Shown: one piece after another, positions 1 to 64,000 of the stretch
How positions within the stretch are numbered: the stretch's first letter is position 1
Layout of the letters: every line of letters starts with the position of its first letter
Source of the DNA: Alphaproteobacteria bacterium
GTDB taxonomy: Bacteria; Pseudomonadota; Alphaproteobacteria; Rs-D84
Assembly (NCBI GenBank): GCA_017524525.1
Contig: JAFXVM010000006.1
Coordinates: 24,819-88,818 of the forward strand
DNA length: 64,000 nt
Reading direction: 5' to 3'
Position numbers and translations under genes: made by a program
The notes under the pieces: generated by a model
The model's input: the letters and a program-made list of their open reading frames with translations, nothing else
The model's database searches: none
What the model was told of the DNA's origin: nothing

Positions 1-1321
1 ATTTTTTGGCTTCTAATCTTTGTTGTGCTAACTGTTGAATTTCAACTGGCGCAACAACAGATTCCAATTCGTGTAATTTTGTCGCCCGTTCCATAAATTG
101 TAAACCCAACAATTTATCAACAAATTCAAACAAAGCCAATTTAGTCGCATTATTCACAGTTTTATCTTTTAATAAATCTTGAACAGCCACCAAACTTTCT
201 GCGGTTTTAAGGTTGTCTGAAACCGGTGCTAAAATTTTATCGTGCCATTTTTGATATGCATCTTCGTCAACATTACCTGATTTGTCGTTCATTAAATCAG
301 CAATTTTGCGAACAATGTTTTTATAGCCATTTGCAGCCGCATCTAGTGCATCAAAAGAAAATGCCATTTGAGACTGAAAGTGTCCCAACAACACCCAATA
401 ACGATAAATTATAGGATCTATGTTGCGTTCTCGAAGTGCGTTCATACCCAAAAATTCTCCCTTGGATTTAGCCATTTTTTCACCACTTTTATCCAGCAAA
501 AATCCAAAATGCACCCAATAATGAACCCATGGTTTTCCAACAATTGGTTCGCTTTGTGCTATTTCATTCGTATGATGAACACGTGACAAATCTTCGCCCC
601 CAGTATGAACATCAAAATGTTCACCTAATAATTTCATGCTCATAACACAGCATTCTGTATGCCATCCTGGGAAACCGACACCCCATGGACTATCCCATTC
701 CATTTGACGTTTAACATCTGTCGGGGAATATTTCCACAAAGCAAAATCAGTTGGATTCTTTTTTGCAGTATTATATTCAACGCGCGCACCAGCCCTTTGC
801 CCAGACAAAGAACCGCCAGTTAATGCACCATAATCAGCAAATTTGGATGTGTCATAATAAATACCATCGCCAGGAATTTCGTATGTATAGCCCAACTTTT
901 CTAACTTTTGAATTAATTCGATTTGTTCGTTTATATAATCGGTCGCACGTGGCATATCTGTTGGTCGCATATTGTTCAAAGCATCCATATCGCGCAAAAA
1001 TTCATCCAAATAATATTGCGCTATATCCCATACAGATTTATTATCGCGCGCGGCACCCTTTTCCATTTTGTCTTCGCCCGAATCATCTTCTTCGTTTGTT
1101 AAATGCCCCACATCAGTTATATTCATAACATGGCGAACTTCAAAGCCATTTGCTAAAAACATACGTTTCAAAATATCATTATGAACCATAGTTTTAAGAT
1201 TTCCTAAATGAGCATAATGATACACCGTTGGACCGCAAGAATAAAAGCCAACATGATTTGGTGTGATTGGCTTAAAATCTTCAATTTTACGCGTCATTGT
1301 ATTGTATAATCTGATTTGCAT
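1..1321 (-). CDS. cysS: cysteinyl-tRNA synthetase, C-terminally truncated by window edge
   Basis: Reverse translation from ATG at 1321 gives MQIRLYNTMTRKIEDFKP...YSCGPTVYHYAHLGN (HIGH-type motif) and KMAKSKGE (KMSKS-type motif). The ORF track shows no long plus-strand ORF here. The stop lies beyond position 1. Confidence 0.85.
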   Translation of the reverse strand, partial: MQIRLYNTMTRKIEDFKPITPNHVGFYSCGPTVYHYAHLGNLKTMVHNDILKRMFLANGFEVRHVMNITDVGHLTNEEDDSGEDKMEKGAARDNKSVWDIAQYYLDEFLRDMDALNNMRPTDMPRATDYINEQIELIQKLEKLGYTYEIPGDGIYYDTSKFADYGALTGGSLSGQRAGARVEYNTAKKNPTDFALWKYSPTDVKRQMEWDSPWGVGFPGWHTECCVMSMKLLGEHFDVHTGGEDLSRVHHTNEIAQSEPIVGKPWVHYWVHFGFLLDKSGEKMAKSKGEFLGMNALRERNIDPIIYRYWVLLGHFQSQMAFSFDALDAAANGYKNIVRKIADLMNDKSGNVDEDAYQKWHDKILAPVSDNLKTAESLVAVQDLLKDKTVNNATKLALFEFVDKLLGLQFMERATKLHELESVVAPVEIQQLAQQRLEAKK

Positions 1322-1480
1322 AACAACTTTCCTTTGGTTTGTATTGATGATATTAATAAATTAAAGAAAACAATGCAAACAATATGTTTGCAATCAAAAC
1401 ATTTTTAACAACAACAGTAAAAATTAATAAATAAAACTGTCATATTTTGACTATGACAGTTTTTATACAACAAATCAATA

Positions 1481-1511
1481 AAAAAAAACTGGCGTTTTGC
1501 CAGTTTTTTTT
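1481..1511. terminator. bidirectional rho-independent terminator
   Basis: A-run, stem CTGGC/GCCAG with loop GTTTT, then a T-run. It sits between convergent/adjacent cysS and the 1515..2312 gene. Confidence 0.6.
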
Positions 1512-1514
1512 ATC

Positions 1515-2312
1515 CTAGCGTGCACTACGCGCTTGTCGCACCTCTTGCATAAATTCCGGAACAGCGGAAAATCGATTAAAACCTTCTGTGACTGCAATTT
1601 TATGTGCCACCAAAACCAATTCGTCTTCGGTTAATTCATACAATTTTTTGGTTGCATCGATACCAGTAGCTTTTCTTATCTCATTAGCGTATGCCTTTGG
1701 ATCGTTTTCGTGCGCAGGTGCAAATCTCTTCATCGCTTCAAATATTGTTAAATTTTTATAACTGTCGCCCTTTAACAAAGCTATTAATGCGTCTATACCC
1801 GCTTTGGCAGACGGGAATATTGCAAACCCGCGTGATCCTTTGCCAATTGCACCATGATCTTTGGCAAATTCACCATATTTAAGCGCACCTGGATTATTTT
1901 GTCTGTTTGGAATATTTCCTTTGAGCACCACAACGCTGTCGCCAGGATAATAATATGTGACAGTTTTACCTTTGCGAGTAAATTTAACCCCAAAATCAGC
2001 ACCGGTTAATGTTTTTTCTTCAATATTTGCCTTTTTTTGAGTGTTTGTTGCAATACTGTCGTTAATTGTATCGTTATTATGCAAAACATAAGTATTATTT
2101 TGTGCTACCCCGTTATAGTTCACAGCATATGGATATGTTATTCTTGTATCCACCATTACTGTTTTTGCTTTTTGTTTTGCATCTTCTTTTGATTGGTGTT
2201 TTTCTTCCGCAGCCTGTAAACTGAGAGACCCTACCACCAATGTGGCAAGTGCTACTTTTACTTGATACGGCAAATCAATAATATATTTATATACTTTGTT
2301 ATATATTTTCAT
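1515..2312 (-). CDS. secreted hypothetical protein (N-terminal signal peptide)
   Basis: 265-aa ORF. Hydrophobic N-terminus LATLVVGSLSLQAAEE. I recognise no family from the sequence. Confidence 0.5.
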   Translation of the reverse strand: MKIYNKVYKYIIDLPYQVKVALATLVVGSLSLQAAEEKHQSKEDAKQKAKTVMVDTRITYPYAVNYNGVAQNNTYVLHNNDTINDSIATNTQKKANIEEKTLTGADFGVKFTRKGKTVTYYYPGDSVVVLKGNIPNRQNNPGALKYGEFAKDHGAIGKGSRGFAIFPSAKAGIDALIALLKGDSYKNLTIFEAMKRFAPAHENDPKAYANEIRKATGIDATKKLYELTEDELVLVAHKIAVTEGFNRFSAVPEFMQEVRQARSAR

Positions 2313-2598
2313 TTGGTTCTCCTTTGGTTGCTTTTACGGACAAATGCGTCAAACAGACACCATAAAACCCGCATTTATATTCATTTTTTGGGATTGGTTC
2401 ATCGCAATAGACAAGAAAAATTTGCGATGTACATTCAGACATTTAAATAACTTTTAAACGCCCCGACTTGCCTTCTTTTTTGGCAGCCCGCCCTGCTCTC
2501 AGGGAACCAAGTTAATACGAATATAGTAAAGAAACACCGTTTTGTCAATAGTTTTTTGTGTTTTCTGTGTATTTTTATTAAAAATGTAAAAAACAATC

Positions 2599-2627
2599 TT
2601 GCTTTTTGCAAAGGGTTTATATATAAT
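2599..2627 (+). promoter_or_regulatory. sigma70-like promoter for tRNA-Ser
   Basis: TTGCTT (2599-2604), 17-nt spacer, TATAAT (2622-2627), about 11 nt upstream of the tRNA 5' end. Confidence 0.45.
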
Positions 2628-2638
2628 AGCACCCAGCA

Positions 2639-2727
2639 GGAGCGTTGGCAGAGTGGTAATGCAGCGGATTGCTAATCCGTGACCGTGTTTTAGCGGTCCA
2701 TAGGTTCGAGTCCTATACGCTCCGCCA
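2639..2727 (+). tRNA. tRNA-Ser (anticodon GCU)
   Basis: Cloverleaf by hand: acceptor GGAGCGT/ACGCTCC, anticodon loop TTGCTAA, long variable arm GACCG..CGGTC, T-loop TTCGAGT, encoded CCA. Confidence 0.9.
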
Positions 2728-2991
2728 GAAAAATTAAACCGTCACAAGACGGTTTTATTTTTATCTATGCGGACGTTAAGGACGAAGAACCGGTCAAAGT
2801 TGCGCCAGCAACGAAAGGTTCGACAATGAGTTGGTGTTTGCAAACACGGTGCAGCAAACACCTTACGAATGCCGCACAGCCAAACATTTATGTTTGTGCG
2901 AGCGAGTCCTATACGCTCCGCCAGAAAAATTAAACCGTCACAAGACGGTTTTATTTTTATGTATGCGGATGTTAAGGACGAAGAACCGGTC
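2708..2991. repeat. direct duplication of tRNA-Ser 3' end plus downstream terminator (~88-bp unit, period ~196 bp)
   Basis: gagtcctatacgctccgccagaaaaattaaaccgtcacaagacggttttatttttat...aaggacgaagaaccggtc at 2708-2795 recurs at 2904-2991 with 3 mismatches. The spacer carries a GGTTCGACAA T-loop-like motif and a 14-nt perfect palindrome GTGTTTGCAAACAC. Confidence 0.8.
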
Positions 2992-3021
2992 GGCACCAAG
3001 TCTTATACACCACTAATTTTT

Positions 3022-3046
3022 AAAACCGCCAATTCGGCGGTTTTAT
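3022..3046. terminator. rho-independent terminator (hairpin CCGCCAATTCGGCGG + T-run)
   Basis: aaaaccgccaattcggcggttttattttt immediately downstream of the accDA stop. The A/T flanks are symmetric, so it is bidirectional. Confidence 0.6.
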
Positions 3047-3048
3047 TT

Positions 3049-4800
3049 TTAGACTTGCTTTTCTTCGGGCGTATGATCTGGTTGGAAAATTTCAACATCT
3101 CGGGTCATAGATAAAAATTTCTTTACCCGATTTGGCACCAATTCTTCAATTGGAATTTCTTGCAATTCTTTGATTGCGTCTGCCACCGTTTTACCAACCA
3201 TTTCCATTGTAGTTTGCCAATCTTTGTGCGCCCCGCCCGCTGGTTCGTCAATGATTTTATCAATTACATTTAATGACGCCATATCACGCGCGGTTAATTT
3301 AAGTGCAGTTGCTGCCTGGGCTTTGAATTTGTTATCTTTCCACAAAATACTTGCGCAAGATTCTGGTGCAATCACAGAATAAATAGCGTTTTCAAGCATA
3401 AACACTTTATCACCCGTACCAATTGCTATGGCACCCCCAGAGCCACCTTCGCCAACATTAACTGCAACATAAGGGGTCTTGACCTTTAACCCAGCGGCGA
3501 TTGTCGACGCAACCGCTTGTGATTGACCGCGTTCTTCGGCGGCACCCCCAGCAAATGCGCCAGCAGTATCAAACAAAGAAATCAAAGCCAAATCAAATTT
3601 TTCAGCCAATTTCATTAACCGCTGAACCTTGCGATAACCCTCTGGGTTTGCCATACCAAATCTGTGTTGTTGACGGGTTTCAATTGTTCTGCCCTTTTCT
3701 TGACCAATAACAACAGCTGGTATGCCATACCAATAACCAATACCGCCACACATTGCCGCATCTTCGCCAAAACATCTATCGCCTGCAAGATACGTCCATT
3801 TATCAACAATTCCATTCACATAATCCAAGAAATGCGGTCTGTTTTCATTACGCGCCAAAAGCACCCTGTCGTATTCTGGGGTTTTGCCCATATCACGAGA
3901 TTTTTTCGGCATGTCAAATTTTGGTGTTTTAACATCTATGACCTTTGGTTCGTTTGGTTGTTTAGTAAGCACAGTTAAAACGCGTTCCAAAACTTCTTTT
4001 AAACCAGAACGTTCAACAACTATGTCAACCATACCATGTTCATACAAATAGTCTGCATTTTGGAAATTAGACGGTAATTTTTCATGAATATTTTGTTCAA
4101 TTACACGACGACCAGCAAAACCAATACGTGCGCCCTTTTCCGCAATATGAACATCACCCAACATTGCAAAAGAAGCAGTGACCCCACCAAAAGTTGGGTC
4201 TGTTAATATCACGATATATGGCAATTTATTTTCGTGTAATTTGTTAACCGCCACAGTTGTACGCGCCATTTGCATTAACGACAAAATATTTTCTTGCATA
4301 CGAGCGCCACCACTGCATGTCACCATAACAAAAGGATTTTTTAATTCGATTGCATGTTCAATACTTGCAATAATCGCATCCCCAGCAGCGCGTCCCATAG
4401 ACCCCATCATAAAATCACCGTTCATAACACATACAGTTGAATTTATGCCACCTATTTTTCCGTCTGCTGTGGTAATAGCATCGCGTGTTCCCGCGTCTTC
4501 ACGAGCCTCAGCCAATCTTTCTTTGTACGGAACACGGTCTGTAAAATTAAGTGGATCATCTGTTGCAACTGGCAAATCTATTTTTTGCCAATCTATGTCA
4601 TCAAACAACAAATCAAATCTTTGTTTTGGATTCATTATAAAAGCACGTCCACAACGCGGACAAACATAATGATTGTTTTTATAATCTTTGTAAAACACAA
4701 GACGACCGCACGCTTCGCACTTTATCCACATCAACCTGCGCACACGATCATATTTTTCACGATTATGATTTTTTATTCCAACAGACATTTGATTATCCAT
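3049..4800 (-). CDS. accDA: acetyl-CoA carboxylase carboxyltransferase, fused beta (AccD, N-terminal, Zn-ribbon CxxC..CxxC) and alpha (AccA, C-terminal) subunits
   Basis: 583-aa single ORF. The N-terminus has CEACGRLVFYKDYKNNHYVCPRCG, the Zn finger of AccD. The rest aligns to carboxyltransferase beta and then alpha (GGARMQE..., ...GGSGGAIAIG). Confidence 0.85.
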   Translation of the reverse strand: MDNQMSVGIKNHNREKYDRVRRLMWIKCEACGRLVFYKDYKNNHYVCPRCGRAFIMNPKQRFDLLFDDIDWQKIDLPVATDDPLNFTDRVPYKERLAEAREDAGTRDAITTADGKIGGINSTVCVMNGDFMMGSMGRAAGDAIIASIEHAIELKNPFVMVTCSGGARMQENILSLMQMARTTVAVNKLHENKLPYIVILTDPTFGGVTASFAMLGDVHIAEKGARIGFAGRRVIEQNIHEKLPSNFQNADYLYEHGMVDIVVERSGLKEVLERVLTVLTKQPNEPKVIDVKTPKFDMPKKSRDMGKTPEYDRVLLARNENRPHFLDYVNGIVDKWTYLAGDRCFGEDAAMCGGIGYWYGIPAVVIGQEKGRTIETRQQHRFGMANPEGYRKVQRLMKLAEKFDLALISLFDTAGAFAGGAAEERGQSQAVASTIAAGLKVKTPYVAVNVGEGGSGGAIAIGTGDKVFMLENAIYSVIAPESCASILWKDNKFKAQAATALKLTARDMASLNVIDKIIDEPAGGAHKDWQTTMEMVGKTVADAIKELQEIPIEELVPNRVKKFLSMTRDVEIFQPDHTPEEKQV

Positions 4801-5071
4801 TCATTTTTTTTGTTAAATCACGACTAGGTTTAAATAATATAGTTCTTCCTGCTGGCAACACCATAGTTTCACCCGTGGTTGGATTGTATCCGTTTTTGGC
4901 AGAACGAATTCTGGGTTGAAAACTGCCAAAACCACGAATTTCAATTCTGTTATCTTTTGCCACAGAAGATATCATTTCTTCGACAACTGTATCAAGAATA
5001 GCCTTCGCATCCTTGGTGCGCATGTGTTTAAATTGCACTTGGATGGTTCTAATTATATCTGAACGTTTCAT
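4793..5071 (-). CDS. ihfB: integration host factor beta / HU-family DNA-binding protein
   Basis: MKRSDIIRTI...RIEIRGFGSF...GRNP-like arm (NGYNPTTGE). The ATG at 5071 is preferred over the ORF-track start at 5107. It overlaps the accDA start by 8 nt. Confidence 0.8.
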   Translation of the reverse strand: MKRSDIIRTIQVQFKHMRTKDAKAILDTVVEEMISSVAKDNRIEIRGFGSFQPRIRSAKNGYNPTTGETMVLPAGRTILFKPSRDLTKKMNG

Positions 5072-5227
5072 CAATAACACCCTTTTGTTTTTTATATTAT
5101 ACAACATGATAGCATATTTTACAAAAAATAAAGTAAAATTTATTTTTTAACAAAAAAATTAAGAAAAACATCTTATGCAAAACCCGCGGATTTATTGGTA
5201 TTTTATGTAATATCAAAAGGAGTTTTT

Positions 5228-5962
5228 ATGCATGATAATATGTTGAACGAATACCACCTTTTTCCGCTTATTGGTGATACAGCACCAAAATTCACAGCAA
5301 AAACTACAAATGGTTTTATAAAATTTCCAGATGATTTTTCTGGCCGGTGGATTATTTTGTTTTCTCACCCTATGGATTTTACGCCTGTTTGTACAACAGA
5401 ATTTTTATCTTTTCAATCAAGATTCCAAGATTTTCAAAAATTAAATACAGATATAATTGGGCTTTCTGTTGGTGCGATATTTTCACATTTGGCATGGTTT
5501 CGTTCGATATATAACGATGTAAAATTCAAAGATTTTAAAAACACAGAAATTACTTTTCCTGTGATTGCAGATATAGATTTAAAAATTTCAAAATTATATG
5601 GCATGATTCATCCAAATTCATCCGACACATCAACAGTGCGCGCAGTTTTTATAATTGACCCGCACGGTATAATCAGGACTATTTTATATTATCCGCAAAA
5701 TGTCGGGCGAAACATCAAAGAAATACTAAGAATATTAACTGCATTGCAAGTTAGTGATACTTTTGGTGTATCTGTTCCTGCAGATTGGACACCTGGCGCA
5801 CCTGTTATTGAACCTGCGCCACAAACAACAAAAGATATGCATAAATGTATTGCCGCAAAAGCAAAAGGCAAAAATAATGAATCTTGGTATTTAACTTTTC
5901 ATGAATTACCAGAATCAAAAATTTACGAAAAATTAACAAAGACAAAAAAGCCAAAACGTTAA
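5228..5962 (+). CDS. peroxiredoxin (AhpC/TSA family, likely 1-Cys/Prx6-type)
   Basis: FTPVCTTE peroxidatic-Cys motif. An RBS AAAAGGAG lies 6 nt upstream of the ATG at 5228. The ORF-track start at 5195 has no RBS. Confidence 0.8.
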   Translation: MHDNMLNEYHLFPLIGDTAPKFTAKTTNGFIKFPDDFSGRWIILFSHPMDFTPVCTTEFLSFQSRFQDFQKLNTDIIGLSVGAIFSHLAWFRSIYNDVKFKDFKNTEITFPVIADIDLKISKLYGMIHPNSSDTSTVRAVFIIDPHGIIRTILYYPQNVGRNIKEILRILTALQVSDTFGVSVPADWTPGAPVIEPAPQTTKDMHKCIAAKAKGKNNESWYLTFHELPESKIYEKLTKTKKPKR

Positions 5963-6306
5963 AATTTTATAGGCGCATCGCGTAAGTTTATCGGCGCAGA
6001 TTCGTTTTCTGGATGCCAACGATATTTTTCTACATCAATGTTTCCGTCTGGTTTGAACCCAACGCCTTCGGCGGTTAATAAATCACGTTGAACCCGTTCC
6101 CATTGACCATCCCAGGTTTTCCCATCTGCAAAAGTGACACGATGCCACGGCAATGAATCCGTTTCACACGAAGCGTTCATCGCATACCCCACAAACCGCG
6201 CGGCACGCGGATGCCCCAACATTTTTGCAATATCGCCATAGGTTGTGACCTTTCCCGCGGGAATCCTTGCAACCAAATCATAAACTTGTTCATAAAAACC
6301 TTTCAT
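5959..6306 (-). CDS. alkyltransferase-like protein (ATL; MGMT DNA-binding fold with Trp replacing the active-site Cys)
   Basis: The motif PWHRV appears in place of the PCHRV of O6-alkylguanine-DNA alkyltransferases. It has the Ogt/Ada C-terminal helix-turn-helix (TYGDIA...) and is 115 aa. Confidence 0.7.
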   Translation of the reverse strand: MKGFYEQVYDLVARIPAGKVTTYGDIAKMLGHPRAARFVGYAMNASCETDSLPWHRVTFADGKTWDGQWERVQRDLLTAEGVGFKPDGNIDVEKYRWHPENESAPINLRDAPIKF

Positions 6307-6369
6307 GGTGGATATTGTAATTTAAATCGCACAAAAATCAAATAGGAATATAAAATCAAAGTGTTAATC

Positions 6370-6460
6370 TGGCGGAGATGGAGGGGTTCGAACCCCCGAT
6401 ACGGTTGCCCGTATACGCGATTTCGAGTCGCGCGCATTCAACCAGCTCTGCCACATCTCC
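6370..6460 (-). tRNA. tRNA-Ser (anticodon CGA)
   Basis: Reverse complement folds: acceptor GGAGATG/CATCTCC, anticodon stem-loop CGCGA-CTCGAAA-TCGCG, long variable arm, T-loop TTCGAAC, CCA encoded. Confidence 0.85.
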
Positions 6461-6590
6461 GAAACGCATGTTCATTATATATTTTCGGTTTATAAAATGC
6501 AATTATTTAATTTTTTTATTTTTATGCAAAAAAACTCTGGACATACTTATGTAATTTTTTCTAAGATAAAGATATATATAAAGGGAAAGG

Positions 6591-9500
6591 ATGGAAAAAA
6601 CACGGTTTTTTGCATGTTTTGTGCGTATGTTTAACGCGATGTGTTTCGCGATTTGTGCTGTGTTGTTTTCTTCAAACGCTTATTCAACTTGTGCAACTGG
6701 TTATCATGAACAGACCAATCCTTTAGATTCTACTATCTATAATAAAAAAATGGTTGGTTTTATGTATAGAGACCCAACTACAGAAACAGATTTTGTTTCC
6801 TATGGAACTAACTACCATACAACTAACTATGCTACTGGTATATGGGTATCAGCAATGAAAAATCCTGGTTCTCAACTTATGGAAGACACTTTTGTTGGTG
6901 GTCATGCATTCTGCGCAGCAACAGGTAGCGAAAATGATTATCATAAATCCAGGACAACTTTCGCGACATCAAACAACATTACAACAACAGAACCCGGCTC
7001 TTATTGTTGGTGTCAACTTTATGCATTATATGTATACAACTGGCAATATTTTTCTGGAACATGGGTGGCTCTTAACAACCTGGGAAGTCATGACAATTGT
7101 GCAAATAATACCTGTGCACAGGAATGCGCAAATGAAATGCATAACAACCCATCGTTCCGTCAGGCTATTTATTCTGTGCCATATTGTGTTGCTGATGATA
7201 CACCACATATATATCCTATAAACTATTATAATGTCGCGCACGCTACGTGGAATTTAAACCAAAATCACCCATATGGTTACACCACTGGGCAAGAAATAAC
7301 TTTAGGAATTCCATCTCGACAAAATTATGATTTTGTTGCTTGGTGCGATAATGCAGAATTAACAGAAAACTGTATGTTTACAAAGACTATACCTGCAGAT
7401 TCTGTCGGGACAAAATCTTTTTATGCAAAATGGGATTTTGCAAATTCTGATTGCCAAGATGGCTATAAACATGTTTGCTTGATAAACTTTGATGTATTAA
7501 ACCAAAACAGATTAGGATATGCATATAAGCCGATTGATGGTTCTGAAGTTCAAACTGAAGGTGACAAAACAACAGAAACATACAATTTGACCCAACCTGG
7601 TGAATGGGGTGTTTCTTTTGAACACGGGGACTTGAAGGGCATATCTAAGTGTGCTACTACCGCATCTACTTCTGATGGGAACGGTCATCTTTGTTGGTGC
7701 AAAACAACAGATTTTATACCTTCCGACACAGAAGACACGACGTGTCATTCAGAGACAGGACTTTGGACATATTCTGATGATCTCGTGAACGATAATCATT
7801 GTTCTAAATACTGCCCGCTAAGCTGTGTTAAAAAAAATCCTGTCACAGATAACTTATTCGGTAGGAACTCTTATTTTTGGGAATATTTTGCGAACGAAAA
7901 TCTTTCTGAGTGTGTGATTGATAAATATAAAATAAATTATGTATTGAACGGTGGCCTTTTCCCTAATGAACGACTTTCGTATATATATTTGAATCGTGTA
8001 AATGATGTATCTGCACCAACAACATACCAAATCACAGATACTGTTCTTATACCGCGCCCAGCACGAGAAAATTTTGTCTTTGGCGGATGGTACACAGAAC
8101 CAGATTTTTCTGGAGAACCTATTTTTGATGGTTTTGGCCCAGGAGAATTTGGCAACATAACACTTTATGCGAAATGGATAGAAAAAACTTGTTCCGAACA
8201 TTACACTTTGTCTTATCCTGCAAACATTGAAGGCCATTATATCTACAGCGGCAACACATGGGAAGTAACCTTTCCTTTTGGTGTCGTATCAGGAACAGGT
8301 TATACATCACAGTGGAACAAAAACAGATGTGTCTGCAAAGCAACAAGCTTTACACCAAAGAATGGAACAACACAAGATATTGTGTTTGCACCGGAAGGCG
8401 CTGCTGGTAGAACCAAAAATTGTGCCTATTATTGTTCGTACGATATTGCACATGATATTTATACCAGAACACCTACGTTTGCAGGAACGGTGCTTCAAGA
8501 CCCTGTTTGCTTACCGATTGAATATACAATCCATTTCGAATCAAATGGTGGAACAAGTTATAGTGATAGACACTACAACGTTGAATCTGATAATATAACT
8601 CTACCAGAACCTGCGCGCAGAGGATATCACTTTGATGGCTGGTATGAAAACGAGGACTTGTCAGGCACAAGCGTCACAACAGTTTCTTCAGGAACACCGG
8701 GCAACAAAACATTTTATGCCAAATGGAGTTTTGTTGGTTGTCCTGCAGGATATGTCGCACAAGATACAGATTCTGGCAAAATCTGTCAACCAATTACCTA
8801 TACGATACATTTTGTATCTAATAGTGTACTAAATTTTGATGATATACCATACACCATCGAATCAGAAGACATAGAATTGCCTACTGATATTTCGGAACAA
8901 AACGGACTGCCATTTGTTGGCTGGTATGAAGACGACAGTTTTTCAGAACCAGCCATTACACTTGTCCCCAAAGGTTCAACTGGCGATAAAATTTTCTATG
9001 CAAGATGGTTACAAAACACGTGTAGCACAGTTAATACAACCGCTAATAATTTGATTAGTTTGGTGGATGTAGAAACCCGCGGTATATCCACGTACAATTT
9101 TAACCACGGAGATTGGTTTGTTATCTTTGATTACGGCAAATTGCAAGGTAGAGGGATATGCAGCAATATGACAGGGGACATCGGCACAAAAGCAGATACT
9201 GTTACAGAATCAGAAAACGGTTCTAATTGTTGGTGTAATATAACTAAATTCACCCCCGCAAACGGTATAATAAAAGAAGCAACTTCTCCGTGGTTTTCCG
9301 TTGGTAGCCAGTCTGATTGTTCAAAAACCTGTGCTACAATATGTGGTGCATATACTTTTAAAAATCATAATAATTTTTATACTGTTGTAAAACCTGCGTA
9401 TTATTTAACCAATGTTTGTAATGCGCCAGTGTATACTATACATTATAATTCTAATTACGGGACAGAATACGAAGATCAACAATACACAGCTATTTACGAC

Positions 9501-12500
9501 ACTATAACATTACCGACACCAACTCGTGCTGGTTATGCTTTTGCCGGATGGTATGACAATGACAATTTTGAAGGAGAACCTGTGACACAAGTCGCGTCTG
9601 GTTCTACTGGCAACAAAACATTTTGGGCGAAATGGAACTTTATTGATTGTTCGACAGGATATATAGAGCAAGAAACAAATGGTGTAAAAACCTGTGTGCT
9701 AGTTAAACATTCTATTACATATATAGATGAAGATACAGAACTAGACTTAGAACCATCAACTTATGATATCACCACACTTGGAACAAGTTTGCCGTCTGCG
9801 CCACAAGGGTATTCAAATTTTATTGGTTGGTGTTTAGATTCTTCTACTTGTTTTTCAACCATTAATAAAATACCAACTGATTGGACAGGCGACAAAGTTC
9901 TTTACTTAAAAAAATGCCCCACAAACTATAAACTTGGGACACCTTTTTCTGTTGATAGTCGCGCAACAAAATGGGCAGCAAAGTCGGCATTGACTGGTGA
10001 TGCAACTTCAGCCTCAGCTTATGGATTAACAACTCATGGCGAATGGGGAGCAACTTTTGATTCTGGTTATATAGTTGGAACATCTTTATGCAGTCAAACA
10101 CCGGGGGGCACAAGGGGCGCAGTCGGTCAACCAGACGAGACTGGCGAAGGTGACACGAAGTATTGTTGGTGCAGAGTTACAAAATATGGTTTTCCAGAAC
10201 GAGAAGTCAATACCACTAAATGGGTCGCAGAGAACAACACAACAGACAATGTCTCCGCAGAATATTGTAATGGTTGGTGTGCTTATAACTGCGCTCAAAA
10301 AGCAGTGGCACTTACGTCTAATACTACTAGAGTAAACATGGCCACCATGTGCGTACCTGATTCTGAATACACAATAAATTATGTGTTAAACGATGAAAAC
10401 GCTGTTTTCCCGGTCACAGCTATAAAAGTACCGCATTCCTATATTTCTAGTGATTTACCAATCAGTTTAGAAAATGCTATACCTGTGCGTCCTTATTATA
10501 CATTTGAAGGTTGGTACGACAATGCAAATTTTGAAGGAACCGCTATCACAGAAATACTAAGCGGTGCAAATCAGGATATTACTTTGTATGCTAAGTGGTC
10601 GTGGACAGGTTGCCAAGACGGTTCATATTTAGATTCATCAACTAATACATGCGAAACGTGTCCGGATGGTTATATATCTAACGGGAAAACAGCAACCAGT
10701 AAAAACGATTGTTATGTTGAATGGAATTGCTCGGAAAACTTAGCTGGTTGCCCTCAAAATGCGACTTGTACATATATCGACCCTGACCACTTGTCTGGAA
10801 TCGATTATTATGGCAACAATACCCCACACTGCGAAATAAACGCTGTCTGCAATGCTGGCTATGTATCAAATAATGGTGCATGCACAGAACAAGAATACCC
10901 TATACAATACATCATTGATGGCGGAGATTTTCTTGGCACTCTTAATCAAAGCAATATACCGCGCACTTATACTGTTAGTTCCGTCATAGATTTATCAGGT
11001 ATAGTGGCATCACGTTCTGGATACACTTTTGAAGGATGGTACGACAATTCAACATTTGAAGGTTCTGCGATACCAAATTTATCAAATTTAGCACCTGGGG
11101 GAATCACGCTTTACGCGAAATTTGAACCCGTTGTATGTACTGTCATTTATGATAACGAAGGTGACGTAAGTCAAGAAACTTATTCTGGACAAAGCGTTAT
11201 TACTTTGCCAGTGCTTAGAAAAAATTCGTACACATTTGACGGTTGGTGCGAAGAAGATTTGGACACCTGCCCTGGTGGTCCAAAACAAACATTAACTGCC
11301 AGAAACGAAACAGTGAATTTATATGCTAAATGGGGTGATAAAAATTATACCATCACTTATATGGACGGGAATAATACGTTGTCACTTTTGGAACCAGAAT
11401 CTTATACAGAAAACAAATTGCCAGTAGATTTACCAACAACCGCATATTCAAGCAATGATGATTCTGTGTTTGACGGTTGGTATAACAATCCAGAATTAAA
11501 TGGGGATGCTGTCACAGAAATTCCTGCGGGTGCACAAGTGACAAACAAGATATTTTATGTAAAATGGCGTCCAAAATATTATGCTATAACATATATGGAC
11601 GGCGACATAAATGTGACAGCATCAATGCCTTTGATTGAAACAACAACCAGCAATGGTGAAGATATAACACTGGGAGAATTATCCGAAAAAAACGGTATGG
11701 CTTTTGTTGGTTGGTGCGACGATGCACAAGGTAATAATTGTTCTATGACAAAAAGACTTTATGCTAATACACCTGTGATTTTGTACGCACAACGCGAAGA
11801 AGCCACTTATCATATTACTTATAAAAATGGCGACACAGATATTACAAATGATGTTGCACCAGAATTTAGGACATACACTGTTAACAACCCGATTGTGTTA
11901 CCTGGTGCCAATGACGTGTCCGTTGAACATTATGTTTTTAATAATTGGTTGGACGAACATGATACAGTGATTAACACACTGCCATCGCAAACTGTTCCTA
12001 ATGGCGACTGTGTTTTACAAGGGAATTTTAGCCCTGTTCAATACACACTTTCGTTCACAGAAGATTCTATATCAAATATGCCTGCGTCTTCTGTCACGTA
12101 CAATATTGAAAACCTACCTAATTTGAATGCTCGTACACCAACAAATCCAGAATATGTATTCGTTGGATATAAAGATGCTGTTAGTGGTGAAATAATTTCT
12201 GCTATTACGGCCGAAAACGCAGGCAACATTGAATTAACACCAGAATATTCATACGTATCTTGTGACACCGGTTTTAAAACCCGAACATCAAACTCTGCCG
12301 TTTGGAACACCGCAAGAAATGGTATATTGAACAATTATTATGTGACACACCCCACAGCAAACGGTAGTGTATCTAGAGTATACAAACGGAAACCAACATC
12401 AAATTACACCATACCAACAGCCCCAACGTCGGGTTCAAATGCGCGTGCTGTTTGGGTAACGTTGTTTGACCAAGGACAAAGCAACCATGCTGAAATATAT

Positions 12501-15500
12501 GCTATGGGTGAAGCGAGTTGTAATTCAATTGCAGGTGTTGGGTATGAAACAGGCTCGGTAATGTTTTCTTCTTCCCGCCCAAGCAACGATATGAACAATA
12601 TAGCATCCACTGGTAATTATTGCTGGTGCCGTTTAACAAGTTATAAACCAGACAATCAGATTGTGTCAATCCAAGATACAGATTGGATTTATTTAAAAGA
12701 ATTTAGTTCTGCTGAAAATTGCGCTTCGCAAGGTAACGAATATGGTTCTCAATCTTGTGCTGCAAAATGTGGCGAAGCAGTAAGAACAAACGCCTTTTTC
12801 CGTTCACAGATATTTGATGATTTAGGTATATGCGCCGTTGGTATATACGATATTCGTTACAGATTAAATGGTGGCAATTGGGTGCAGTCTGATTCAATTA
12901 ACTGTGCTGAAAATGAATATTTTGATGACAATTCTAATGAATGTAAACCGTGCGCAAACGGGGAAAATTCAAGTGGTCATTCAAATTATTGTATTCCTGT
13001 AGAAACTTCTATGAATTATCATGCTATAAACCTGCCCCAGCCAGTCAGGACAGGATACGATTTCGCCGGATGGTGTGACGATGCAGATTTAACTGTTAAT
13101 TGTAAAACTGAAAAGGTTATTCAAACAGGCACCACCAACGATGTTTATGTTTATGCAAAATGGACACCAATAAATTATCAAATAACATACAATCTTGATG
13201 GTGGCACTTTGCCAAGCGATGTTTCTAACCCAACCGTATATCATATTGATGATACTATAGAATTGCCAATTCCAACCAAAACCGATTATATTTTTGATGG
13301 TTGGTATGAATGCGCAAATTATGAATGCAACAAAGTTTCTGTTTGGGGTCCCGATGAAACCGATGAAGACAAACAATTCTGGGCCAAGTGGAATATTGGT
13401 TCTTATACAATCACTTACGACAGACACGGTGGTGTTTTTGATGCAAATGTTGCAGACACACAAACATATACTGTTAATGACACCTCTAATAACAATTATT
13501 TAACACTTCTGAAACCTAGAAGACAGGGCTATGACTTTGTCGGCTGGTGCCTTGAAGAAGAAACACCATATCAAGAATGTGGTACAGAAGAAATAATCAC
13601 GGACGAAAGCACTTCGGGATGGAGTGGTGATAAAAAACTTCATGCAAAGTGGAATCTGGAAGATTATACCATAACCTATTATGATAACAATAACCCTATG
13701 ACTTTGGAAAACACAGAATGGGAAGACAACAGTACTGTGATAAATGAATATAATGTATCTTCTAAATATACATATCCAATACTATTACCAAAGCCTTTGA
13801 AATCTGGACACAGATTTGAAGATTGGTACAGCACAGTGAATTTAGATAATGACCCAGAAAATTCAACACCAATCAGCGAAATTGCTTTTGGAACAACTGG
13901 CAACAAAGATTTTTATGCAAAATGGGCTTGTGCTGCTGGATATTATGGTGACGGAACAACGTGTACAATTTGTGAGGCAGGCACCTATAGCGACACAACC
14001 AATGCCGCAAATTGCACAGCATGCCTATTAGGCCACACTTCTGCTGCGGGTGCCACCAGTTGTGTGGCGTGCACAAACACCGAACATGTCACAGAATGGG
14101 CTGATGCTCTATGCGGAATCAGTCAATGTGATACAGGTTACAAAATCGAATCCACACAAATAAGCGCAATTTCAACCGATGAAAATGGTATATATATGGC
14201 TTACACAATGCATGCGCCAGAACATCTTCAAAACAATAACATTGGTTGTTATAAAGACGGCGTTTATAATGATTGTAATGATTCTGTCTTTGATAACGTG
14301 TCAAAACCGCACGGTTGGCGTGTTGTGTTCCGTTATGGAACAGTGACGGGAACTTCTGTGTGCAGCACGACAGGTTCGGCACTTAATGTTGCTAACGCTA
14401 ATCAAGATATCTATGATATAAACACCCCTGATACAACAAGCGAAGGTGGCGCATATTGTTGGTGCAAAGCATTAGATTACGACAACCAAAGCCTTGCTGG
14501 ATCTTGGGTTTTTGCAACGGATTTTTCGGGTGCACATGCTACTTGCGAGAATTCTTGTGCGATGAATTGCACTGGTAAAGTATATCGCAATTCTGCGTTT
14601 AGGGAAGTTATGTTTGGTAACACCTATCTCAATAACGTCACGTTGGATACATTAACGTTTGATGAACCTTTGGACAAAGCTATGTGTGTACCAAAAGTTT
14701 TCCCAATAGTTTATCATAATATTGATGAGGTTATTTGGAACAACGGTGAAAACCATCCTGATTTTTATACTTTATTACAAAACGATGTCACCATTGGTCG
14801 TCCAACACGTCAAGGCTTTGTATTTATGGGTTGGTGTGAAACAGAAAATTGTGTTGATGAAACGCCACAAAATAATTATAGTTTTATCCCGAACGATAAA
14901 GCGGAAGGTCAAATAGATTTGTATGCTCAATGGACTTGTGCTGCTGGATATTATAAAAATGGCTCTGCGTGCAATGCTTGTCCACAAGACCCATACGGAA
15001 TTCAATATACATCACCAAACGAAAATACAGATGGAATCAACAGTTGTTATTATAGTTGCGCTAATGTATTTGAAGTTTTTTGTCCTGAACATTCTATCGA
15101 CTGCTTATACACTGGCGATTCAAATGCGACAAATTCTTATGGCTATGAAACCAACAATTGCACTATAAGTTTTAATTGTGACCCAGGTTACGGTGTTGAC
15201 GGTGCTTTGTGTTCTTTGAATACATATTATATAACTTATGTCGATACACTTGAAGATATTGCCAGTGAAAATCGTAAAACAAGCGAATCTTACACTGTCA
15301 ATGATTTACCTGTATCGAAATCGGTATCGCCAGAAAATACACACACCGGTTATGATTTTGACGGTTGGTGCGAAACAGATGAATTGACAGGCGATTGTTT
15401 AACAACAATTACAATTGATGTTAATACTATAGGCGATAAAACCTTCTATGCTCGTTGGACAACACAAAATTATACTATAACCTATCATAATAACGGTGTT

Positions 15501-18500
15501 GATTCAGAAGATTCTTATACATACGGAACAGGAAAAAATTTGAACGCGCCTGAGACACCAACGGGTTATGTTTTTGCGGGCTGGTATACAAACAGTGATT
15601 TTTCTGGCGAAGCAGTGCAAACAATCGCTGACACAGAAACAGGTTCTAAAGAATTCTGGGCAAAATGGACGTGTACTGCTAATTATTATCACGATTCTAA
15701 CACTTGTACGGCGTGTCCTGATTTATATCCAACATCTGTTGTCAATGACAACGAAGGTATTGGAAAATGTTATGCACAGTGTGAAACCATAACAGAATGT
15801 CCAGAACACGCTACATGCTCTTACGCAAATACAATTGACGACAAAGATTACTATAAAGAAAATGCAACAGAAACTTGTGTATCTGGTATTGAATGTGATA
15901 CGGGCTATGGTCTAGAAAACGGTGCATGCGTATTACAAACATACACTGTCACATTTATGGATGGCGAAACACAATTGCGCCAAGAATCATACACGATTAA
16001 TTCTGTTGAACCTATTGTTTCAACAACGCCGGGGAATTCAGGTGGCGAATTTGCTGGTTGGTGTGACAACGAAGATTTAACAGGTGAATGTTCAACGACC
16101 GTGACTGTTCAACCAAGTGATGCGACCGACAAAACATTTTATGCAAAGTGGACATGCGCAAATGGATATTATGGTTCTGCTTGCACACAATGTCCAGAAG
16201 GATACAGAAACACCGATGCAGGCGCAGCAAGAATAACAGATTGTTATAACATATATACTTGTCCAACAGAATGCCCGCCACATGCAGTGAGTTGCACTCA
16301 GCCAACAAAAGAATTTGTTAAGAATTATTATGGCGCAACAGAATTTGAATCTTGTGATATGGATGTAGTTTGTGAAGACGGGTACGAAGCAAAAACTATT
16401 GATAAGATTTACAAAAATAAAATCACTTATGAGAAGTATTTAAACGGCGATTCTTATAAAAAATTAGACAAACAAACCTTTGGTTTCTACGCTTCGTATT
16501 ATAATACACCAGAAGCAATAACTGAAACAAGCCATCTGTTGAATGGTGAAACGGAACAGTTTTTTGATTACGGCTCTGTACGCATGGTTTCCACATGTGA
16601 TAGCGCCGCCTATAGCATATACAACCACGTATTAACTATTAACAACGAACCTGGAAGTAATTGTTGGTGCAAATTTACACAATATTCACCAGACGGAATA
16701 AATTATACAAACCTTGATTTTCCATGGAAACCTGGGTTGCCATGGCAAACCTATGAGCAATGTCTGGATTCCTGCGAGTGCGGTGGTGTTCCTGACAGTT
16801 GGTGGAGAAACCAAAAAGTTTGTAGTGCAAGAGAATATACAATTTATTTTGAAACTAATGGTGGTTATATTGAAACAAATAACAACTATATGCTTTATGA
16901 TGTGACAGCCGACCCGTTTGATTTACCAAAACCAACACGTCCGGGATACGATTTCGCCGGATGGTGCAACAATGAAAACTTAACTGGCGAATGTCCAATA
17001 ACAGTGACAATTCAACCAAGTGATGCAGAAAACAAAACATTTTATGCAAAATGGACACCTGTTGTTTGCGATGAAGACATGGTTGTAGCAACAAGGTTTA
17101 ACACAACAAAAGAACCAATAGCCTATTCATCCATAGAAATTGATGGTGTTGTTCGCACGACTGAAATGTTTTATCCTGGCAGATTACCAAACGCATACGG
17201 TTTAACAGAAAGCGGTACCTGGGCAACAGAATACGATTACGGAACCTTATATGGCGAAGCCGCTTGTAAGGACGCACCATATTATATGGGTGACTATAAA
17301 GCCAGTCCGGTTCCAGACGAAGTGTTTAATACATTTGCTGATACACCGTTTGTAACAATTGATACTGACGATTCTGTTTCCGCAACATGTTATTGCAAAC
17401 CAACTGCGTTTAAACCAACTTTTGGTTCGAAACAGGCTTTGTCCAACAATTGGAAAGAGCACGTTCATACATCCGCCTATGAGTGCAATATACATTGTGC
17501 ATACTATTGTTCACAGGATAAATCACGCGCAACTATACATCTGCTCGGTGAATTTACAAACACAAATTATTGTGCGTACAGAATTAATTATTATCATTTG
17601 AATGATGGGGAATTTGTGGCACCTGCTTTGCATCCAGACCATTATGATACAGGCGACAGGTTTACAATTGGGCAACCTGTGCGTCGTGGTTATACGTTTG
17701 CTGGCTGGTGTGTAGGTCAAGACAGGTGCAACAACACCCAAGAAAGTTTTGAAGTAAATTCTTCAACTGTGGGTGCTGTTGATTTATACGCACAATGGAC
17801 AGCGGGACAATACACTATTACTTATAATATGATGGGTGGCACACCAACATATCAACCAGAACAAAACACTGTCGGTATTATGGTGTATTTTCCAGACGAC
17901 CCAACAAAAGAAGGTTATGATTTTGCAGGCTGGTGTCCGAACAGTGAAACCTGTGAAAACCCTATAAAAACACAAACATGGGGTGGCGCAACAGAGGATA
18001 TAACCATGTATGCACAATGGGATATTAAAACTTATTATATTACCTATGTGTTTAATAATGGCGATGCAAGCGTGACAGAAGAACAAGATTTCAACGAACA
18101 AGTCATATTACGCAAACCAACAAAATCTGGTTTTACATTCGATGGTTATTGTGTTGATACAACAAATTGCAATCCATTGACGTTGCCTGTTGACAGCACA
18201 AGCGATTCTTGGGTTCACAGTGCTTGGAACAGAGATTTAACGCTTTATGCGAAATGGACACAAAATGTCGCAACCGAAGAATGCACGTCAAAGGCTTGGC
18301 TACATGTTGGCGAAGACAAAGCTTGTTTATCAAAAACCCCTGTTGAAAAACCAGTATTAGTAATTCAGGGTAAACACGGCAAATATTATTTACAAGCAAC
18401 CAAGGATTCAAATTTACCAATGAACAAAGATACAACGAAGCAATTACGTATACAAAAAGCAAATGATATATATAATGTACATGATGAAACCGTGTCCAGA

Positions 18501-18533
18501 AACGATACAGATAATTCTTCAACAGGGGTGTAA
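6591..18533 (+). CDS. giant secreted repeat protein (3980 aa): about 25 Listeria-Bacteroides (Flg_new) repeats, at least 8-9 novel Cys-rich 'CWC' modules, ephrin-receptor-like Cys repeats, conserved C-terminal domain
   Basis: Uninterrupted 11,943-nt ORF with an RBS AAGGGAAAGG and a signal peptide. It contains recurring ...YTITY..GG....LP.PTR.GY.F.GW........FYAKW units, recurring GEWG..F..G...G.S.C.....G.YCWC..T modules, and CAAGYYGDGTTCTICEAGTYSD-type repeats. Confidence 0.85.
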   Translation: MEKTRFFACFVRMFNAMCFAICAVLFSSNAYSTCATGYHEQTNPLDSTIYNKKMVGFMYRDPTTETDFVSYGTNYHTTNYATGIWVSAMKNPGSQLMEDTFVGGHAFCAATGSENDYHKSRTTFATSNNITTTEPGSYCWCQLYALYVYNWQYFSGTWVALNNLGSHDNCANNTCAQECANEMHNNPSFRQAIYSVPYCVADDTPHIYPINYYNVAHATWNLNQNHPYGYTTGQEITLGIPSRQNYDFVAWCDNAELTENCMFTKTIPADSVGTKSFYAKWDFANSDCQDGYKHVCLINFDVLNQNRLGYAYKPIDGSEVQTEGDKTTETYNLTQPGEWGVSFEHGDLKGISKCATTASTSDGNGHLCWCKTTDFIPSDTEDTTCHSETGLWTYSDDLVNDNHCSKYCPLSCVKKNPVTDNLFGRNSYFWEYFANENLSECVIDKYKINYVLNGGLFPNERLSYIYLNRVNDVSAPTTYQITDTVLIPRPARENFVFGGWYTEPDFSGEPIFDGFGPGEFGNITLYAKWIEKTCSEHYTLSYPANIEGHYIYSGNTWEVTFPFGVVSGTGYTSQWNKNRCVCKATSFTPKNGTTQDIVFAPEGAAGRTKNCAYYCSYDIAHDIYTRTPTFAGTVLQDPVCLPIEYTIHFESNGGTSYSDRHYNVESDNITLPEPARRGYHFDGWYENEDLSGTSVTTVSSGTPGNKTFYAKWSFVGCPAGYVAQDTDSGKICQPITYTIHFVSNSVLNFDDIPYTIESEDIELPTDISEQNGLPFVGWYEDDSFSEPAITLVPKGSTGDKIFYARWLQNTCSTVNTTANNLISLVDVETRGISTYNFNHGDWFVIFDYGKLQGRGICSNMTGDIGTKADTVTESENGSNCWCNITKFTPANGIIKEATSPWFSVGSQSDCSKTCATICGAYTFKNHNNFYTVVKPAYYLTNVCNAPVYTIHYNSNYGTEYEDQQYTAIYDTITLPTPTRAGYAFAGWYDNDNFEGEPVTQVASGSTGNKTFWAKWNFIDCSTGYIEQETNGVKTCVLVKHSITYIDEDTELDLEPSTYDITTLGTSLPSAPQGYSNFIGWCLDSSTCFSTINKIPTDWTGDKVLYLKKCPTNYKLGTPFSVDSRATKWAAKSALTGDATSASAYGLTTHGEWGATFDSGYIVGTSLCSQTPGGTRGAVGQPDETGEGDTKYCWCRVTKYGFPEREVNTTKWVAENNTTDNVSAEYCNGWCAYNCAQKAVALTSNTTRVNMATMCVPDSEYTINYVLNDENAVFPVTAIKVPHSYISSDLPISLENAIPVRPYYTFEGWYDNANFEGTAITEILSGANQDITLYAKWSWTGCQDGSYLDSSTNTCETCPDGYISNGKTATSKNDCYVEWNCSENLAGCPQNATCTYIDPDHLSGIDYYGNNTPHCEINAVCNAGYVSNNGACTEQEYPIQYIIDGGDFLGTLNQSNIPRTYTVSSVIDLSGIVASRSGYTFEGWYDNSTFEGSAIPNLSNLAPGGITLYAKFEPVVCTVIYDNEGDVSQETYSGQSVITLPVLRKNSYTFDGWCEEDLDTCPGGPKQTLTARNETVNLYAKWGDKNYTITYMDGNNTLSLLEPESYTENKLPVDLPTTAYSSNDDSVFDGWYNNPELNGDAVTEIPAGAQVTNKIFYVKWRPKYYAITYMDGDINVTASMPLIETTTSNGEDITLGELSEKNGMAFVGWCDDAQGNNCSMTKRLYANTPVILYAQREEATYHITYKNGDTDITNDVAPEFRTYTVNNPIVLPGANDVSVEHYVFNNWLDEHDTVINTLPSQTVPNGDCVLQGNFSPVQYTLSFTEDSISNMPASSVTYNIENLPNLNARTPTNPEYVFVGYKDAVSGEIISAITAENAGNIELTPEYSYVSCDTGFKTRTSNSAVWNTARNGILNNYYVTHPTANGSVSRVYKRKPTSNYTIPTAPTSGSNARAVWVTLFDQGQSNHAEIYAMGEASCNSIAGVGYETGSVMFSSSRPSNDMNNIASTGNYCWCRLTSYKPDNQIVSIQDTDWIYLKEFSSAENCASQGNEYGSQSCAAKCGEAVRTNAFFRSQIFDDLGICAVGIYDIRYRLNGGNWVQSDSINCAENEYFDDNSNECKPCANGENSSGHSNYCIPVETSMNYHAINLPQPVRTGYDFAGWCDDADLTVNCKTEKVIQTGTTNDVYVYAKWTPINYQITYNLDGGTLPSDVSNPTVYHIDDTIELPIPTKTDYIFDGWYECANYECNKVSVWGPDETDEDKQFWAKWNIGSYTITYDRHGGVFDANVADTQTYTVNDTSNNNYLTLLKPRRQGYDFVGWCLEEETPYQECGTEEIITDESTSGWSGDKKLHAKWNLEDYTITYYDNNNPMTLENTEWEDNSTVINEYNVSSKYTYPILLPKPLKSGHRFEDWYSTVNLDNDPENSTPISEIAFGTTGNKDFYAKWACAAGYYGDGTTCTICEAGTYSDTTNAANCTACLLGHTSAAGATSCVACTNTEHVTEWADALCGISQCDTGYKIESTQISAISTDENGIYMAYTMHAPEHLQNNNIGCYKDGVYNDCNDSVFDNVSKPHGWRVVFRYGTVTGTSVCSTTGSALNVANANQDIYDINTPDTTSEGGAYCWCKALDYDNQSLAGSWVFATDFSGAHATCENSCAMNCTGKVYRNSAFREVMFGNTYLNNVTLDTLTFDEPLDKAMCVPKVFPIVYHNIDEVIWNNGENHPDFYTLLQNDVTIGRPTRQGFVFMGWCETENCVDETPQNNYSFIPNDKAEGQIDLYAQWTCAAGYYKNGSACNACPQDPYGIQYTSPNENTDGINSCYYSCANVFEVFCPEHSIDCLYTGDSNATNSYGYETNNCTISFNCDPGYGVDGALCSLNTYYITYVDTLEDIASENRKTSESYTVNDLPVSKSVSPENTHTGYDFDGWCETDELTGDCLTTITIDVNTIGDKTFYARWTTQNYTITYHNNGVDSEDSYTYGTGKNLNAPETPTGYVFAGWYTNSDFSGEAVQTIADTETGSKEFWAKWTCTANYYHDSNTCTACPDLYPTSVVNDNEGIGKCYAQCETITECPEHATCSYANTIDDKDYYKENATETCVSGIECDTGYGLENGACVLQTYTVTFMDGETQLRQESYTINSVEPIVSTTPGNSGGEFAGWCDNEDLTGECSTTVTVQPSDATDKTFYAKWTCANGYYGSACTQCPEGYRNTDAGAARITDCYNIYTCPTECPPHAVSCTQPTKEFVKNYYGATEFESCDMDVVCEDGYEAKTIDKIYKNKITYEKYLNGDSYKKLDKQTFGFYASYYNTPEAITETSHLLNGETEQFFDYGSVRMVSTCDSAAYSIYNHVLTINNEPGSNCWCKFTQYSPDGINYTNLDFPWKPGLPWQTYEQCLDSCECGGVPDSWWRNQKVCSAREYTIYFETNGGYIETNNNYMLYDVTADPFDLPKPTRPGYDFAGWCNNENLTGECPITVTIQPSDAENKTFYAKWTPVVCDEDMVVATRFNTTKEPIAYSSIEIDGVVRTTEMFYPGRLPNAYGLTESGTWATEYDYGTLYGEAACKDAPYYMGDYKASPVPDEVFNTFADTPFVTIDTDDSVSATCYCKPTAFKPTFGSKQALSNNWKEHVHTSAYECNIHCAYYCSQDKSRATIHLLGEFTNTNYCAYRINYYHLNDGEFVAPALHPDHYDTGDRFTIGQPVRRGYTFAGWCVGQDRCNNTQESFEVNSSTVGAVDLYAQWTAGQYTITYNMMGGTPTYQPEQNTVGIMVYFPDDPTKEGYDFAGWCPNSETCENPIKTQTWGGATEDITMYAQWDIKTYYITYVFNNGDASVTEEQDFNEQVILRKPTKSGFTFDGYCVDTTNCNPLTLPVDSTSDSWVHSAWNRDLTLYAKWTQNVATEECTSKAWLHVGEDKACLSKTPVEKPVLVIQGKHGKYYLQATKDSNLPMNKDTTKQLRIQKANDIYNVHDETVSRNDTDNSSTGV

Positions 18534-18884
18534 TGTAATTTATCCAAACTAGATACAAGTCTTACCGGCGCAAGTTACACACAAAATTCTGACGGCAGTT
18601 GAGCAACAACATTTAGCTATGGTGTTATTGGTGGTAATGCGATGTGCGGAACACGATGCGTTGGTAATAAATCTGTCCTGAACGGCGTACCAGATGGAGC
18701 AGGAAGCTGTTGCTATTGTCAAATAACCAGTTATAAACCCCAGAATGAAGACACCTGCTTAATATCTTCTGCCCCTTGGGTGCAATCAATGCAATTTTCT
18801 AGTTGTACCCCATATAATTGTGCTAGCAAATGTAGTTCTCTTGTCAAAGATTGGGCGGAACTTCGCAATTCTATGTATAATTAA
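18534..18884 (+). pseudogene. relic/fragment of a CWC-module paralog, in frame with the giant ORF but separated by TAA (18531) and TGA (18600)
   Basis: The same reading frame continues after the giant stop: CNLSKLDTSLTGASYTQNSDGS*ATTFSYGVIGGNAMCGTRC...GSCCYCQITSYKP...W...C...C...C. The TGA sits exactly where the module's invariant Trp (TGG) belongs. Confidence 0.6.
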
Positions 18885-18891
18885 TAGATGA

Positions 18892-20085
18892 TTAAACATC
18901 AAAATCGTATGAATTGATAGATTTTACGATGGCGGCGACGAGTTTATTTTGATGGTCGTCTGATTTCAAAAGTTTTTCTTCGTTTTTATTGGACAAATGT
19001 CCCAATTCTATCAATGCACCCGGCACGGTTGAACGCAACACAGCGAATGGTGCATGACGGACAGACGGTCCCTTTTGTTGTTGAATCGATGCACGAGATA
19101 AAGATTTTGCACAACTGTTTGCGTATTCTTCACTTAATTCCGCCACAGCGTGTTGTTGCAAGGCAGACAAAGCAACACGAATATCTTTGGAAAATTGTTC
19201 AAACCCATTTACATCGATTTTATCAGCAGCATTTTCTGAATCTGCCAATTTTTGCGCTTCTTCGTCCGAAGCCTTTTCAGACAAAGTGTACACAGAAAAT
19301 CCGCGCATATCACGGCTAGGGTTCGCATTAGCGTGCAAAGATATAAACAAATCTGCACGTTTCTTTTCCGCAAATTCCGCCCGTTCAGCCAATTTCAAAA
19401 ACGAATCATTAGAACGAGTTAAATATGTTTTATAACCCGCACTGTCCAATTTAGATTTTAACTTTTTCGCAACTGACAAAACCACAGTTTTTTCTTGAAC
19501 ACCAGATTTTCCAATACACCCCGGATCTTTTCCACCGTGTCCAGGGTCAATTACTATGACATGTTGTGTTTGTTTCGTTTGTGGTTTTGCTTCTTCTTTC
19601 TTTTGTGTTGGTTGCTGGGTAGCCGCCCTGCCCGTTGTTGCAGTGCTCGTTATCCCTCGACCAGTTCCAGATTTAAAATCAATCACCAGACGATAATCAT
19701 TATCGCCATTTGGTTCCAAAATCATTATTTGTTTTTTATCAATCGCATCAATCGCCCCAGAAAGCGCAGCCGCAACCTGTAAAGTAGAACCATTTTGAAT
19801 TTGTGTAATTCTTTTAATCAAAGTTCCTTTGGCTAGATTTGTTTTTGCGTCTGTTTTTCCGTTTGTATTAGATAAATTTACATTTAATTGTTTATCGCCA
19901 TAAGACAAAGTATATGATGGTCGCGACGCCGTTTCAATTACCAGACGTGTCTTACCCCCGGGTTGTGTCCCCGTCCGAATTGAACGTACTGTGTTTGGCG
20001 CAGAAAACGCCACACGTGGTGCAATACCAATAACCAACGCACTGAAACTGACTGTTTTAAAAACCTGCCTTCTCGATATTTTCAT
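18892..20085 (-). CDS. amiC: N-acetylmuramoyl-L-alanine amidase (AmiC-like, AMIN + Amidase_3), Tat-type signal
   Basis: MKISRRQVFK twin-arginine motif and VIVIDPGHGGKDPG...LFISLHANA amidase_3 motifs. The ATG at 20085 is preferred over the upstream extension. Confidence 0.8.
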   Translation of the reverse strand: MKISRRQVFKTVSFSALVIGIAPRVAFSAPNTVRSIRTGTQPGGKTRLVIETASRPSYTLSYGDKQLNVNLSNTNGKTDAKTNLAKGTLIKRITQIQNGSTLQVAAALSGAIDAIDKKQIMILEPNGDNDYRLVIDFKSGTGRGITSTATTGRAATQQPTQKKEEAKPQTKQTQHVIVIDPGHGGKDPGCIGKSGVQEKTVVLSVAKKLKSKLDSAGYKTYLTRSNDSFLKLAERAEFAEKKRADLFISLHANANPSRDMRGFSVYTLSEKASDEEAQKLADSENAADKIDVNGFEQFSKDIRVALSALQQHAVAELSEEYANSCAKSLSRASIQQQKGPSVRHAPFAVLRSTVPGALIELGHLSNKNEEKLLKSDDHQNKLVAAIVKSINSYDFDV

Positions 20086-20149
20086 GATTGGTATTATATC
20101 AAAAAAACGATTGTTTTTCAAGAAAAGTATATGATTTTTTTGACACAAA

Positions 20150-20178
20150 AAAACGCCCGATTGGGCGTTTCGTTTTTA
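20150..20178. terminator. rho-independent terminator
   Basis: aaaaacgcccgattgggcgtttcgttttt between amiC and the next gene. Confidence 0.55.
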
Positions 20179-20188
20179 AATAATTGTT

Positions 20189-21436
20189 TTATCTGCTGGC
20201 ACAATTAGCAAACGCTTGTGCAACAATGGATGTTTCTGATTGAGTCAATGTTGACACAGGTATTGTATAACATCTGGCGCTGTCGCGAATAACAAAGACT
20301 TTTGTGCCACGCTTATATGCCTTTTGCATTGCATCCATTTGCGAACTGGTCAAGAAAGAGTTTTGAGTCAAAGCAGAACTCGTTAACCCAGCCTGAACCA
20401 CCTGATTAGCAGTTGCATAATCGTATATTTCAGACATAGACGTCACTTCCATAAACACGCTTTGGTCTGCATACGGATTTTGTGCGTTATTTTGAGCCGC
20501 TGGGAACGTAGCACCAGCAATAACATTAACCGCAGCCTGTAAATTAGGTGTTGTATTAGTTGTTGTAGCATGTTGTACAGTGTTTAATTGCAAATTATCA
20601 CCACAAGCAAGATTCATACGGTTAGTATAACTTGCCAAGACAGCATCCACCGCCGCTTCCCAATTTGCACCTTTGGAATTTGGTTCCAAACTTACCACTT
20701 TTTCCGCCCATCCCCAGATATTAGCACCAACATTACCTGCGTTTGCAAAACGAGTTACCATTTCAGCAGAACCACCAGATACCCCAGCACCACAATAATC
20801 AGTTAATTGTGTTGTTAACATACTGGTTGTTTCGTTGCCATACGCAAGCGCGACAGAATGACAAGCCATCGCAGCTTCCAATTCGCGACGACGTTGTATG
20901 CACAAATCTGAATGAGATTTAGTTAATTTATCAGCCATATTAGCCATGGACAAATACGACATTAATTCTTGTTGAACATAAGATGGACATAATCTGGCGG
21001 CTGTGTTCATGCCACCCGTACCATTTTTAGTCATTGTGTTATATTGTGGCAACAGAATCGAAGTATCCTTTTGCAAACAAAGCAAAGCATAATTATACAA
21101 TTCTATTTCTGTTGCATACATACAACGACCAGAAGTTTTTCCAGGAACAACAGCCACATCACCACAATAATCTGTTAGACATTTATATATCTTTTCACGA
21201 CATGCAGTATCAACATCAGGTTGAGTAATCATAAAATACGTATTACGCTGATTTTGAATATACGCATTAGCAACACCCTTTTGACCACGTGTTCCATTTG
21301 TTGATGCCCCAGCCGAATTTGTATAAACTGCAGCACGCGCACTGTCGTTCGCAGTGGTTCCTGCCGAAACTGCAATCGCACCATTCGCGGTTAAAAAAGC
21401 CCCTATAAAACCAAATGCTAGTATCTTTTTGTTCAT
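20189..21436 (-). CDS. secreted Cys-rich hypothetical protein
   Basis: 415-aa ORF with signal peptide MNKKILAFGFIGAFLTANGAIA and many Cys. No family recognised. Confidence 0.55.
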   Translation of the reverse strand: MNKKILAFGFIGAFLTANGAIAVSAGTTANDSARAAVYTNSAGASTNGTRGQKGVANAYIQNQRNTYFMITQPDVDTACREKIYKCLTDYCGDVAVVPGKTSGRCMYATEIELYNYALLCLQKDTSILLPQYNTMTKNGTGGMNTAARLCPSYVQQELMSYLSMANMADKLTKSHSDLCIQRRRELEAAMACHSVALAYGNETTSMLTTQLTDYCGAGVSGGSAEMVTRFANAGNVGANIWGWAEKVVSLEPNSKGANWEAAVDAVLASYTNRMNLACGDNLQLNTVQHATTTNTTPNLQAAVNVIAGATFPAAQNNAQNPYADQSVFMEVTSMSEIYDYATANQVVQAGLTSSALTQNSFLTSSQMDAMQKAYKRGTKVFVIRDSARCYTIPVSTLTQSETSIVAQAFANCASR

Positions 21437-21552
21437 AAAGTTCCCTCTCGTTACGAATTATTTTATCATATTCACAAACAAAACGCAACAGAAGTTTAAT
21501 TAAAAAAATACAAAAAAGTTGATTTAAACAAAAAAATTGGTATATTTTGAAT

Positions 21553-22624
21553 ATGACAGTTGTGAACAACGATATTTTAAATCAAATCTTTGACGATATT
21601 TCTTCGTTAAGGGGGTTTCTTTGACCCAGAAAAACTCCAAAAAGAAATCAATGAATTAACTGAAATTTCTAACCGCGCAGATTTATGGGACAATCCTGAT
21701 TATGCACGCGGGATTTTACAAAAAAAATCTGGTTTAGAAAAACAATTGGCTGAATTGATTAATCTGGAAACCGAATATAAAAATCTTTGTGATTTATATG
21801 AAATGTCCCCAGAAGACGCTGATGTAAACAATGCCATCAATGATTTAGCAATCGCTGCACACAAAGCGAAATTTATTACTTTATTCAGCGACCCGATGGA
21901 CAACAATGGTGCTTTTTTGTTTATTCAATCTGGCGCAGGCGGGACAGAGGCACAAGATTGGGCACAAATGTTATCTCGTATGTACACCAGATGGTGCGAA
22001 AGACACGGTTTTTCTATTGAAACCGTTGAAGAACACGAAGGCGATGTTGCTGGAATAAAAAGCATAACCTTTCGTATTTCTGGCGAACGCGCTTTTGGTT
22101 GGTTAAAAAATGAAATCGGTGTTCACAGATTAGTTCGTATTTCACCTTTCAACGCGAACGGAAAACGCCAAACCAGTTTTGCTTCTGTGGATGTGTGGCC
22201 AGACATAGATGATTCTATTGAAATTGAAATAAACGAAAAAGATTTAAGGATAGATACTTACCGTGCAAGTGGCGCCGGGGGACAACATGTTAATAAAACT
22301 GATTCAGCGGTTCGAATCACGCATATCCCGACAAATACCGTTGTGACTTGCCAGAATGAACGCAGTCAAATTCAAAACAAAGAAATGGCTATGAAGATGT
22401 TGCGTTCTAAATTATACGAATTAGAAATGGAAAAACGCGCCGCCGAAGAAGATGCCGCTAAGGCTGCTCAAAAGAAAATTGAATGGGGCAGCCAGATACG
22501 CAACTATGTTCTTTACCCTTATCAACTGGTTAAAGATGTGCGGACAAATGTAGAAAAGACAGATTCTGTCGCTGTTCTGGACGGCGATTTAGATGATTTT
22601 ATGCTGGCAATGCTGGCAAAATAA
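21553..22624 (+). CDS. prfB: peptide chain release factor 2, requires programmed +1 frameshift at 21622
   Basis: Frame 1 reads [23 protein letters not shown], ending at the in-frame TGA of the canonical AGGGGG-TTT-CTT-TGA-C site. The +1 frame continues [25 protein letters not shown]... into the 21746..22624 ORF, which carries [19 protein letters not shown]. Confidence 0.9.
21610..21625 (+). promoter_or_regulatory. RF2 autoregulatory +1 frameshift site (internal SD-like AGGGGG + CTT TGA C)
   Basis: AGG GGG TTT CTT TGA C, identical in architecture to the E. coli prfB shift site. Confidence 0.85.
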
Positions 22625-22646
22625 TGTATAATAAAACCGGTTTCCA

Positions 22647-22723
22647 GCACCCATAGCATAACTGGATAATGCATTGCCCTCCGAAGGCAAAGACTGCAGG
22701 TTCGAATCCCGCTGGGTGCGCCA
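22647..22723 (+). tRNA. tRNA-Arg (anticodon CCG)
   Basis: Acceptor GCACCCA/TGGGTGC, anticodon loop CTCCGAA, T-loop TTCGAAT, CCA encoded. There is one T-stem mismatch. Confidence 0.8.
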
Positions 22724-22965
22724 TAAAACCAAAATCGGTTTTGCCGATTTTGGTTTTATGTTGTGTCAACCCGGGATGAGAACCTAGGTTCGACAACAAG
22801 TAGATTTTGGAAGTGCAACGCACCAAAATCGTTACGGTTGCCCCGCAGGCATATCATGCCAAGGAAATCCGCAGATAAACAATTAGAAAAATTAAAAAAA
22901 ATCGAAGTCTACAAGATTTTTTTAAATTTTATTTATTGTTTATCAAGACGCCGCTGGGTGCGCCA
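22708..22965. repeat. direct repeat of tRNA-Arg 3' end (15-16 bp core) flanking a ~230-bp AT-rich segment
   Basis: cccgctgggtgcgcca (22708-22723) and ccgctgggtgcgcca (22951-22965). The segment between them contains a GGTTCGACAA motif like the one in the tRNA-Ser downstream spacer. Confidence 0.7.
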
Positions 22966-22989
22966 TTTTTATCGATATATTAAATAAAA

Positions 22990-23022
22990 AAACAACCGAC
23001 ACAAAGGTCGGTTATTTTATTT
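22990..23022. terminator. rho-independent terminator
   Basis: aaccgacacaaaggtcggtt followed by a T-run. Confidence 0.55.
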
Positions 23023-23796
23023 TGTGTTTTGCGCTTTTAAATTAAAATTCTTTGGAACAACGCCATTATAAATTTGAAGTATTGAATAATACAAATCTTG
23101 GTCTTTATCTAATGCCGTCTTTACTATTTCAAACGCTTCGTTTATGCCAGATTCATATTCTTGTATTTCATCATTTTCAAGATTGTCTTTGTTTGCTAAA
23201 ACAATTGCCAAAGATTGTATTTTTTTGGTGTCCGCTTCGCTCATATTCGCCATTAACATAGTAGTCACCAACAAAGATAATTCTGGGTTATAATTTAATA
23301 AAGTATTGTATTGTAAACCTGGGTAAACTTTCTTCAAAATATCAAACAAACGAACAGATATTCTATTGTAAAATCTTTCGATGTCATATTTTCTTACCAA
23401 GCGTTGAGAATGAACAGTGGTTGCCAATCCCGCGCCAAAGCCCAGAAGTGTTCCAAAAAGAACAGACAAAGCAATTTGTATGTTTGCTTTTTGTTGGTTT
23501 TCAATACCCGCCTTTTCTTTTGCAGAATATGTGTGAAGTCCAGAAAAACTTCCAACAAGAACAGCTAGCAACGCCATCATAACATATTCTGTTTTCATTT
23601 TTTTTAAAATAGATACCAATGGTTCGGCAAATTTTGCGGCATTGTGTGCACGTGTTTTTGCAAAATCTTTGTTATTAAAATATTTATTTAAAAATTTTGC
23701 ACGTTCTGGTGTTTCGCGAACATGTGACGGGTTTAGTAAATTATTTTCTTTTTCATATTTTTGTTTTAATCTTTCATTTGGATCTGTTGCATACAT
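23017..23796 (-). CDS. hypothetical membrane protein (2 predicted TM helices)
   Basis: 259-aa ORF with hydrophobic segments MMALLAVLVGSFSGL and ALSVLFGTLLGFGAGLATTV. Confidence 0.5.
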   Translation of the reverse strand: MYATDPNERLKQKYEKENNLLNPSHVRETPERAKFLNKYFNNKDFAKTRAHNAAKFAEPLVSILKKMKTEYVMMALLAVLVGSFSGLHTYSAKEKAGIENQQKANIQIALSVLFGTLLGFGAGLATTVHSQRLVRKYDIERFYNRISVRLFDILKKVYPGLQYNTLLNYNPELSLLVTTMLMANMSEADTKKIQSLAIVLANKDNLENDEIQEYESGINEAFEIVKTALDKDQDLYYSILQIYNGVVPKNFNLKAQNTK

Positions 23797-23946
23797 TTTT
23801 TTGTTCCTTGTTTTAAACTAATTCTGCTAGAAAAACGCTAGCACACCATGTACGATTGTCAAGAATATATTAAAATCTTCTTGATTTTATTGCTGGATTT
23901 AGATAGCATTTGCGCATGAAAAATAAACTACAAAAAGGATTAATTC

Positions 23947-25692
23947 ATGGTGAAAGTAAAAGTCGCAGAAACATCTGCACACGAATCCGATAAAAATGAT
24001 GATAAAATATATTTTATGGCATTGGGCGGTTTGGAACACGTCGGTCAAAACATGTATGTTTATAAATACAAAGGCAAATATTTAATTGTTGATTGTGGTA
24101 TGGGCTTTTTAGAAGAAGAAATCGGTGCTGGGGATGTTCAATACTGTGATACAACTTGGCTTGAAAAACACAAAAAAGATGTTGTGGCTTTTGTTATGAC
24201 ACACGGACATGAAGACCATATTGGTGCATTAAAATACATTTGGCCAAAGTTTAGAAAACCAATATATTGTACGCGTTTTCCAGCCGAAATTTTACGCAGA
24301 ACATTTAATGGTTTGGAAATGGACTATAACCCAGACAAAGACATTATTGAATTTGATGCAAGTGGCGCAGAATTAGATTTGGCGCCGTTCACCGTGGAAA
24401 CTTTCCATGTTTCACACTCAGTACCCGAAGCACAAATGTTAATCATCAAAACACCTGCGGGAAAAATTTTACATACTGGGGATTGGACTTTTAACGATGA
24501 TAACCCTATTGAACCAGGCACAAATTACGCAAGATTGCAAGAAATCGGTTCCGACCCAAAATTGTTAGCCTGTGTTTGTGATTCTACATCCAGCGAAAGA
24601 CAAACACCACAAACCACAGAAATTCAGGTTCGTGACACTTTGGCAGAAATTATGAAACGCGCCCCAGGTCGTGTATTTGTGACGGGTTATTCCAGAAGTT
24701 TAGCAAGAATAAAAATGTTCAGCGAAGCAGCACATACTGCGGGACGAGTTGCCGCAATAAAAGAACGCAGTAATCCTAACCCTGTGCCTTATGTTGGCTT
24801 GCCAGAATTCCGCGAAATCGGTATAGAATATGGTTATTTAGGCAAAGATGATGTTTATACTTTTGATGAAATCAAAGATTTGCCAGCAGAAAAACAAGCA
24901 ATATTTTTAACAGGTTCTCAGGGCGAAAAATATGCTATGTTAACTCGTCTTTGTCATGGACATGTGAAAGAATTAAAATTAATGCCAACTGATACTGTGG
25001 TGTTCAGTGCTATTATTATTCCAGGTCGCGAACAAGATGTATCTTTCCTTTATAACAAATTAGCGCGTATGGGTATCAAAACATTTACTATATTTGACAC
25101 AGACCATGTTCACGCAAGCGGACACGCCGGCAGACCTGAATTTGAAAGATTTTACGACATGGTTCACCCCCAGGTTTCTATACCAATGCATGGTGAATAT
25201 ATCAGCGAAATGTTAAACGGTAAAATGGCAATGGAACGTGGTGGGGCTAAGCACATGATGTTGGTCCACAACGGCGATATCGTCGCATTGAAAGATGGCG
25301 AAGAACCATATGTTTGCGAATCTATCCCAACAGGCTTTGTTGTTATGGAGGGTGAAACAGAACGCAGCGCCGATGACCAAGTATACAAAAACCGCAAAAA
25401 GATTGCTTCGAACGGTGCAATTTTTGTCACATTACCTATTGATAAAAAAGGTTTTCTCAAAGGTATTCCAGAAGTATCAAGCGCAGGCATATTTGAATCT
25501 GATGACACTGGGTTTATGAAACGCCAAATTCAAATTGAAATCACTAATGCGATTGATAATTTAACGAAAACTGAACGCAAAAACCACGACAATTTGCACA
25601 AGGCTGTCCAAGTGGCATCAAACAAGGTCATTCGTGCGGCTTTGGGCGCAGATAAAAAACCGCAATACAGCGTTCATTTTGTATTAAAATAA
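23947..25692 (+). CDS. rnj: ribonuclease J (RNA-metabolising metallo-beta-lactamase)
   Basis: HGHEDHIGAL beta-lactamase motif II. 581 aa, collinear with the beta-CASP and C-terminal domain organisation of RNase J. Confidence 0.8.
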   Translation: MVKVKVAETSAHESDKNDDKIYFMALGGLEHVGQNMYVYKYKGKYLIVDCGMGFLEEEIGAGDVQYCDTTWLEKHKKDVVAFVMTHGHEDHIGALKYIWPKFRKPIYCTRFPAEILRRTFNGLEMDYNPDKDIIEFDASGAELDLAPFTVETFHVSHSVPEAQMLIIKTPAGKILHTGDWTFNDDNPIEPGTNYARLQEIGSDPKLLACVCDSTSSERQTPQTTEIQVRDTLAEIMKRAPGRVFVTGYSRSLARIKMFSEAAHTAGRVAAIKERSNPNPVPYVGLPEFREIGIEYGYLGKDDVYTFDEIKDLPAEKQAIFLTGSQGEKYAMLTRLCHGHVKELKLMPTDTVVFSAIIIPGREQDVSFLYNKLARMGIKTFTIFDTDHVHASGHAGRPEFERFYDMVHPQVSIPMHGEYISEMLNGKMAMERGGAKHMMLVHNGDIVALKDGEEPYVCESIPTGFVVMEGETERSADDQVYKNRKKIASNGAIFVTLPIDKKGFLKGIPEVSSAGIFESDDTGFMKRQIQIEITNAIDNLTKTERKNHDNLHKAVQVASNKVIRAALGADKKPQYSVHFVLK

Positions 25693-25722
25693 CCACGCCC
25701 CAAAACGGGGCGTTTTTTTTAT
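25690..25722 (+). terminator. rho-independent terminator after rnj
   Basis: aaccacgccccaaaacggggcgtttttttt. Confidence 0.6.
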
Positions 25723-25793
25723 AAAAAAGTTCTTGCCAAGACAGTATTATTTTTTCTATGATTCAAAATATATAAAGAGGAAGGAAGGACAAA

Positions 25794-28700
25794 ATGCCCT
25801 ATTTTTCGCGATTTTTACACAGATTAACCGTATGTGTTTTAGCATTTGTTGGGTTGTTTGCTGTGAATTCTTGTTTGGCAGCATATACTGTTAATTATTT
25901 GTGCGGGGATGGCACGGGTGAAACGCCAGCTGATGCTATAAACATTCAAACAGGCGCTGATTTTGTTCCTGCCGCAAATACTTGTACCACGCCAGAAAAC
26001 TATGAATTCGATGGTTGGTCTGTTAGTGGCACGAACGACGTCATACCTGCAAACACTCCATTTACATGGGAATATACGGAAAACAAATATTTTATTGCAC
26101 ACTATACAAAAAAAACTTCGTGTTCAGCAGGACAGAGTTGGGAAACATATACTTGTGATTTATCCGATGCAATTGTTGGTAATCCAAGCGGGAGCGAGCA
26201 AACCGGGGGCTGGGGAGCCAGAGCCATAAACGGTGCAACAGGAAGCGATTATACAAGACCTTTAAACAATTACCCATTAGCAAAAGGCGAATGGGTTAGC
26301 ATTATGTTTAGAGATACAATCAAAGGTCGAGCTTTCTGCAGTAACAGAGCAGGCAATGATTGGACTCTAACTTACCCAGACGACTATAAAGATGAGTGGC
26401 TGGCAAACGATTCAGAACTTATCGCTGCTGGCACAGGAGATTATTGTTGGTGCAAAATTTCTAATTCGCTGCGATACGATAACATTAAATCTGATTGGGT
26501 GTTTAGTAGTGGACATTTTTCATCATCGACCTGTTCTAGTTATTGTGCTATATTTTGTGCTCACCAATTCCGTGCACCATCATCAATTAATTCGGATTTT
26601 CGTCCTGAACTGTATAATGCCGTAACACGCGCCGAACAAGAAAAATGTGAAATCAATGCTAATTTATATTCTATAACCTATTCTAACCTTTTGAATGCGA
26701 CATGGGATGAAAATCAATTACATCCTGATTCTTATACAACTGGCGAAGAGATAACAATTGGAATTCCAACCCGCGAAGGATATACTTTTGATGGGTGGTG
26801 TGATGATGCCGAATTAACACAAAATTGCACAACAGAAAAAGTCATTCCCGCTGGTTCAACCGGCGATAAAACATTTTATGCTAAATGGACCGCTTTGCCT
26901 TGTGGTGTTGGCTATGAATCTCAAACAGACATATTTAGTGACACGGATTATTTTGCACCAGGTCGTGCTTATTCATATTTTGGTGCTGCTGATCGTAACG
27001 AACACTTTGTCAGCAACGGTTTAAACATAGATTTAGACAATACTTTGGAAGCATTGCCTGCTGGAAGATTCGAAATATTTTTCGCAACTGATGCTGATTC
27101 AAATACAGGCTTTCATGCCATGATGTATGGACGCGCGCAATGCAGTTCTACAGTTGGTTATACGGGCAACTGGGAGTATTCAGGACACGGTCAGTCTGTT
27201 CCAGATACAATCAGTGAAACCCCAGGTAATTATTGTTGGTGTCAATTTGATAAAATGGTTCCATATACAAAATCTGGTTCACAATGGGTGCCAAATGGTG
27301 AACCCATAGATTTTGTGACGAAATGGCTGTCACCAGGTGGTCAAACATGTACTCCATATTCTTGTGCTGGGTATTGCACCAAAAAGTTTCATGTCCAAAT
27401 ACCAGAACGTCAGGCACTGTATGGTCCGGGCGCCTTGCCACCATGCAAAATAAAAACATACACTATCAGTTATGAACTGGACGGTGGCGAATGGCCAATT
27501 GCACTTGTCAGCAAGCCTGAAACCTATAATATTACTTCCGCAACTATAAATTTACCAACGCCAGCCGAACGTGAAGGTTATACATTTACAGGCTGGTGTG
27601 ACAACGCAGAATTAACACAAAATTGCTCAACAGAAAAAATTATCGCGACAGGCTCAACTGGCAATAAAACGTTTTATGCAAAATGGACAGAGAATATTGT
27701 TGAACCTGAAGAGCCTGTTGAACCGGATACAGAACAAGAACCAACACCTGTGGATGAACCGGATGAGTGTGCTTTGGCTTCATGCGTTGTGACTATTGAT
27801 TTTGGTAATGGTCAAACAACCGAAAAGACATTTGACAACGGCGATGATTTGGTTATGCCTGTTCAAGCAGAACCAACCGGATCTGTGTTTAACGGATATT
27901 GTGAAGGTACACCAACGTGCACAGAACCACAAATGCGTTTAACCACAGAACAGATTGAAAATGGTGCAACTATGTATCCACAATACATACCTGTATCAAC
28001 AGGGATGACCGCACCGTCTGTTGAAGAAAGAACTTGTTTAAACGATGCCTGCGAAATAATTTTGAATTATGATGATTCAACAGAATCTTCTGCGAATATC
28101 GATTTGAATTCTGGATCGAACAACAGATCAGCTTCTGCTCTTCGCCGTGGCGGGATATTAAGAACGGCCACAACTAATCGTTCTGCCAGAACATTTAATC
28201 GTGGCGAATTATTAATTACACCTATGCTGGTCAAACAAGGTTATACTTTGCAAGGTTATTGCGTTGATGAAACTGATACATGTTCTGCACCAATTGCGGC
28301 AGTATCAAACATAAATCTTAACACAAAGAGCCGTGTGACTATTACACCAAAATGGAGTTCTAGTGGCTCTACCCCTGAAACCTATACCATAACTTATGAT
28401 ACTGCGGGTGGAACACCAACATATTCATCCGCAACATATACCATTGGCGATACCGTATCTTTGCCTGCTGACCCAACAAAAGAAGGTTATACTTTCAAAG
28501 GCTGGTGTGTAGACAGTGCAACTTGTGCAGAACCAATAGATACATCTACTTGGGCTGGTGCAACAAAAGATGTGACGCTTTATGCACAATGGGAAATTAT
28601 CTCGAATTCTGGATGTCAACCGGGATATTATTCATCACAAGATTCTGGGGAATGCACAATATGTGAAGAAAATCATTATTGCATTGGTGGCGAAAATTCG

Positions 28701-28976
28701 ACTATGAAATCTTGTCCATCTGGGCTGGTGGCACCAGTTGGAACGGTTTCTGCCAATGAGTGTGGCAAAATCATGCGGATTGGTGAAAATGTTCTTTATT
28801 TGACACAAAAACAACAAACTACACCTGCTTTGGCGGTCAAAATAGATGACAAGATATACTATGCCAAAACAACACCTGTGTCACAAATAGAACAACCGAC
28901 AAAACATTTTCTAAGAACAAGAATAGACGGTATCGAATATTCTATACACGATAATGCAATTCAAAGGAGAAATTAA
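25794..28976 (+). CDS. secreted CWC-module / Listeria-Bacteroides-repeat protein (1060 aa), mini-paralog of the giant protein
   Basis: Signal peptide; two CWC modules (GEWVSIMF...GDYCWCKISNS, ...GNYCWCQFDKM); three Flg_new repeats nearly identical to giant-protein repeats; a C-terminal ~65 aa homologous to the giant's C-terminus. Confidence 0.85.
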   Translation: MPYFSRFLHRLTVCVLAFVGLFAVNSCLAAYTVNYLCGDGTGETPADAINIQTGADFVPAANTCTTPENYEFDGWSVSGTNDVIPANTPFTWEYTENKYFIAHYTKKTSCSAGQSWETYTCDLSDAIVGNPSGSEQTGGWGARAINGATGSDYTRPLNNYPLAKGEWVSIMFRDTIKGRAFCSNRAGNDWTLTYPDDYKDEWLANDSELIAAGTGDYCWCKISNSLRYDNIKSDWVFSSGHFSSSTCSSYCAIFCAHQFRAPSSINSDFRPELYNAVTRAEQEKCEINANLYSITYSNLLNATWDENQLHPDSYTTGEEITIGIPTREGYTFDGWCDDAELTQNCTTEKVIPAGSTGDKTFYAKWTALPCGVGYESQTDIFSDTDYFAPGRAYSYFGAADRNEHFVSNGLNIDLDNTLEALPAGRFEIFFATDADSNTGFHAMMYGRAQCSSTVGYTGNWEYSGHGQSVPDTISETPGNYCWCQFDKMVPYTKSGSQWVPNGEPIDFVTKWLSPGGQTCTPYSCAGYCTKKFHVQIPERQALYGPGALPPCKIKTYTISYELDGGEWPIALVSKPETYNITSATINLPTPAEREGYTFTGWCDNAELTQNCSTEKIIATGSTGNKTFYAKWTENIVEPEEPVEPDTEQEPTPVDEPDECALASCVVTIDFGNGQTTEKTFDNGDDLVMPVQAEPTGSVFNGYCEGTPTCTEPQMRLTTEQIENGATMYPQYIPVSTGMTAPSVEERTCLNDACEIILNYDDSTESSANIDLNSGSNNRSASALRRGGILRTATTNRSARTFNRGELLITPMLVKQGYTLQGYCVDETDTCSAPIAAVSNINLNTKSRVTITPKWSSSGSTPETYTITYDTAGGTPTYSSATYTIGDTVSLPADPTKEGYTFKGWCVDSATCAEPIDTSTWAGATKDVTLYAQWEIISNSGCQPGYYSSQDSGECTICEENHYCIGGENSTMKSCPSGLVAPVGTVSANECGKIMRIGENVLYLTQKQQTTPALAVKIDDKIYYAKTTPVSQIEQPTKHFLRTRIDGIEYSIHDNAIQRRN

Positions 28977-29551
28977 TGTTAAAAAAATCGATATATTTAC
29001 TGCCCTTTTTTGTTATGGCTTTTTTGTTTAATGCCGTTGCTGCCCCCAGCATTGGATTGTTGAAACAGAATAAATCTAATACCAATATTGCAAAAACTGC
29101 CGCAATTACCCCAAAAAAACAACCCGTAGCAACGCCAAATATTGCGCGTGCTATACAAAATTCAAACACATCAAATTTAAACAAAGCTTCATCTGCTGGT
29201 TCTGCTAGATTGCCTGCGTTATTAGGTAAGATTCCTTTGGCAAATCAAAATACAAATACAAACACTAATATAAACACTAATGTAAACACTAATACAAGCA
29301 CCAAGCCTGTTACCAGTGGTGTATCAGAAAGTACATTTAATTCACTGGTGCAAAGGGTGGAAGTGCTGGAATCCAAAAATGAAAACACAATCATAGACGT
29401 TGTCGAAAACGGTTCTGGCGCATATGTTAATGATGTTACAAAAGAAGGAAACGAATTAAATGTAACAAAAACAGACATATTGTATGTCCCTGTTAAGAAT
29501 GCAAGTGGCACGACCGTTCCTGGTAATGCAGAAATTTGGATTATAAAATAA
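28976..29551 (+). CDS. small secreted protein with Asn/Thr-rich linker, translationally coupled to the upstream gene
   Basis: Its ATG overlaps the upstream TAA (TAATG). It has a signal peptide and a low-complexity NQNTNTNTNINTNVNTNTS stretch. Confidence 0.6.
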   Translation: MLKKSIYLLPFFVMAFLFNAVAAPSIGLLKQNKSNTNIAKTAAITPKKQPVATPNIARAIQNSNTSNLNKASSAGSARLPALLGKIPLANQNTNTNTNINTNVNTNTSTKPVTSGVSESTFNSLVQRVEVLESKNENTIIDVVENGSGAYVNDVTKEGNELNVTKTDILYVPVKNASGTTVPGNAEIWIIK

Positions 29552-29559
29552 TCAACAAA

Positions 29560-29590
29560 TAAAACATCCGCCGTTTTGGCGGATTTTTTG
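29560..29590. terminator. bidirectional rho-independent terminator
   Basis: aaaacatccgccgttttggcggattttttg, between convergent genes. Confidence 0.6.
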
Positions 29591-29607
29591 TTAGGCAACA
29601 TCAAATA

Positions 29608-30249
29608 TTATCTTCCGCCATTTGATTTCATGCCTTTCATCCATTGTGTTCTTAATTTTTTTGCCATCTTTGGTGTGACATCGCTTTTGATTTTACCAGA
29701 ACGTTTCATATCAGCAAGCGTATCCACGAAAACAACCCCAGATTTTCCACCCTTTAATGATCTTGTGGTAGATTTTATGCGTTTTTTTGTTTCTTCTATT
29801 TTTTCGTATTGTAAGTACATTGCTTTTATTATCAATTTTTCCTGTTCTTTTGTTTCTGCATAATACAAAGCAGTGTTCCCATCTTCATCCTTTGCATTAG
29901 CATCTGCACCGGCTTCAATCAATAGTTTTGCTTGTTCTGCTGTTTCTGCATTCATCAAAGCAGTGTTCCCATCTTCAGCCCTTGCATTAACATCTGCACC
30001 GGCTGCAATCAATAGTTTTGTTTGTTCTGCTGTGTTTGCATACATCAAAGCTGTGCCGCCGTCACTTGTCTTTGCATTAACATCTGCACCAGCTGCAATC
30101 AACAATTTAGTTTGTTCTGCTGTATGCGCACACATCAAAGCGGTTTTGCCAAATTTATCCCTTGCATTAACATTTGCACCGGCAGACAATGCGCTTCTGG
30201 TTGTTTCAACTCTTTTAGCATTAAGCAACATTTGGTCTACATATGTCAT
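29608..30249 (-). CDS. ankyrin-repeat protein with basic C-terminal tail
   Basis: Four 33-aa ANK units (GxTALMxAxTAEQTKLLIAAGADVNAK...) encoded by near-identical 99-bp tandem DNA units. No signal peptide. Confidence 0.8.
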   Translation of the reverse strand: MTYVDQMLLNAKRVETTRSALSAGANVNARDKFGKTALMCAHTAEQTKLLIAAGADVNAKTSDGGTALMYANTAEQTKLLIAAGADVNARAEDGNTALMNAETAEQAKLLIEAGADANAKDEDGNTALYYAETKEQEKLIIKAMYLQYEKIEETKKRIKSTTRSLKGGKSGVVFVDTLADMKRSGKIKSDVTPKMAKKLRTQWMKGMKSNGGR

Positions 30250-30553
30250 AACTAATCCTTATCTTTTAAATCATCCTTTTTTCTCTTTCGCAAAAGGTAT
30301 ATCAAAAACCACCGTTTAAATCAAGCTATTTTTGCTCCCAAGAGTTTGTTCAGCTACGGCGTGACACTCTATTTTCAGCCCTTGCTGCGCTGCGGCGAAA
30401 AATTGGTGCTTGCATTTTGTAAAAAAACATGTAAAATACGCCTTGCTGGATAGCCAGACCTGAATAATCAGTGGTGTCTTTTGGTCCCATTTGAAATAAG
30501 GCGTCTGTCAAATGTTCGGCACAATAAAAAACCAAAAACTAAAAGGATAAATT

Positions 30554-31186
30554 ATGGCTAGAGCTGGTGCAAAACGCAGCACACGCAAATTAAAGATTGG
30601 ACGTTCTTTGGGCGTTAATCTTTGGGGTCAGGCTAAATCCCCATTTAACAAACGTAAATATAAACCTGGACAACATGGTCCAACTTCTCGCGGGGCTTCA
30701 TCTTCTGATTACGCAAAACAGATGCGCGCTAAACAGACTTTGAAAGGTTATTATGGTAATATCGGCGAAAAGAAATTCCATGCATACTATGCAGAAGCAG
30801 AAAATATGAAAGGCGACGCACCTGAAAACTTGATTGGTTTGTTGGAAAGACGTCTTGATGCTGTGGTGTATCGTTCTAAATTAGCACCAACAGTGTTCTC
30901 TGCTCGTCAATTGGTAAGCCATGGTCACATTTATGTAAACGGTAAACGCGTTAAAATTGCTTCTTATCGTGTAAACCCAGGTGATGTTATCACTGTCAGC
31001 GAAAAAGCAAAACAAATGCCTTTGGTGGTGTTGGCTTTGGAATCTGGCGAACGCAATTTCCCAGATTATATCACAGTAGACAGCAATACTTTCACAGCAA
31101 CATTTACTCGTGTACCTGCATTTGAAGACGTTCCATATCCTGTGCAAATGCAACCTGAATTGGTCGTCGAATTCTATTCTCGTTAA
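30554..31186 (+). CDS. rpsD: 30S ribosomal protein S4
   Basis: MARAGAKRSTRKLKIGRSLGVNLWG...KYKPGQHGP, a typical S4 N-terminus. 210 aa, with an RBS AAAGGA. Confidence 0.9.
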   Translation: MARAGAKRSTRKLKIGRSLGVNLWGQAKSPFNKRKYKPGQHGPTSRGASSSDYAKQMRAKQTLKGYYGNIGEKKFHAYYAEAENMKGDAPENLIGLLERRLDAVVYRSKLAPTVFSARQLVSHGHIYVNGKRVKIASYRVNPGDVITVSEKAKQMPLVVLALESGERNFPDYITVDSNTFTATFTRVPAFEDVPYPVQMQPELVVEFYSR

Positions 31187-31290
31187 TAGTAAATACGCAG
31201 ATTATAAAATCCCGCAATACGCGGGATTTTTTATTGGAAATTTTTATATGAAAGTGTTATTATCGTCTTATAAACAAAAAGGTAATAAAT

Positions 31291-32286
31291 ATGGATGATA
31301 AAATTGTTTTAACTGGGATTAAACCTACTGGAATGCCTCATATTGGAAATTATTTGGGTGCTTTTAAACCTTCTATTGATTTGTCGCAAAATCATAAAAC
31401 ATTTATGTTTATTGCTGATTTGCATGCACTAAACGCCGTTCATGATGCAAAAGTGGTGAAACAACACAGTTATGAAGCCGCTGCTTTTATGATTGCAATG
31501 GGCGTAAATCTTGAAAATACCGCTTTGTTTAGACAATCTGATGTAAACGAAATATATCAATTGACAGAATTTTTAATGAATGTGACACCAAAGGGTTTGA
31601 TGAATCGCGCTCATTCTTACAAGGCTATGGTTGAAAAAAACACAGAGGCAGGCATTGATATTGATTCTGGGGTGAACATGGGATTATATACTTATCCTAT
31701 TTTGATGGCTGCTGATATTTTGTTGTATAATTCTGATCTTGTACCGGTTGGCAAAGACCAAAAACAACATGTTGAATTTGCACGCGATATTGCTGGGTAT
31801 TTTAATAATATTTATGGTGAAACTTTCAAAATGCCTGAACCCGTAATTGGTGAAGATTGCGGAATTATTCCAGGACTAGATGGACGCAAGATGAGCAAAT
31901 CTTATGATAACACTATCCCACTGCTTTGCCCAAGCAATGAATTAAAGAAAAAGATTATGCGCATAATTACCGATTCCAAAACACCAGAAGAACCTAAAAA
32001 TCCAGACGAATCTACGATATTCCAGATATATAAACTGTTTGCAAACAACGATGAAGTTGCGGCATTACGTAAACGCTTTTTGGACGGTGGCTTGGGGTAC
32101 GGAACAGCAAAAACCATATTGTTTGAAAAGATTGATTCCGTGTTATCTGCACCACGCAAGGAATATGAAAGATTGATGGCCAATCCTGCCGAAATTGATA
32201 AAATATTAGAACACGGTGCTGAACAAGCAAAAAGAGTAGCCGCAAAGACAATTACAAAAATAAAAAAGAAAATGTTGGGAATTTGA
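31291..32286 (+). CDS. trpS: tryptophanyl-tRNA synthetase
   Basis: TGMPHIGNYLGA (HIGH-type) and KMSKS present. 331 aa. Confidence 0.85.
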   Translation: MDDKIVLTGIKPTGMPHIGNYLGAFKPSIDLSQNHKTFMFIADLHALNAVHDAKVVKQHSYEAAAFMIAMGVNLENTALFRQSDVNEIYQLTEFLMNVTPKGLMNRAHSYKAMVEKNTEAGIDIDSGVNMGLYTYPILMAADILLYNSDLVPVGKDQKQHVEFARDIAGYFNNIYGETFKMPEPVIGEDCGIIPGLDGRKMSKSYDNTIPLLCPSNELKKKIMRIITDSKTPEEPKNPDESTIFQIYKLFANNDEVAALRKRFLDGGLGYGTAKTILFEKIDSVLSAPRKEYERLMANPAEIDKILEHGAEQAKRVAAKTITKIKKKMLGI

Positions 32287-32305
32287 AAAATAAAAGGAGA
32301 GAGAA

Positions 32306-33028
32306 ATGGATAGAAAAATATATGTTATTTTAGGTTGTTTATTGATTGCAATGGCTTTTGTTGGTATCGCAAAAAAGCCTGAAATACGCACCATTAATGT
32401 AAGTGGCGAATGTTTGACAACCGCACCAAAAGACAGAACTGCGATTACTTTGCGCGTTAAAACACTTGATAAAAACGCTGCTGTGTCTATGAAGAAAGCA
32501 ACTGAAAAAATGGCGGCGATTACTGATTATTTAAAAACTGTTGATGTGCAAATGCAAACAATAGAATTTAATTCTTATGAAAAAACTAAGTGGAATCGCA
32601 CACTGGAACAAGACGAAACATTGGGCGTAGAAACAGTTATCGCGGTCGAAGTTTCTGCAAAAGATACCGAACTTATCGCGTCTATATTGAATAAATACGC
32701 AGGGCAAGAAGATGTTTTCGCAAATAATTTACGTATGTTCACCAGCAGCGAAACTTTGAAACCAATAATGGAAAAATGTTTGGGTGCCGCAGTAGAAGAC
32801 GCACGTGCACGTGCAAACGCACTGGTTGCACCAAAGAACAAGGCTGGTAAATTGTTATCTGTATCTTATGGTAATACTTCTTATCAAGAGCGCCCTTTTG
32901 CTAATTACAGGCTGATGGGCGCCAAAATGGCTGTGGAAGAATCTGCTGCATTTGATACAGGTGGCAGCATTGTCGGCAAAGATACAGAAATCACAGTTAA
33001 TGTATCTGCTACTTTTGAAATAAAATGA
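32306..33028 (+). CDS. periplasmic SIMPL/DUF541-family protein (YggE-like)
   Basis: 240 aa with a signal-anchor; overall resemblance to 26-kDa periplasmic immunogenic protein family. Confidence 0.45.
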   Translation: MDRKIYVILGCLLIAMAFVGIAKKPEIRTINVSGECLTTAPKDRTAITLRVKTLDKNAAVSMKKATEKMAAITDYLKTVDVQMQTIEFNSYEKTKWNRTLEQDETLGVETVIAVEVSAKDTELIASILNKYAGQEDVFANNLRMFTSSETLKPIMEKCLGAAVEDARARANALVAPKNKAGKLLSVSYGNTSYQERPFANYRLMGAKMAVEESAAFDTGGSIVGKDTEITVNVSATFEIK

Positions 33029-33942
33029 ACGAAGTAATTGCTGAATTTATAGACTATCTGTTGAATACGAAAAATTATTCAACACATACTGCATCCGCAT
33101 ACGAAAGCGATATTCGTGATTTTACGAATTTTTTCGCACGTTTTAACGATGGTACAGTCAATTTGGCAGATATTGGCAAATGTGATACTTTTTCTTTTCG
33201 TGGTTGGCTGGCAGATCGTGCAAAACGCGAATTAACACACAAATCTACTGCGCGCGCACTGTCATCGTTGCGAACTTTTTATAAATGGTTGGGACGATAT
33301 AAAAATATTCAAAACGAAGCAATCGGTTTAATATCTTCGCCCAAGGTACCACGCAAACTATCCAAAGCCATCGAAACAACAGATGTTGCTGATATGCATA
33401 GTGCGATTCGGGCAATAGATATGAATGAACCATGGATTGCCGCACGTGATTGGGCTTTGGTGGTTTTGATATTTGGATGCGGTCTGCGTATAAGCGAAGC
33501 ATTGTCATTGAAAAACATAGATGTTATTGGGGCACCAAATTCTTTGCGCATTGTTGGCAAAGGCAACAAAGAACGCATTGTGCCAGTTTTGCCTGCAGTA
33601 AATACAGCAATCGAAAAATATATGAAAATAAATCCTTTTGGTGTGCGTGATAACGATCCGCTGTTTCGCAGCGTGCGCGGACTTCCTATGTCGCCACGCA
33701 TGGCAGAAAAAGTTATTGAAAACTTGCGCCATTATTTACAATTACCAGATTATGTGACACCGCACGCTTTGCGTCATACTTTTGCAACAGCCTTACTCGC
33801 GGGGGGTGCAGATTTGCGCAGTCTGCAAGAATTATTGGGGCATTCATCTTTGTCTACAACCCAATTATACACAAAAGTGAATATGGCAGAAATTATGGAC
33901 GCATATAAACATGCGCATCCGTTGGCTGGTAATGACGATTAA
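33025..33942 (+). CDS. xerC: tyrosine site-specific recombinase XerC/XerD
   Basis: C-terminal RHTFATALLAGGADLRSLQELLGHSSLSTTQLYTKV catalytic region (R..H..R..Y). Confidence 0.8.
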   Translation: MNEVIAEFIDYLLNTKNYSTHTASAYESDIRDFTNFFARFNDGTVNLADIGKCDTFSFRGWLADRAKRELTHKSTARALSSLRTFYKWLGRYKNIQNEAIGLISSPKVPRKLSKAIETTDVADMHSAIRAIDMNEPWIAARDWALVVLIFGCGLRISEALSLKNIDVIGAPNSLRIVGKGNKERIVPVLPAVNTAIEKYMKINPFGVRDNDPLFRSVRGLPMSPRMAEKVIENLRHYLQLPDYVTPHALRHTFATALLAGGADLRSLQELLGHSSLSTTQLYTKVNMAEIMDAYKHAHPLAGNDD

Positions 33943-33943
33943 A

Positions 33944-33975
33944 AAAACCATCCAAAAGGATGGTTTTTTATTTTA
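33944..33975. terminator. bidirectional rho-independent terminator
   Basis: aaaaaaaccatccaaaaggatggtttttt between convergent xerC and csp. Confidence 0.6.
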
Positions 33976-34317
33976 TTTTTTCCAGAAAGCAAATCCTGAA
34001 CGTTTTTCTTTGTGTTCTTCGCGTGATTTTCTTTCTTCGCGAGCACGTCTGCGTTCAGCACGACGTTCGTGGAATCTTTTTGCAGATTCTTCATCTCTTT
34101 GTATTAATTTCAATGTTGTGACAGATAATTTTCCATTACGAACTTCTTCTTCAAATTCAACAATATCGTTTTCATTTAAAAAGCGAATTTCTGCCGCTTT
34201 CAATGCAGAAGAATGGACAAAAACATCATCTTTGTTTCCATCTTCGTTTGGAGTGTCCGGTTCAATAAAACCAAAACATTTTTTACCGTTGTACCATTTA
34301 ACCTTTCCTTGACGCAT
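33973..34317 (-). CDS. cold-shock domain protein with C-terminal Arg/Glu-rich tail
   Basis: MRQGKVKWYNGKKCFGFIEPD...VFVHSSAL, a CspA-type RNP motif, plus a basic low-complexity tail. Confidence 0.75.
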   Translation of the reverse strand: MRQGKVKWYNGKKCFGFIEPDTPNEDGNKDDVFVHSSALKAAEIRFLNENDIVEFEEEVRNGKLSVTTLKLIQRDEESAKRFHERRAERRRAREERKSREEHKEKRSGFAFWKK

Positions 34318-34433
34318 AATAAAATCCTTTCCATGCTTTTGTTATGGTTATTGTATAACCCATCAATAACCTAATTGTATTTTACAGCAAATTAGAAACA
34401 AAACGCAAGTAAATATAATAAGAATAAAAAACA

Positions 34434-35846
34434 TCACTGTTTATTGTAATACCGTTGCAATTCTTTCATTATAAAATTAAAGAATTTCCCAGCCACAGTG
34501 TCCGTTTTAACCGTCCAATCTGTATAAGAATAAGGCATAGCAGACACCAAAATAAATCGCGCCATCCATCTAAAAATTCGCATTTCTTGGTCACGCGTCA
34601 ATTTTGCAGGCGCATTTTGAACATGAAAGACTTCGTTTCGCACAGCAATATCAACTTTGCCCATTATTGCGTCCGTGATTTTTTGCGGATAATACACGGT
34701 AGAAATTTTTGGAAAGCCTTCAAATAACATATCTTCGTTACCGTCGCTGTATAAAATATTCCAACCTATTCTATCAAACAGACTTTCTACATAATCACAA
34801 ATCATGGAATTATACTTCTTTACACCTTCAACGTGTAAAAATTCTGTTGCCTGAGATACAGATGCCACCGTTTTTATTTTCTTTTTGGCTTCGCCAACTC
34901 TTGCCTTTTCGTAAGACACATGCGTTTGGTGTTCAAATTCAAAGAAAGTGCGCACCTGACAAATGATTTCCATAGGAACAACGTTGTCTTTGGTTCCCAT
35001 ATTTAAAATCAATTTTGCATCTCGGTATCCACGTGGGTTTGTTATGTCAAAAAATCTGTCGCGCACAGCGATAATTTTATCTGGCCACATATTAGAAATA
35101 CGCTCAATGAAAGTTCGTGCCTGAGGCACCAAATCAAACAAACATTTAATACGCCATACGTCACCCAATCTGGCATAAGGGGTCCTTATTTTATCCAATG
35201 CACGCACAAGATTAGCCGCTATTTTTTGATGACCTGAACCAATAATTCCAAGCACTGTGACAGAAGCATCTGTGATAAATGTTTTTGAAAATTTGTCCAT
35301 GATTTTATCACGAACCGCTTCTGCTGCTGCCACAGGTTCTGTTTTGATTATGACATTATATGCAGCCTGTGCCACTTCGTTAGTATAATCTTTGTAATAT
35401 TTGCCAGTGACTTTATCTATCGCCCTAGAAACTTTCTTTTGCGCTGCAACAATAACCGTGACAATAGAAGACACAGCCAAATCTATTTTGTGTCCTTGGG
35501 TTGCAACGAAAAACTGATTACGCATGGGGTCGCCATCAAGACGATGATTTACCACATACGGTTCCAAAGGATTAATATCTACAATAGAGATTGGCGTATT
35601 TACTGCGGCATCTTGTTCATAATCATAAACATGCACTGCTGCCTTTGGCGCACCAAAACATTTGCCAATATACAAAAAGACTTCACGAAACCAGTCCATA
35701 GAATTTTCGTAAAGATTCAATAAATATTTATGTGTTGCAGCATCTATGCGACCAGACTTTAATGCGACATCTATGATTTCTTTATTTTTTTCGTCTTGCA
35801 GTCGAGTTGCCAGAAAAACATCTTTGACCTCAGCATTCATCGGCAT
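34434..35846 (-). CDS. hypothetical protein with RelA/SpoT-like nucleotidyltransferase domain
   Basis: DVWRIKCLFDLV...NPRGYRDAKLILNMG...MEIICQVRTFFEFEHQTHVSYEKAR aligns by eye to the (p)ppGpp-synthetase core (D..GR.K....Y.A.PK.NGYQSLH...EIQIRT..MH..AE..H..YK). Confidence 0.4.
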   Translation of the reverse strand: MPMNAEVKDVFLATRLQDEKNKEIIDVALKSGRIDAATHKYLLNLYENSMDWFREVFLYIGKCFGAPKAAVHVYDYEQDAAVNTPISIVDINPLEPYVVNHRLDGDPMRNQFFVATQGHKIDLAVSSIVTVIVAAQKKVSRAIDKVTGKYYKDYTNEVAQAAYNVIIKTEPVAAAEAVRDKIMDKFSKTFITDASVTVLGIIGSGHQKIAANLVRALDKIRTPYARLGDVWRIKCLFDLVPQARTFIERISNMWPDKIIAVRDRFFDITNPRGYRDAKLILNMGTKDNVVPMEIICQVRTFFEFEHQTHVSYEKARVGEAKKKIKTVASVSQATEFLHVEGVKKYNSMICDYVESLFDRIGWNILYSDGNEDMLFEGFPKISTVYYPQKITDAIMGKVDIAVRNEVFHVQNAPAKLTRDQEMRIFRWMARFILVSAMPYSYTDWTVKTDTVAGKFFNFIMKELQRYYNKQ

Positions 35847-35857
35847 AGTAAAACCTT

Positions 35858-37324
35858 TTATTTCATTATTGGAAACAAGATTACATCGCGAGCGGTCGCT
35901 TGGTCAAACACAATCATAGCCAATCTATCAATTCCCAACCCCACACCAGAAATTGGTGGAAAACCGTGTTCCATAGCGCGCACAAAATCATTATCTGGAT
36001 TAAAGGCTTCTTCTTCACCGCCGGCAATATTTTTAGCCTGTTCTTCGAACGCAGCCAATTGATGAATTGGGTTTACCAATTCTGAATAACCTTTGCACAA
36101 TTCACCACCGGCAACCAATAATTGATACATGTCTAATCTGCGATCATCTTCGTTATTATGGCGTGCAAGTGGTACCATATATGTTGGATAGTTATACAAG
36201 AAAGTTGGTTGAACTATCTTGTTGCGGATTTTACGCTTATAGACATAATCTACCAATGTTGGAACAGATTTTAAATCTTCTAATTCATCCATTGGGAACA
36301 TACCTTCGTCAACCAGTTTTTGACGCAATACATTCACATCATCAAATTCCAAAATATCACATCCGAATAATTCATTCATTTTGGCAGTATAATCTATCAT
36401 CTCATATTTAGAAAAATCTAACATTGTGCCTTGGAATTCAATCTGCAAAGTACCACGAGCCTTTTGAATTAATTCTTGAACCATATTCCAAGTAAATTCA
36501 ATGTTTCTTTTGTAATCCCAGTATGCAGCATACCATTCTATCATTGTAAATTCTTGCAAATGCATGGCATCCATACCTTCGTTACGAAAATCTTTGGCAA
36601 CTTCGTAAACACGGTCAAATCCCGCACCAATTGCTTCCTTTAAGAATAATTCAGGCGAAATACGCAATTGAAAATCTGCGTTCAAGGCATTGTGATGCGT
36701 TGTAAATGGTTTAGCTGCCGCACCAGATGCAATATTTTGCATAATTGGTGTTTCTATTTCCAAAAAGCCGTGTCTGTTCATATAATCACGCAAATTTTGT
36801 GTCATTTTAAAACGACCAAGCAAAGCTTCGCGAGATTCTGGATTTGAAATAATATCCAAATATCTTTGACGATAACGCGTTTCCATATCTGTTAAGCCAT
36901 GGAATTTTTCTGGCAATGGACGCAGAGCCTTGGCCAATATATCATAATGAGAAACTTTGACGGTTAATTCCCCAGCAGTAGTGTGGTAAAGCGTACCAGT
37001 AATACCAATAAAATCACCCATGTCCACATTAGCTTTCATAAACTTATAATCTTCTTCGCCTATTTCTTCACGAGACATAGAAAATTGAATTTCGCCTTCA
37101 ATATCATAAATACGACCGAACATTAATTTACCCAACCAACGCAACGCTGTTATACGACCGCACAGTTTAACTTCTGTGCCATCTGCCAATTCACGCGCTT
37201 CACAAATTTTATGAGAACGATCAAATTTATCTTTCCAAACAACCCCATCACGCTTTTTAATATTTTCCGCCTTTTGCAAGCGTGCTTCTAATTCGTTCGT
37301 AGACATATTTGTGTTTTCTGCCAT
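35858..37324 (-). CDS. lysS: lysyl-tRNA synthetase, class II
   Basis: N-terminal OB anticodon-binding region and class II motifs (FRNEG, ...GGELCKGYSELVNP). 488 aa. Confidence 0.85.
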   Translation of the reverse strand: MAENTNMSTNELEARLQKAENIKKRDGVVWKDKFDRSHKICEARELADGTEVKLCGRITALRWLGKLMFGRIYDIEGEIQFSMSREEIGEEDYKFMKANVDMGDFIGITGTLYHTTAGELTVKVSHYDILAKALRPLPEKFHGLTDMETRYRQRYLDIISNPESREALLGRFKMTQNLRDYMNRHGFLEIETPIMQNIASGAAAKPFTTHHNALNADFQLRISPELFLKEAIGAGFDRVYEVAKDFRNEGMDAMHLQEFTMIEWYAAYWDYKRNIEFTWNMVQELIQKARGTLQIEFQGTMLDFSKYEMIDYTAKMNELFGCDILEFDDVNVLRQKLVDEGMFPMDELEDLKSVPTLVDYVYKRKIRNKIVQPTFLYNYPTYMVPLARHNNEDDRRLDMYQLLVAGGELCKGYSELVNPIHQLAAFEEQAKNIAGGEEEAFNPDNDFVRAMEHGFPPISGVGLGIDRLAMIVFDQATARDVILFPIMK

Positions 37325-37497
37325 TTTCGTTTCCTTTTGGTTAGTATAAAAAAACGGACACAGGGAAATGCGTCCGTCAAATCTTAATTGATGGGCCGCA
37401 CCTTTAATTAAAAATACGTTTTATATTCTGTTTCATGTCGACGACCATTATACCAACAAGAATCTAAAAGTAAAGTATTATTTGTTCTTTTGGTTAT

Positions 37498-38607
37498 TTA
37501 CACAGAATATTTTTCAAATATCTTGTTTAATTGGTTGTGGACACGGATAAGCGTGGCACACTTTGACATCTTTTTCACAGATACTGCCCCAATATAAGTG
37601 CAACAAGATGCAATTCCCCCCGTGATATCTTGCAAAGTTTTATTCAATGGTCCCGTATAAGGTATCAACAATTCGCGTCCTTCGGATGTTTTATAATCGC
37701 ACATGCCGCCCGCAAATTTATTATTCGCATATTCAGAAGACATTCCATAATATACTTTGAAATATTTAGTTTCCATTACTGGCGCACCGTTTAATATTTC
37801 GTTTGTTTGATAATGTTTTTCAACTTTGTCGCCTTCGGCTTCGTCTGTGCCAGCAAATATTCCGCCAGCCATAACAAAATCTGAATTCAAACAAAAAGCC
37901 TTGCATATATCGCCAATATCGACAATGCCGCCGTCTGCACAAATATGGCCGTTCACAGAATGAGCAATATCAGCACATTCTAAAATCAAAGAAACCATTG
38001 GCACGCCACAACCCGTTTGTTTACGAGTCAAGCATGCAGAACCACTGCCGATACCGCATTTTATAATATCTGCATAGTCTAATAATTTAAGGCAGATATC
38101 GCCACTGGCGATGTTTCCCGCCATAATTACCGCATCATTAAATTCTTTGCGCGCACGCGACAAAACATCCAAGGCCTTTTGAATATAAAAATTCGGGGCA
38201 TCAATACAAATATTGCGTGGAGATTTCCAATTATATTTGCTTTCTAATTCTTTTAATTTTTTTATTTCATCATCTATGTTCTTTAAACCAATTGTTATAA
38301 ACAAATTGTCTGTTGGAATATTTTCATCACGACAAGATTTTAAAAAGCCCCCTATTTCGTCCACAGTATAATGTTTATGAAGCGTTGCAAACATACCCTT
38401 GACCAATAATTTCTTGGCAACACCAAAATTACCAACCGTTGCCATATTAGCGTTAAAAACGCCCAACCCAGTTCGCGTTTGACCGTGTTTGAATTTAAAT
38501 GTTCGTGTTAAATCTACATCTTTGCGAGAATTTAAATTCATACCCATTTTTGGTCTTATTAAAATATCAGAATAATCCAGATATGTTTCGTGTAAGAACT
38601 GTGTCAT
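37498..38607 (-). CDS. guaC: IMPDH/GMP-reductase family protein (GMP reductase-like)
   Basis: GIGSGSACLTRKQTGCGVP catalytic-loop motif. The start is taken at the ATG at 38607, preceded by AAAGGAG. The ORF-track start is a GTG extension. Confidence 0.6.
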   Translation of the reverse strand: MTQFLHETYLDYSDILIRPKMGMNLNSRKDVDLTRTFKFKHGQTRTGLGVFNANMATVGNFGVAKKLLVKGMFATLHKHYTVDEIGGFLKSCRDENIPTDNLFITIGLKNIDDEIKKLKELESKYNWKSPRNICIDAPNFYIQKALDVLSRARKEFNDAVIMAGNIASGDICLKLLDYADIIKCGIGSGSACLTRKQTGCGVPMVSLILECADIAHSVNGHICADGGIVDIGDICKAFCLNSDFVMAGGIFAGTDEAEGDKVEKHYQTNEILNGAPVMETKYFKVYYGMSSEYANNKFAGGMCDYKTSEGRELLIPYTGPLNKTLQDITGGIASCCTYIGAVSVKKMSKCATLIRVHNQLNKIFEKYSV

Positions 38608-38793
38608 ATAAAAACTCCTTTGGCAGTCAAGATTATAAACAAAAACCACCTATTTATTCAACAAAAAAACCACCTATTTTGGTGGTTGATTTCAAGATAT
38701 TTTTATTTTGCCGATATAAAAATTGGTTAAGTTATCTATAAACTGATTTTTTACTTGCAAAAGTATTTTTTATATGTCAAAATAACCCCACAT

Positions 38794-38870
38794 GCGGGCG
38801 TAGCTCAGTTGGCTAGAGCGCAACCTTGCCAAGGTTGAGGTCGTGGGTTCGAGCCCCATTGCCCGCACCA
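38794..38870 (+). tRNA. tRNA-Gly (anticodon GCC)
   Basis: Acceptor GCGGGCG/TGCCCGC, anticodon loop TTGCCAA, T-loop TTCGAGC, CCA encoded. Confidence 0.9.
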
Positions 38871-39115
38871 AAATTTTAAAACCGTCCATCAAGACGGTTT
38901 TTTTTAATATATCGGGCAATGGGGCGAGTTGCGAGGCGAGGCAACACAGTTGCCGAAGTACATTGCCCGCACCAAAATTTTAAAACCGTCCATCAAGACG
39001 GTTTTTTTAATATATCGGGCAATGGGGCGAGTTGCGAGGCGAGGCAACACAGTTGCCGAAGTACATTGCCCGCACCAGAATTTTAAAACCGCCCGTTTGG
39101 GCGGTTTGATTTTTT
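38857..39115. repeat. tandem ~104-bp units each beginning with the tRNA-Gly 3' end (cattgcccgcacca) and containing a terminator hairpin and an internal inverted repeat
   Basis: cattgcccgcacca occurs at 38857, 38961 and 39064. Units: ...aaaaccgtccatcaagacggttttttt aatatatcgggcaatggggcgagttgcgaggcgaggcaacacagttgccgaagta. Confidence 0.8.
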
Positions 39116-39124
39116 GATTTTCAA

Positions 39125-40108
39125 TTAAAACCATTTCCATGGTTGGAATGCGCTAAGCAATCCCATGGCGGTACGTTTATCTGCAATTGTATGACCACAA
39201 CGCGGACATACCAAGAACGGTTTTAAGAAGGCATTAACCTTGCTGAACGCAAAGCCCCAAATCAAGAACCCTGCCGCCCATGCTGCGATTACCAATCCCC
39301 ATGCAATATAATTAAAATAACTGTTAACCGTATTAGTTAATATTGTGATTACGCCAATATTAGATTTTTCTAAATCATTATAGATTTTAACAGCCACAGG
39401 CCAACTGGACGGACGCCACGGATAAACATGCTTGATACCATAGTTTGTTAACAAAGTTGTCCCCAGACCGCCTGCATTTTTATCGATTTGATGTTTGATT
39501 GCTTCGTCAACAACTTTATCAACTTCGATTTGAGAAATACGAACTAATTCGCCTTTAACAGAATCCAGTTTCTTATTCACCTGGGCGGCGACATCGTCAA
39601 CTTTGGCAATACCTTGATCGGCCTTGGCCACGACATTATTAGCCTGACCAACTGCTTTGTCTACACCGTCTGTTTTGATACCAAATTTATTAGCAAGACC
39701 AGTAAGCGCAGAAACTTTGGCTGTTTCTTGTTTTACTTTGTTTGTTTGTTCTTTGGCTTTGGCAGTAGTGTCAGTCACTTTGTCCACTTGCTTTTCAACA
39801 ATTTTTACTTTTTCAATAGCGATACCAATTGGCTTTTCTAAATTCACAGCGTCTTTGATTCCTGCCAGCAATCTTTCGTATTGTTCCGCAATATTGCGTT
39901 GCAAATCAAAGAACATAGACACAACCATAGCCTTTTTAATTGGACCAGCGTAATGATTTTTAATGTAAAGTGGGTATATCGCGACAAACAACAACCATAT
40001 CACAGATAAAATCGCAAAAGTGCGTTTAGTTGTTTTTATTAATGATGGTTTTTTCGCGACAGTTTTTGCACCACCACGATCAATTACTTCTACTTCTTTT
40101 CTTGCCAT
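39125..40108 (-). CDS. hypothetical membrane protein with coiled-coil region and C-terminal CPRCGH zinc-ribbon-like motif
   Basis: 327-aa ORF with an N-terminal TM (FAILSVIWLLFVAIYPLYI), a K/A/V-rich coiled-coil middle and C-terminal TM segments. Confidence 0.5.
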   Translation of the reverse strand: MARKEVEVIDRGGAKTVAKKPSLIKTTKRTFAILSVIWLLFVAIYPLYIKNHYAGPIKKAMVVSMFFDLQRNIAEQYERLLAGIKDAVNLEKPIGIAIEKVKIVEKQVDKVTDTTAKAKEQTNKVKQETAKVSALTGLANKFGIKTDGVDKAVGQANNVVAKADQGIAKVDDVAAQVNKKLDSVKGELVRISQIEVDKVVDEAIKHQIDKNAGGLGTTLLTNYGIKHVYPWRPSSWPVAVKIYNDLEKSNIGVITILTNTVNSYFNYIAWGLVIAAWAAGFLIWGFAFSKVNAFLKPFLVCPRCGHTIADKRTAMGLLSAFQPWKWF

Positions 40109-40172
40109 TTTGGTATCTCCTTTTTTCCTGATATAATGATATTAAAATATCAGCATCTTTTGCAAGATTTTT

Positions 40173-40505
40173 TTAGCGCGCATTTGCCATAAAGTTTTCT
40201 ATTATCTTTTCATTCGCAGAAAACAACGGTTGTTTAGTTTCATCTGATGCGTTTGCATCCACTATTTTTTCAATTGTATCGTGATAAACACTGGCTATTT
40301 CTTTAGTTTTAAACACATGTATTTCACGTGTCGGCACCAGATTAAAAACATTTGAATTTTTTCCTTGTTTTAAGCATGCCAAAGTATAACCAAATGACAA
40401 TGGACCTGTTAAATCTTTGGATACCGCCAAATAGATTTTATCATCCATACTTAACGACAATATTGGTTTATAGTTTTCTTTTTTGTTATCTTGCGTCATG
40501 TCCAA
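40173..40505 (-). CDS. hypothetical protein
   Basis: 110-aa ORF, no recognisable motif. It overlaps the next ORF by 20 nt (possible coupling). Confidence 0.4.
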   Translation of the reverse strand: MDMTQDNKKENYKPILSLSMDDKIYLAVSKDLTGPLSFGYTLACLKQGKNSNVFNLVPTREIHVFKTKEIASVYHDTIEKIVDANASDETKQPLFSANEKIIENFMANAR

Positions 40506-40851
40506 ATCCTTTTTTTGCCATTATATAAGTCATTGTTTGTTCATCAACACCGTTGCGTTTCAATTCACCAACCATAGTTCTTTTTGTGTTTCTTATATTT
40601 TCATCAATTGTAGCCACTTTCTTAAATATTTCATTTCCTGAAACACGCATTTTTTTTGTTTTGATTGTGTTTGAATCGACCAAAGCACGACCATGATAAA
40701 CAAAATATTTAACAGTTATTTGATATTGTACTTTGCCTAATTCTTTAACATCGGCTTCTTTCGTTTTTACAGATGCCAATCTTTCTATGTCATAATGGAT
40801 ATAATAATTTCTTTTGTTTTTATTTCTCTTTAACATCATTTTCTTTATCAC
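40486..40851 (-). CDS. hypothetical basic protein
   Basis: 121-aa Lys-rich ORF. It overlaps the tgt start region. Confidence 0.4.
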   Translation of the reverse strand: MIKKMMLKRNKNKRNYYIHYDIERLASVKTKEADVKELGKVQYQITVKYFVYHGRALVDSNTIKTKKMRVSGNEIFKKVATIDENIRNTKRTMVGELKRNGVDEQTMTYIMAKKGFGHDAR

Positions 40852-41968
40852 CTTCTGTATATTGTTTTATAAAATCTTCTTTGAATTGTTGAAAAGTTCC
40901 TTTTTCTATATTTTCACGAATATCACGCATTAAATCTTGGTAAAACCAAAGATTGTGTTGCGTTAATAATGTAGCCCCCAATATTTCATTACACTTTATC
41001 AAATGATGAATATAAGCACGCGATAATTTACACGCAGGACACCCACATTTGTCGTCTATTGGTGATGCATCATCTGTAAAACAGGCATTACGCATATTCA
41101 TTGTACCGTGCCGTGTAAAAGCCTGGGCTGTGCGCCCTGCGCGTGTAGGCATTACACAATCAAACATATCTATGCCGCGTTCAACAGCCCCCAAAATATC
41201 AAGTGGTGTTCCAACCCCCATTAAATATCTTGGCTTGTCTTTTGGTAAAAATGGTGTCGTAGTCGCAATCATATCAAACATAACATCTTGGGTTTCACCA
41301 ACCGCCAAGCCACCAACAGCATAACCATCAAAACCGATTTCAACCAATGCTTTGGCAGATTTTTCACGCAAATCTTTAAAATCTGCACCCTGCACTATAC
41401 CAAAAATTCCGTATCCTGCACGGTCTATGAAGGCATCTTTGCTGCGACGCGCCCAACGTGTCACCATATCTACATTTTTTTCAGCCTTTTCACGCGTGGT
41501 TGGCAAATGCAAACATTCATCCAAAACCATTGTGATATTGGAATCAAGTTGATGTTGAATATGCACACTGTCTTCTGGGCGAAGAAAATGTTTTATTCCG
41601 CCATCTATGTGTGAAGTAAATTCCACACCTTCTTCTTTCATTTTGACTAGATTAGACAGCGACATAACCTGAAAGCCACCGCTGTCCGTTAAAATTGGAC
41701 CGTGCCAGCCACCAAATTTATGAAGTCCGCCCATTTTTTCAACCAAATCACCACCAGGACGCATCATTAAATGGTAAGTATTTCCCAAAATAACTTCGGT
41801 TCCTGTTGCGGCAACTTGTTCCATGGTAAGCGCTTTGACCGTGGCTGCGGTACCTACTGCCATAAATGCGGGGGTTTGAAAATCCCCATGTGCAGTATGC
41901 ACGCAGCCACGGCGTGCATTTCCATCTTGTTTAATCAAATCAAATTTTAATGACATGTTCTTGCCCAA
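40820..41968 (-). CDS. tgt: queuine tRNA-ribosyltransferase
   Basis: ILTDSGGFQV, LVEIGFDGYAVGGLAVGE and the Zn site CGCPACK...H. 382 aa. Confidence 0.9.
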   Translation of the reverse strand: MGKNMSLKFDLIKQDGNARRGCVHTAHGDFQTPAFMAVGTAATVKALTMEQVAATGTEVILGNTYHLMMRPGGDLVEKMGGLHKFGGWHGPILTDSGGFQVMSLSNLVKMKEEGVEFTSHIDGGIKHFLRPEDSVHIQHQLDSNITMVLDECLHLPTTREKAEKNVDMVTRWARRSKDAFIDRAGYGIFGIVQGADFKDLREKSAKALVEIGFDGYAVGGLAVGETQDVMFDMIATTTPFLPKDKPRYLMGVGTPLDILGAVERGIDMFDCVMPTRAGRTAQAFTRHGTMNMRNACFTDDASPIDDKCGCPACKLSRAYIHHLIKCNEILGATLLTQHNLWFYQDLMRDIRENIEKGTFQQFKEDFIKQYTEGDKENDVKEK

Positions 41969-42336
41969 CTTTCTGCAAGGAAATAATCTGGCATACGAAC
42001 ACTTGGTTTTACAGCACTACGCAAAGCACCAATACGCAACCACAAGAAATTGTTTACATTCTTTGGACATTTTACATCATTCATGAAACGTTCCAAAAAT
42101 TCTATTTCCGCCAAATATCCACGAACTGTGCGCTTTGTTGCCTTTTGTCCTTGTTTGTATATAACACGATATAATTTATCTGCTTTTATCGTGTTTTCAA
42201 TATATTTTACATCAGAATCTGTAAAAGATACTTTCCAATTTTTAGCAGTATGAAAAGGACGACCCAAGCGAACCTGTAATTCGCGTGTCCACGCTAATTC
42301 TTTTTCATTATTTGGTAATGGTAAAGATGTTTTCAT
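41947..42336 (-). CDS. hypothetical protein
   Basis: 129-aa ORF immediately upstream of tgt (22-nt overlap). Confidence 0.4.
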   Translation of the reverse strand: MKTSLPLPNNEKELAWTRELQVRLGRPFHTAKNWKVSFTDSDVKYIENTIKADKLYRVIYKQGQKATKRTVRGYLAEIEFLERFMNDVKCPKNVNNFLWLRIGALRSAVKPSVRMPDYFLAESWARTCH

Positions 42337-42351
42337 TTTTTACTCCTTTTT

Positions 42352-43623
42352 TTACTTAAAGTTATCATTCCATATTTTACGTAAATCTAAATTGCCATAA
42401 TCTGCCCCAAAAGTCATAATAGACATTGGTCCATCAAAGAAACCCGTTGAACATTCAATTGCATCATCCACAGTAATACTTTTGTTCATTTCAACCATAT
42501 TATTAAAATCGTATAACTTGCCAAAATCTATAAAATGAGCAATCAATACATCTCTGCGTTTTGACGCTGATTCCAGAAAATCTGCATCTGCTAATTTTCC
42601 TATGTTTAAAAATCTATCTATCACAGGTTGTGTTATTTTGTCTGTATTATAAACACGATACGCAGTTTGTGCAATCAAAGCAACTGTCTTTTCAAGGTTT
42701 TCTGGCGAAGTTTCTGTATGAATACCGTGAACACCTGTTAGTTCGTTTCCATATTTAGAGATCCCTATGCCATAAACCAGACCATTTTTTTGACGAACTA
42801 CTTCGCTTAATTCTTGTCCTAAATATCTACGAAATTTTGATTCTGCGATATTGCTGCGAATATTTTCGTATGTATCTAAACGCAAATACGGAAACACTAT
42901 ATCGAACCAAACATTTTTTACACCAGGTTCTTTTAAAAATTTATCACATGATGTGTATTTAAATTCAGTATTTTGTGATACTTCATGGTTTGGTAGAAAA
43001 CTAAATAATTCTTCAATTTTCTTCACTAAATAATCAGGATTATCTATTTTGCCAGACACACATATTGTGCAATTTTTCGTAGATAATCTCGCTTTTAACC
43101 AATCTAGCATTTGTTCACGGGTAAAAGACTTTATATTTTCTTCTGTGCCCAATGTTCTAAACACAGAAAAACCAAACCAATTTGTATAAATTGAATCATT
43201 ATATTTTTTTACATTAGAACTTTGAGCGCGGCGCAATTCATCTAAAATAACACTTCGTTCTGTTTCTATTTTGCTTTCATCAAACAAAGAATCTCGCAAT
43301 TGGTCTGCAAAAAGTTCCAATAATACTTCTGTGTTTTCTGCTATTATACGACCTTCAAGTTGCAAGAGCCTGCCACCTGTGCGAGCATTAGACACCCCGC
43401 CATTGTTTTCAAGAAATTCTCTTATTGCTGTACGACTTGGCAAACGCGGAATTCCTTTTAACAACATGTGTTCACAAAAATGAGTTATACCGTTATTTGT
43501 CTTGGTTTCGTCTCGTGAACCTGTGTTAAAGCGAATTATTATTGAAACCGTCTCTACATCCATAGGATCCAAAATTACGTGTATACCGTTGGATAAATGA
43601 TAAAGTTTGGGTTCAAATTTCAT
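42352..43623 (-). CDS. M16-family zinc peptidase (insulinase-like)
   Basis: HFCEHMLLKG inverted zinc-binding motif (HxxEH). The start is taken at MKFEPKLYHL. Confidence 0.75.
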   Translation of the reverse strand: MKFEPKLYHLSNGIHVILDPMDVETVSIIIRFNTGSRDETKTNNGITHFCEHMLLKGIPRLPSRTAIREFLENNGGVSNARTGGRLLQLEGRIIAENTEVLLELFADQLRDSLFDESKIETERSVILDELRRAQSSNVKKYNDSIYTNWFGFSVFRTLGTEENIKSFTREQMLDWLKARLSTKNCTICVSGKIDNPDYLVKKIEELFSFLPNHEVSQNTEFKYTSCDKFLKEPGVKNVWFDIVFPYLRLDTYENIRSNIAESKFRRYLGQELSEVVRQKNGLVYGIGISKYGNELTGVHGIHTETSPENLEKTVALIAQTAYRVYNTDKITQPVIDRFLNIGKLADADFLESASKRRDVLIAHFIDFGKLYDFNNMVEMNKSITVDDAIECSTGFFDGPMSIMTFGADYGNLDLRKIWNDNFK

Positions 43624-44686
43624 TTGTCTTTCCTTCTTTTTTAAACAGCAAACAGCAATCACCATAACTGAAAAACCTGTATTTTTCAAGTATTGCATGA
43701 TGATATGCCGCCTTCATCTCTGTCAGACCAGCAAAAGCCGACACCAACATAAATAATGTGCTTTTTGGCAAATGGAAATTTGTTAACAAAATATCTACTG
43801 CCCCAAATTTATAACCAGGGGTAATAAATATATCTGTCGTTTGACAAATCGGCAAAACACGTTTTGTTTCGTTTCCAACCAATCTGTGCGCTGATTCCAA
43901 GGTACGCATTGACGTAGTTCCCACAGCGATTACGCGCGTTGCATTATTTATTATATCTGCTTGTTCTGGGGTGATACAGCACCATTCACTGTGCATTTTG
44001 TGTTCGTTTAAATTTTCTGTTTTCACAGGCATCCATGTTCCCGCTCCAACATGCAAAGTGATTTTTACTATTTTGGCACCGCGTTTTTCTATTTCGTCCA
44101 TCAATTCATCTGTAAAATGCAATCCTGCGGTTGGCGCAGCCATAGACCCCAGTGGGTCTGCGTATACGGTTTGATATCTGTCCCTGTCTTCAACTTCTTC
44201 TTCGCGTTTCATATATGGCGGAAGTGGCATTTTGCCGTATTTATTCAACAAATCAAATACATTATCGCAATTAAAATGAAGCAACAAACCGCTTTCTTCG
44301 TCTTTGTCGATAACATTTAAGGTTGTGCCGTCAACCATTGTTAAGGTATCACCAACATTAATTTTATTGAATTTCTTACACAGTCCCCACCAATCTTTAT
44401 CGTTAACAGATGTATGCAAAGTGATTTCGTGTCCACTGGCTTCAAATCGCGCAGGAATCACGCGCGAATTATTAAACACCACTACATCACCAGGTTGTAA
44501 GTAAGATATAAAATCTTTGATACGAGCATCGGTGACCCCCGCCACCGCTTCGCGGTTCCCCTCCCCGCTGGGGCGGAATTTATTCGGTTCAACAACCAAC
44601 ATACGCGAAGAATCGCGTCTTTCCAAAGGATGGGACGCGATTAATTCGTTTGGTAATTCAAAATCAAAATCAGATGTATGATACAT
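43613..44686 (-). CDS. queA: S-adenosylmethionine:tRNA ribosyltransferase-isomerase
   Basis: MYHTSDFDFELPNELIASHPLERRDSSRMLVV N-terminus and an overall QueA match. It is adjacent to tgt, as in many genomes. Confidence 0.85.
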   Translation of the reverse strand: MYHTSDFDFELPNELIASHPLERRDSSRMLVVEPNKFRPSGEGNREAVAGVTDARIKDFISYLQPGDVVVFNNSRVIPARFEASGHEITLHTSVNDKDWWGLCKKFNKINVGDTLTMVDGTTLNVIDKDEESGLLLHFNCDNVFDLLNKYGKMPLPPYMKREEEVEDRDRYQTVYADPLGSMAAPTAGLHFTDELMDEIEKRGAKIVKITLHVGAGTWMPVKTENLNEHKMHSEWCCITPEQADIINNATRVIAVGTTSMRTLESAHRLVGNETKRVLPICQTTDIFITPGYKFGAVDILLTNFHLPKSTLFMLVSAFAGLTEMKAAYHHAILEKYRFFSYGDCCLLFKKEGKTNEI

Positions 44687-45093
44687 TAACGTGTTTGGGT
44701 ACTGTTTGTTTTGACCTTTTGAATTATTTCTCTGTCTTTTCTAATTTGGATTGAATCTTTGTTATATTTAACATTTGAATCATCACCAAATACTCTGCGA
44801 CCATCATAGTTATAATTCTTCAAAGGATTTTTTTGAGTTAAACCAATTTCGTCTTTTGGTGCAAAATATGGTATATCTTGTATCAATTGTTGGTTATTAG
44901 AACCTTTCTTGGAACAATCTATCAACAATTCATTGTTATTCCCATCTTTGACCAAAATTTTATTATTATCATAAACAGCAACAACTGTTGTCATATAAGT
45001 TTTACATGCGCCCATCACAAAAACAGAAATCACTGCCAACCCCAACACTTTCGCATTATTTATTAAACTTTTTACATCCATATTGTTTTTCAT
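44686..45093 (-). CDS. hypothetical lipoprotein
   Basis: LAVISVFVMGAC lipobox-like signal. 135 aa. Confidence 0.45.
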   Translation of the reverse strand: MKNNMDVKSLINNAKVLGLAVISVFVMGACKTYMTTVVAVYDNNKILVKDGNNNELLIDCSKKGSNNQQLIQDIPYFAPKDEIGLTQKNPLKNYNYDGRRVFGDDSNVKYNKDSIQIRKDREIIQKVKTNSTQTR

Positions 45094-45105
45094 GTGTCAT
45101 CCTTT

Positions 45106-46008
45106 TTATTTAAATTCCAAGCCTTGGTCTGTGTAGTTTTCCGCCACTTCTTCCCAGTTAGGTTCAACCCTGACAAACAAATGAAGTCGCGCATTTACAC
45201 CCCATTGGTCTTGGATATCGTGACGCGCAGCCGTTCCAATCTTTTTCAATTGTTCGCCACCGCGCCCGACAACTATTTTCTTATGTGCTGCGTTTGCAAC
45301 CACGATTTTTTGATATATTTCCAGAACACCTTCATCATCTGTGTCAACCTTTTCAGTCACGACATTTATGTGATAAGGCAATTCTTGGTGAATATATTTG
45401 TATACTTTCTCTCTCGTAAGTTCTGCCAGATAAAGCATATCTGGGACATCAACCGCATCGCGCGTTTCAAACAAATATGGAGATTCTGGCATAACAGCAG
45501 ACAGAGATTCCAACATTTGTTTAACACCGTCATTTTTCAATGCAGATATCATAAATATTTCACGAAATTCAGCCATATTCGATAATTCTGCAACCATTGG
45601 TAAAAGATTTTCTTTGGCGATTGCGTCAACTTTGTTTAAGGCTACAAATAAATTTTTATGTGCTTTGATTTTTTCAATTAAATCACGAACGGTCTGGGTT
45701 ATACCTTTTTGCGCATCAACAACCAATAATACCGCGTCTGCATCATCCAATGCAGCCATAGCCGCCCCAACCATCGCCCTGTCCAATCTGCGATTAGGCT
45801 TAAAAACACCAGGTGTATCAACAAAAACCAGTTGTTTATTGCCGACCATTTTAATTGCGCGAAGTCTTGTTCTGGTTGTTTGCACTTTGTGCGAAACAAT
45901 GGACACTTTGCGTTCCATAATTTGGTTCAACAATGTTGATTTACCGGCATTTGTCGGTCCAATAATTGCTATAAATCCAGAGTATGTCTTTGTCATACCA
46001 TAAAACAT
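45106..46008 (-). CDS. era: GTPase Era
   Basis: GPTNAGKSTL (G1), DTPG (G3), NKVD (G4) and a C-terminal KH domain. Confidence 0.85.
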   Translation of the reverse strand: MFYGMTKTYSGFIAIIGPTNAGKSTLLNQIMERKVSIVSHKVQTTRTRLRAIKMVGNKQLVFVDTPGVFKPNRRLDRAMVGAAMAALDDADAVLLVVDAQKGITQTVRDLIEKIKAHKNLFVALNKVDAIAKENLLPMVAELSNMAEFREIFMISALKNDGVKQMLESLSAVMPESPYLFETRDAVDVPDMLYLAELTREKVYKYIHQELPYHINVVTEKVDTDDEGVLEIYQKIVVANAAHKKIVVGRGGEQLKKIGTAARHDIQDQWGVNARLHLFVRVEPNWEEVAENYTDQGLEFK

Positions 46009-46100
46009 AGCACACAGATTTCAAAAATCAACAAAACTCTTGCAAAATCAAGATTTTGTGCTTTGATTAGCGCAAAGATTAAAAAAAAAGGAAAAAACAC

Positions 46101-46598
46101 ATGACTAGCGCGATAAAAAAATTTACTTTTGATAACAAATGGAACATTCGCTTTATGCAAATGGCACAATTAATTTCAACTTGGTCAAAAGATCAGAGCA
46201 CCAAAGTTGGTTGTGTAATCGTTAGTCCCGACAAAGCAATATTATCTATGGGATATAACGGCTTTCCGCGCGGAGTAGACGACACACCAGAATACAGACA
46301 AATTCGTCCAACAAAATACGAATTCGTTGTCCACGCTGAAGAAAACGCCTTGCTGAACGCTGGCAGAAACGGCACAAGATTATCTGGTGGAATTTTATAT
46401 GTGACTATGCCGCCATGCACGAGATGTGCCGGTTCTATTATTCAATCTGGAATCAAAGAAATTATTTATCTTGAACCAGAAATTCAAAAACAAATTCCAG
46501 GGTGGCGAGATAGCCTGAACATTTCTTTTACAATGTTTGATGAAGCCGGTGTTCTTTATAAAGCACTAAAAACGACACAAAAACAAAAAACTCTTTAG
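46101..46598 (+). CDS. dCMP deaminase (CMP/dCMP deaminase zinc-binding family)
   Basis: VHAEENAL...PCTRCAGSI zinc-binding motifs (H.E ... PC..C). Confidence 0.75.
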   Translation: MTSAIKKFTFDNKWNIRFMQMAQLISTWSKDQSTKVGCVIVSPDKAILSMGYNGFPRGVDDTPEYRQIRPTKYEFVVHAEENALLNAGRNGTRLSGGILYVTMPPCTRCAGSIIQSGIKEIIYLEPEIQKQIPGWRDSLNISFTMFDEAGVLYKALKTTQKQKTL

Positions 46599-46599
46599 A

Positions 46600-46626
46600 A
46601 AAACCGCCAATATGGCGGTTTTTTAT
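46600..46626. terminator. bidirectional terminator
   Basis: aaaaccgccaatatggcggttttttatttt. Confidence 0.6.
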
Positions 46627-47342
46627 TTTAACTTTTTAGTCCATTCGTTATCTGGAAAATTTTTACGCAACATTTCGGCGTAACCCGTTGCTTGTTCTGG
46701 TAAACCTATTGCAGTATAACATTCTGTTAAACGGAACATTGCTTCGGGTGTCATGACTGTTTCTTGGGCGGTTCCAACAACAGATTGCAGACGCGTGATA
46801 GCCGAAGCCCAATTTTCCCGTTGCATATCTTCGCGCGCAGCATACATAACCTTGCCCGCAATGTAATTTTTCAAGATAAGTATTTTATTTTTTGCATTTT
46901 CTGCATATTCGCTGTGTGGAAAACGGTCAACCAATTGTTGAAATTGTTGCAAAGCGTACGCAGACATTCCTGGGTCGCGACGAACATCGCTGACCTGACG
47001 ATAATAACACATTCCGCGCAGATACATCATATAAGGCGCATCTTGGTGTCCAGGATGAAAACGCATATATCTGTCGATTGCCAATATAGAACCTGCAAAA
47101 TCTTTGTCCACATATCGAGAATAAGCCATCATTACCAGCGCATCAGCAGACCACGGAGATGACGGATATTGCGCTTCGGCTGTTTGGAATAATTCCGCAG
47201 CATCATCATAATGCTTTTTGTTAAATTCTTTGTACGCATCTTGGTAAATATCTTCCAAGGGTCTATCTGGTTTAATTTCTTCGCCGCCACTGCACGCAGT
47301 TAACAAAGATGTTGTAATCAATATTAAAACTATTTTTTTCAT
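46623..47342 (-). CDS. bamD: outer membrane protein assembly factor BamD (TPR lipoprotein)
   Basis: Lipobox LLTACSG. TPR-like repeats with conserved BamD blocks (AYSRY, LRGMCYY, ...EYAENAK..I). Confidence 0.8.
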   Translation of the reverse strand: MKKIVLILITTSLLTACSGGEEIKPDRPLEDIYQDAYKEFNKKHYDDAAELFQTAEAQYPSSPWSADALVMMAYSRYVDKDFAGSILAIDRYMRFHPGHQDAPYMMYLRGMCYYRQVSDVRRDPGMSAYALQQFQQLVDRFPHSEYAENAKNKILILKNYIAGKVMYAAREDMQRENWASAITRLQSVVGTAQETVMTPEAMFRLTECYTAIGLPEQATGYAEMLRKNFPDNEWTKKLK

Positions 47343-47408
47343 ACTTGAATTTCCTTTAATAAAAGCAGTATAATGAAACAGATAAAAAAATAAAAGAAAA
47401 AAATAGGC

Positions 47409-48881
47409 TTGGTTATGAAATTAGGAAAAAATATATTCGGCGTAGGTGCCATGACCGGCATAAGCCGTATTTTTGGCTTTGTTCGCGATATGTTAATTGC
47501 GCGTTTTTTAGGTGCGGGTCGTATGTCCGATATTTTCTTTGCAGCATTTAAATTACCAAATCTTTTTCGAGATTTATTGGGCGAAGGTGCGCTTTCCGCT
47601 ATCTTTATTCCTATGTATACCGATATGAAAAAAGACGAAGGTTTTGCAAAAAATGTTTTTTCTTGGTTAATGGTGATTTTACTGGGTATAACGATAATAT
47701 TTGAAATCTTTATGCCTTTGATAGTTTGGGCTTTGGCACCTGGGTTCGCAGAAGACCCCGGCAAAATGCAGTTAACTGTGATTATTGCGCGTATAATGTT
47801 CTTTTATGTTATCTTTATATGTGGCGCAGCGTTTTTATCTGCTGTTCTTAATGCTCATTCCCGGTTTTTGTTAGCGGCTTTTATGCCTGTGATGTTAAAT
47901 ATCTTGTTAATATGTGCTTTGGTTGCGTCTGTTTGGTACGGAAATCAGTTTATAATTTATGTAATGGCAGGCACAGTTGTTTTGTCTGGCGTTCTACAGT
48001 TTTGTATTCTTTGGCATCGAATAAGGCAAAAACAGTTTGGATTACGTCTTGTTATTCCGCGTTGGAATAATCAAATTAAAAACATGTTCAAAAGATTTGG
48101 TGTCAGTTTGGTCGGTTCTGGATTTTATCAAATAACTATCATTGTCGGTACATTGGTCGCCAGTTGGCAATCTGGGGCAGTATCATGGCTTTATTACGCA
48201 GACCGCATGGTTCAATTGCCCTTTGCGATGATTGGTTTGGCTGTGGGAACAGTTTTGATTTCTTCTATATCAAAGGCATTAACTGAAAAAAATATGCGCA
48301 GCGTTTATTTACAACAAAATTCTTCAATGCGTCGTTCTATGATGCTGATTATGCCCTGTATGGTGGGACTTTTTGTTTTGGCTGAACCTATTATTAGAAT
48401 CTTGTTTCAACATGGTGCATGGACAGCAGATTCTACAAACGCGGTTGCATTGGCTATAAAAATTCAATGTCTGGTTTTGCCCGCTATGTTAATAAGTCAA
48501 ATTTACAGCAAAACTTTGTATGCCTCACAAGATGTTAATACGCCAGTGAGAACGAGTGTCATTTCTTTGGGGGTCGCAACGGTTATTTATCTTGTCTTGT
48601 TCCCAATAATTGGCTATTTATCTATACCTGTGGGTGTAGTGGCAAGCGGTTATGTCAAAAACTATCTTTTGGGACGCGTGTGTCGTAAACGCGCTTTGGT
48701 AAAAACTGACAAAAAGACTATTTTCGCATTTTTTGCTTTTGCGGGTGTTGCCGCGGTATTAGGTGCGGCATTATCAACGATTGCTATCACTAACATTTGG
48801 TGGCTGGGGATTGCGATTTGTGCTTTTGGGATTTTATACTTGCCAATCGCATTTATCATAGACAGATTTATCATAAAATAA
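47409..48881 (+). CDS. murJ: lipid II flippase MurJ
   Basis: N-terminal GAMTGISRIFGFVRDMLIARFLGAG...DIFFAAFKLPNLFRDLLGEGALSAIFIPMY, typical of MurJ/MviN. Multi-TM, 490 aa. Confidence 0.85.
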   Translation: MVMKLGKNIFGVGAMTGISRIFGFVRDMLIARFLGAGRMSDIFFAAFKLPNLFRDLLGEGALSAIFIPMYTDMKKDEGFAKNVFSWLMVILLGITIIFEIFMPLIVWALAPGFAEDPGKMQLTVIIARIMFFYVIFICGAAFLSAVLNAHSRFLLAAFMPVMLNILLICALVASVWYGNQFIIYVMAGTVVLSGVLQFCILWHRIRQKQFGLRLVIPRWNNQIKNMFKRFGVSLVGSGFYQITIIVGTLVASWQSGAVSWLYYADRMVQLPFAMIGLAVGTVLISSISKALTEKNMRSVYLQQNSSMRRSMMLIMPCMVGLFVLAEPIIRILFQHGAWTADSTNAVALAIKIQCLVLPAMLISQIYSKTLYASQDVNTPVRTSVISLGVATVIYLVLFPIIGYLSIPVGVVASGYVKNYLLGRVCRKRALVKTDKKTIFAFFAFAGVAAVLGAALSTIAITNIWWLGIAICAFGILYLPIAFIIDRFIIK

Positions 48882-48960
48882 AATTTGCAAGTCGTTTGCG
48901 TTTATGATATAATCATATATATGAGATTAAATGGGATTGTCCCACAAAAGGAGTGAGAAT

Positions 48961-49854
48961 ATGAAAAAAGTGGTATCTTTGGCGGCATTAACCGCTTTGT
49001 TGGCGGGCTGTATGGATTTGAATTCGTCCAGCACACCTGCTACCTATGGTTCTGGTTTGGACGAAGAACAATTGGTCACGGCTGATAATACATTAAATAC
49101 TAATGCTTATTTAATGGCAGCGGCACCAAAATATTATATTGGCAGTCCATATAAAATTGAAGATGTTCAATACATCCCAGGCGAAGATTTAACATATAAT
49201 CAAACTGGTATCGCAGGAATTGTTCCTGTGGAATTAAACGGTTCCAAAACCAGCGATGGGGAAACATTTGATTCTAATCAATTCGTCGCAACTAGCAAGA
49301 CTTTGCCATTACCAACAATTGCAAAGGTCACAAATCTTGACAACGGCAATTCAGTTATTGTTCGTGTAAACAACCGTGGCCCATTTGTAAACACACGTAT
49401 TATGGATTTGTCTGCTGCTGCTGCGCGTCAAATTGGCATAACTGGCACTGCCAAAGTTCAAATTCAAGTTTTGCCTAATGAATCTGCCACAGTTAAAAAC
49501 GCAACTTTGGGCGAAACTGTAAAGGTTGCTGAAACACAAGCACAACCACAACCAACAGTTATCCAAGAAACAGTTGTAGAACAACAAGTTCAACCAACAC
49601 CAGTTGCAACATCTGGCGAATACAGCGTCCAAGTGGCTGCTGTGTACAGCGAAGATAACGCAAATGCGTTGGCTCGTGAATTGGCTCAATACGGCAATGC
49701 TGTTGTCGTTCGCGAAGGCGATATGTACAAAGTTCGTATCATTAATTTGGATGCTGCGAATGCACGTCGTGTAATTGATTCTTTGCGCAGCGACAAAGGT
49801 ATGGCCCCAGGATTGTTAAAATCTGGTAAATGGGTCAATGCTGACAGCATTTAA
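48961..49854 (+). CDS. rlpA: septal ring lytic transglycosylase RlpA-family lipoprotein with C-terminal SPOR domain
   Basis: Lipobox LLAGCM. A DPBB domain (VIVRVNNRGPFVNTRIMDLSAAAA) and a C-terminal SPOR domain (EYSVQVAAVYSEDNANALARELAQYG...YKVRI). The start is the ATG at 48961 after AAAGGAG. Confidence 0.8.
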   Translation: MKKVVSLAALTALLAGCMDLNSSSTPATYGSGLDEEQLVTADNTLNTNAYLMAAAPKYYIGSPYKIEDVQYIPGEDLTYNQTGIAGIVPVELNGSKTSDGETFDSNQFVATSKTLPLPTIAKVTNLDNGNSVIVRVNNRGPFVNTRIMDLSAAAARQIGITGTAKVQIQVLPNESATVKNATLGETVKVAETQAQPQPTVIQETVVEQQVQPTPVATSGEYSVQVAAVYSEDNANALARELAQYGNAVVVREGDMYKVRIINLDAANARRVIDSLRSDKGMAPGLLKSGKWVNADSI

Positions 49855-49874
49855 TTAAAAGATATCACTTCATT

Positions 49875-49901
49875 ACAGACCGCCCAGATGGGCGGTTTTT
49901 T
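49875..49901 (+). terminator. rho-independent terminator
   Basis: agaccgcccagatgggcggtttttt. Confidence 0.6.
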
Positions 49902-49957
49902 ATGCTTGATTTCTTTCAAAATCATTGTTATAACCGTTAAAAAAAAGGAAGAAAGTC

Positions 49958-50515
49958 ATGCGTTTTATTATTTTGATAACATTATGTTTTTCTCTGTTCG
50001 GTTGCAACAGCATATATTTGAAACCCGGCACATTGGACAAATCTCAATTGGTTTATGCGCCACGTGGCGGTTATTCTATGCAAAGAACAATAAAACAAAC
50101 GATGGAAGAACGCGGATACAATGTAAGTATTAGACAATTAGTTCGCGTTTCAGAAGTTTCTGGCAGCGAAACTTATAAAATCCCCAAAGGCGCCAGATAT
50201 GCGGTAAATGTAAAAGAACGCAGCGAAAAATTACGACCACTTTGGTGTATATTTAATGGATTTTGGTGGTGGAGTTTTAATGTCTCTGTCATAGATAGAA
50301 GCAACAACAGTGAAATTTTAACTTGGCGGGGACGCGGATGTCAAAACAGTTCTTTGCGTAAATTAAAGTCTGTTTTGGATGAATTAGAAATGAAAGAAGC
50401 CGCCCCAACCCAAAAACCAAAACAAATTCGCAAAAAGCCAGTTCAACCCGGTTCTGCGGTTTTAGCCCCACAAAAACCAAAGCAAGAATTATTGATTTTG
50501 GCACAACCAAAATAA
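49958..50515 (+). CDS. hypothetical lipoprotein
   Basis: LITLCFSLFGCNS lipobox. 185 aa with a Pro/Lys-rich tail. Confidence 0.5.
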   Translation: MRFIILITLCFSLFGCNSIYLKPGTLDKSQLVYAPRGGYSMQRTIKQTMEERGYNVSIRQLVRVSEVSGSETYKIPKGARYAVNVKERSEKLRPLWCIFNGFWWWSFNVSVIDRSNNSEILTWRGRGCQNSSLRKLKSVLDELEMKEAAPTQKPKQIRKKPVQPGSAVLAPQKPKQELLILAQPK

Positions 50516-50652
50516 AAAATCACCGCCCAATCGGGCGGTGGTTTTATTTCAATAAACTTTTCGAAAGTTCACGTTTTAATTTTTGTATTTTCTGTAAATC
50601 TTTATCAACCAAATATTCCGCAAATTCTGCGATTGTCATTGGCTGTTTCTTA

Positions 50653-51273
50653 TTAGTCTTTGTTTGCATATTCACAGAAACCTTCGTTAGTATCGCAACG
50701 TGAAATTACACCTTCGCTGATAAAGTATCCTTTGGTATGAAGACATGCTGGGCATACTTCTGGTGCTTCGGTTCCAATGTGCCAATTGCCACAATTTGTG
50801 CAACGCCACATTACGATTTTATCAGATTTGAACAATGTTCCGTTTTCAATTGCTTCTGCCAGCGCACGAAATCTTGATTCATGATAACGTTCTGCATAGC
50901 CAATGTTTTTCAATACTTCTGCAATAGCGGTAAAGCCTTCTTGGGCAGCAATTTGTGCAAACTTTGGATACATATCTGTATTTTCTTCGTGTTCGCCGTA
51001 TGCAGCCGCTTTTAAATTTTCCAAAGTGTCACCAATTTTGCCCGCAGGGAAAGCCGCTGTAATTTCTACTTCGCCACCTTCCAAATATTTAAACAAGCGT
51101 TCTGCGTGTTCTTTTTCTTGGGCGGCTGTTTCTTCGAAAATTTTTCCAATTGCCTCAAAACCGTCTTTTTTAGCCTGGGACGCAAAGAATGTATAACGAT
51201 TACGTGCCTGAGATTCCCCAGCAAATGCAATTAATAAATTTTTTTCTGTTTGAGTTCCTTTTAACGATACCAT
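50653..51273 (-). CDS. rubrerythrin (ferritin-like diiron domain + C-terminal rubredoxin-like CxxC..CxxC)
   Basis: E..H diiron ligand spacing (EKEHAERLF, GEHEENTD) and a C-terminal CTNCGNWH...CPAC. The start is the ATG at 51273, preceded by AAAGGAG. Confidence 0.8.
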   Translation of the reverse strand: MVSLKGTQTEKNLLIAFAGESQARNRYTFFASQAKKDGFEAIGKIFEETAAQEKEHAERLFKYLEGGEVEITAAFPAGKIGDTLENLKAAAYGEHEENTDMYPKFAQIAAQEGFTAIAEVLKNIGYAERYHESRFRALAEAIENGTLFKSDKIVMWRCTNCGNWHIGTEAPEVCPACLHTKGYFISEGVISRCDTNEGFCEYANKD

Positions 51274-51337
51274 TTTATGTTTCTCCTTTGTTGTATCTCG
51301 ATACGATTTTATCAAAACAGGCGCAAAAAATCAAAAG

Positions 51338-53340
<2,003 letters not shown>

Positions 53341-53362
53341 TAATAAATAAAAAGGAAAAAAA

Positions 53363-53596
53363 ATGTTTGGAAAAATAAAAAAAATATTCTTCACAGGTAT
53401 TTTCGGTGTGTTGTATATCTCTTATATTGCTCAATTTATTTATGTGTTAGCATTTCTTGAAAACTGCCAAGAACAAATTATTGGTTTGGCATTGTTGTCT
53501 GTTGAATGGTTGGTTTTGATTGCTGCACGTTATTTGTCTAAAAGAGCAAGCAACGGAACCCAGAATTTCAACAACGGTGGTTTTCGTCGTCGTTAA
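53363..53596 (+). CDS. small hypothetical membrane protein
   Basis: 77 aa with two hydrophobic helices and a basic C-terminus. Confidence 0.4.
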   Translation: MFGKIKKIFFTGIFGVLYISYIAQFIYVLAFLENCQEQIIGLALLSVEWLVLIAARYLSKRASNGTQNFNNGGFRRR

Positions 53597-53686
53597 TAAG
53601 TAAGAAACTTCTTCAATCCCCTGCAATTGCTGGGGATTTTTTTATATCTTGAAAAACGATTAAAATACTTTATATTTAAGAGTGCT

Positions 53687-55444
53687 ATGAAAGAATTTAT
53701 TTTACCTGTTCGTGATTTGGTCGTTCATCCGGGCTTAACAGTGCCGGTGTTCGTTGACAGTCCTTTGTCTATTGCATGCATAGAAGCCGCAACCAAAGAC
53801 AAAAAAAGATTGGTTTTATGCGCACAACACAGTTGGTCTTATCCATCAAGTGCTGAACAATTATTTCCTGTTGGAACCATTGGCGATATTGCCCAGGTTT
53901 TACACATGCCAGATGGTGCAATTCACGCCATAATTCAAACTACTGATGTTGTAAATTTATCCAATATATCTGTGGAAAAAGGTATTTTTTCTGGCGATAT
54001 AGACTTGGTACCAATTTTAGACGATTCGAATTTTGAACAAACTTTGGCTTTGCGCGACAAGGTGACTGAAAGTATGCGTATGTTGTCTTCAAGCCGAAAA
54101 TTCAAGGTTGAAAAACTTCACGCTGTTATACAAAATTATCCTATTGCTGCGTTTGTTGATGCTGTAATTCAAATGGCAGACATAGATACAGATGTTGCCG
54201 TAGATATTTTAAAAATGAAGACTTGGCGCGAAAAATTAATTGCTTTGCTGGAACAGATTATGCTGGCAATTGAAACAGAAAAGATTGAAACCAACATTAA
54301 TCGTCGCGTTCAAATGCAGATGGAAAACGGACAAAGACAGGCTATATTACAAGAAAAAATGCGCGCTATTCAAAAAGAAATGGGCGATGATGACGAAGAA
54401 AACGACACTTTGAGCATACGCAAGAAAATAGAAAAATCTGCCATGCCGAGTGATGCAAAAGAAAAAGCGATGGCAGAATTTAAACGCATGCGCACTATGT
54501 CACCTATGTCCCAAGAAGGTGGCTTATTAAAAACTTATATTGAAGAATTATTATCTATGCCGTGGGATAAATCTTCCCAGGCGCCAATTGATTTGAAAAA
54601 TGCACGTGATATTTTAGACGCTGAACATTCCGGAATGAACGCCGTGAAAGAGCGTATTCTGGAACACATTGCCGTAATGAAAAAGACTGGAAAAAATCGT
54701 GGCAGCATACTTTGTTTTGTTGGTGCACCGGGTGTCGGCAAAACTTCACTTTGCAAATCTATTGCAAGCGCATTGTCGCGCAAATATTGCAGAATATCTT
54801 TGGGTGGTATATCTGATGAATCTCATTTTCGCGGACACAGAAAAACCTATATTGGCGCACAATGTGGACGCATTATGGACGCACTTAAAAGATGTAAAAC
54901 TAATAATCCTGTGATTGTATTAGACGAAATCGATAAAATGGGGCGCGATTGGCGCGGTGACCCTGAATCTGCATTGTTGGAAATACTGGACCCAGAACAA
55001 AACAAGACTTTCCGCGACCATTATTTGGAAGTAGATTTTGATTTGTCTAATATTTTGTTTATTGCAACTTCAAATTCTTTGAATATGTCTTCGGCGTTAA
55101 AAGATCGTATGGAAATCATCGAAATTCCTGGTTACAGCGAAGATGAAAAGGTTAAAATTGCTCGCGAACATTTGATTAAACGCGCTGCAGACGATACTGG
55201 CTGGGATGTAAATAATATTAATATTGCTGATGATGGCATAAGGTATATTATTCGTAATTTTACCAGCGAACAAGGTGTGCGCGAATTACAACGCGAAATC
55301 GCTTCGTTGTTGCGTCGCAGTTTATTACAAAACGATGGGATAGATGTAAAAACAGATTTCACAATTGATAAAATAGACGAATTGTTATCTGTTCATCAAA
55401 ACGCTAATATGACAAACAAAATCGGCTTTAGCGCACGGTTATAA
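53687..55444 (+). CDS. Lon-like ATPase: Lon N-terminal (LAN) domain + AAA+ module, lacking the C-terminal serine-protease domain
   Basis: FILPVRDLVVHPGLTVPVF (LAN), GAPGVGKTS Walker A, VLDEIDKMG Walker B, sensor GVRELQREI. The protein ends ~590 E. coli-equivalent residues in, and tsaB starts 14 nt later. Confidence 0.75.
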   Translation: MKEFILPVRDLVVHPGLTVPVFVDSPLSIACIEAATKDKKRLVLCAQHSWSYPSSAEQLFPVGTIGDIAQVLHMPDGAIHAIIQTTDVVNLSNISVEKGIFSGDIDLVPILDDSNFEQTLALRDKVTESMRMLSSSRKFKVEKLHAVIQNYPIAAFVDAVIQMADIDTDVAVDILKMKTWREKLIALLEQIMLAIETEKIETNINRRVQMQMENGQRQAILQEKMRAIQKEMGDDDEENDTLSIRKKIEKSAMPSDAKEKAMAEFKRMRTMSPMSQEGGLLKTYIEELLSMPWDKSSQAPIDLKNARDILDAEHSGMNAVKERILEHIAVMKKTGKNRGSILCFVGAPGVGKTSLCKSIASALSRKYCRISLGGISDESHFRGHRKTYIGAQCGRIMDALKRCKTNNPVIVLDEIDKMGRDWRGDPESALLEILDPEQNKTFRDHYLEVDFDLSNILFIATSNSLNMSSALKDRMEIIEIPGYSEDEKVKIAREHLIKRAADDTGWDVNNINIADDGIRYIIRNFTSEQGVRELQREIASLLRRSLLQNDGIDVKTDFTIDKIDELLSVHQNANMTNKIGFSARL

Positions 55445-55458
55445 AAAGGGCTTCATAA

Positions 55459-55989
55459 ATGATTTTAATCATTAATACTTCGGGAAATGGCATAGATTTG
55501 GTATTAGAAGACAAATCTATGCATATGGACGCACAAAAGCAAGCCATCGGTTTGCCGAATGCAGTTAATGATTTTATGAAACAAAACAACACAGATATGA
55601 AAGATTTGTCAGCTATTGGTGTTATTGTGGGGCCGGGGTCTTTTACTGGTATTCGTATGGGTATTGCATACGCCAAGGGGTTAGGCATCGGGTTAAACAT
55701 TCCGGTAATACCTGTTAATCTTTTTGAATTATACCTTTATGAAAATCCAGATGCTTTTGTAGCAATCGATTCTGGTCGTGGTGATTTCTTTGTCGCTTCA
55801 AAAATACACGAACCAGGAACAATGACTATTGATGAAGTAGAAACAGAACAAATGAAATGTCCATCAACAGTTGGTCACAAACCATATAATTTATTATTTG
55901 CAAAAAACATAGTTGAAAACAAAATTAAAAACGGTGATTTACAACCTGCGATACCAATGTATTTGCGCCCCAGTTATGCCGAAAAATAA
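55459..55989 (+). CDS. tsaB: tRNA threonylcarbamoyladenosine biosynthesis protein TsaB (YeaZ)
   Basis: VIVGPGSFTGIRMGIAYAKGL signature. 176 aa. Confidence 0.8.
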   Translation: MILIINTSGNGIDLVLEDKSMHMDAQKQAIGLPNAVNDFMKQNNTDMKDLSAIGVIVGPGSFTGIRMGIAYAKGLGIGLNIPVIPVNLFELYLYENPDAFVAIDSGRGDFFVASKIHEPGTMTIDEVETEQMKCPSTVGHKPYNLLFAKNIVENKIKNGDLQPAIPMYLRPSYAEK

Positions 55990-56005
55990 AAAAGAGATAG
56001 CAGAT

Positions 56006-56332
56006 ATGGCATTAGATATAAAACAAACAAAAAAATTGATAAAAGCTAAAAAAATTTTGAATACAGGTTTTTCCGAAAATGCTTTGTATATAATACTTGA
56101 TACATACAGCAAAAACATTCAATTCAATCTAGAAGAACATACTTTTTATACAGAGTACCCATTTAAAATAAAAAGCAGTACAGTAGACATTGCGGTTGAA
56201 AAAAATGTTTTTCATTTTGTGTCTTTATGGATGCGTAGCAACAACAGAGTTATTCTTAACCAAGCAAACACAAAATTGGCAGAAAAAATTTTTCTTTACA
56301 TGGAACAATTATACAATAATCAACATCGTTAA
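56006..56332 (+). CDS. hypothetical protein
   Basis: ORF between tsaB and rimI. Start taken at the ATG at 56006. Confidence 0.4.
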   Translation: MALDIKQTKKLIKAKKILNTGFSENALYIILDTYSKNIQFNLEEHTFYTEYPFKIKSSTVDIAVEKNVFHFVSLWMRSNNRVILNQANTKLAEKIFLYMEQLYNNQHR

Positions 56333-56335
56333 ACA

Positions 56336-56722
56336 ATGTTTACTGAACTCGCAAATCTTCATCAAAAATGTTTTCCGAACAAGCCATGGTCGGCAGATGA
56401 TTTTCGTGATTTGAAAAATTCTGGATGCGAAATTATTATGTCTGAAAACGGCTTTATTGTATATCGAATTGTGGTGGACGAAGCAGAGATAATAACCATC
56501 GGTGTTAACCCCGATTTTAGACGCCAAGGTATCGCTGCTGCTATGATTGGAATTATTGAAAAAACACTCAAAAATCAAGGTGTTAAAAAAATATTTTTAG
56601 AAGTTGCTTCAAACAATATACCTGCCCAAAAATTATATGAAAATTCTGGGTTTGTTCAAGTTGGTTTGCGCCCTAAATACTATGATGGTGTGGACGCAAT
56701 TTTAATGTCAAAAGACATCTAA
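56336..56722 (+). CDS. rimI: ribosomal-protein-alanine N-acetyltransferase (GNAT)
   Basis: GNAT motif A RRQGIAAAMIGIIEKTLKNQG. Conserved tsaB-rimI linkage. Confidence 0.7.
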   Translation: MFTELANLHQKCFPNKPWSADDFRDLKNSGCEIIMSENGFIVYRIVVDEAEIITIGVNPDFRRQGIAAAMIGIIEKTLKNQGVKKIFLEVASNNIPAQKLYENSGFVQVGLRPKYYDGVDAILMSKDI

Positions 56723-56794
56723 TTTACTCAATAAATTTGTTGACAAATTATTTTTTACTGCTACTATACTCCTAAATAAGAAACAGGTAAAAAC

Positions 56795-57181
56795 ATGCCA
56801 CGCAGATACATTTATGAAAAACAACTTTTTGATATTGCAAAAGACAAACTTGGCAAAATGCCAGGGTGGAAAGAACAGAAAAAATACATCACTCCTGACA
56901 CAATAATTTCATCCAAAGAAATGGATGTTATTTTCCAAGCCTTGTTAAAAGATACCAATTTAACAGACACATTTAATGGCGAAAAAAATTCGTTTTATGC
57001 ACACCATTTATATTATTCTCTTTATGCACATAGTCACAACGGTCCTGTTTCTAAAATTTTACATGTGTTTGAAAGCATGTTTGGCAAACAATTAAAATCA
57101 GTTTATCGTTATGTGCATCCAGTATACATAAGATGCCCTGCGATAAAACAAATTCGCAATATGAAAATTGCTATTCGCTAA
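56795..57181 (+). CDS. hypothetical protein
   Basis: 128-aa ORF with no recognisable motif. Confidence 0.4.
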   Translation: MPRRYIYEKQLFDIAKDKLGKMPGWKEQKKYITPDTIISSKEMDVIFQALLKDTNLTDTFNGEKNSFYAHHLYYSLYAHSHNGPVSKILHVFESMFGKQLKSVYRYVHPVYIRCPAIKQIRNMKIAIR

Positions 57182-58442
57182 TAAAATCCAGAATTCTTTG
57201 GTCAAAAATAATATCGCGCGCCGTCAAAGGTTTAACAATATGCATATCGTTTGCCGAACGCGTACGCGACAAAGCAACATAAGTTTGTCCATGCGCAAAT
57301 GCGCCACGCGAAATATCTATGATAACTTTGCCCAATGTTTTACCTTGGGATTTATGTATTGTCATCGCATAGCCCAACATTAATGGAAACTGTTTATACG
57401 AACCGATTTCGTTTTCGACTATCCTGTCGTTTTCATCACGGGAATATTCTATTTTTTCCCACTTTTCAGGTTTCACAACAACGATATCGTTTTTATTATC
57501 ATCCAATAATTGAACTATGATTTCTTTGGCACCCAGATTTTCCACAATCCCCACAGAGCCATTATGCCATTTATCACCATTTTTTACAAACATAACCAGT
57601 GCGCCCTGCTTTAACTTTAATTCCATAGGGGCTGGTACATCGTTCGCATTAAAATTTCCAGAAAGCGCACCTGTATAAACCATTTCTGGTGCGTTGATTT
57701 GATTTAATTTGTCTGTGTTTATTCTTTCTGCCACTGCACGAAAAGGTGTAATTATAACAGCATTTTTACGAATACTTTCATCGTCTATGTGACATTGATT
57801 AAAAAAGCCTATGGCAGACACATCGTTATCACGCAATTTCATAAGGTTTTGCAGTAAATCATTATCACTTTGGCGATAAACTGTATTAAAATCATATTTT
57901 ATAAAGTTCGCGCGTTTATACACATTAGAATCAAAAAAATAAGCGTTTTTGTGTTCGTATGCTTCTTGGTAATATTGTTCGCTTTCACGAGTTATCACAG
58001 GTGGCAATTGAAACATATCGCCAATAGCGACCACTTGGATACCACCAAAAGGTTCATTATTGTGTCGTGCTTGGCGTGCTAAAATATCAATCGCATCCAA
58101 CAAATCAGGCGCAACCATAGATATTTCATCAATCACCAAAACATCTGTGGCATTTAAGATATTTCGTGGCTTGGCCTTTAATTTCAACAATTCAGGCATA
58201 ATAAAATCGCGTGGTTGAATTTGAAAAAGCGAATGTATTGTTTGCCCCCCAATATTCAAAGCCGAAACCGCCGTTGGACACGCGCAAACTATGCGTTTAG
58301 CAGACGCTGATTTCAAATATTGCACAAAAGTAGATTTTCCAGTTCCCGCCTGCCCCAGAATTAAAATATTAGAATGTGTGCGTTCGATAGTATTAAACGC
58401 ATCCATTTGATTTTTGTTTAATATTGGAACAATGTCAGGCAT
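57171..58442 (-). CDS. Pif1/RecD-family ATP-dependent DNA helicase
   Basis: ILILGQAGTGKST Walker A and VLVIDEISMV Walker B. 423 aa; the domain order is that of bacterial Pif1-like helicases. Confidence 0.7.
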   Translation of the reverse strand: MPDIVPILNKNQMDAFNTIERTHSNILILGQAGTGKSTFVQYLKSASAKRIVCACPTAVSALNIGGQTIHSLFQIQPRDFIMPELLKLKAKPRNILNATDVLVIDEISMVAPDLLDAIDILARQARHNNEPFGGIQVVAIGDMFQLPPVITRESEQYYQEAYEHKNAYFFDSNVYKRANFIKYDFNTVYRQSDNDLLQNLMKLRDNDVSAIGFFNQCHIDDESIRKNAVIITPFRAVAERINTDKLNQINAPEMVYTGALSGNFNANDVPAPMELKLKQGALVMFVKNGDKWHNGSVGIVENLGAKEIIVQLLDDNKNDIVVVKPEKWEKIEYSRDENDRIVENEIGSYKQFPLMLGYAMTIHKSQGKTLGKVIIDISRGAFAHGQTYVALSRTRSANDMHIVKPLTARDIIFDQRILDFISE

Positions 58443-58535
58443 GACGGTATGGTGGCATAATTTGATATAAAATGCAAGATATGTTAATTTTTAACTTGCA
58501 AGACAATAAAAAAAATATATAATTAGTTTCGCTGT

Positions 58536-58612
58536 GGGTTAGTAGCTCAGTTGGTTAGAGCGGAGCGCTCATAACGCTTTGGTCGTGGGTTCGAGTCCTA
58601 CCTAACCCACCA
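58536..58612 (+). tRNA. tRNA-Met (anticodon CAU; elongator-type acceptor stem, could alternatively be lysidine-modified tRNA-Ile2)
   Basis: Acceptor GGGTTAG/CTAACCC, anticodon loop CTCATAA, T-loop TTCGAGT, CCA encoded. Confidence 0.8.
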
Positions 58613-58651
58613 TCCGTCTTCGCTGATGCAAAGACGCGATAGGTACAAATA

Positions 58652-58684
58652 AAAACGCCGCCTGATTTGGCGGTTGTTTTTTTA
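58652..58684. terminator. bidirectional terminator
   Basis: aaaacgccgcctgatttggcggttgttttttt. Confidence 0.6.
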
Positions 58685-59146
58685 ATATATTATTTTATTT
58701 TTTTGTTTTGCAAAATCATCAAATGTTTTTATTGTTTCTTTGCGATTCAAAGGCTTTAATTTTAACACTTTGGTGTTTTTCAAATTTTTTAGATATTCAT
58801 ACATAAAATCATCACGAAAACCAATATTTGCAGCATCTTGTTTTGTATTTCCGTAATATACTGTTTTTATATTCGCCCATATAATTGCAGACAAACACAT
58901 TGGACAAGGATAACACGAAGTGTATAATTCACATCCGCTTAAATCATAAGATTTAATTTTTGCACATGCTGCACGTATAGCCATTATTTCTGCATGTGCA
59001 GTTGGGTCATTATTTTTTATAACACAATTTGATGCACGACCGATTATTTTGCCATTTTTAACGACAACTGCGCCAAAAGGTCCGCCATCGTGTGTTTTAA
59101 GATTTCTTTCTGCTAATTTTTTTGCACTTGCCATATATATATTCAT
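58682..59146 (-). CDS. nucleoside deaminase (TadA/guanine deaminase family, CDA fold)
   Basis: HAEIMAI and PCPMC zinc ligand motifs. 154 aa. Confidence 0.7.
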   Translation of the reverse strand: MNIYMASAKKLAERNLKTHDGGPFGAVVVKNGKIIGRASNCVIKNNDPTAHAEIMAIRAACAKIKSYDLSGCELYTSCYPCPMCLSAIIWANIKTVYYGNTKQDAANIGFRDDFMYEYLKNLKNTKVLKLKPLNRKETIKTFDDFAKQKNKIIY

Positions 59147-59230
59147 ATCTTTTTCCCTAGGTTTACAAACATTATATCACAAAAAGCAAATTTATTTGAT
59201 ATTTTTTGTTGATACGATAAAATAGTCTTT

Positions 59231-60379
59231 ATGAAAACTTATGATACCATTATTGTTGGTTGTGGGGCGGCTGGGTTAATGGCAGCAACACAATTGGTCA
59301 GGCGCAAAAAATCTGTATTGATTCTTGATATGGGGGACGCCCCCGCGCGCAAAGTCGCAATTTCTGGGGGTAGTAAATGCAATTTTACAAATATGCGCGC
59401 CGATTATACGCACTATTTCGGTAAAAACCCGCGGTTTGTTATGTCGGCACTTGCACAGTTTTCACCACGCGATACATTAAATTGGGCGAAATCACATAAC
59501 ATAAAATATATCGAAAAAGAAACTGGGCGATATTTTTGTCGTGATGGTGCCAAAGATGTTTTAAACGCACTTTTAAGCGACATAAAAAACACCCCGATAA
59601 AATACAATACTAATGTGATTGATGTTGAAAAAGAAAATGATTTTTTCACGATAAAAACAACCAATGGTGATTTTTATTCGCAATCTGTTATTATTGCAAC
59701 AGGCGGCATTTCGTACCCGCATTTACAGGTGTCAAATATCGGTCAAATGATTGCTAAAAAATTCAATCATAAGATAGAACCGCCCCGCCCCGCACTTTGC
59801 GCAATAAAAACCAAAGCATTTGATTCTGCACTTTCTGGTATATCTTTGGGGGCGGAAATCATTGTTGATAAACACAAAATTGTTGATGATTTATTGTTTA
59901 CTTATTTTGGAATTGGGGGGCCGGCGGTTTATCGTGCAACTTTGATAAATCCAAAAGAAATGATTATAAATTTTGCACCAGATACGGACGTTTTTGAATT
60001 CTTGAAAAACGCAAAACAAACGAACGGCAAAAAATCTGTGACCAAGGTGGCGGCTGAAATTTTACCAAATAAATTGGCGCACTTTTTGTGCGAAGACGCG
60101 CGAAACATTGCAGATTTTAAAGATAGCGAATTAAAACAAATCGCAGCTAAGATAAATCATTTTGAAATCACGGACGGCACAGCGATTGGATTTACAAGCG
60201 CCGAAGTAATGATGGGTGGCATATCTGTTGATAAAATATCATCAAAGACGATGGAATCAAAGATTTGTCCAGGTTTATTTTTCGCTGGCGAAGTTATGGA
60301 TATAACTGGCGATTTGGGTGGATTTAATATTCAATGGGCATTCAGCAGCGGTTTTGTCGCAGGAAAAAATGCGGGATAA
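59231..60379 (+). CDS. NAD(P)/FAD-dependent oxidoreductase (HI0933/YhiN-like, BaiN/RdsA family)
   Basis: N-terminal dinucleotide-binding IIVGCGAAGLMAA. 382 aa, with a family-typical C-terminus GEVMDITGDLGGFNIQWA. Confidence 0.7.
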   Translation: MKTYDTIIVGCGAAGLMAATQLVRRKKSVLILDMGDAPARKVAISGGSKCNFTNMRADYTHYFGKNPRFVMSALAQFSPRDTLNWAKSHNIKYIEKETGRYFCRDGAKDVLNALLSDIKNTPIKYNTNVIDVEKENDFFTIKTTNGDFYSQSVIIATGGISYPHLQVSNIGQMIAKKFNHKIEPPRPALCAIKTKAFDSALSGISLGAEIIVDKHKIVDDLLFTYFGIGGPAVYRATLINPKEMIINFAPDTDVFEFLKNAKQTNGKKSVTKVAAEILPNKLAHFLCEDARNIADFKDSELKQIAAKINHFEITDGTAIGFTSAEVMMGGISVDKISSKTMESKICPGLFFAGEVMDITGDLGGFNIQWAFSSGFVAGKNAG

Positions 60380-60399
60380 CCCCATCGCCCTGCCAGCAT

Positions 60400-61440
60400 C
60401 CCACATTATAATTCTTGACTCTTATTCCAGAGTGTTGTCATTGCGAGGAACAAAATTATCAACCAAGCTTGCTGTTATTAATTTTGTGACGTGGCAATCC
60501 AGATTAATTATGTGTTTGGCTTTGCCAAACTACTTTTTTATTTACCCGAAGTCTCGGCGTAGCGAAGCGAAGACGGATGGATGCTCACGCTTCGCTCAGC
60601 ATGACAACCCTTCGTTAAAACTTCGGGTCGCAAGCACAGTACTGCAAAAACAAAAAACCGGTCACGCTGACAAGCAGTAGGTTTCAAAAGTGCTAACGCA
60701 TTGAAACCGTCACGATTGCCGCGCAGTCACGGCGCATTTATGCGACGGACGAGCGAAAACGAAAATACACAATTAGAAAAATCATAAAAATGGAGTTTTT
60801 TATCTAACGAATTTTTATAGATTTTTATTATTGCGTATCGAGGCGGACGGTTTTCTTTCTTGGGGAAAGAAACTTTATTGAGGCGGAAACTTTTGGCTGA
60901 TTATTTTTCCAACCCTCCCCCGGCACTTCGTGCCACCCCCTCCTAAGGGGGAATTTTAATATTCTCCCCTTGGGGGGGAGTACGGTCACAGACCGGGAGG
61001 GAGGTTATTATTCTCTCACGGGAGGCGGAATTAAAAAAAACACCCCGGATGGGGTGTATTTATTTGGTTAAGGAAGGGAAAAAACCAAATCTTTTATGAA
61101 GTGCTTTCGGCACCAATCTTGTTGGGTTTTCGGGATGATTTTTTATACCTTTTTACCCTTTTATACTGTCATTATATCACACTTTTTTCAATAATCAAAA
61201 TTTTCTTTAAAAAAATTTTGGGGTGGGAAAACCTTCCCCGCCTAAGGGGGAATTTTTATTATTCTCCCTTTGGGGGGAGTACGGTCGAAGACCGGGAGGG
61301 ATGTTTCCAGATAATTCAAAACTTGTGAACCCTCCCCCGTCTGCTACGCATCCACCCCCTCCTAAGGGGGAATTTTAGTCTGCAACAAAAAACCGTCCCC
61401 ACACTACCAAGGACGGTTTTCGTTTATCAAGGCTGAAACT
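60400..61440. repeat. intergenic cluster of GC-rich palindromic elements (two copies of unit A ~50 bp and two of unit B ~70 bp, plus an 83-nt nested hairpin at 60545..60627)
   Basis: Unit A is aaccctcccccg-N13-ccaccccctcctaagggggaatttta at 60911-60957 and 61329-61378. Unit B is attctccc(c/t)ttggggg(g)gagtacggtc(a/g)(c/a)agaccgggaggga at 60961-61003 and 61261-61302. Ends are inverted: CCCTCCCCCGG...CCGGGAGGG. Confidence 0.75.
61388..61425. terminator. terminator hairpin downstream of the minus-strand CWC gene
   Basis: aaaaaaccgtccccacactaccaaggacggttttcg. Confidence 0.5.
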
Positions 61441-61442
61441 TT

Positions 61443-62672
61443 TTATTGTGCAATCAAACCTGTAAATATCGCCGCACGGAAATCGGAGTTGTTCCGGACG
61501 TTGCCGGCGCAGTTGCGCGCACAGTTGACCGCGCAACCGGACGCCGTACCGCCGTCGTTGAGGAACACCCACGCAGGGGACGACAAACTACATTGACTTT
61601 CACCATTTGCTGTATAATGCGTTGCTTTGCACCAGCAATATTGTCCACCAGCGACATATCCACCGGTTGTACCGGGATTACCCGTCTCTCCCAGCGTTTT
61701 ACCGTCGTCTGTTGTACTGCAAAATGCTTCGCCTGTCACTTTATCACCATTTGACCATGTGACGCCCCATGTATTATCTTCGGTTAAATTATAGTCACTG
61801 GTGTTTAGCCCAGCCGCTCCATATTCTCCGGTGCTGTCGTTTTTATATCCTCTTGAGCTTCCGTTTGTGCTGACCAATGTTGATGGGATTAAACATTGTT
61901 GTTGTGATGGCGTTGGGGCGACGGCGACACTGTATACTGCATCGCGAAAACCCGGCATACCACGCAATGATTGGGCGCACTCTGACGCGCACGTTTCCGA
62001 ACAATCTGTTGTTGAATTAAATCCGTGATTAAACACCCATGGTTGTGGCGCAAATTCACATTCAGAACCGTTAGTTGGTGTAAATGCATCGGCGCGACAC
62101 CAACAATAAGTCGCACTTCCGCTGGCACCAGTCAAAGTTGCTGTATCTGCCGTCCAATCAGAAGATGTTCCACCCCATGCATAACTGTGGTTATTCCCAA
62201 TGTGCGCGCTGCACATTGCACTTCCCGTTATATTTCCCGGCACAAATGTTGCCCCCCAAGTTTGAGGCTGTGTTAAACCATATGCCAGGGCATTATCCGC
62301 ATAAGGTTCTGGGCTGTCCCCGTTTATATAACCGTAATCTGTTCCTGTATCCACAGAATCTAATGTCGGCAACGCGCATTGTGGAACACGTAATGTCCAG
62401 CCGGCGAATGCATAGCCTAGACGTGATGGCGCGGTTGGCAAAGTCATTGTGCTGGAATAAGAACAACTCTGTGGGGCATTTTGAATTTGTACACCTTCGC
62501 TGTACCAAGTTGTGTTTATTGTATTTGGTTCCCAGATAAGATCTATGTTCAATGGACCTTCGCTGGCGCCAAGGTCTGATTCAGTGCAATTCGCCGGGTT
62601 TGGCATCTCGCCTGTTGCCCAGGCAGAAGTCGCCAAAAACAGCGCAAAAATCGATGTAAAAAGCACTTTCAT
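61443..62672 (-). CDS. secreted CWC-module protein (about 409 aa; two modules), smaller paralog of the giant-protein family
   Basis: Signal peptide MKVLFTSIFALFLATSAWA. Two modules: QTWGATFVPGNITGSAMCS...ATYCWCRADAFTP...W...C..TC..EC...R..PGFRDAVY and NTWGVTWSNGDKVTGEAFCS...GQYCWCKATHYT...W...C..NC..NC....R.NSDFRAAIF. The ORF-track start at 62675 is a TTG; the ATG at 62672 is preferred. Confidence 0.8.
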   Translation of the reverse strand: MKVLFTSIFALFLATSAWATGEMPNPANCTESDLGASEGPLNIDLIWEPNTINTTWYSEGVQIQNAPQSCSYSSTMTLPTAPSRLGYAFAGWTLRVPQCALPTLDSVDTGTDYGYINGDSPEPYADNALAYGLTQPQTWGATFVPGNITGSAMCSAHIGNNHSYAWGGTSSDWTADTATLTGASGSATYCWCRADAFTPTNGSECEFAPQPWVFNHGFNSTTDCSETCASECAQSLRGMPGFRDAVYSVAVAPTPSQQQCLIPSTLVSTNGSSRGYKNDSTGEYGAAGLNTSDYNLTEDNTWGVTWSNGDKVTGEAFCSTTDDGKTLGETGNPGTTGGYVAGGQYCWCKATHYTANGESQCSLSSPAWVFLNDGGTASGCAVNCARNCAGNVRNNSDFRAAIFTGLIAQ

Positions 62673-62767
62673 CAACGTTCTTTTTCTCTTTTACTTTTGC
62701 AGTATAATGTTTTGCAATTTTTTTTGCAACAACTAAAATTAATATTTAGGAATTTTTTTATTAAAAA

Positions 62768-62796
62768 AAAACACCGCGGATGCGGTGCTTTTTGTT
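62768..62796. terminator. bidirectional terminator
   Basis: aaaaaaacaccgcggatgcggtgcttttt. Confidence 0.6.
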
Positions 62797-64000
62797 TATC
62801 CAACCAATTTTTTCCACAAAGATTTTTTCTTTTGTTGTTTTTTAATTGGTTTACGATGACGCGGTGCAGACGTGGTCACTTTTTTCGCTTCCACGTGTTG
62901 CGCGTTTTTCTTTTTCGCGTCCGTAGATGGTTCGTGCGCATTCAAAACATCGTCTGTTTTGACATTTTCCGCCGCAACACGTTGAATTGAATATTGATCA
63001 ATATTCATTAAACTGTCGTCACCAACAATCACAATTTCTGTTTCAAATTCTTTTTCCATCGCAGCCAATTCTGCGCGTTTTTGATTCAACAAGTAAATTG
63101 CAACATCGCTTGGGACCGTCATAATTATCTTTTGAGCGGGTTTCGCCAAAAGTTTTTCTTGTAAATGACGGAACAAGATAATAGACGCTGTTTGAATACT
63201 TGGTACAACGCCCGCCCCCATACAATGTGGACACGCAACATACGAAGATTCTATGAAAGAACTGCGCAATCTTTGACGCGACAGCATCAAAACACCAAAT
63301 GCATTGATTTTCGCAACCTGGGTTCGTGCGCGGTCGTGTTTCATAACTTCGCGCATTTTCTGTTCCAATTTACGGTTGTTTTTTTCTTCTTCCATATCAA
63401 TAAAATCAATCGCAACAATACCCGCCAAATCACGCAGACGCAACTGAAGAGCGATTTCTTCTGCTGCTTCTAAATTCGTGTTAAGCGCAGTTTGTTCGAT
63501 ATCTTTTTCTTTGATAGCGCGTGAAGAATTAACATCGATTGTCACCATGGCTTCTGTTTGGTTGATAACAATAGAACCACCAGATGGCAATACCACATAT
63601 GGACCATGCAATCCTTCCAATTGTTTTTCAACACCTGCTTTGGTCATCAAAGGCACAGCAGCGTCTTTGTATTGAACCAATTGTTTGCGTGGCGCGCGAC
63701 CATACATTTGTTGAAAGTATGTTTTTGCTTCATCAAATGCCTCTGCACCCTGAACATACATAACATCGTCTTTGTCAGAAATAAAATCACGGACAACACG
63801 ACGAAGTAATGAATCTTCGGTGTGAATTATTACTGGTGCAACAGATTCAAGTGTTGTTTTGCGAATATCATTCCAAAGTGAAGTCAAATATTCATAATCT
63901 TTGGTTATATCATCAGCATTTGCGCCCATCGCCGCCGTTCTTAACACAACCGTCATACCCTTTGGTATTTTAAGACTGTGTAATATTTCACGCAGACGTG
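62796..64000 (-). CDS. rng: ribonuclease E/G family protein, N-terminus beyond window edge
   Basis: TIDVNSSR (DNase I-like subdomain), DFIDM (catalytic Asp pair region) and CPHCMGAG Zn-link-like motif. The reading frame is open to position 64000. Confidence 0.75.
   Translation of the reverse strand, partial: RLREILHSLKIPKGMTVVLRTAAMGANADDITKDYEYLTSLWNDIRKTTLESVAPVIIHTEDSLLRRVVRDFISDKDDVMYVQGAEAFDEAKTYFQQMYGRAPRKQLVQYKDAAVPLMTKAGVEKQLEGLHGPYVVLPSGGSIVINQTEAMVTIDVNSSRAIKEKDIEQTALNTNLEAAEEIALQLRLRDLAGIVAIDFIDMEEEKNNRKLEQKMREVMKHDRARTQVAKINAFGVLMLSRQRLRSSFIESSYVACPHCMGAGVVPSIQTASIILFRHLQEKLLAKPAQKIIMTVPSDVAIYLLNQKRAELAAMEKEFETEIVIVGDDSLMNIDQYSIQRVAAENVKTDDVLNAHEPSTDAKKKNAQHVEAKKVTTSAPRHRKPIKKQQKKKSLWKKLVG

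Follow-up and report, generated by a model that had tools for sequence, protein, structure and literature searches.

A giant mosaic of Flg_new repeats and uncatalogued Cys-rich modules, a putative surface fibre of a gut alphaproteobacterium

The giant gene and its paralogs

The 64-kb window, meaning the whole stretch of DNA analyzed here, carries three genes of one protein family, which together take up about a quarter of it. The largest is a giant open reading frame on the forward strand (6591..18533), whose 3,980 codons contain no internal stop and encode a protein of 3,980 aa, in line with the uninterrupted 11.9-kb ORF described in the initial annotation; given 38% G+C DNA and 3,980 open codons, a chance origin of this frame is impossible. 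A 1,060-aa paralog on the same strand (25794..28976; NCBI MBR6010162.1) has a signal peptide, two copies of the Cys-rich module designated CWC, about five Flg_new repeats, Cys repeats and the tail domain discussed below. The third gene, on the reverse strand (61443..62675), encodes a small paralog of 410 aa with a signal peptide, one partial Flg_new repeat and two CWC modules, and its C-terminal end is a CWC module.

A purine tract (GGGAAAGG) lies directly 5' of the ATG of the giant gene, with a weak promoter-like site upstream (6538-6567). The N-terminus (MEKTRFFACFVRMFNAMCFAICAVLFSSNAYS/TC) consists of basic residues followed by about 20 hydrophobic residues and an A-x-S site, by inspection a putative Sec-type signal peptide (aa 1-32, 6591..6686), in agreement with the ribosome-binding site and signal peptide proposed earlier. 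A lipoprotein anchor was rejected, as no canonical lipobox was seen by inspection. The mature protein has a mass of about 440 kDa, a pI of 4.4 and an even count of 160 Cys; it is hydrophilic and acidic, with abundant Thr, Asn, Ser and Gly. The giant protein has already been deposited: the NCBI MAG protein MBR6010156.1, automatically named "InlB B-repeat-containing protein," is 100% identical from residue 13, NCBI placing the start at Met13.

Mis-assembly by collapsed repeats, a concern raised together with the first description of the gene, is excluded: the DNA is identical in a 367-kb ENA contig and a Logan contig, which are independent assemblies from different samples, the NCBI protein is the same, and the internal DNA repeats have diverged, with at most 83% identity over at most 109 nt. 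The protein is also identical in a partial ENA contig.

Repeats, CWC modules and Cys-rich units

Repeats of about 65-70 aa score above the curated cutoffs and belong to Flg_new/List_Bact_rpt: PF09479 reaches 526 bits (cutoff 27) in 17 stretches and TIGR02543 reaches 384.7 bits (cutoff 20.95), and a self-built HMM resolves 25 copies, which agrees with the earlier estimate of about 25 Listeria-Bacteroides repeats. Half of them are of a Cys-bridged 'GWC...C' subtype. Seven single repeats (7215-7436, 7923-8180, 8520-8729, 8796-9011, 9429-9638, 9705-9911, and 10365-10601; within 7215..10601) are interleaved with CWC modules 2-5, and two 22-aa Cys hairpins (8730-8795 and 9639-9704) occur among these singles. 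Further along the chain are six tandem repeats (aa 1435-1882, 10893..12236), four repeats of which the first is broken by a short 3-Cys insert (aa 2085-2446, 12843..13928), five repeats (14706-14936, 15225-15461, 15468-15671, 15939-16154, and 16833-17057; within 14706..17057) and three terminal repeats (aa 3662-3890, 17574..18260), all on the forward strand, as are the other features of the giant gene given below.

The giant protein holds nine CWC modules of 111-195 aa each. The previous count of at least eight to nine Cys-rich copies therefore stands, whereas the length then given, ~110-120 aa, fits only the conserved core. In order along the protein these are module 1 (aa 33-203, 6687..7199; profile E 2.4e-25), module 2 (aa 287-444, 7449..7922; E 1e-30), module 3 (aa 533-643, 8187..8519; E 2e-12), which is the shortest, a CVC variant with two core Cys absent, module 4 (aa 810-946, 9018..9428; E 3e-26), module 5 (aa 1108-1257, 9912..10361), the copy used for modelling, module 6 (aa 1890-2084, 12258..12842; E 2e-27), module 7 (aa 2512-2702, 14124..14696; E 3e-30), module 8 (aa 3260-3414, 16368..16832; E 4e-19) and module 9 (aa 3492-3664, 17064..17582; E 5e-23), a CYC variant.

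The description of this module as unrecognised withstood every search: none of 58 modules matched any Pfam-A 2025 family except the flanking Flg_new, no match was obtained in NCBIfam 20 or PHROGs, the profile gave no match at E<=10 among PDB sequences, and the predicted model had no structural neighbour in a comparison made without the AlphaFold DB. A scan of viral contigs for CWC relatives returned none, and a protein search with a diverse CWC alignment returned nothing at E<=1e-5 among 971 candidates. That CWC might be a divergent Flg_new was considered and rejected (hhalign probability 0.2%). The CWC family comprises 1,666 representative clusters (50% identity) at E<=1e-3 and 736 at E<=1e-10. 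CWC is an independent, widespread and uncatalogued domain, and its combination with Flg_new, which with the Cys repeats could initially not be placed in a described family, is the usual layout of proteins in a large family known from metagenomes.

In the AF2 model of module 5 (pLDDT 81, pTM 0.76), the first strand spans residues 6-8 and the last 147-149, and a helix (116-130) bears C119, C123, and C127. Six core Cys are each present in at least 95% of 385 CWC modules, and the pairs of profile columns that are absent together, C73-C133, C99-C137, and C101-C141, derive from very few Cys-lacking modules. The C73-C99 loop ranges from 4 to 86 residues, and the C101-C133 spacing is 29-32. We propose a fold of a beta-sheet and one helix, in which three disulfides would tie the helix Cys at positions i, i+4, and i+8 to the sheet. 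Its N- and C-termini being close together, such a module could sit as a compact side-branch on a stalk, its binding surface probably made up of the one length-hypervariable loop and the variable N-terminal region.

Dispersed along the protein are five further Cys-rich units, each about 65-97 aa long and containing 9-10 Cys. These are K1 (aa 1338-1434, 10602..10892), K3 (aa 2783-2878, 14937..15224), and K4 (aa 3028-3116, 15672..15938), each with 10 Cys, K2 (aa 2447-2511, 13929..14123), and K5 (aa 3189-3259, 16155..16367), which is fused to CWC module 8. The ephrin-receptor/furin-like Cys repeats reported before are thus present, but not as one block. The CxxGYY...CxxCPxG motifs are shared with Ephrin_rec_like, with furin-like and TNFR-like repeats and with Giardia VSP; however, K2 alone passes the Pfam threshold (PF07699 on aa 2447-2512, E 2e-6, 27.9 bits with the cutoff at 23.1). 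The remaining four stay below it, with at most 13.7 bits for PF07699 or only weak EGF-, TNFR_ELAPOR1- or VSP-like matches, and they represent a longer, family-specific unit of 10 Cys and about 90 aa. Calling these repeats 'eukaryote-like' goes back to one marginal match.

Tail domain, tenth module and family diversification

The C-terminal tail domain (aa 3893-3974, 18267..18512) is common to the giant protein and its 1,060-aa paralog (BLASTP E 5e-5; profile E 1e-24 to 1e-31), as the initial annotation had recognized, at about 80 aa instead of ~65 aa. Its consensus reads C.SG.WLHIG.D.ACL..TK...PAL....YYL.MT...KL....YNVHD.SV, and its AF2 model (pLDDT 87) shows a polar domain of six strands in three hairpins. 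The tail had no Pfam match even at E<=10 and its model no neighbour among PDB folds; a protein search with the tail alignment retrieved six short fragments only, and the domain was detected in this one protein family only. Neither the tail nor CWC, a family of at least 1,666 clusters at 50% identity, is thus represented in Pfam or NCBIfam, and both lack structural neighbours. A role of the tail as a basic cell-wall anchor was rejected: its pI is 9 here, but 4.6-9.4 across homologs. In about 17 relatives the tail domain is the natural C-terminus; in P0043, P0049, P0046, and P0101 it lies inside the chain, with an exchangeable module after it. At the syntenic locus, proteins of close relatives have the tail and an Endonuclease I domain (PF04231, E 2.6e-26) at their C-terminal end, as in P0043 and P0049; most family members have no enzyme domain.

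Although the overall anatomy first described for the giant protein was right, it overlooked the remains of a tenth, terminal CWC module that follow directly after the stop. This remnant (18534..18887, forward strand; profile E 3e-17) continues in frame; the TAA at 18531-18533 separates it from the ORF, and the near-invariant Trp of the module is replaced by a further stop (TGA, 18600-18602). The DNA of the remnant is the same in two assemblies, and P0046 carries an intact equivalent of the module. Recoding of TGA to Trp at 18600 was rejected, since RF2 is encoded in the window and the 3,980-codon ORF has no in-frame TGA, where it should be noted that every Trp in the ORF is TGG by definition of table-11 translation. 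It is simpler to assume a TGG-to-TGA nonsense mutation. The terminal module of this strain would then have been lost through nonsense mutations, and the tail may act as an adaptor that joins the stalk to a terminal module open to exchange, either CWC or, in relatives, Endonuclease I.

Related MAGs have 2-5 CWC-family loci each: The family is multi-copy per genome. Its proteins range from 150 to 6,200 aa with highly variable architectures, many of them having 2,000-6,200 aa; 122 of 185 end in a CWC module at the C-terminus, and about 61% of the full-length members pass a crude leader test. At the locus adjoining the amidase gene, the housekeeping proteins of relatives are 79-94% identical, whereas the giant proteins, of 6,218 or at least 2,258 aa, are only 24-33% identical. 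The giant protein and its ortholog fragment P0046 share 88-100% identity, which falls sharply to 51-63% from about aa 3665, and the small paralog is 59% identical to its L008 ortholog between flanking genes at 85-99.5%. The CWC-family genes are thus found at conserved places on the chromosome, but they vary enormously from one close relative to the next and diversify far faster than the surrounding genes. These wildly different gene versions at syntenic loci are new here, as is the in-frame tenth module killed by nonsense codons. A phage-tail-fibre origin, suggested by the N-terminal motif of P0036, is unsupported, the PHROGs match to this N-terminus being only marginal.

Possible function and export

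The leader-like N-terminus, the frequency of leaders in the family, the 160 Cys, the acidic chain and the Flg_new repeats, known from surface proteins, point to a location outside the cytoplasm. With moderate confidence, we read the giant protein from its sequence as a Sec-exported, disulfide-rich and fast-diversifying surface fibre for cell attachment. The host is an uncultured ruminant-gut alphaproteobacterium, probably related to the reduced-genome Rs-D84 and Ca. Enterousia MAGs, as the CWC-family members that they share indirectly suggest. The chain would first be exported by Sec and its Cys then oxidized in the periplasm, and the 25 Flg_new repeats would form an extended stalk. Such a stalk, with CWC side-branches of variable binding surface, would therefore be a multivalent adhesin attaching the bacterium to a partner cell or a host surface, and recombination among paralogs and alleles may keep altering its specificity or antigenicity.

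Diversification at this pace would also be expected under phage or immune pressure for a structural coat or protective envelope, an S-layer-like or glycocalyx-like dense mesh of repeats whose variation serves immune or phage evasion only. We consider this unlikely, even for a very large, acidic protein rich in Thr, Asn, Ser and Gly and from a family that fills so much of the window: No lattice-forming or anchoring domain was found with Pfam, the range of sizes and architectures is unlike that of coat proteins, and the variable CWC module at the terminus (122 of 185 proteins) fits tip recognition better than a coat.

Alternatively, the giant protein could be a scaffold on which a terminal effector is presented or delivered, either to scavenge nutrients or after the fashion of polymorphic toxins; the gene of this strain would have lost its effector and be a decaying or neutral remnant. 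The Endonuclease I domains of syntenic relatives, the exchangeable modules behind an internal tail and the two nonsense codons in the terminal module here would all agree with this reading, which nevertheless appears quite unlikely: the remaining 3,980 codons contain no stop and do not differ between the assemblies of different samples, many relatives stop naturally at the tail, most members have no enzyme domain, and Pfam finds no C-terminal toxin or enzyme domain in the giant protein, nor was an immunity-like gene recognised among the neighbours.

A third alternative places the protein in the periplasm. A contig of a relative carries LpxI and an OMP beta-barrel, which implies a diderm envelope. 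The giant protein has a Sec-type leader, yet no outer-membrane translocation signal or partner is recognisable, and its Cys-rich chemistry suits an oxidizing periplasm; after export by Sec it might stay there, serving for instance as an envelope spacer, or be shed into this compartment. This is improbable, as Flg_new and Cys-rich EGF/ephrin-like repeats typically occur in extracellular proteins, hyper-diversification at fixed loci is typical of exposed proteins, and an extended chain of about 40 domains would, as a rough estimate, be far longer than the width of the periplasm. That the gene is an assembly artefact or a non-functional ORF, as its repeats and short-read metagenomic source might suggest, is extremely unlikely considering the identical ENA and Logan DNA, the same protein in the NCBI MAG and partial ENA contig, the divergence of the repeats, and the fact that 3,980 open codons in AT-rich DNA cannot persist without selection.

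A point against the surface fibre is that a folded, Sec-exported protein of 440 kDa with heavy (predicted) disulfide bonding would have to cross the outer membrane of a diderm cell. No LPXTG, GW, lipobox or beta-barrel anchor is recognisable in the protein. Secretion genes, T1SS genes included, are absent near the giant gene, where the neighbours in the window are all housekeeping genes, and downstream there is only the module remnant and then the convergent amidase.

Like internalins and other InlB B-repeat proteins the giant protein has bona fide Flg_new repeats, but an LRR domain, a cap and a GW or LPXTG anchor are all missing, its host is an alphaproteobacterium, and its repeats are half of the 'GWC...C' subtype and interleaved with an unrelated new module. 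It does not belong to the class 1 internalins (InlA, InlB, InlH): no LRR Pfam match was found, and internalin_A (104.9 bits, cutoff 1600) and internalin_H (82.1, cutoff 1050) cover the B-repeat part only. RTX/T1SS giant adhesins such as LapA, SiiE, and the ice-binding adhesin have a long beta-rich repeat stalk with interspersed or terminal ligand-binding modules. The giant protein may work likewise, with a stalk of small beta-rich repeats and binding modules; however, its leader is of the Sec type, a C-terminal T1SS signal is missing and, unlike T1SS substrates, it is extremely Cys-rich, and Pfam at E<=0.01 finds only Flg_new and Flg_new_2, with no RTX, BIg or Cadherin-like domains. Type V and trimeric autotransporters are not indicated either, as there is no Autotransporter or YadA_anchor Pfam match. 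T9SS cargo combines a Sec leader with a small all-beta Por_Secre_tail domain at the extreme C-terminus of large proteins. Here a Sec leader and an all-beta C-terminal domain are likewise found (about 70-80 aa in T9SS), but the tail has no Por_Secre_tail or other Pfam match and no fold match, is internal in several relatives, and is confined to one protein family; T9SS is not known from Alphaproteobacteria.

Rs-D84/Enterousia genomes are below 1 Mb and their bearers, common in livestock guts, are predicted to be obligate symbionts or parasites dependent on other cells, with uncharacterised envelope proteins (PMC12306168). For their attachment, the CWC family offers a testable candidate. CWC and the tail might even constitute an unrecognised surface-display system, the main partner-recognition apparatus of such obligately partner-dependent, reduced-genome gut Alphaproteobacteria, with exchangeable cassettes of CWC binders or nucleases behind the tail and an outer-membrane export route other than type I, II, V or IX, a wider proposal that we rate as speculative and unlikely. 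The extracellular proteins Giant1-5 of Apilactobacillus kunkeei (PMC12863079) and the giant genes of predatory and episymbiotic bacteria (bioRxiv 10.1101/2023.11.21.568195) differ in phylum and domain content, with no sequence relationship found; small-genome host- or partner-associated bacteria there are reported, much as in the present case, to devote a sizeable share of the genome to rapidly evolving extracellular proteins of 3,000-8,000 aa. With CWC and the tail defined, thousands of metagenomic proteins that are now labelled just 'InlB B-repeat-containing' could be annotated better.

Integrity and truncation of the giant gene

The giant gene (6591..18533, + strand) is a stop-free frame of 3,980 codons, a length that cannot be attributed to chance in DNA of 38% G+C; the uninterrupted ORF described in the initial annotation is thus upheld. 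A purine-rich GGGAAAGG tract lies immediately 5' of the ATG, and the N-terminus (MEKTRFFACFVRMFNAMCFAICAVLFSSNAYS/TC) has, by inspection, the basic, hydrophobic and A-x-S arrangement of a Sec signal peptide. These correspond to the ribosome-binding site and leader claimed initially; the NCBI annotation instead starts the protein at Met13. That the ORF is an artefact of collapsed repeats, named initially as a possible refutation, is excluded by independent assemblies (12.4 kb of the gene and downstream region show zero mismatches to a 367-kb ENA contig and none in an independent Logan assembly), by identity of the protein with NCBI MBR6010156.1 across 3,968 residues, and by internal DNA repeats of at most 83% identity and 109 nt, which are old and diverged; no tandem arrays were found at the DNA level inside the gene. 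The mature protein has ~440 kDa, a pI of 4.4 and 160 Cys.

Directly after the TAA (18531), the same frame continues into a tenth copy of the Cys-rich CWC module (18534-18887, +; E 3e-17), missing from the earlier description of the ORF and identical in the ENA and Logan DNA. It is interrupted by a TGA at 18600, exactly at a near-invariant Trp position. The related protein P0046 shares 82% identity with aa 2758-3968 and evidently represents part of the ortholog in another strain; its intact linker leads into an intact terminal CWC module. The window gene is thus truncated, its terminal module surviving as a pseudogene remnant. Recoding at this stop is unlikely, because the window encodes RF2.

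Domain architecture and the CWC and tail domains

Pfam and NCBIfam recognized nothing in the giant protein beyond the Listeria-Bacteroides repeat, here called Flg_new (PF09479, 526 bits over 17 stretches; TIGR02543, 385 bits). A profile made from the protein's own copies resolved 25 of these repeats, the approximate number counted initially, including 13 of a Cys-bridged 'GWC...C' and 10 of a classic 'GWY' subtype. Nine CWC modules lie between them, with the core G.W..tF.YG...G.a.CS...(variable loop)...G.YCWCk.T.y.P......WVF......C...C...C......FR; this agrees with the earlier copy number, but the length of ~110-120 aa given for the module has to be widened to 111-195 aa. The reported block of ephrin-receptor/furin-like repeats resolves into five dispersed Cys-rich units (aa 1338-1434, 2447-2511, 2783-2878, 3028-3116 and 3189-3259) sharing a pattern of ~90 aa with 10 Cys and CxxGYY...CxxCP at the start, of which only the second reaches the Pfam Ephrin_rec_like cutoff (27.9 vs 23.1 bits). 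The remaining linkers contain a short insert and two Cys hairpins of 22 aa each. The last ordered domain is the tail domain (aa 3893-3974), which is indeed shared with the 1,060-aa paralog (25794..28976, +).

The CWC module is, judged by profile searches, a real, widespread and apparently uncatalogued domain. At the 50% identity level, a profile built from the 13 window copies matched 1,666 representative clusters with E<=1e-3, of which 736 reach E<=1e-10. Flg_new/CWC mosaic proteins, giants of 2,000-6,200 aa, account for many of the matches; many others, of ~250 aa, have a leader and a single copy each of Flg_new and CWC, and in 122 of 185 retrieved proteins the module forms the extreme C-terminus. 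As the initial annotation had held, it went unrecognized: Pfam gave no match for 58 diverse modules apart from flanking Flg_new, NCBIfam and PHROGs gave none, and PDB sequences gave none at E<=10. A relationship to Flg_new was rejected (hhalign probability 0.2%). Six Cys are conserved at >=95% across 385 modules, and the loop from the first core Cys to the CWC motif varies from 4 to 86 residues, with other spacings nearly fixed. Rare Cys co-absences, small in number, weakly suggest that three disulfides staple a C-x3-C-x3-C helix to the sheet.

The tail domain is C-terminal in ~17 giant relatives and internal in four related proteins, being followed by a terminal CWC module in P0046 and P0101 and by an Endonuclease I domain (PF04231, E 2.6e-26) in P0043 and P0049. 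Its AF2 model (pLDDT 87) consists of three beta-hairpins, with no neighbor among PDB structures and no Pfam match. In homology searches it was confined to this protein family, and it is thus unlike a general sorting signal in its behavior.

Diversification at fixed loci

A rumen scaffold (L024, ENA STEW19) is syntenic at 6001-24657 with window 6591-25692 and derives from a close relative, with RF2 (~93%), RNase J (92%) and amidase (79% amino acid identity) conserved. In the corresponding position beside the amidase it has a Flg_new/CWC gene of 6,218 aa in the opposite orientation, with only 24-33% local identity and ending in Endonuclease I (PF04231) after the tail domain. Another such locus, L016 (amidase 81%), encodes a family protein of at least 2,258 aa with the tail domain at its end and 25-29% local identity. 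At the locus of the small 410-aa paralog (61443-62675, -), the flanks on a related contig, L008, are 85-99.5% identical (RNase E/G, PIF1 helicase and HI0933-like genes), and the family gene there (L008 3227-4432) is 59% identical overall, with a tblastn match of 38% to the terminal module; this locus looks like a cassette-replacement hotspot. Within the giant gene, P0046 matches with 88-100% identity as far as aa 3664 and with 51-63% from there on (window ~17583 onward), suggesting a recombination breakpoint at ~aa 3665. At the sequence level the family is shown to be multi-copy, to change hyper-rapidly at loci that stay fixed, and to favor the distal end for its variable modules.

Several further features of these loci were observed. 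The related protein P0064 looks like a chimera, with some segments similar to the 1,060-aa paralog and others to the giant protein. Pfam at E<=1e-5 gave no match for the sizeable ORFs 1515-2312, 20189-21436, 23017-23796, 34434-35846 and 39125-40108 (all -); among these, the 415-aa ORF adjoining the amidase recurs in syntenic position in L024 (83% conserved). A 191-aa ORF (28976-29551, +) shares an ATGA overlap with the stop codon of the 1,060-aa paralog. It encodes a signal peptide and an Asn/Thr-rich stretch of low complexity, lacks Pfam and PHROG matches, and is kept beside the paralog in another sample (L029). G+C rises to 0.45 at 60001-62000 (window mean ~0.38), a region spanning the small paralog and ~1 kb of apparently non-coding DNA up to the HI0933-like gene. 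P0036 (L027 2022-2780, NCBI GCA_018064405.1) is a 252-aa protein that combines a terminal CWC module with N-terminal sequence similar to phage tail-fibre repeats ('TGSYNDLSNKPTIP'); its contig also has phage capsid genes ~6 kb further downstream, with LpxI and OMP beta-barrel genes nearby.

Proposed function and host lineage

The giant protein combines an export-type leader, extracellular-type domains and extreme Cys richness. We propose that it would be exported by Sec and then oxidized in the periplasm, the Flg_new repeats forming a long stalk that carries compact, disulfide-stapled CWC side modules. The hypervariable CWC loops may recognize ligands on partner cells or on the surface of a host. 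Recombination would renew specificity or antigenicity, and the tail domain could join the stalk to exchangeable terminal cassettes. Rival explanations are that the protein serves as a coat protein, that it is retained in the periplasm, that it is an effector scaffold, now decaying, or, very improbably, that it is an artefact. The proposed stalk with ligand-binding modules would be closest in its way of working to giant repeat adhesins. The protein belongs to the Flg_new repeat proteins. It is not an internalin, RTX adhesin or autotransporter, and probably not T9SS cargo; giant extracellular proteins of other small-genome symbionts offer a parallel. The gene itself is not new, since a database entry with a generic, automatically assigned name exists. 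No description of the CWC and tail domains, the family they define or its evolution was found in the literature and database resources searched.

All genome matches for the family are MAGs of ruminant or other animal gut origin, which are labeled Alphaproteobacteria, proteobacterium or Candidatus Enterousia and have 2-5 family loci each. Indirect evidence places the window organism in the Enterousia/Rs-D84 order, whose genomes measure <1 Mb and are without respiration and many biosynthetic pathways; these bacteria are predicted to live as obligate symbionts or parasites (PMC12306168). That the envelope is diderm is implied by the LpxI and OMP-barrel genes on a relative's contig. The genes surrounding the family members in the window are housekeeping genes only. 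The window carries a permuted (two-piece) alpha-proteobacterial tmRNA (52983-53336, +), which runs into the 5' end of the longest Obg GTPase ORF called with table 11 (51939-53270, -), so that the true Obg start is probably further downstream. An ankyrin-repeat protein is encoded at 29608-30249 (-) in an otherwise housekeeping neighborhood; ankyrin repeats are a eukaryote-type domain frequent in bacteria living with eukaryotic hosts.

What the first reader, a model, noticed from the sequence alone, without database searches (positions are those of the whole stretch)
7596..7870. Novel Cys-rich 'CWC' module defining a multigene family (3 genes + 1 relic in this window)
The pattern is G(E/D/T)W(G/A)xxFxxGx(I/V)xGx(S/A)xC(S/A)-variable loop-Gx(Y/L)CWCxxTx(F/Y)xPx(5-12)Wx(8-12)Cx(3)Cx(3)Cx(6-9)(F/W)Rx(2)(I/V/M)F. 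It recurs in the giant protein (nt ~6800-7200, 7596-7870, 9100-9370, 10030-10300, 12400-12810, 14300-14620, 16540-16830; degenerate VCK/YCK variants at ~8250-8470 and ~17200-17510). It also occurs in the 1060-aa protein (26290-26620, 27120-27420), in the minus-strand 410-aa protein (61443-62672), and in the relic at 18603-18884. Six to eight invariant Cys plus two invariant Trp suggest a disulfide-stabilised extracellular fold. I cannot assign it to a named domain.
Basis: seen in the sequence. Interest (0 to 1): 0.85.

Follow-up and report, generated by a model that had tools for sequence, protein, structure and literature searches.

The report
New cysteine-rich domain in Enterousia surface proteins
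The 'CWC' module is a real, previously undescribed secreted protein domain of about 110-150 residues, apparently held together by disulfide bonds, that an uncultured gut bacterium with a tiny genome (Candidatus Enterousia) carries in many copies and swaps between strains, most likely as the binding head of its surface proteins.

Summary
A six-frame profile scan finds exactly 14 module copies: 9 in the 3980-aa ORF, 2 in the 1060-aa ORF, 2 in the 409-aa ORF and 1 relic.

It is constrained at protein level, not homogenised at DNA level. Copies share 25% of amino acids and 41% of bases. Third codon positions are near chance.

Cysteine parity and paired losses support three or four disulfides. This is inferred, because I had no coordinates.

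The family has 1897 clusters (50% identity). All named members are uncultured gut Alphaproteobacteria. The window is Ca. Enterousia (order Rs-D84), whose genomes are under 1 Mb.

The only partner domain is Flg_new. One loop varies from 9 to 88 aa. At the orthologous 409-aa locus the C-terminal module is replaced wholesale between strains. The 1060-aa gene lies on a 4.7-kb block that a related strain lacks.

Best reading: a variable binding or adhesion head. That function is inferred, not shown.

The parts
6591..18533 (+). Giant secreted protein, 3980 aa. Order: signal peptide, 9 CWC modules, 25 Flg_new repeats, 5 other Cys-rich spacers, 91-aa C-terminal domain. Every CWC module is followed directly by a Flg_new repeat.
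7476..7889 (+). The finding's own module, extended. It runs from the upstream Cys (aa 296, C-L-I-N-F-D-V) through the N-terminal extension, the strands carrying W/C/CWC, and the Cx3Cx3C helix. The core as flagged is 7596-7870.
   Evidence: (AF2 pLDDT 82.3; blocks covering residues 21-130 average 81-97, 31-100 about 90-97)
6807..7181 (+). CWC module copy 1 (CWC at aa 139)
   Evidence: E 3.8e-19
8229..8501 (+). Degenerate module (CVC). It lacks the first sheet Cys and one helix Cys together.
   Evidence: E 8.3e-9
9084..9401 (+). CWC module copy (aa 880)
   Evidence: E 7.3e-21
10011..10355 (+). CWC module copy (aa 1192)
   Evidence: E 1.1e-23
12420..12827 (+). CWC module copy (aa 2011), long loop
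   Evidence: E 5.7e-22
14289..14627 (+). CWC module copy (aa 2623)
   Evidence: E 5e-24
16521..16829 (+). CWC module copy (aa 3358), divergent C-terminal helix region
   Evidence: E 2e-13
17187..17570 (+). Module variant with CYC (aa 3600)
   Evidence: E 1.5e-19
18534..18884 (+). Relic module. It is in frame with the giant ORF and starts at the codon after that ORF's TAA stop. The conserved Trp codon is TGA (18600-18602). The rest is an intact 114-codon module with a CYC motif. The sequence is identical in two further public assemblies from other accessions (L044, L045).
25794..28976 (+). 1060-aa secreted protein. Order: Flg, CWC, Flg, CWC, Flg x4, C-terminal domain. It lies on a 4.7-kb block (25693-30408) that is absent from a related strain.
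26262..26630 (+). CWC module (aa 218)
   Evidence: E 3.8e-22
27036..27434 (+). CWC module (aa 481), long loop
   Evidence: E 1.3e-14
61443..62672 (-). 409-aa secreted protein (ATG at 62672). Order: signal peptide, one Flg_new, two CWC modules. The second module ends at the C-terminus (…FRAAIFTGLIAQ). The gene has its own promoter-like site and lies downstream of the RNase E/G gene, as in its orthologues.
61914..62378 (-). Extended module 1 of the 409-aa protein, from Cys aa 99 (CALPTLD). It is 95-98% nt-identical among strains.
61446..61895 (-). Extended module 2, C-terminal, from Cys aa 260 (CLIPSTLV). It is replaced between strains: aa identity 45-63%, dS 0.5-1.06. This copy was used for the best AF2 model.

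Best explanation
The CWC module is a genuine, previously undescribed extracellular protein domain. The core is about 110 aa, or about 150 aa with its N-terminal extension. It is confined, as far as named records show, to uncultured gut Alphaproteobacteria of the Enterousia / Rs-D84 type.

Shown:
- It is conserved at protein level.
- It is exported; most members have Sec-type signal peptides.
- It is predicted with high confidence to fold as an antiparallel beta-sheet packed against a C-terminal helix. One Cys ends strand 2. The C-W-C triplet lies on strand 3. Cx3Cx3C lies on the helix.

Inferred:
- The two Cys of CWC face one side of the strand, and the three helix Cys lie on one helical face. 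Three disulfides therefore staple helix to sheet.
- A fourth disulfide ties an optional Cys after strand 3 to a Cys in the N-terminal extension.

Inferred function:
- The domain is the distal binding (adhesion) head carried on stalks of Flg_new repeats.
- Specificity lies in the one hypervariable loop between the first Cys and CWC.
- The family diversifies by duplication, by whole-module replacement through recombination, and by gain or loss of genes. This gives a partner-dependent organism with a reduced genome a variable repertoire of surface ligands or antigens.
For: Real and constrained:
- 14 copies in the window.
- Copies share 25% aa and 41% nt identity. Third-position identity is 34% against 28% by chance. 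Conserved Cys, Gly and Ala columns use mixed synonymous codons.
- 1897 clusters at E <= 1e-3 and 874 at E <= 1e-10.

Fold:
- AF2 gives pLDDT 91.7 and pTM 0.85 for the C-terminal module of the 409-aa protein.
- AF2 gives pLDDT 82.3 and pTM 0.78 for the finding's own extended copy, with the same strand and helix order. The extension is modelled at about 82-97.

Disulfides:
- Six Cys are conserved in at least 96% of 277 modules.
- The seventh Cys (48% of modules) comes with an odd number of upstream Cys in 116 of 132 cases, and with none in only 1. Modules without it have 0 or 2 upstream Cys in 101 of 145.
- Loss of the first sheet Cys goes with loss of a helix Cys in 7 of 8 cases.

Exported: 159 of 218 complete proteins have a signal-peptide-like N-terminus.

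Head on a stalk:
- The only recurrent partner domain is Flg_new.
- 146 of 277 modules end within 14 aa of the protein C-terminus.
- In one subfamily the module follows a segment that matches phage families. P0085 matches phrog_892, tail fibre, at E 3.9e-5. P0087 matches phrog_17509, unknown function, at E 3.2e-11.

Variable loop: the C..CWC spacing ranges from 9 to 88 aa, while the other landmark spacings are typically constant (interquartile ranges of 0-1 residue, e.g. 14-15, 18-19 and 11). The highest column entropy is in the loops.

Module exchange at the syntenic locus:
- Among strains L035, L036 and L037, the N-terminus has dS about 0.06 and module 1 about 0.05-0.1.
- The C-terminal module has dS 0.5-1.06 and dN 0.38-0.51.
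- In two of three strains compared, that module is at least as close to modules at other loci in other MAGs as to its positional orthologue.

Gene gain or loss: the 4.7-kb block carrying the 1060-aa gene is absent in related strain L043, with a clean junction.

Lifestyle: LysS is 93% identical to that of Ca. Enterousia merdequi. Enterousia / Rs-D84 genomes are under 1 Mb and lack biosynthesis, respiration and standard transporters. They are proposed to depend on partner cells (PMC12306168).
Against: - No binding, localisation or expression data exist.
- No ligand-binding signature was identified.
- I had no model coordinates, so disulfide geometry and surface exposure of the variable loop are not verified.
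- Enterousia is reported to lack a respiratory chain (PMC12306168). This raises the question of how a DsbB-type oxidase would be reoxidised. I did not check for Dsb or VKOR genes.
- How a 3980-aa protein would cross the outer membrane is unknown.
- The mosaic pattern shows exchange between strains at population level. It does not show programmed switching.
- Internal modules in the giant protein could be structural rather than binding units.
Confidence: 0.55

Rival explanations
1. Structural rivet. The module is a rigid, disulfide-stapled spacer that stiffens or caps long Flg_new fibres or an envelope layer. It has no specific ligand. The variable loop drifts freely or varies only to escape phages or antibodies.
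For: Modules alternate regularly with Flg_new inside the giant protein, and every CWC is followed by a Flg_new. No binding motif is recognisable. About half of all modules are internal.
Against: Half of the modules are terminal, in small proteins of one stalk repeat plus one head. Length variation is concentrated in one loop on a fixed scaffold. Replacement of whole modules between otherwise near-identical alleles is more typical of interaction surfaces than of spacers.
Confidence: 0.2
2. Metal-binding cysteine cluster. The six invariant Cys coordinate Zn or Fe rather than forming disulfides, as has been argued for some Cys-rich surface proteins of anaerobic gut organisms.
For: The habitat is anaerobic and the organism is reported to lack a respiratory chain (PMC12306168). 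The only PDB sequence hit, marginal, is a Zn-binding PHD finger (E 0.019).
Against: Proteins exported by the Sec pathway cross unfolded. The core Cys count is 6, and rises to 8 only with a paired addition. Accessory Cys follow a strict even-number rule. Cys are lost in pairs. No His or Asp co-ligands are conserved. The PHD alignment is not significant.
Confidence: 0.12
3. Secreted toxin or antimicrobial effector. The C-terminal module is a helix-to-sheet stapled effector, in the manner of defensins, that is released to act on competitors or partner cells.
For: A CxC strand and a CxxxC-type helix recall the cysteine-stabilised alpha/beta motif (motif from my own knowledge). Many family members are small secreted proteins.
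Confidence: 0.05
4. Divergent member of an already known family that these searches missed, so it is not new.
For: AFDB libraries were unavailable. No HHpred-type search against Pfam or SCOP profiles was possible.
Confidence: 0.06
5. Artefact of DNA repeats or gene conversion that keeps copies alike without protein-level constraint.
For: None found.
Against: 41% nt identity, near-chance third positions and mixed synonymous codons at invariant residues. No DNA repeat family covers any module, whereas the Flg_new repeats are detected.
Confidence: 0.01

Closest known systems
Flg_new / Listeria-Bacteroides repeat (PF09479, TIGR02543; InlB B-repeat) surface proteins
   Same: The CWC module occurs only in proteins built from these repeats. 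They are secreted, modular, often giant, and annotated 'InlB B-repeat-containing protein'.
   Different: The module is a separate domain. Pfam hits lie between the modules. hhalign of CWC against the window's Flg_new repeats gives probability 0.14%. Flg_new has no conserved Cys.
Cysteine-stabilised alpha/beta (CS-alpha-beta) motif of defensins and scorpion toxins (from my own knowledge)
   Same: A CxC on a beta-strand faces Cys spaced i, i+4 on a helix. This stapling logic fits the predicted placement of CWC and Cx3Cx3C.
   Different: The order is reversed (strand first, helix last). There are three helix Cys rather than two. The domain is 110-150 aa against 35-50. It sits inside multidomain proteins. 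There is no structural match. The actual Cys pairing was not verified.
Segmentally variable surface-protein families of small-genome bacteria (Anaplasma Msp2/P44, Mycoplasma genitalium MgpB/MgPar, Neisseria PilE/pilS, Borrelia VlsE; from my own knowledge)
   Same: A multigene family in a reduced genome. A defined segment (the C-terminal module) is replaced between otherwise near-identical alleles. A truncated, promoterless relic copy is present.
   Different: No array of silent cassettes, no donor copy and no within-strain switching was seen. The variation seen is between strains and metagenomes. There is no sequence relationship.
[not shown]
   Same: 71 residues superpose at 2.6 A.
Cys-rich variant surface proteins of anaerobic gut eukaryotes and Ephrin_rec_like / furin-like repeats (Giardia VSP type; from my own knowledge)
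   Same: Cys-rich, variable, extracellular proteins in an anoxic gut. The giant protein also carries five 'C..GYY…C..C' spacers of that general style, and a relative gives a weak Ephrin_rec_like hit.
   Different: The CWC module has its own motif and a mixed alpha/beta fold, not CXXC repeats. No homology was detected.

Membership tests
Flg_new / List_Bact_rpt (PF09479, TIGR02543) | A match to the family profile over the segment in question | tested here: not met
   Profile hits cover the flanking repeats only. Of 47 isolated modules, 1 gives a weak hit, from flanking residues. hhalign probability is 0.14%.
Any Pfam-A / NCBIfam / PHROGs family | Score at or above the family threshold, or a weak hit that recurs across members | tested here: not met
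   No family recurs in more than one member apart from Flg_new and Flg_new_2.
[not shown]
   [not shown]
CS-alpha-beta defensin-like fold | CxC on a strand and CxxxC on a helix | tested here: met
   AF2 secondary structure places C53/C55 in strand 52-61 and C87/C91/C95 in helix 84-101. The second model agrees.
CS-alpha-beta defensin-like fold | Helix precedes the CxC strand; compact 35-50 aa domain; structural similarity to defensins or toxins | tested here: not met
   [not shown]
CS-alpha-beta defensin-like fold | Disulfide connectivity Ci-Cj and Ci+4-Cj+2 | not testable with these tools
   Model coordinates are not returned. Only correlated Cys loss and parity are available.
Gene-conversion antigenic-variation systems | Segmental mosaicism of an expressed gene relative to paralogous copies | tested here: inconclusive
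   The C-terminal module at the syntenic 409-aa locus is replaced between strains (dS 0.5-1.06 against 0.05-0.1 for the rest). In two of three strains compared, it is at least as close to paralogues in other MAGs as to its positional orthologue. No donor was found in the window.
Gene-conversion antigenic-variation systems | Silent truncated cassettes, and switching within a clone | not testable with these tools
   There is one relic copy (18534-18884), but it is not close to any expressed copy at DNA level. Long-read or time-series data are needed.
Diversity-generating retroelement target | A template/variable repeat pair and a reverse transcriptase nearby | tested here: not met
   No near-identical repeat covers any module. 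No reverse-transcriptase ORF appears in the window's ORF list.
Zinc finger (PHD-like) | Significant profile match and a Cys4-His-Cys3 ligand pattern | tested here: not met
   E 0.019 only. There is no conserved His. The proteins are secreted.

The most novel reading that the evidence does not exclude
Candidatus Enterousia has a genome under 1 Mb and seems unable to live alone. It may use CWC heads on Flg_new stalks as its attachment organ to partner or host cells. It may vary them by cassette-like replacement of whole modules drawn from paralogues and relics such as 18534-18884. That would be a new-fold adhesin and antigenic-variation system in an alphaproteobacterial counterpart of CPR episymbionts.
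Probability: 0.2. Interest if true: 0.8.

Novelty: new variant of a known kind. Interest (0 to 1): 0.62.

Why it matters
Enterousia / Rs-D84 bacteria are widespread in herbivore guts. They have genomes under 1 Mb, with no biosynthesis, respiration or standard transporters. How they obtain metabolites or attach to partners is unknown (PMC12306168).

In this window about a quarter of the DNA (16.4 of 64 kb) encodes CWC/Flg_new proteins. One gene alone is about 1.3% of a 0.9-Mb genome. That is a large investment for so small a genome.

A defined domain with a profile, a confident model, a variable loop and evidence of module exchange gives concrete material for several experiments:
- recombinant binding assays;
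- antibodies or FISH-linked localisation to find the partner;
- a marker family for tracking strains.

It also adds a sizeable unannotated family (1897 clusters) that could be entered into domain databases.

Tried and rejected
- AFDB Foldseek was not installed.
It worked with the subfamily alignment A2.
- Viral contigs hold no relative.
- A homologue search with the giant protein's C-terminal domain plus the relic found nothing.
- A metagenome scan with the relic found nothing. I therefore could not find an intact orthologue of the relic.
- Two exact look-ups failed because I chose the wrong start codon: the 410-aa TTG-start form and a mis-guessed amidase start.
- The listing of cluster members on ten divergent members returned no names.
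- A literature search for 'CWC motif' with 'cysteine-rich' and 'bacteria' gave 0 papers.
- The weak NCBIfam hit to a radical-SAM-modified Cys-rich peptide family (E 0.82) and the PHD-finger hit are treated as noise.
- A prophage or tail-fibre context for P0087 is rejected. Its neighbours are housekeeping genes.
- A DGR is rejected.
- An alternative genetic code for the relic's TGA is rejected. TGA ends 4 of 39 long ORFs, and the 35 conserved-column Trp codons checked in the 13 module copies are all TGG.
Full report
**1. What is in the window**

The window is ordinary bacterial chromosome at about 38% GC. It is full of housekeeping genes.

It carries an alphaproteobacterial permuted tmRNA. Its LysS is 93% identical to that of Candidatus Enterousia merdequi.

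Enterousia belongs to the uncultured order Rs-D84. Its genomes are under 1 Mb and lack biosynthetic pathways, respiration and standard transporters. The lineage is proposed to depend on partner cells (PMC12306168).

**2. The observation**

Coordinates 7596-7870 are aa 336-426 of a 3980-aa ORF (6591-18533). They carry the stated motif.

I aligned the 13 in-ORF copies and built a profile from them. That profile alone recovers all 87 database homologues of the 409-aa protein.

A broader profile (A1: 48 modules, 13 from the window) was scanned over all six frames. It gives exactly 14 significant matches and nothing else below E 0.3:
- nine in the giant ORF;
- two in ORF 25794-28976;
- two in ORF 61443-62672 (-);
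- the relic at 18603-18881, which was not used in training (E 2.7e-15).

**3. Protein-level constraint**

The window's copies share on average 25% of amino acids (maximum 38%) and 41% of nucleotides. Third positions agree at 34%, against 28% expected from composition. Invariant Cys, Gly and Ala columns use mixed synonymous codons.

A DNA repeat search detects the Flg_new repeats but no CWC module. The 'homogenisation' refutation test therefore fails.

**4. Anatomy of the module**

Across 277 complete modules from 227 proteins, six Cys are present in at least 96%. They are one after strand 2, the two in CWC, and the three in Cx3Cx3C. Three Trp are present in 82%, 83% and 94%. An Arg in the closing F-R-x-A-x-F is present in 91%.

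A seventh Cys ('QC', after the CWC strand) occurs in 48% of modules. It comes with an odd number of Cys in the 45 residues upstream in 116 of 132 cases, and with none in only one. The partner usually lies 31-33 residues before the profile start, in a C-x-I-P-S motif. Modules without the seventh Cys have 0 or 2 upstream Cys in 101 of 145.

For the finding's copy that is nt 7476.

Loss of the first sheet Cys goes with loss of a helix Cys in 7 of 8 cases. The window's own CVC copy shows this.

The spacings W..C, CWC..W and W..C are typically constant (interquartile ranges of 0-1 residue, e.g. 14-15, 18-19 and 11). The loop between the first Cys and CWC runs from 9 to 88 residues, with modes at 20-24 and 35. 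Loops have the highest column entropy.

**5. Fold**

AlphaFold2 on A1 gives pLDDT 91.7 and pTM 0.85. Strands are at 8-12, 18-26, 52-61, 67-69 and 75-80. Helices are at 84-101 and 103-111.

The finding's own copy, modelled with its extension (A3), gives pLDDT 82.3 and pTM 0.78. The order of elements is the same, and the extension is modelled with confidence.

CWC lies on a strand, where residues i and i+2 share a face. Cx3Cx3C lies on a helix, where i, i+4 and i+8 share a face. Three helix-to-sheet disulfides plus an optional fourth are the natural reading. The parity data agree. I had no coordinates, so this is inference.

**6. Comparison with what is known**

- Pfam and NCBIfam see only Flg_new repeats in the three proteins.
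- Ten diverse relatives, 57 further relatives and 47 isolated modules give no recurrent family in Pfam or PHROGs.
- The PDB profile search gives only a PHD finger at E 0.019.
- Foldseek against PDB peaks at E 0.38, and against BFVD at E 0.2.
- hhalign against the neighbouring Flg_new repeat is null.
- AFDB could not be searched.
- No paper mentions the motif.

The helix-to-sheet stapling resembles the CS-alpha-beta motif in logic only.

**7. Distribution and architecture**

The profile finds 1897 clusters (50% identity) at E <= 1e-3, and 874 at E <= 1e-10. Some proteins reach 6218 aa and up to seven modules.

In species-representative genomes, 32 loci fall in 13 MAGs. All are uncultured Alphaproteobacteria or 'proteobacterium' from rumen, yak, sheep, cattle or horse faeces. 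Several are named Enterousia. The best-sampled MAGs hold five to six loci, and many loci lie at contig ends. No viral contig carries the module.

The typical small member is a signal peptide, one Flg_new and one CWC module. The module ends within a few residues of the C-terminus; the last residue is Q in 78 of 142.

The giant protein reads: signal peptide, 9 CWC, 25 Flg_new, five other Cys-rich spacers, and a 91-aa C-terminal domain shared with the 1060-aa protein. Every CWC is followed by a Flg_new.

The genes are scattered among housekeeping genes, with no dedicated secretion operon.

**8. Evolutionary dynamics**

The 409-aa gene has syntenic orthologues next to RNase E/G.

Among three close strains, the N-terminal part has dS about 0.06 and module 1 about 0.05-0.1. 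The C-terminal module has dS 0.5-1.06 and dN 0.38-0.51. The switch occurs at the C-L-I-P-S start of the extended domain.

In two of the three strains compared, that module is at least as close to modules at other loci in other MAGs as to its positional orthologue; for example L035 is 81% identical to L005 and 78% to L037. In the third, L036, the positional orthologue L035 matches over only 189 nt. Conversely, the window's N-terminal part is divergent (dS about 1.1) while its module 1 is nearly identical to the others. This is mosaic exchange in whole-module units. The alleles recur in independent assemblies, so chimeric assembly is unlikely.

Separately, window 25693-30408 is absent from related strain L043, with a clean junction. 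This block holds the 1060-aa gene, a 191-aa secreted ORF and an ankyrin-repeat gene.

The relic is a complete module cut off by the giant ORF's TAA and by a TGA at the conserved Trp. It is identical in two further public assemblies from other accessions. No intact orthologue was found.

**9. Interpretation**

Shown: a real, exported, protein-constrained, confidently folded domain family. It has no known relatives. It is specific to this lineage, expanded, diversifying in one loop, and exchanged between strains.

Inferred: disulfide stapling, and a role as the distal binding head of Flg_new-stalk surface proteins in an organism that must interact with partners. A subfamily in which the module follows a phage-related segment, one of them tail-fibre-like, fits a distal position only weakly.

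The main rivals are a purely structural role and metal binding. The reported absence of a respiratory chain makes the oxidising route for disulfides an open point.

**10. Verdict**

The finding is correct and worthwhile. It is a new domain family, unassigned at both sequence and fold level, within the familiar class of modular Cys-rich surface proteins. Its function is unproven. Interest 0.62.

Noticed in passing
window 25693-30408: A 4.7-kb block is missing from related strain contig L043. The block holds the 1060-aa CWC gene, a 191-aa secreted ORF with an overlapping start (28976-29551, no Pfam hit) and an ankyrin-repeat gene (29608-30249). In L043 the RNase J terminator joins directly to the rpsD promoter. 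This is a strain-variable island.
   Followed up: yes
window 10599-10895, 13926-14288, 14934-15224, 15669-15941, 16152-16520: The giant protein holds five copies of a second Cys-rich spacer of about 95 aa ('C..GYY…C..C…', about 12 Cys each). There is no Pfam hit here. A relative gives a weak Ephrin_rec_like hit. This may be a second undescribed module.
   Followed up: partly
window 18258-18530 and about 28760-28973: The giant and 1060-aa proteins share a C-terminal domain of about 70-90 aa (…L/M-x-V/I-G-E…K-x-Y-Y…V/I-H-D…). It has no family match. It is a candidate anchoring or sorting domain.
   Followed up: partly
window 18531-18602: The conserved upstream Cys of the relic's extended module is the codon immediately after the giant ORF's TAA (…STGV* C-N-L-S-K-L-D-T-S). 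This suggests the giant protein once ended in a C-terminal CWC module. That module is now cut off by two nonsense codons and is otherwise intact.
   Followed up: partly
window 52983-53337: A permuted alphaproteobacterial tmRNA (tag [12 protein letters not shown]) overlaps the 5' end of listed ORF 51939-53270 (Obg). That ORF's TTG start is therefore over-extended.
   Followed up: yes
window 60380-61443: A 1-kb non-coding stretch lies downstream of the 409-aa gene. It has raised GC (about 45%) and repeated G/C-rich palindromic elements (CCCCTCCTAAGGGGGAATTTT…, copies at 60937-61006 and 61236-61305). There is no Rfam match, and it is unexplained.
   Followed up: partly
window 2707-2991 and 38857-39111: The 3' ends of two tRNAs are duplicated together with their terminators. 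tRNA-Ser(gct) has a 98% copy 196 nt downstream. tRNA-Gly(gcc) has 103-nt tandem units. They look like integration or excision scars.
   Followed up: no
window 20189-21436 (-): A 415-aa secreted protein with several Cys and no family match. It is conserved and syntenic in related strains, next to the AmiC-type amidase (18892-20148).
   Followed up: no
family-wide; window 61446-61480: C-terminal modules end in a conserved tail, F-G-x-x-V-A-Q. The last residue is Q in 78 of 142, N in 19 and E in 18. It may be a processing or sorting signal.
   Followed up: no
window 62690-62740 (-): The promoter-like site of the 409-aa gene has an A8 tract in the spacer between TTGCAA and TATACT. This is a conceivable phase-variation site. 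It was not compared across strains.
   Followed up: no

Follow-up and report, generated by a model that had tools for sequence, protein, structure and literature searches.

The two large exported repeat proteins encoded in the 64,000-nucleotide stretch of DNA analysed here (the window) end in divergent copies of one small domain, the CTD, which constitutes a new domain family that is not in the curated family and structure resources and has so far been found only in genome-reduced gut and rumen Alphaproteobacteria (the Rs-D84/Candidatus Enterousia group). The domain falls into at least four subtypes, one of which (A) is, at all 16 loci examined, encoded next to the gene of a small putative exported protein, hereafter the partner. 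Judging from domain architecture and gene linkage, the reading that we tentatively prefer is that the CTD is a clade-specific docking or retention module and that CTD-A docks to the co-encoded partner. The two proteins and their terminal domains are located as follows.

6591..18533, + strand: giant exported repeat protein, 3980 aa (ORF list, translation, Pfam)
25794..28976, + strand: 1060-aa exported repeat protein (ORF list, translation, Pfam)
about 18261..18503, + strand: CTD of the giant, subtype B (family HMM envelope, E = 3.9e-28)
about 28734..28970, + strand: CTD of the 1060-aa protein, subtype A (family HMM envelope, E = 1e-28)

In translation, the leaders of both proteins run from a basic through a hydrophobic segment to an A-x-A-like motif, that is, they are of the Sec type. 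Behind its signal-peptide-like N-terminus, the giant consists of at least 21 Flg_new repeats, about nine Cys-rich 'CWC' modules without annotation and the terminal B-type CTD, and the 1060-aa protein combines a signal peptide with two CWC modules, Flg_new repeats, an ephrin-receptor-like Cys-rich module and the A-type CTD. By virtue of these repeats, both are members of the InlB B-repeat family (Flg_new, PF09479), with E = 8.4e-162, 526 bits and 21 stretches for the giant and E = 8e-41 and 138.5 bits for the 1060-aa protein, at a Pfam cut-off of 27. This membership pertains to the passengers: a Pfam search with both full-length proteins returned only Flg_new and Flg_new_2, neither C-terminus was covered, and the Flg_new model does not extend over the CTD, on which the family name is uninformative.

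An earlier note, made from the sequence alone, had aligned the two C-terminal peptides, which are found exactly at 18279..18530 and 28758..28973 in the reading frames given there, and had proposed that they form a shared domain. The two C-termini share 19 of 80 residues in a pairwise BLASTP alignment (24 % identity, E = 5e-05) and have no similarity at the DNA level, which rules out the recent partial gene duplication that the note had considered as an alternative. Taken alone, this pairwise match is weak to marginal; as judged from sequence, the homology is settled by outside sequences. A word-indexed homologue search with the giant's CTD as the sole query produced no match. An exhaustive search of 1.84 billion representative proteins, seeded with a profile of the giant and 1060-aa C-termini only, yielded 279 representatives with E <= 1e-3, among them 44 with E <= 1e-10, and the family profile built from 88 members recognizes both window copies with the E-values listed above. 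Altogether, 153 copies of the domain could be placed in 152 proteins, and in 139 of them no more than 20 residues separate the domain from the C-terminus. The shared domain is real and is a genuine conserved module of many otherwise different proteins; proteins other than the two of the window, for which the note had suggested searching, also end in it.

The consensus derived from the 88-member alignment reads G-x-(W/I)-L-H-(I/V)-G-(D/N/E)-x-x-x-(C/Y)-L ... K-x-T-x-P-A-L-x-V ... Y-Y ... and, in its later part, T ... (M/I)-N ... T ... L-(R/H/K) ... Y-x-(V/I)-(H/Y)-D, with near-invariant aromatic, His and Asp sites at Y38, Y39, Y67, H11, H70 and D71. AlphaFold2 models the giant's CTD as six strands arranged in three beta-hairpins (pLDDT 88.3, pTM 0.74), and the domain is confidently predicted to be an all-beta, autonomously folding globular module of about 70-75 residues. 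In agreement with the remark in the note that the domain matched no known motif, none of the 88 CTD sequences matched a Pfam-A or NCBIfam model, including those for Por_Secre_tail, RTX and autotransporter domains. A profile search of all PDB sequences gave no significant match, the best being the choline-binding protein 3hia (E = 0.26), and a Foldseek search of the CTD model against the PDB gave no fold match. The best BFVD match was an uncharacterized Myoviridae protein (E = 0.21, prob 0.97, TM 0.55); this phage link was dropped after tblastn of phage genomes and scans of viral contigs yielded no significant match.

The four subtypes, A, B, C and D, differ in their terminal motifs and in the module that usually precedes them. 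Subtype A, the type of the 1060-aa protein, ends in '...EYSIHDN' and usually follows an ephrin-like module; its motif in the 1060-aa protein is CGKIMRIGE..LYLT...TTPALAVKID..YYAKTTP.....LRT.IDGIEYSIHDN. Subtype B, represented by the giant, has the pattern 'C..WLHIG...CL...YN(V/I)HD', mostly lies behind a Flg_new repeat, and takes the form C..WLHVGE..ACL...P.L.I....YYL.......N...K.LRI....YNVHD in the giant. Subtypes C and D end in '...YSVYDD' and '...YTVHG/E', respectively.

Bacteria of the Rs-D84/Enterousia group occur widely in the guts of humans and livestock and, to our knowledge, have never been cultured. The A-type motif was found in ten MAGs in a scan with one genome per species (A-subtype alignment); these MAGs, obtained from rumen, colon and faeces, all bear the names Candidatus Enterousia, Alphaproteobacteria or 'uncultured proteobacterium', and their CTDs are 52-78 % identical to the A-type CTD of the window. 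The window itself contains a permuted alphaproteobacterial tmRNA (alpha_tmRNA, 161 bits), which together with the named MAGs identifies the host as an alphaproteobacterium, and a BamD gene is present both in the window and at locus L014, indicating diderm cells. The window is collinear with contigs of several relatives, and its G+C content (38 %) falls within the range of all loci (37-43 %). Orthologues of the giant occur in synteny at loci L001 (4782 aa) and L018 (2143 aa), the CTD of the L001 giant being about 93 % identical (by eye) to that of the window, and the database protein P0001 is 97 % identical to the 1060-aa protein. Enterousia is placed in the order Rs-D84, whose genomes are under about 1 Mb and encode neither a TCA cycle nor a respiratory chain, a reduction that has been discussed in relation to dependence on partners (PMC12306168).

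The proteins that carry the CTD are rich in cysteines and extremely variable in size, from 71 to 5140 aa, many of them having only 130-300 aa. Among the 79 carriers scanned against Pfam, Flg_new repeats were detected in 35, Ephrin_rec_like in 10, DUF7631 in 5, BspA LRR in 2 and a thioredoxin domain in 1, and many matched no Pfam domain. By a crude rule, 84 of the 140 M-initiated carriers have a signal-peptide-like N-terminus; the remaining 56 are mostly apparent 5'-truncated gene calls in which the N-termini are cut. The combination of one constant CTD with very diverse passengers is the pattern of display or anchor modules. The terminal position of the CTD is usual, yet not obligatory: the domain directly follows the signal peptide, with another domain behind it, in P0232, P0242 and P0255 and at locus L016; it occurs in tandem in P0136; and it is followed by a CWC module in P0124, P0178, P0227, P0266, P0267, P0268 and the L001 giant. 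Such N-terminal, internal and tandem placement is typical of binding modules, unlike secretion signals that need a free C-terminus.

The giant of the window provides a case in point, with two features at the end of its gene.

18531..18533, + strand: TAA stop of the giant ORF, where L001 has AAA (Lys) (sequence, DNA alignment)
18534..18881, + strand: nearly intact, in-frame relic of one more Cys-rich CWC module (translation of 18483..18893, DNA alignment to L001)

The L001 giant runs about 125 residues past the CTD into one more CWC module. Across this region the L001 and window DNAs are 92-94 % identical, and the relic is about 96-97 % identical (by eye from the alignment) to the uninterrupted 3' end of the gene in L001; a second in-frame stop within it, TGA at 18600..18602, corresponds to TGG (Trp) in L001. 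The extreme-terminal position that the earlier note ascribed to both window copies therefore holds for the 1060-aa protein, whereas that of the giant's CTD is the product of a recent nonsense change to TAA at 18531. The L018 giant ends directly after the CTD. Because forms with and without a trailing module are both natural (L001 and L018), a free C-terminus is not required.

The linkage of subtype A to its downstream gene emerges from the following features, of which the last three come from a consensus scan only.

28976..29551, + strand: partner gene, 191 aa, directly 3' of the A-type CTD gene (translation)
29566..29584, + strand: terminator-like hairpin with T-run, closing the 1060-aa/partner operon
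25695..25713: terminator-like site before the 1060-aa gene
25733..25762: promoter-like site before the 1060-aa gene

In the sequence TAATG, the partner's start codon and the stop codon of the 1060-aa gene overlap, and a Shine-Dalgarno sequence (AGGAGA, 28965..28970) lies inside the last CTD codons; the partner is accordingly predicted to be translationally coupled to the 1060-aa gene. Examined from either direction, the partner gene was found directly downstream of the A-type CTD gene at 16 of 16 loci (the window, the ten MAG loci L004-L013, and L018, L019, L020, L022 and L023) and beside none of seven CTD genes of other subtypes (the window giant, two L001 genes, the L018 giant, and the CTD genes of L002/L003, L014/L015 and L016/L017). 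Members of the partner family are proteins of about 185 aa (about 19 kDa) with a signal peptide and a conserved mature N-terminus (A|xPSxxxLG). A low-complexity linker, rich in K/T/N and variable in length, leads to a helix and then to a conserved C-terminal domain of four strands, the last residues of which are AEIW(I/V)(V/I)K; in the L012 partner, the helix is longer through AEQKAD repeats. The AlphaFold2 monomer of the partner is poor (pLDDT 45.6), with a helix at 118-133 and then four strands, which are polar and 5-7 residues long. Searches with the partner against Pfam, PHROGs, NCBIfam and PDB profiles returned coiled-coil noise only and no family match.

The pair is located between the RNase J and rpsD genes in the window and at L004, L018 and L022, where the passengers have 1060, 446, 699 and 1670 aa, respectively, and the conserved part is the C-terminal region of about 200 residues (54-62 % identity). 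By this comparison, the CTD is the best-conserved part of orthologues that differ in passenger length. Between RNase J and rpsD, L001 encodes a 1210-aa protein whose middle region has 67 % identity and whose terminal CTD is of the B type; no partner gene occurs at this locus. Thus, with CTD-A replaced by CTD-B, CTD-A and the partner are absent together.

Our preferred, though tentative, interpretation is that the CTD tethers Sec-exported, Cys-rich modular passengers to an envelope receptor rather than acting as a translocation signal. The family would be split into several old specificity classes corresponding to subtypes A, B, C and D. Class A, exemplified by the 1060-aa protein, would dock onto the co-translated partner encoded immediately downstream, which might form an envelope-attached stalk by means of its signal peptide, long flexible linker, coiled-coil-like helix and small beta domain; the other classes would dock onto envelope receptors as well, that of class B, and hence of the giant, being different from the partner of class A. 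Of the two functions that the earlier note had offered, the sorting or anchor module is the best remaining one, with indirect support from the obligate downstream partner of the 1060-type subfamily. In several respects the CTD resembles the known anchoring modules, namely SLH, CWB2, choline-binding repeats, GW, LysM and cohesin-dockerin, which are likewise modular, flexible in position and attached to many unrelated passengers. Choline-binding repeats also consist of beta-hairpins with conserved aromatics, as does the CTD model, and dockerin pairs with a dedicated protein receptor in the way proposed for CTD-A and the partner. These modules are mainly Gram-positive, however, and the CTD has neither a significant similarity to them nor a Pfam match; in particular, the choline- and cell-wall-binding repeats (CW_binding_1) were rejected as relatives given the lack of a Pfam match and the non-significance of the 3hia profile match. 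It is conceivable, if rather doubtful, that the CTD and its partner mark a clade-specific display or sorting system in which all surface proteins, giant or small, would bear a new fold as their address tag; such a system would be a functional equivalent of the T9SS CTD, sortase/LPXTG or SLH, yet unrelated to any of them. The concept of surface proteins with an address or anchor module at the C-terminus is familiar; the domain, the partner and the predicted fold are new.

A somewhat unlikely alternative is that the CTD is a ligand-binding tip, a lectin or adhesin directed at a glycan or protein of the host, a food particle or a partner cell, with the carriers anchored by other means. The conserved aromatic, His and Asp sites would fit a carbohydrate or ligand site, the best, albeit non-significant, PDB profile match is to a choline-binding hairpin-repeat protein, and the reduced genomes of Rs-D84 (PMC12306168) would make adhesion to partners plausible. 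Nevertheless, no lipobox, transmembrane segment or barrel is visible in the carriers, and the strict linkage of CTD-A to a bacterial protein translated along with it argues for a self ligand. Tips used in adhesion tend to diversify; here, by contrast, the CTD subtypes are strongly conserved across species and it is the passengers that vary.

We consider it unlikely that the CTD is an outer-membrane translocation or sorting signal comparable to the T9SS CTD, on which a clade-specific translocon or sortase-like enzyme would act after Sec, possibly with removal of the CTD; under the same unlikely scheme, the partner would serve class A as a dedicated helper in export. The strong C-terminal bias of the domain (139 of 153 copies) is consistent with such a role, and the cargo is Sec-dependent, diverse and includes giants that need outer-membrane passage in a cell that is, given BamD, diderm. 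The likeness to the T9SS CTD (Por_Secre_tail) of Bacteroidota extends to its small size (about 70-100 residues), its all-beta structure and its position at the C-terminus of diverse Sec-exported cargo, which is often very large and includes Flg_new proteins, in a diderm bacterium. However, 0 of the 88 CTDs match PF18962, TIGR04183 or TIGR04131, and the folds differ, the T9SS CTD being a seven-strand Ig-like sandwich and the domain described here being predicted to form three hairpins without a Foldseek match in the PDB. The hosts differ as well: the CTD occurs in alphaproteobacteria, and no T9SS machinery (PorK/L/M/N, Sov, PorU/V) was seen in the loci scanned. Furthermore, the CTD can be N-terminal, internal or tandem and may be followed by a further module, as in the L001 giant, one subtype has a dedicated partner gene, and no secretion genes were found beside any of the approximately 20 loci inspected.

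A purely structural role, as a C-terminal cap, folding nucleus or oligomerization domain of long repeat proteins without any targeting function, is improbable. The domain is compact and hairpin-based and terminates long arrays of beta-rich repeats, as might be expected of a cap, but the many carriers of 130-300 aa offer little to cap, the CTD is N-terminal in some proteins, and this explanation would not account for the conserved subtypes and the dedicated partner gene. It is more improbable still, to a degree that we give it hardly any weight, that CTD-A and the partner form a polymorphic toxin/immunity cassette of the CdiA-CT/CdiI or Rhs kind, as the small gene directly after the C-terminal domain and the apparent swap of the cassette between the window and L001 might suggest, because the variation is reversed, with a C-terminal domain conserved across species (about 52-80 %) and a variable N-terminal part, the partner itself has a signal peptide for export and a long linker, the B, C and D subtypes have no such downstream gene (0 of 7), and no toxin or immunity family was matched.

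The type I secretion signal offered as one option in the earlier note is rejected. Type I substrates and RTX adhesins such as LapA and SiiE are similar to the proteins of the window in being giant repeat adhesins with functional information at the C-terminus. They have no N-terminal signal peptide, carry GGxGxD repeats and are encoded beside ABC, MFP and TolC genes, and the window proteins share none of these properties: both have Sec leaders, Pfam detected no GGxGxD nonapeptide repeats (HemolysinCabind) in either full-length protein, and the ABC/MFP/TolC locus that the note had suggested looking for was found neither among the scanned window genes nor in the neighbourhoods of L001-L003, L014-L018 and L020-L023. 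In addition, the CTD is a predicted folded, position-flexible beta module that is not always C-terminal. An autotransporter of the T5SS or YadA type was likewise rejected, as Pfam gave no PF03797 or PF03895 match in the carriers, the CTDs or the partner; compared with an autotransporter barrel, the CTD is a short (about 75 aa), soluble-like and polar domain.

The family would add a new domain and a new predicted fold to the databases. If the docking interpretation is correct, a shared address or docking domain would give a sequence handle on the whole surface proteome of this clade, CTD-A and its partner would make a testable protein-protein pair, and together they might represent a new way of attaching proteins to the Gram-negative surface. 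The small genomes of Rs-D84, with neither a TCA cycle nor a respiratory chain (PMC12306168), fit dependence on other organisms, and the surface proteins of Rs-D84/Enterousia are obvious candidates for mediating it. The gene of the giant alone, at 12 kb, would take up more than 1 % of such a genome of less than 1 Mb.

The 3' end of the 1060-aa gene, which encodes an exported repeat protein with an A-type CTD (the all-beta end domain of about 75 residues), and of its immediate surroundings is mosaic and differs between the window (27719..29551) and the related locus L001 (12509..13633), which is 92-94% identical to the window in DNA. In the window, this end consists of Flg_new, an ephrin-like module, CTD-A, the partner gene and an ankyrin gene. 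The L001 version carries a B-type CTD, which shares 72% DNA identity with the CTD of the window giant (the 3980-aa Flg_new repeat protein). Taken together, the mosaic difference and the likeness of the L001 domain to the giant CTD suggest that a cassette was replaced or that paralogues underwent gene conversion. The two genes that complete the window version are:

28976..29551, forward strand: unannotated 191-aa exported protein (the partner), translationally coupled to the 1060-aa gene
29608..30249, reverse strand: 213-aa ankyrin-repeat protein, between the partner gene and rpsD

The partner gene lies downstream of A-type CTD genes in all 16 of the 16 loci, and searches of its product against Pfam, PHROGs, NCBIfam and PDB gave zero matches. 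The ankyrin-repeat gene is missing from the matching position in the related loci L001, L004, L018 and L022.

Change at the 3' end is seen in the giant as well, where comparison with the L001 giant revealed an in-frame remnant after the stop:

18534..18881, forward strand: relic of a terminal Cys-rich module

Judged by eye, the relic shares approximately 96-97% identity with the corresponding 3' end in L001, where the giant is intact, and it is interrupted only twice, by TAA at 18531 (AAA in L001) and TGA at 18600 (TGG in L001). Either the giant was truncated very recently or the difference is a polymorphism between strains. The Cys-rich module is itself a recurring element of these proteins:

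within 6591..18533 and 25794..28976: Cys-rich module of ~100-150 aa, for example at giant residues ~330-430

Its pattern, G.W...F.YG...G...C...(n)...CWC..T.....W....C...C...C, lies outside Pfam coverage and occurs in about 9 copies in the giant, in 2 in the 1060-aa protein and in many relatives, sometimes 3' of the CTD.

Among related genomes, CTD genes are inserted at differing housekeeping sites, for example:

L014, 10001..10984: CTD gene between those for rubrerythrin and RlpA
L016, 10001..10948: CTD gene near rpoD

The syntenic positions in the window lack a CTD gene, so the CTD gene repertoire turns over quickly. The L014 protein (P0164) apparently lacks a signal peptide. In another relative, a divergent pair of CTD-A and partner genes is directly followed by sugar genes:

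L020, 7569..12792: heptose/nucleotide-sugar cluster (GT2, epimerase, SIS, GHMP kinase, NTP-transferase-HAD)

Should the receptor in the envelope prove to be a glycan, this cluster may be of relevance.

Two further features of the window are:

52983..53336, forward strand: two-piece (permuted) alphaproteobacterial tmRNA, with a tag of 12 residues (not shown)
3049..4800, reverse strand: AccD-AccA fusion of the carboxyltransferase halves in a single 583-aa ORF (Zn-ribbon, Carboxyl_trans, ACCA)

Because the tmRNA runs into the 5' end of the Obg ORF as called mechanically (51939..53270, reverse strand) and the Obg domain starts at residue 115, the true start of this ORF is probably further downstream. 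The AccD-AccA fusion is likewise present in L016.

Follow-up and report, generated by a model that had tools for sequence, protein, structure and literature searches.

A stop-interrupted Cys-rich module behind a giant gene of an Rs-D84 alphaproteobacterium, probably the disconnected last domain of the same gene

A giant gene and the module behind its stop codon

The window (the whole stretch of DNA analysed here, 64,000 nt) comes from a member of the order Rs-D84. Both Ca. Enterousia and the order Rs-D84 are uncultured bacteria of the farm-animal gut, with genomes of ~0.75-1 Mb (PMC12306168). The window carries a giant gene whose TAA stop codon is followed, in the same frame, by 351 bases (the tail) that have one internal TGA and are closed by TAA TAG at 18879-84. 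The features at the locus are listed below, with L numbers as labels for the contigs used in comparison.

6591..18533, + strand: giant gene, truncated allele of 3980 codons ending in TAA 18531-33 (ORF list, translation)
6816-17570: nine internal CWC modules of the giant gene
18336-18350 and 18515-18529: inverted repeat of 15 nt, 14/15 complementary, flanking the last 164 nt of the giant
18515..18587, + strand: recombination patch of ~73 nt that carries the TAA, L003/L016-like within an L009-like background (edges approximate)
18531..18533, + strand: premature stop TAA at the junction of linker and last module, directly 5' of the opening Cys codon of the module; AAA (Lys) in L009
18534..18878, + strand: probable remnant of 115 codons from the giant's C-terminal CWC module, which is complete and has all six conserved Cys (HMM, alignment, contiguity in L009)
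18600..18602, + strand: second nonsense codon, TGA (TGG>TGA, G>A), at the conserved Trp of the module
18642..18884, + strand: 80-codon ORF inside the probable remnant, starting with the ATG of the Met in ...GGNAMC...
18879..18884, + strand: TAA TAG, where TAG (18882-84) would be the original stop of the gene and TAA (18879-81) a third nonsense change, in the window lineage
18892..20085, - strand: convergent N-acetylmuramoyl-L-alanine amidase gene (Pfam Amidase_3, homologues, cluster members)

The giant protein has 17 Flg_new repeats (Listeria-Bacteroides, PF09479, by Pfam) and nine internal Cys-rich modules of ~100-125 residues each, which we call CWC and which are set between the repeat blocks. 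Their common pattern is G-x-W-x-x-x-F-x-x-G...C ... C-[WYV]-C ... [FY]-x-P ... W ... C...C...C. The N-terminus, judged by eye, is a Sec-type signal-like segment, and the remainder of the 12-kb ORF is open and without any other lesion. Two contigs, one of 367 kb from an ENA metagenome and one from Logan, encode an identical giant protein and match the window at 100% through the tail. The complete giant ORFs that we have seen range from 3980 to 4782 aa. A conserved domain of ~70 aa (pattern EC.S.AWLH[VI]G[ED].KACL ... [NM][IV]HDE[TS]V, no match in Pfam) lies at ~18270-18495, 5' of the low-complexity linker, and is found in all giant allele types, in the same region of L003-L016. The nearest named relatives of the neighbouring genes are labelled "MAG: Alphaproteobacteria bacterium" and Candidatus Enterousia merdequi (~80% for the amidase). 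Elsewhere in the window, accD and accA are fused at 3049-4800 (- strand) into a single ORF of 583 aa that joins the carboxyltransferase beta (zinc ribbon and Carboxyl_trans) and alpha (ACCA) parts, and a permuted (two-piece) tmRNA, typical of Alphaproteobacteria, is located at 53010-53337 (+ strand; the 12 protein letters of its tag peptide are not shown).

The CWC module represents an undescribed domain family of Flg_new giant proteins. Searching 1.84 billion representative proteins with its profile retrieved 1193 of them at E <= 1e-3 and 363 at E <= 1e-10, while neither Pfam nor NCBIfam holds a family for it and no fold in the PDB matched with E < 1. An AlphaFold model made from the alignment of nine modules (pLDDT 71, pTM 0.69) has four strands and a C-terminal helix. 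Two more genes in the window, at 25794-28976 (+ strand) and 61443-62675 (- strand), have two CWC modules each.

The sequence-only reading had pointed to a CWC module, in frame and interrupted by a stop, right after the TAA of the giant, and this is what we find, with the same coordinates and sequence. The tail matches an HMM built from the nine internal modules only with 40.8 bits (E = 4.3e-14, model positions 3-119 of 124), a match far beyond chance. Its translation is CNLSKLDTSLTGASYTQNSDGS, stop, ATTFSYGVIGGNAMCGTRC...GSCCYCQITSYKP...W...C...C...C...LRNSMYN followed by two stops. There is no indel, and the six Cys and the motif residues are all intact, so that as a remnant it would still be remarkably clean, with decay only incipient. 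The TGA does fall in the Trp column of the G-x-W-x-x-x-F-x-x-G motif, as had been stated, although "invariant" was too strong a word for this residue: the Trp is near-invariant, present in eight of the nine internal modules and absent from module 8. The C-terminal module of another allele (L004) has Phe in this column.

Orthologous loci and the three stop codons

We have reached the orthologous loci by using the convergent amidase gene, a conserved flank, as anchor. The tail protein itself, with its Trp restored, gave a single match among 5.8 billion proteins (P0001, 81 aa, 78% identical), in an index that is not exhaustive for this query, as the fused giant of L009 was missed. Scanning the GTDB genome set and JGI metagenomes with the tail alignment, and then with a conserved 27-nt DNA pattern, found nothing. 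P0001 sits on L003, a contig of 2.1 kb with the same locus from a related strain, which reads ...SSTGA, TAA, CNLSKLDKSLTGASYTQNSDGS, TGG, TTTFSYG... and then enters the amidase. The TAA is thus kept there and the Trp codon is intact.

The most informative allele is L009, the closest strain in which the gene is intact. Its flanks are mostly 90-100% identical to the window in each 100-nt window, and its amidase falls in the same 90% cluster. The giant ORF has 4782 aa and runs unbroken through the same module to a C-terminus that reads ...HDETVSGNSGGSSETNKCDLSKLDKSLNGINYTQNSDGSWATTFSYG...LRNSMYNE and stop (in a longer form, ...NIHDETVSGNSGGSSETNKCDLSKLDKSLNGINYTQNSDGSWATTFSYGVIGGNAMCGARC...LVKDWTGLRNSMYNE and stop). 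When both DNAs are aligned, the TAA of the window corresponds to AAA (Lys) within ...SSETNK, directly followed by CDLSKLD..., the TGA to TGG and the terminal TAA to GAA (Glu), and the following TAG is common to both. The comparison with orthologous loci that had been proposed for this site therefore has an answer, a tail that in L009 is fused and open at all three of the window's stops. Since the ORF of L009 is intact through the same sequence, the tail would be the ancestral C-terminal module of this gene. The suggestion of a "decayed paralog tail" was right in substance as far as a decayed tail is concerned and wrong about the paralogy, the module being orthologous to the C-terminal one of the same gene.

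Other alleles (L004/L005, L008 and L010-L015) have quite different terminal modules, all fused to the giant and separated from the amidase gene by a few bases. Among the top family matches, roughly half, with coordinates read by eye, have no more than about a dozen residues between the end of the best-scoring module and the C-terminus. Both the other alleles and the family matches indicate that a terminal CWC module is the normal architecture of these proteins, and that the tail in the window would be that module, cut off.

The three stops differ in their distribution. The TAA at 18531-33 is common to the window, L003 and L016 (NCBI GCA_045599085.1). Codon 18600-02 is TGG in L009, L003 and L016, and TGA in the window and in L001, L002, L017, L018 and L019, the TGA being the derived state, on the window branch. 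At 18879-84 the sequence is GAA TAG (Glu and stop) in L009, L003 and L016, and TAA TAG in the window and L017-L019. The combination of TAA and TGA recurs in five further contigs (L001, L002, L017, L018, L019), which come from at least three samples in addition to the record of the window, and is therefore no sequencing or assembly error. Two of the three lineages with the TAA have acquired second lesions, the TGA in the window and a frameshift in L016, where a deletion in the low-complexity linker makes the giant end 20-odd codons earlier and leaves the tail out of frame; only in L003 does the tail stay open and in phase. The exact tail of the window, with TAA, TGA and TAA, is carried by L017, L018 and L019, whose flanks differ from the window by 1.2-1.6%, which indicates a sub-lineage, present in several samples, where the allele with both stops has become established.

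These last three contigs all end at the base matching 18527, four nucleotides 5' of the TAA. L017 and L018 look like the ENA and NCBI records of one scaffold (same length of 2695 bp and same gene layout), and L019 is an independent assembly from another sample. The assembly graphs evidently branch at 18527, presumably because different giant bodies are joined to the same tail in co-resident strains. Damage of another kind was observed in two further alleles. In L006 (~5215-6171, - strand) a deletion of the giant has left its last ~260 codons fused, between GEFE and C, to the N-terminus of an HMGL-like gene. A premature stop 5' of the WLH domain in L007 (3933-5588, - strand) leaves over a separate ORF of 207 aa.

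A mosaic gene and the age of the lesion

The giant gene itself is a strain-specific mosaic, a patchwork swapped between strains. The giants of the window and L003 are essentially unalignable upstream of ~18505. Between the window and L009, identity reaches 95-100% only over 17600-18450 and falls to ~55% upstream of 17550. Against this background the surroundings of the TAA behave in a particular way. The window differs from L009 at 20 of the 73 positions of the patch and at 11 of the 291 in 18588-18878 (Fisher p = 1.5e-8). The relation is reversed with L003, from which it differs at 3/73 positions in the patch and at 54/291 in 18588-18878 (Fisher p = 0.002), and with L016 (3/73 and 53/291 over the same intervals). 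L003 and L016 are identical to each other in the patch (0/73) and differ at 32/291 positions outside (p = 0.0008). The partition of single sites agrees: 31 sites at 18629-18792 group the window and L009 against L003 and L016, while the sites private to L009 cluster at 18537-18574, and the right breakpoint lies between 18574 and 18629.

As the TAA patch is near-identical to two otherwise diverged strains, homologous recombination between strains has moved the TAA, with either the window as the recipient of the TAA or L009 as a repaired allele. This is not the recombination that had been suggested from the sequence. A "remnant of recombination among family members" does not fit a tail with 19-30% protein identity, and no DNA similarity, to the other modules in the window; the exchange found instead is one between strains, over ~73 nt. 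The same figures rule out a recent duplication of, or gene conversion from, another module. Clustered differences are found in the amidase and in the upstream genes as well, so mosaicism is general at the locus. Between L003 (1261-1400) and L016, strains that are otherwise 95-100% identical, identity drops to 73-80% in a patch of ~110 nt where the tail ends. Within it the conserved Trp of "KDW" is changed to Gln in L016. This may be a second imported patch or local decay.

Measures of selection have to be read in the light of this mosaic. The tails of the window and L003 give a dN/dS of 0.18, with a dS (0.58) near that of the amidase (0.62, with dN/dS 0.02), and neutrality is rejected (p = 6e-7). 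Purifying selection (omega of 0.16-0.25 at a dS of ~0.6) is visible only in comparisons across the deep split. Ongoing constraint in spite of the shared TAA was considered and dropped once L009 had shown that the window's tail resembles L009 itself, and L003 only in the TAA patch. The omega between window and L003 is low because, outside the patch, the comparison spans the old divergence of two module lineages, one of which (L009) is intact. The low dN/dS (~0.2) thus belongs to the deep history, before the lesion. Recent comparisons give higher values, 0.5-0.65 between the window and L009 and 0.54 between L003 and L016, the latter compatible with 1 (p = 0.19) and not with 0.2 (p = 0.004), from small counts and including the clustered, probably recombinational ~110-nt patch. 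On the window branch there are ~4 synonymous and 5-6 non-synonymous changes, two of them nonsense, too few to prove relaxed selection. Nonsense changes are, nevertheless, not tolerated in translated sequence, and this branch has two. The presence of the TAA allele in three lineages, with the tail open after the TAA in L003 and L016, could be read as maintenance.

Interpretation, alternatives and known systems

These observations, taken together, suggest that the tail is the giant's own last domain, disconnected by a premature TAA and drifting since then without translation, i.e., a young and quite ordinary remnant. We give this reading a probability of about 0.85. The original giant would have had a Cys-rich CWC module at its C-terminus and stopped a few bases short of the amidase gene, until a premature TAA at the junction of linker and module cut this last module off. 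The TAA has been carried between strains on a short patch by homologous recombination, and the nonsense allele would be young relative to the split of the lineages. Free of selection after the TAA, the remnant would then have gained TGG>TGA and GAA>TAA in the window lineage, and another lineage would have acquired a frameshift upstream of it. A giant shortened to 3980 codons is probably still made, minus its last module. Several features expected of a remnant are present, namely an uninterrupted orthologous ORF (L009), three disabling lesions and no translation start of its own 5' of the mid-module ATG. The ALTERNATIVES readings put to the test concerned the genetic code, readthrough, an independent small gene and a cassette or inversion.

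On a different view of the same lesion, a strain profits from losing the terminal module, perhaps by escaping a phage, a host antibody or a competitor that recognises it. The TAA patch would then spread by recombination between strains as a population-level on/off allele, and recombination with intact alleles could still repair the remnant. The patch is indeed far more alike between diverged lineages than its surroundings (0/73 as compared to 32/291 for L003 and L016), lesions of independent kind affect the 3' end in 5 of ~10 alleles (TAA, TAA plus TGA, frameshift plus TAA, the premature stop of L007 and the deletion of L006), and the open remainder of the 12-kb ORF fits a selected truncation. 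Mosaicism is, however, general at the locus, so selection is not required for the patch to be shared; the strains sampled are few, and recurrent lesions are equally expected if constraint on a dispensable terminal domain is relaxed. We consider this reading unlikely, and the same low odds apply to the idea that strains switch the terminal CWC domain on and off through short recombination tracts exchanged with co-resident strains, for which the clean remnant would be the substrate of re-activation. A further reading is a readthrough or switchable extension, in which reading through the TAA (and here also the TGA, by Trp-tRNA) would add the module to a fraction of the giants. It would account for a tail that is in frame and has all key residues, for a TAA kept in three lineages and for a TGA exactly on a Trp codon, where misreading by Trp-tRNA would put the correct residue back. 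Among natural misreadings, the near-cognate one of UGA by tRNA-Trp is the most frequent. Descent from an intact ORF, though, explains why the tail is in frame. Its first stop has the context UAA-U (TAA then T is a strong termination context in E. coli, an organism other than the host here), and the RNA around it (18520-18660, 141 nt) is less structured than shuffled controls (z = +2.4). Two successive events would be needed in the window, as the TAA blocks the frame whatever the TGA does, and in L016 the frameshift has put tail and giant in different frames. The genome has RF2, complete with the autoregulatory site, no suppressor tRNA was found in the window, and in and around the tail we found neither a terminator-like site, promoter enrichment, a stable fold nor an Rfam match. 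Consequently, readthrough is very unlikely, and the TGG<->TGA switch envisaged by the sequence-only reading is not supported, its TGA being a true stop behind another stop.

That the TGA falls on a Trp column could also mean a TGA = Trp code (code 4), which has practically no chance of being correct. The giant has 92 TGG and no TGA as Trp codons, the relatives have TGG at 18600-02, code 11 keeps the long ORFs of the window open, and TGA is the stop codon of four of them. The genome also keeps prfB (RF2; ~21560-22624, + strand) with a canonical programmed +1 frameshift site, AGGGGG TTT CTT TGA C at 21610-21625, that depends on UGA. TGA is then a genuine stop in this genome, and this code was rejected. 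The frameshift site also explains why the ORF finder lists only the downstream part of prfB (21746-22624). The 80-codon ORF expressed alone as a small gene is highly improbable too, even though its ATG is kept in all four type-A alleles, GGTGG lies ~8 nt upstream of ATG 18642 and a gene caller accepted the 81-codon counterpart in L003 as P0001. Such a product would start in the middle of the domain, without the first two predicted strands, and would have no signal peptide, though the Cys-rich domain is otherwise found only in exported giants. The Met is a plain residue of the module and GGTGG is two Gly codons; conservation at the protein level reaches upstream of the ATG (omega 0.16 for 18534-18641), an interval with no in-frame ATG, GTG or TTG; promoter-like matches are not above chance, and no called gene is on record for the ORF in the window's strain. 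It is most likely a by-product of the remnant and not a gene. The idea that the tail is a promoterless donor cassette, silent itself and used to replace modules of the expressed gene, or takes part in site-specific switching like that of pilS, vls, MgPar or shufflons, is extremely improbable. A giant that is a mosaic of strain-specific blocks would suit it, as would the 14/15 inverted repeat that flanks 18351-18514 and the three contigs that break at 18527, one independently assembled from another sample. The tail is, however, the only such piece, and it follows the gene without a gap, in the same frame and direction. Lacking any DNA similarity to the remaining modules, it cannot act as a homologous donor, and no recombinase gene adjoins it. 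The arms of the repeat belong to different parental types, the left one being found only in the L009-type body and the right one only in the TAA patch; the inverted repeat therefore looks like a by-product of the mosaic, not conserved in relatives, and an invertible segment was rejected. At the switch point the only homopolymer or short tandem repeat is a GGGG run 5' of the TAA, so simple-sequence phase variation is not supported, and the lesions of the tail are base substitutions within a diverged patch.

If the tail is a disconnected last domain, an in-frame domain after a stop, with a TGA on a Trp codon, needs neither recoding nor switching and would be the normal appearance of a gene truncated very recently by a nonsense change. 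Along these lines, a low dN/dS measured against a distant relative can simply date from before the lesion. The small genomes of Rs-D84 appear to keep surface-protein genes of 12-14 kb that are strain-specific mosaics of Flg_new repeats and an undescribed Cys-rich family, and the 3' end of the giant is repeatedly damaged among strains. For annotation, the giant of this strain would be a C-terminally truncated allele and P0001 a fragment.

Several known systems share part of this picture. TGA is read as Trp in the Mollicutes and in some reduced endosymbionts, and the window genome resembles theirs in being small and AT-rich with a TGA at a Trp position, but it keeps RF2 and uses TGA as a stop. 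Silent cassettes provide antigenic variation in Neisseria (pilS), Borrelia (vls) and Mycoplasma (MgPar), and as in these systems the window has a promoterless partial copy of a surface domain beside a highly variable expressed gene. Unlike them, the tail is a single copy, has no homology for gene conversion and no conserved flanking repeats, and is explained by descent from an intact 3' end. The A1 protein of phage Q-beta is a readthrough extension, and UGA is leaky via tRNA-Trp; the window has in common with this case an in-frame coding sequence after a stop and a UGA where Trp belongs, but its first stop is a UAA in strong context with no stimulatory structure, two stops stand in series, and the frame is broken in the sister allele L016. 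Listeria monocytogenes inlA, in which premature stop codons give a truncated internalin A, is another comparison. What the giant would lose is a Cys-rich module instead of an LPXTG anchor, its host belongs to the uncultured Alphaproteobacteria of the gut and is a relative of Ca. Enterousia, and, unlike in inlA, the nonsense codon is on a short recombination patch common to diverged strains. As in inlA, a nonsense mutation would remove the C-terminal part of a large exported repeat protein (the giant also has the same Listeria-Bacteroides, Flg_new, type of repeat), several independent truncating alleles are found in the population, and the in-frame untranslated remnant persists for a time.
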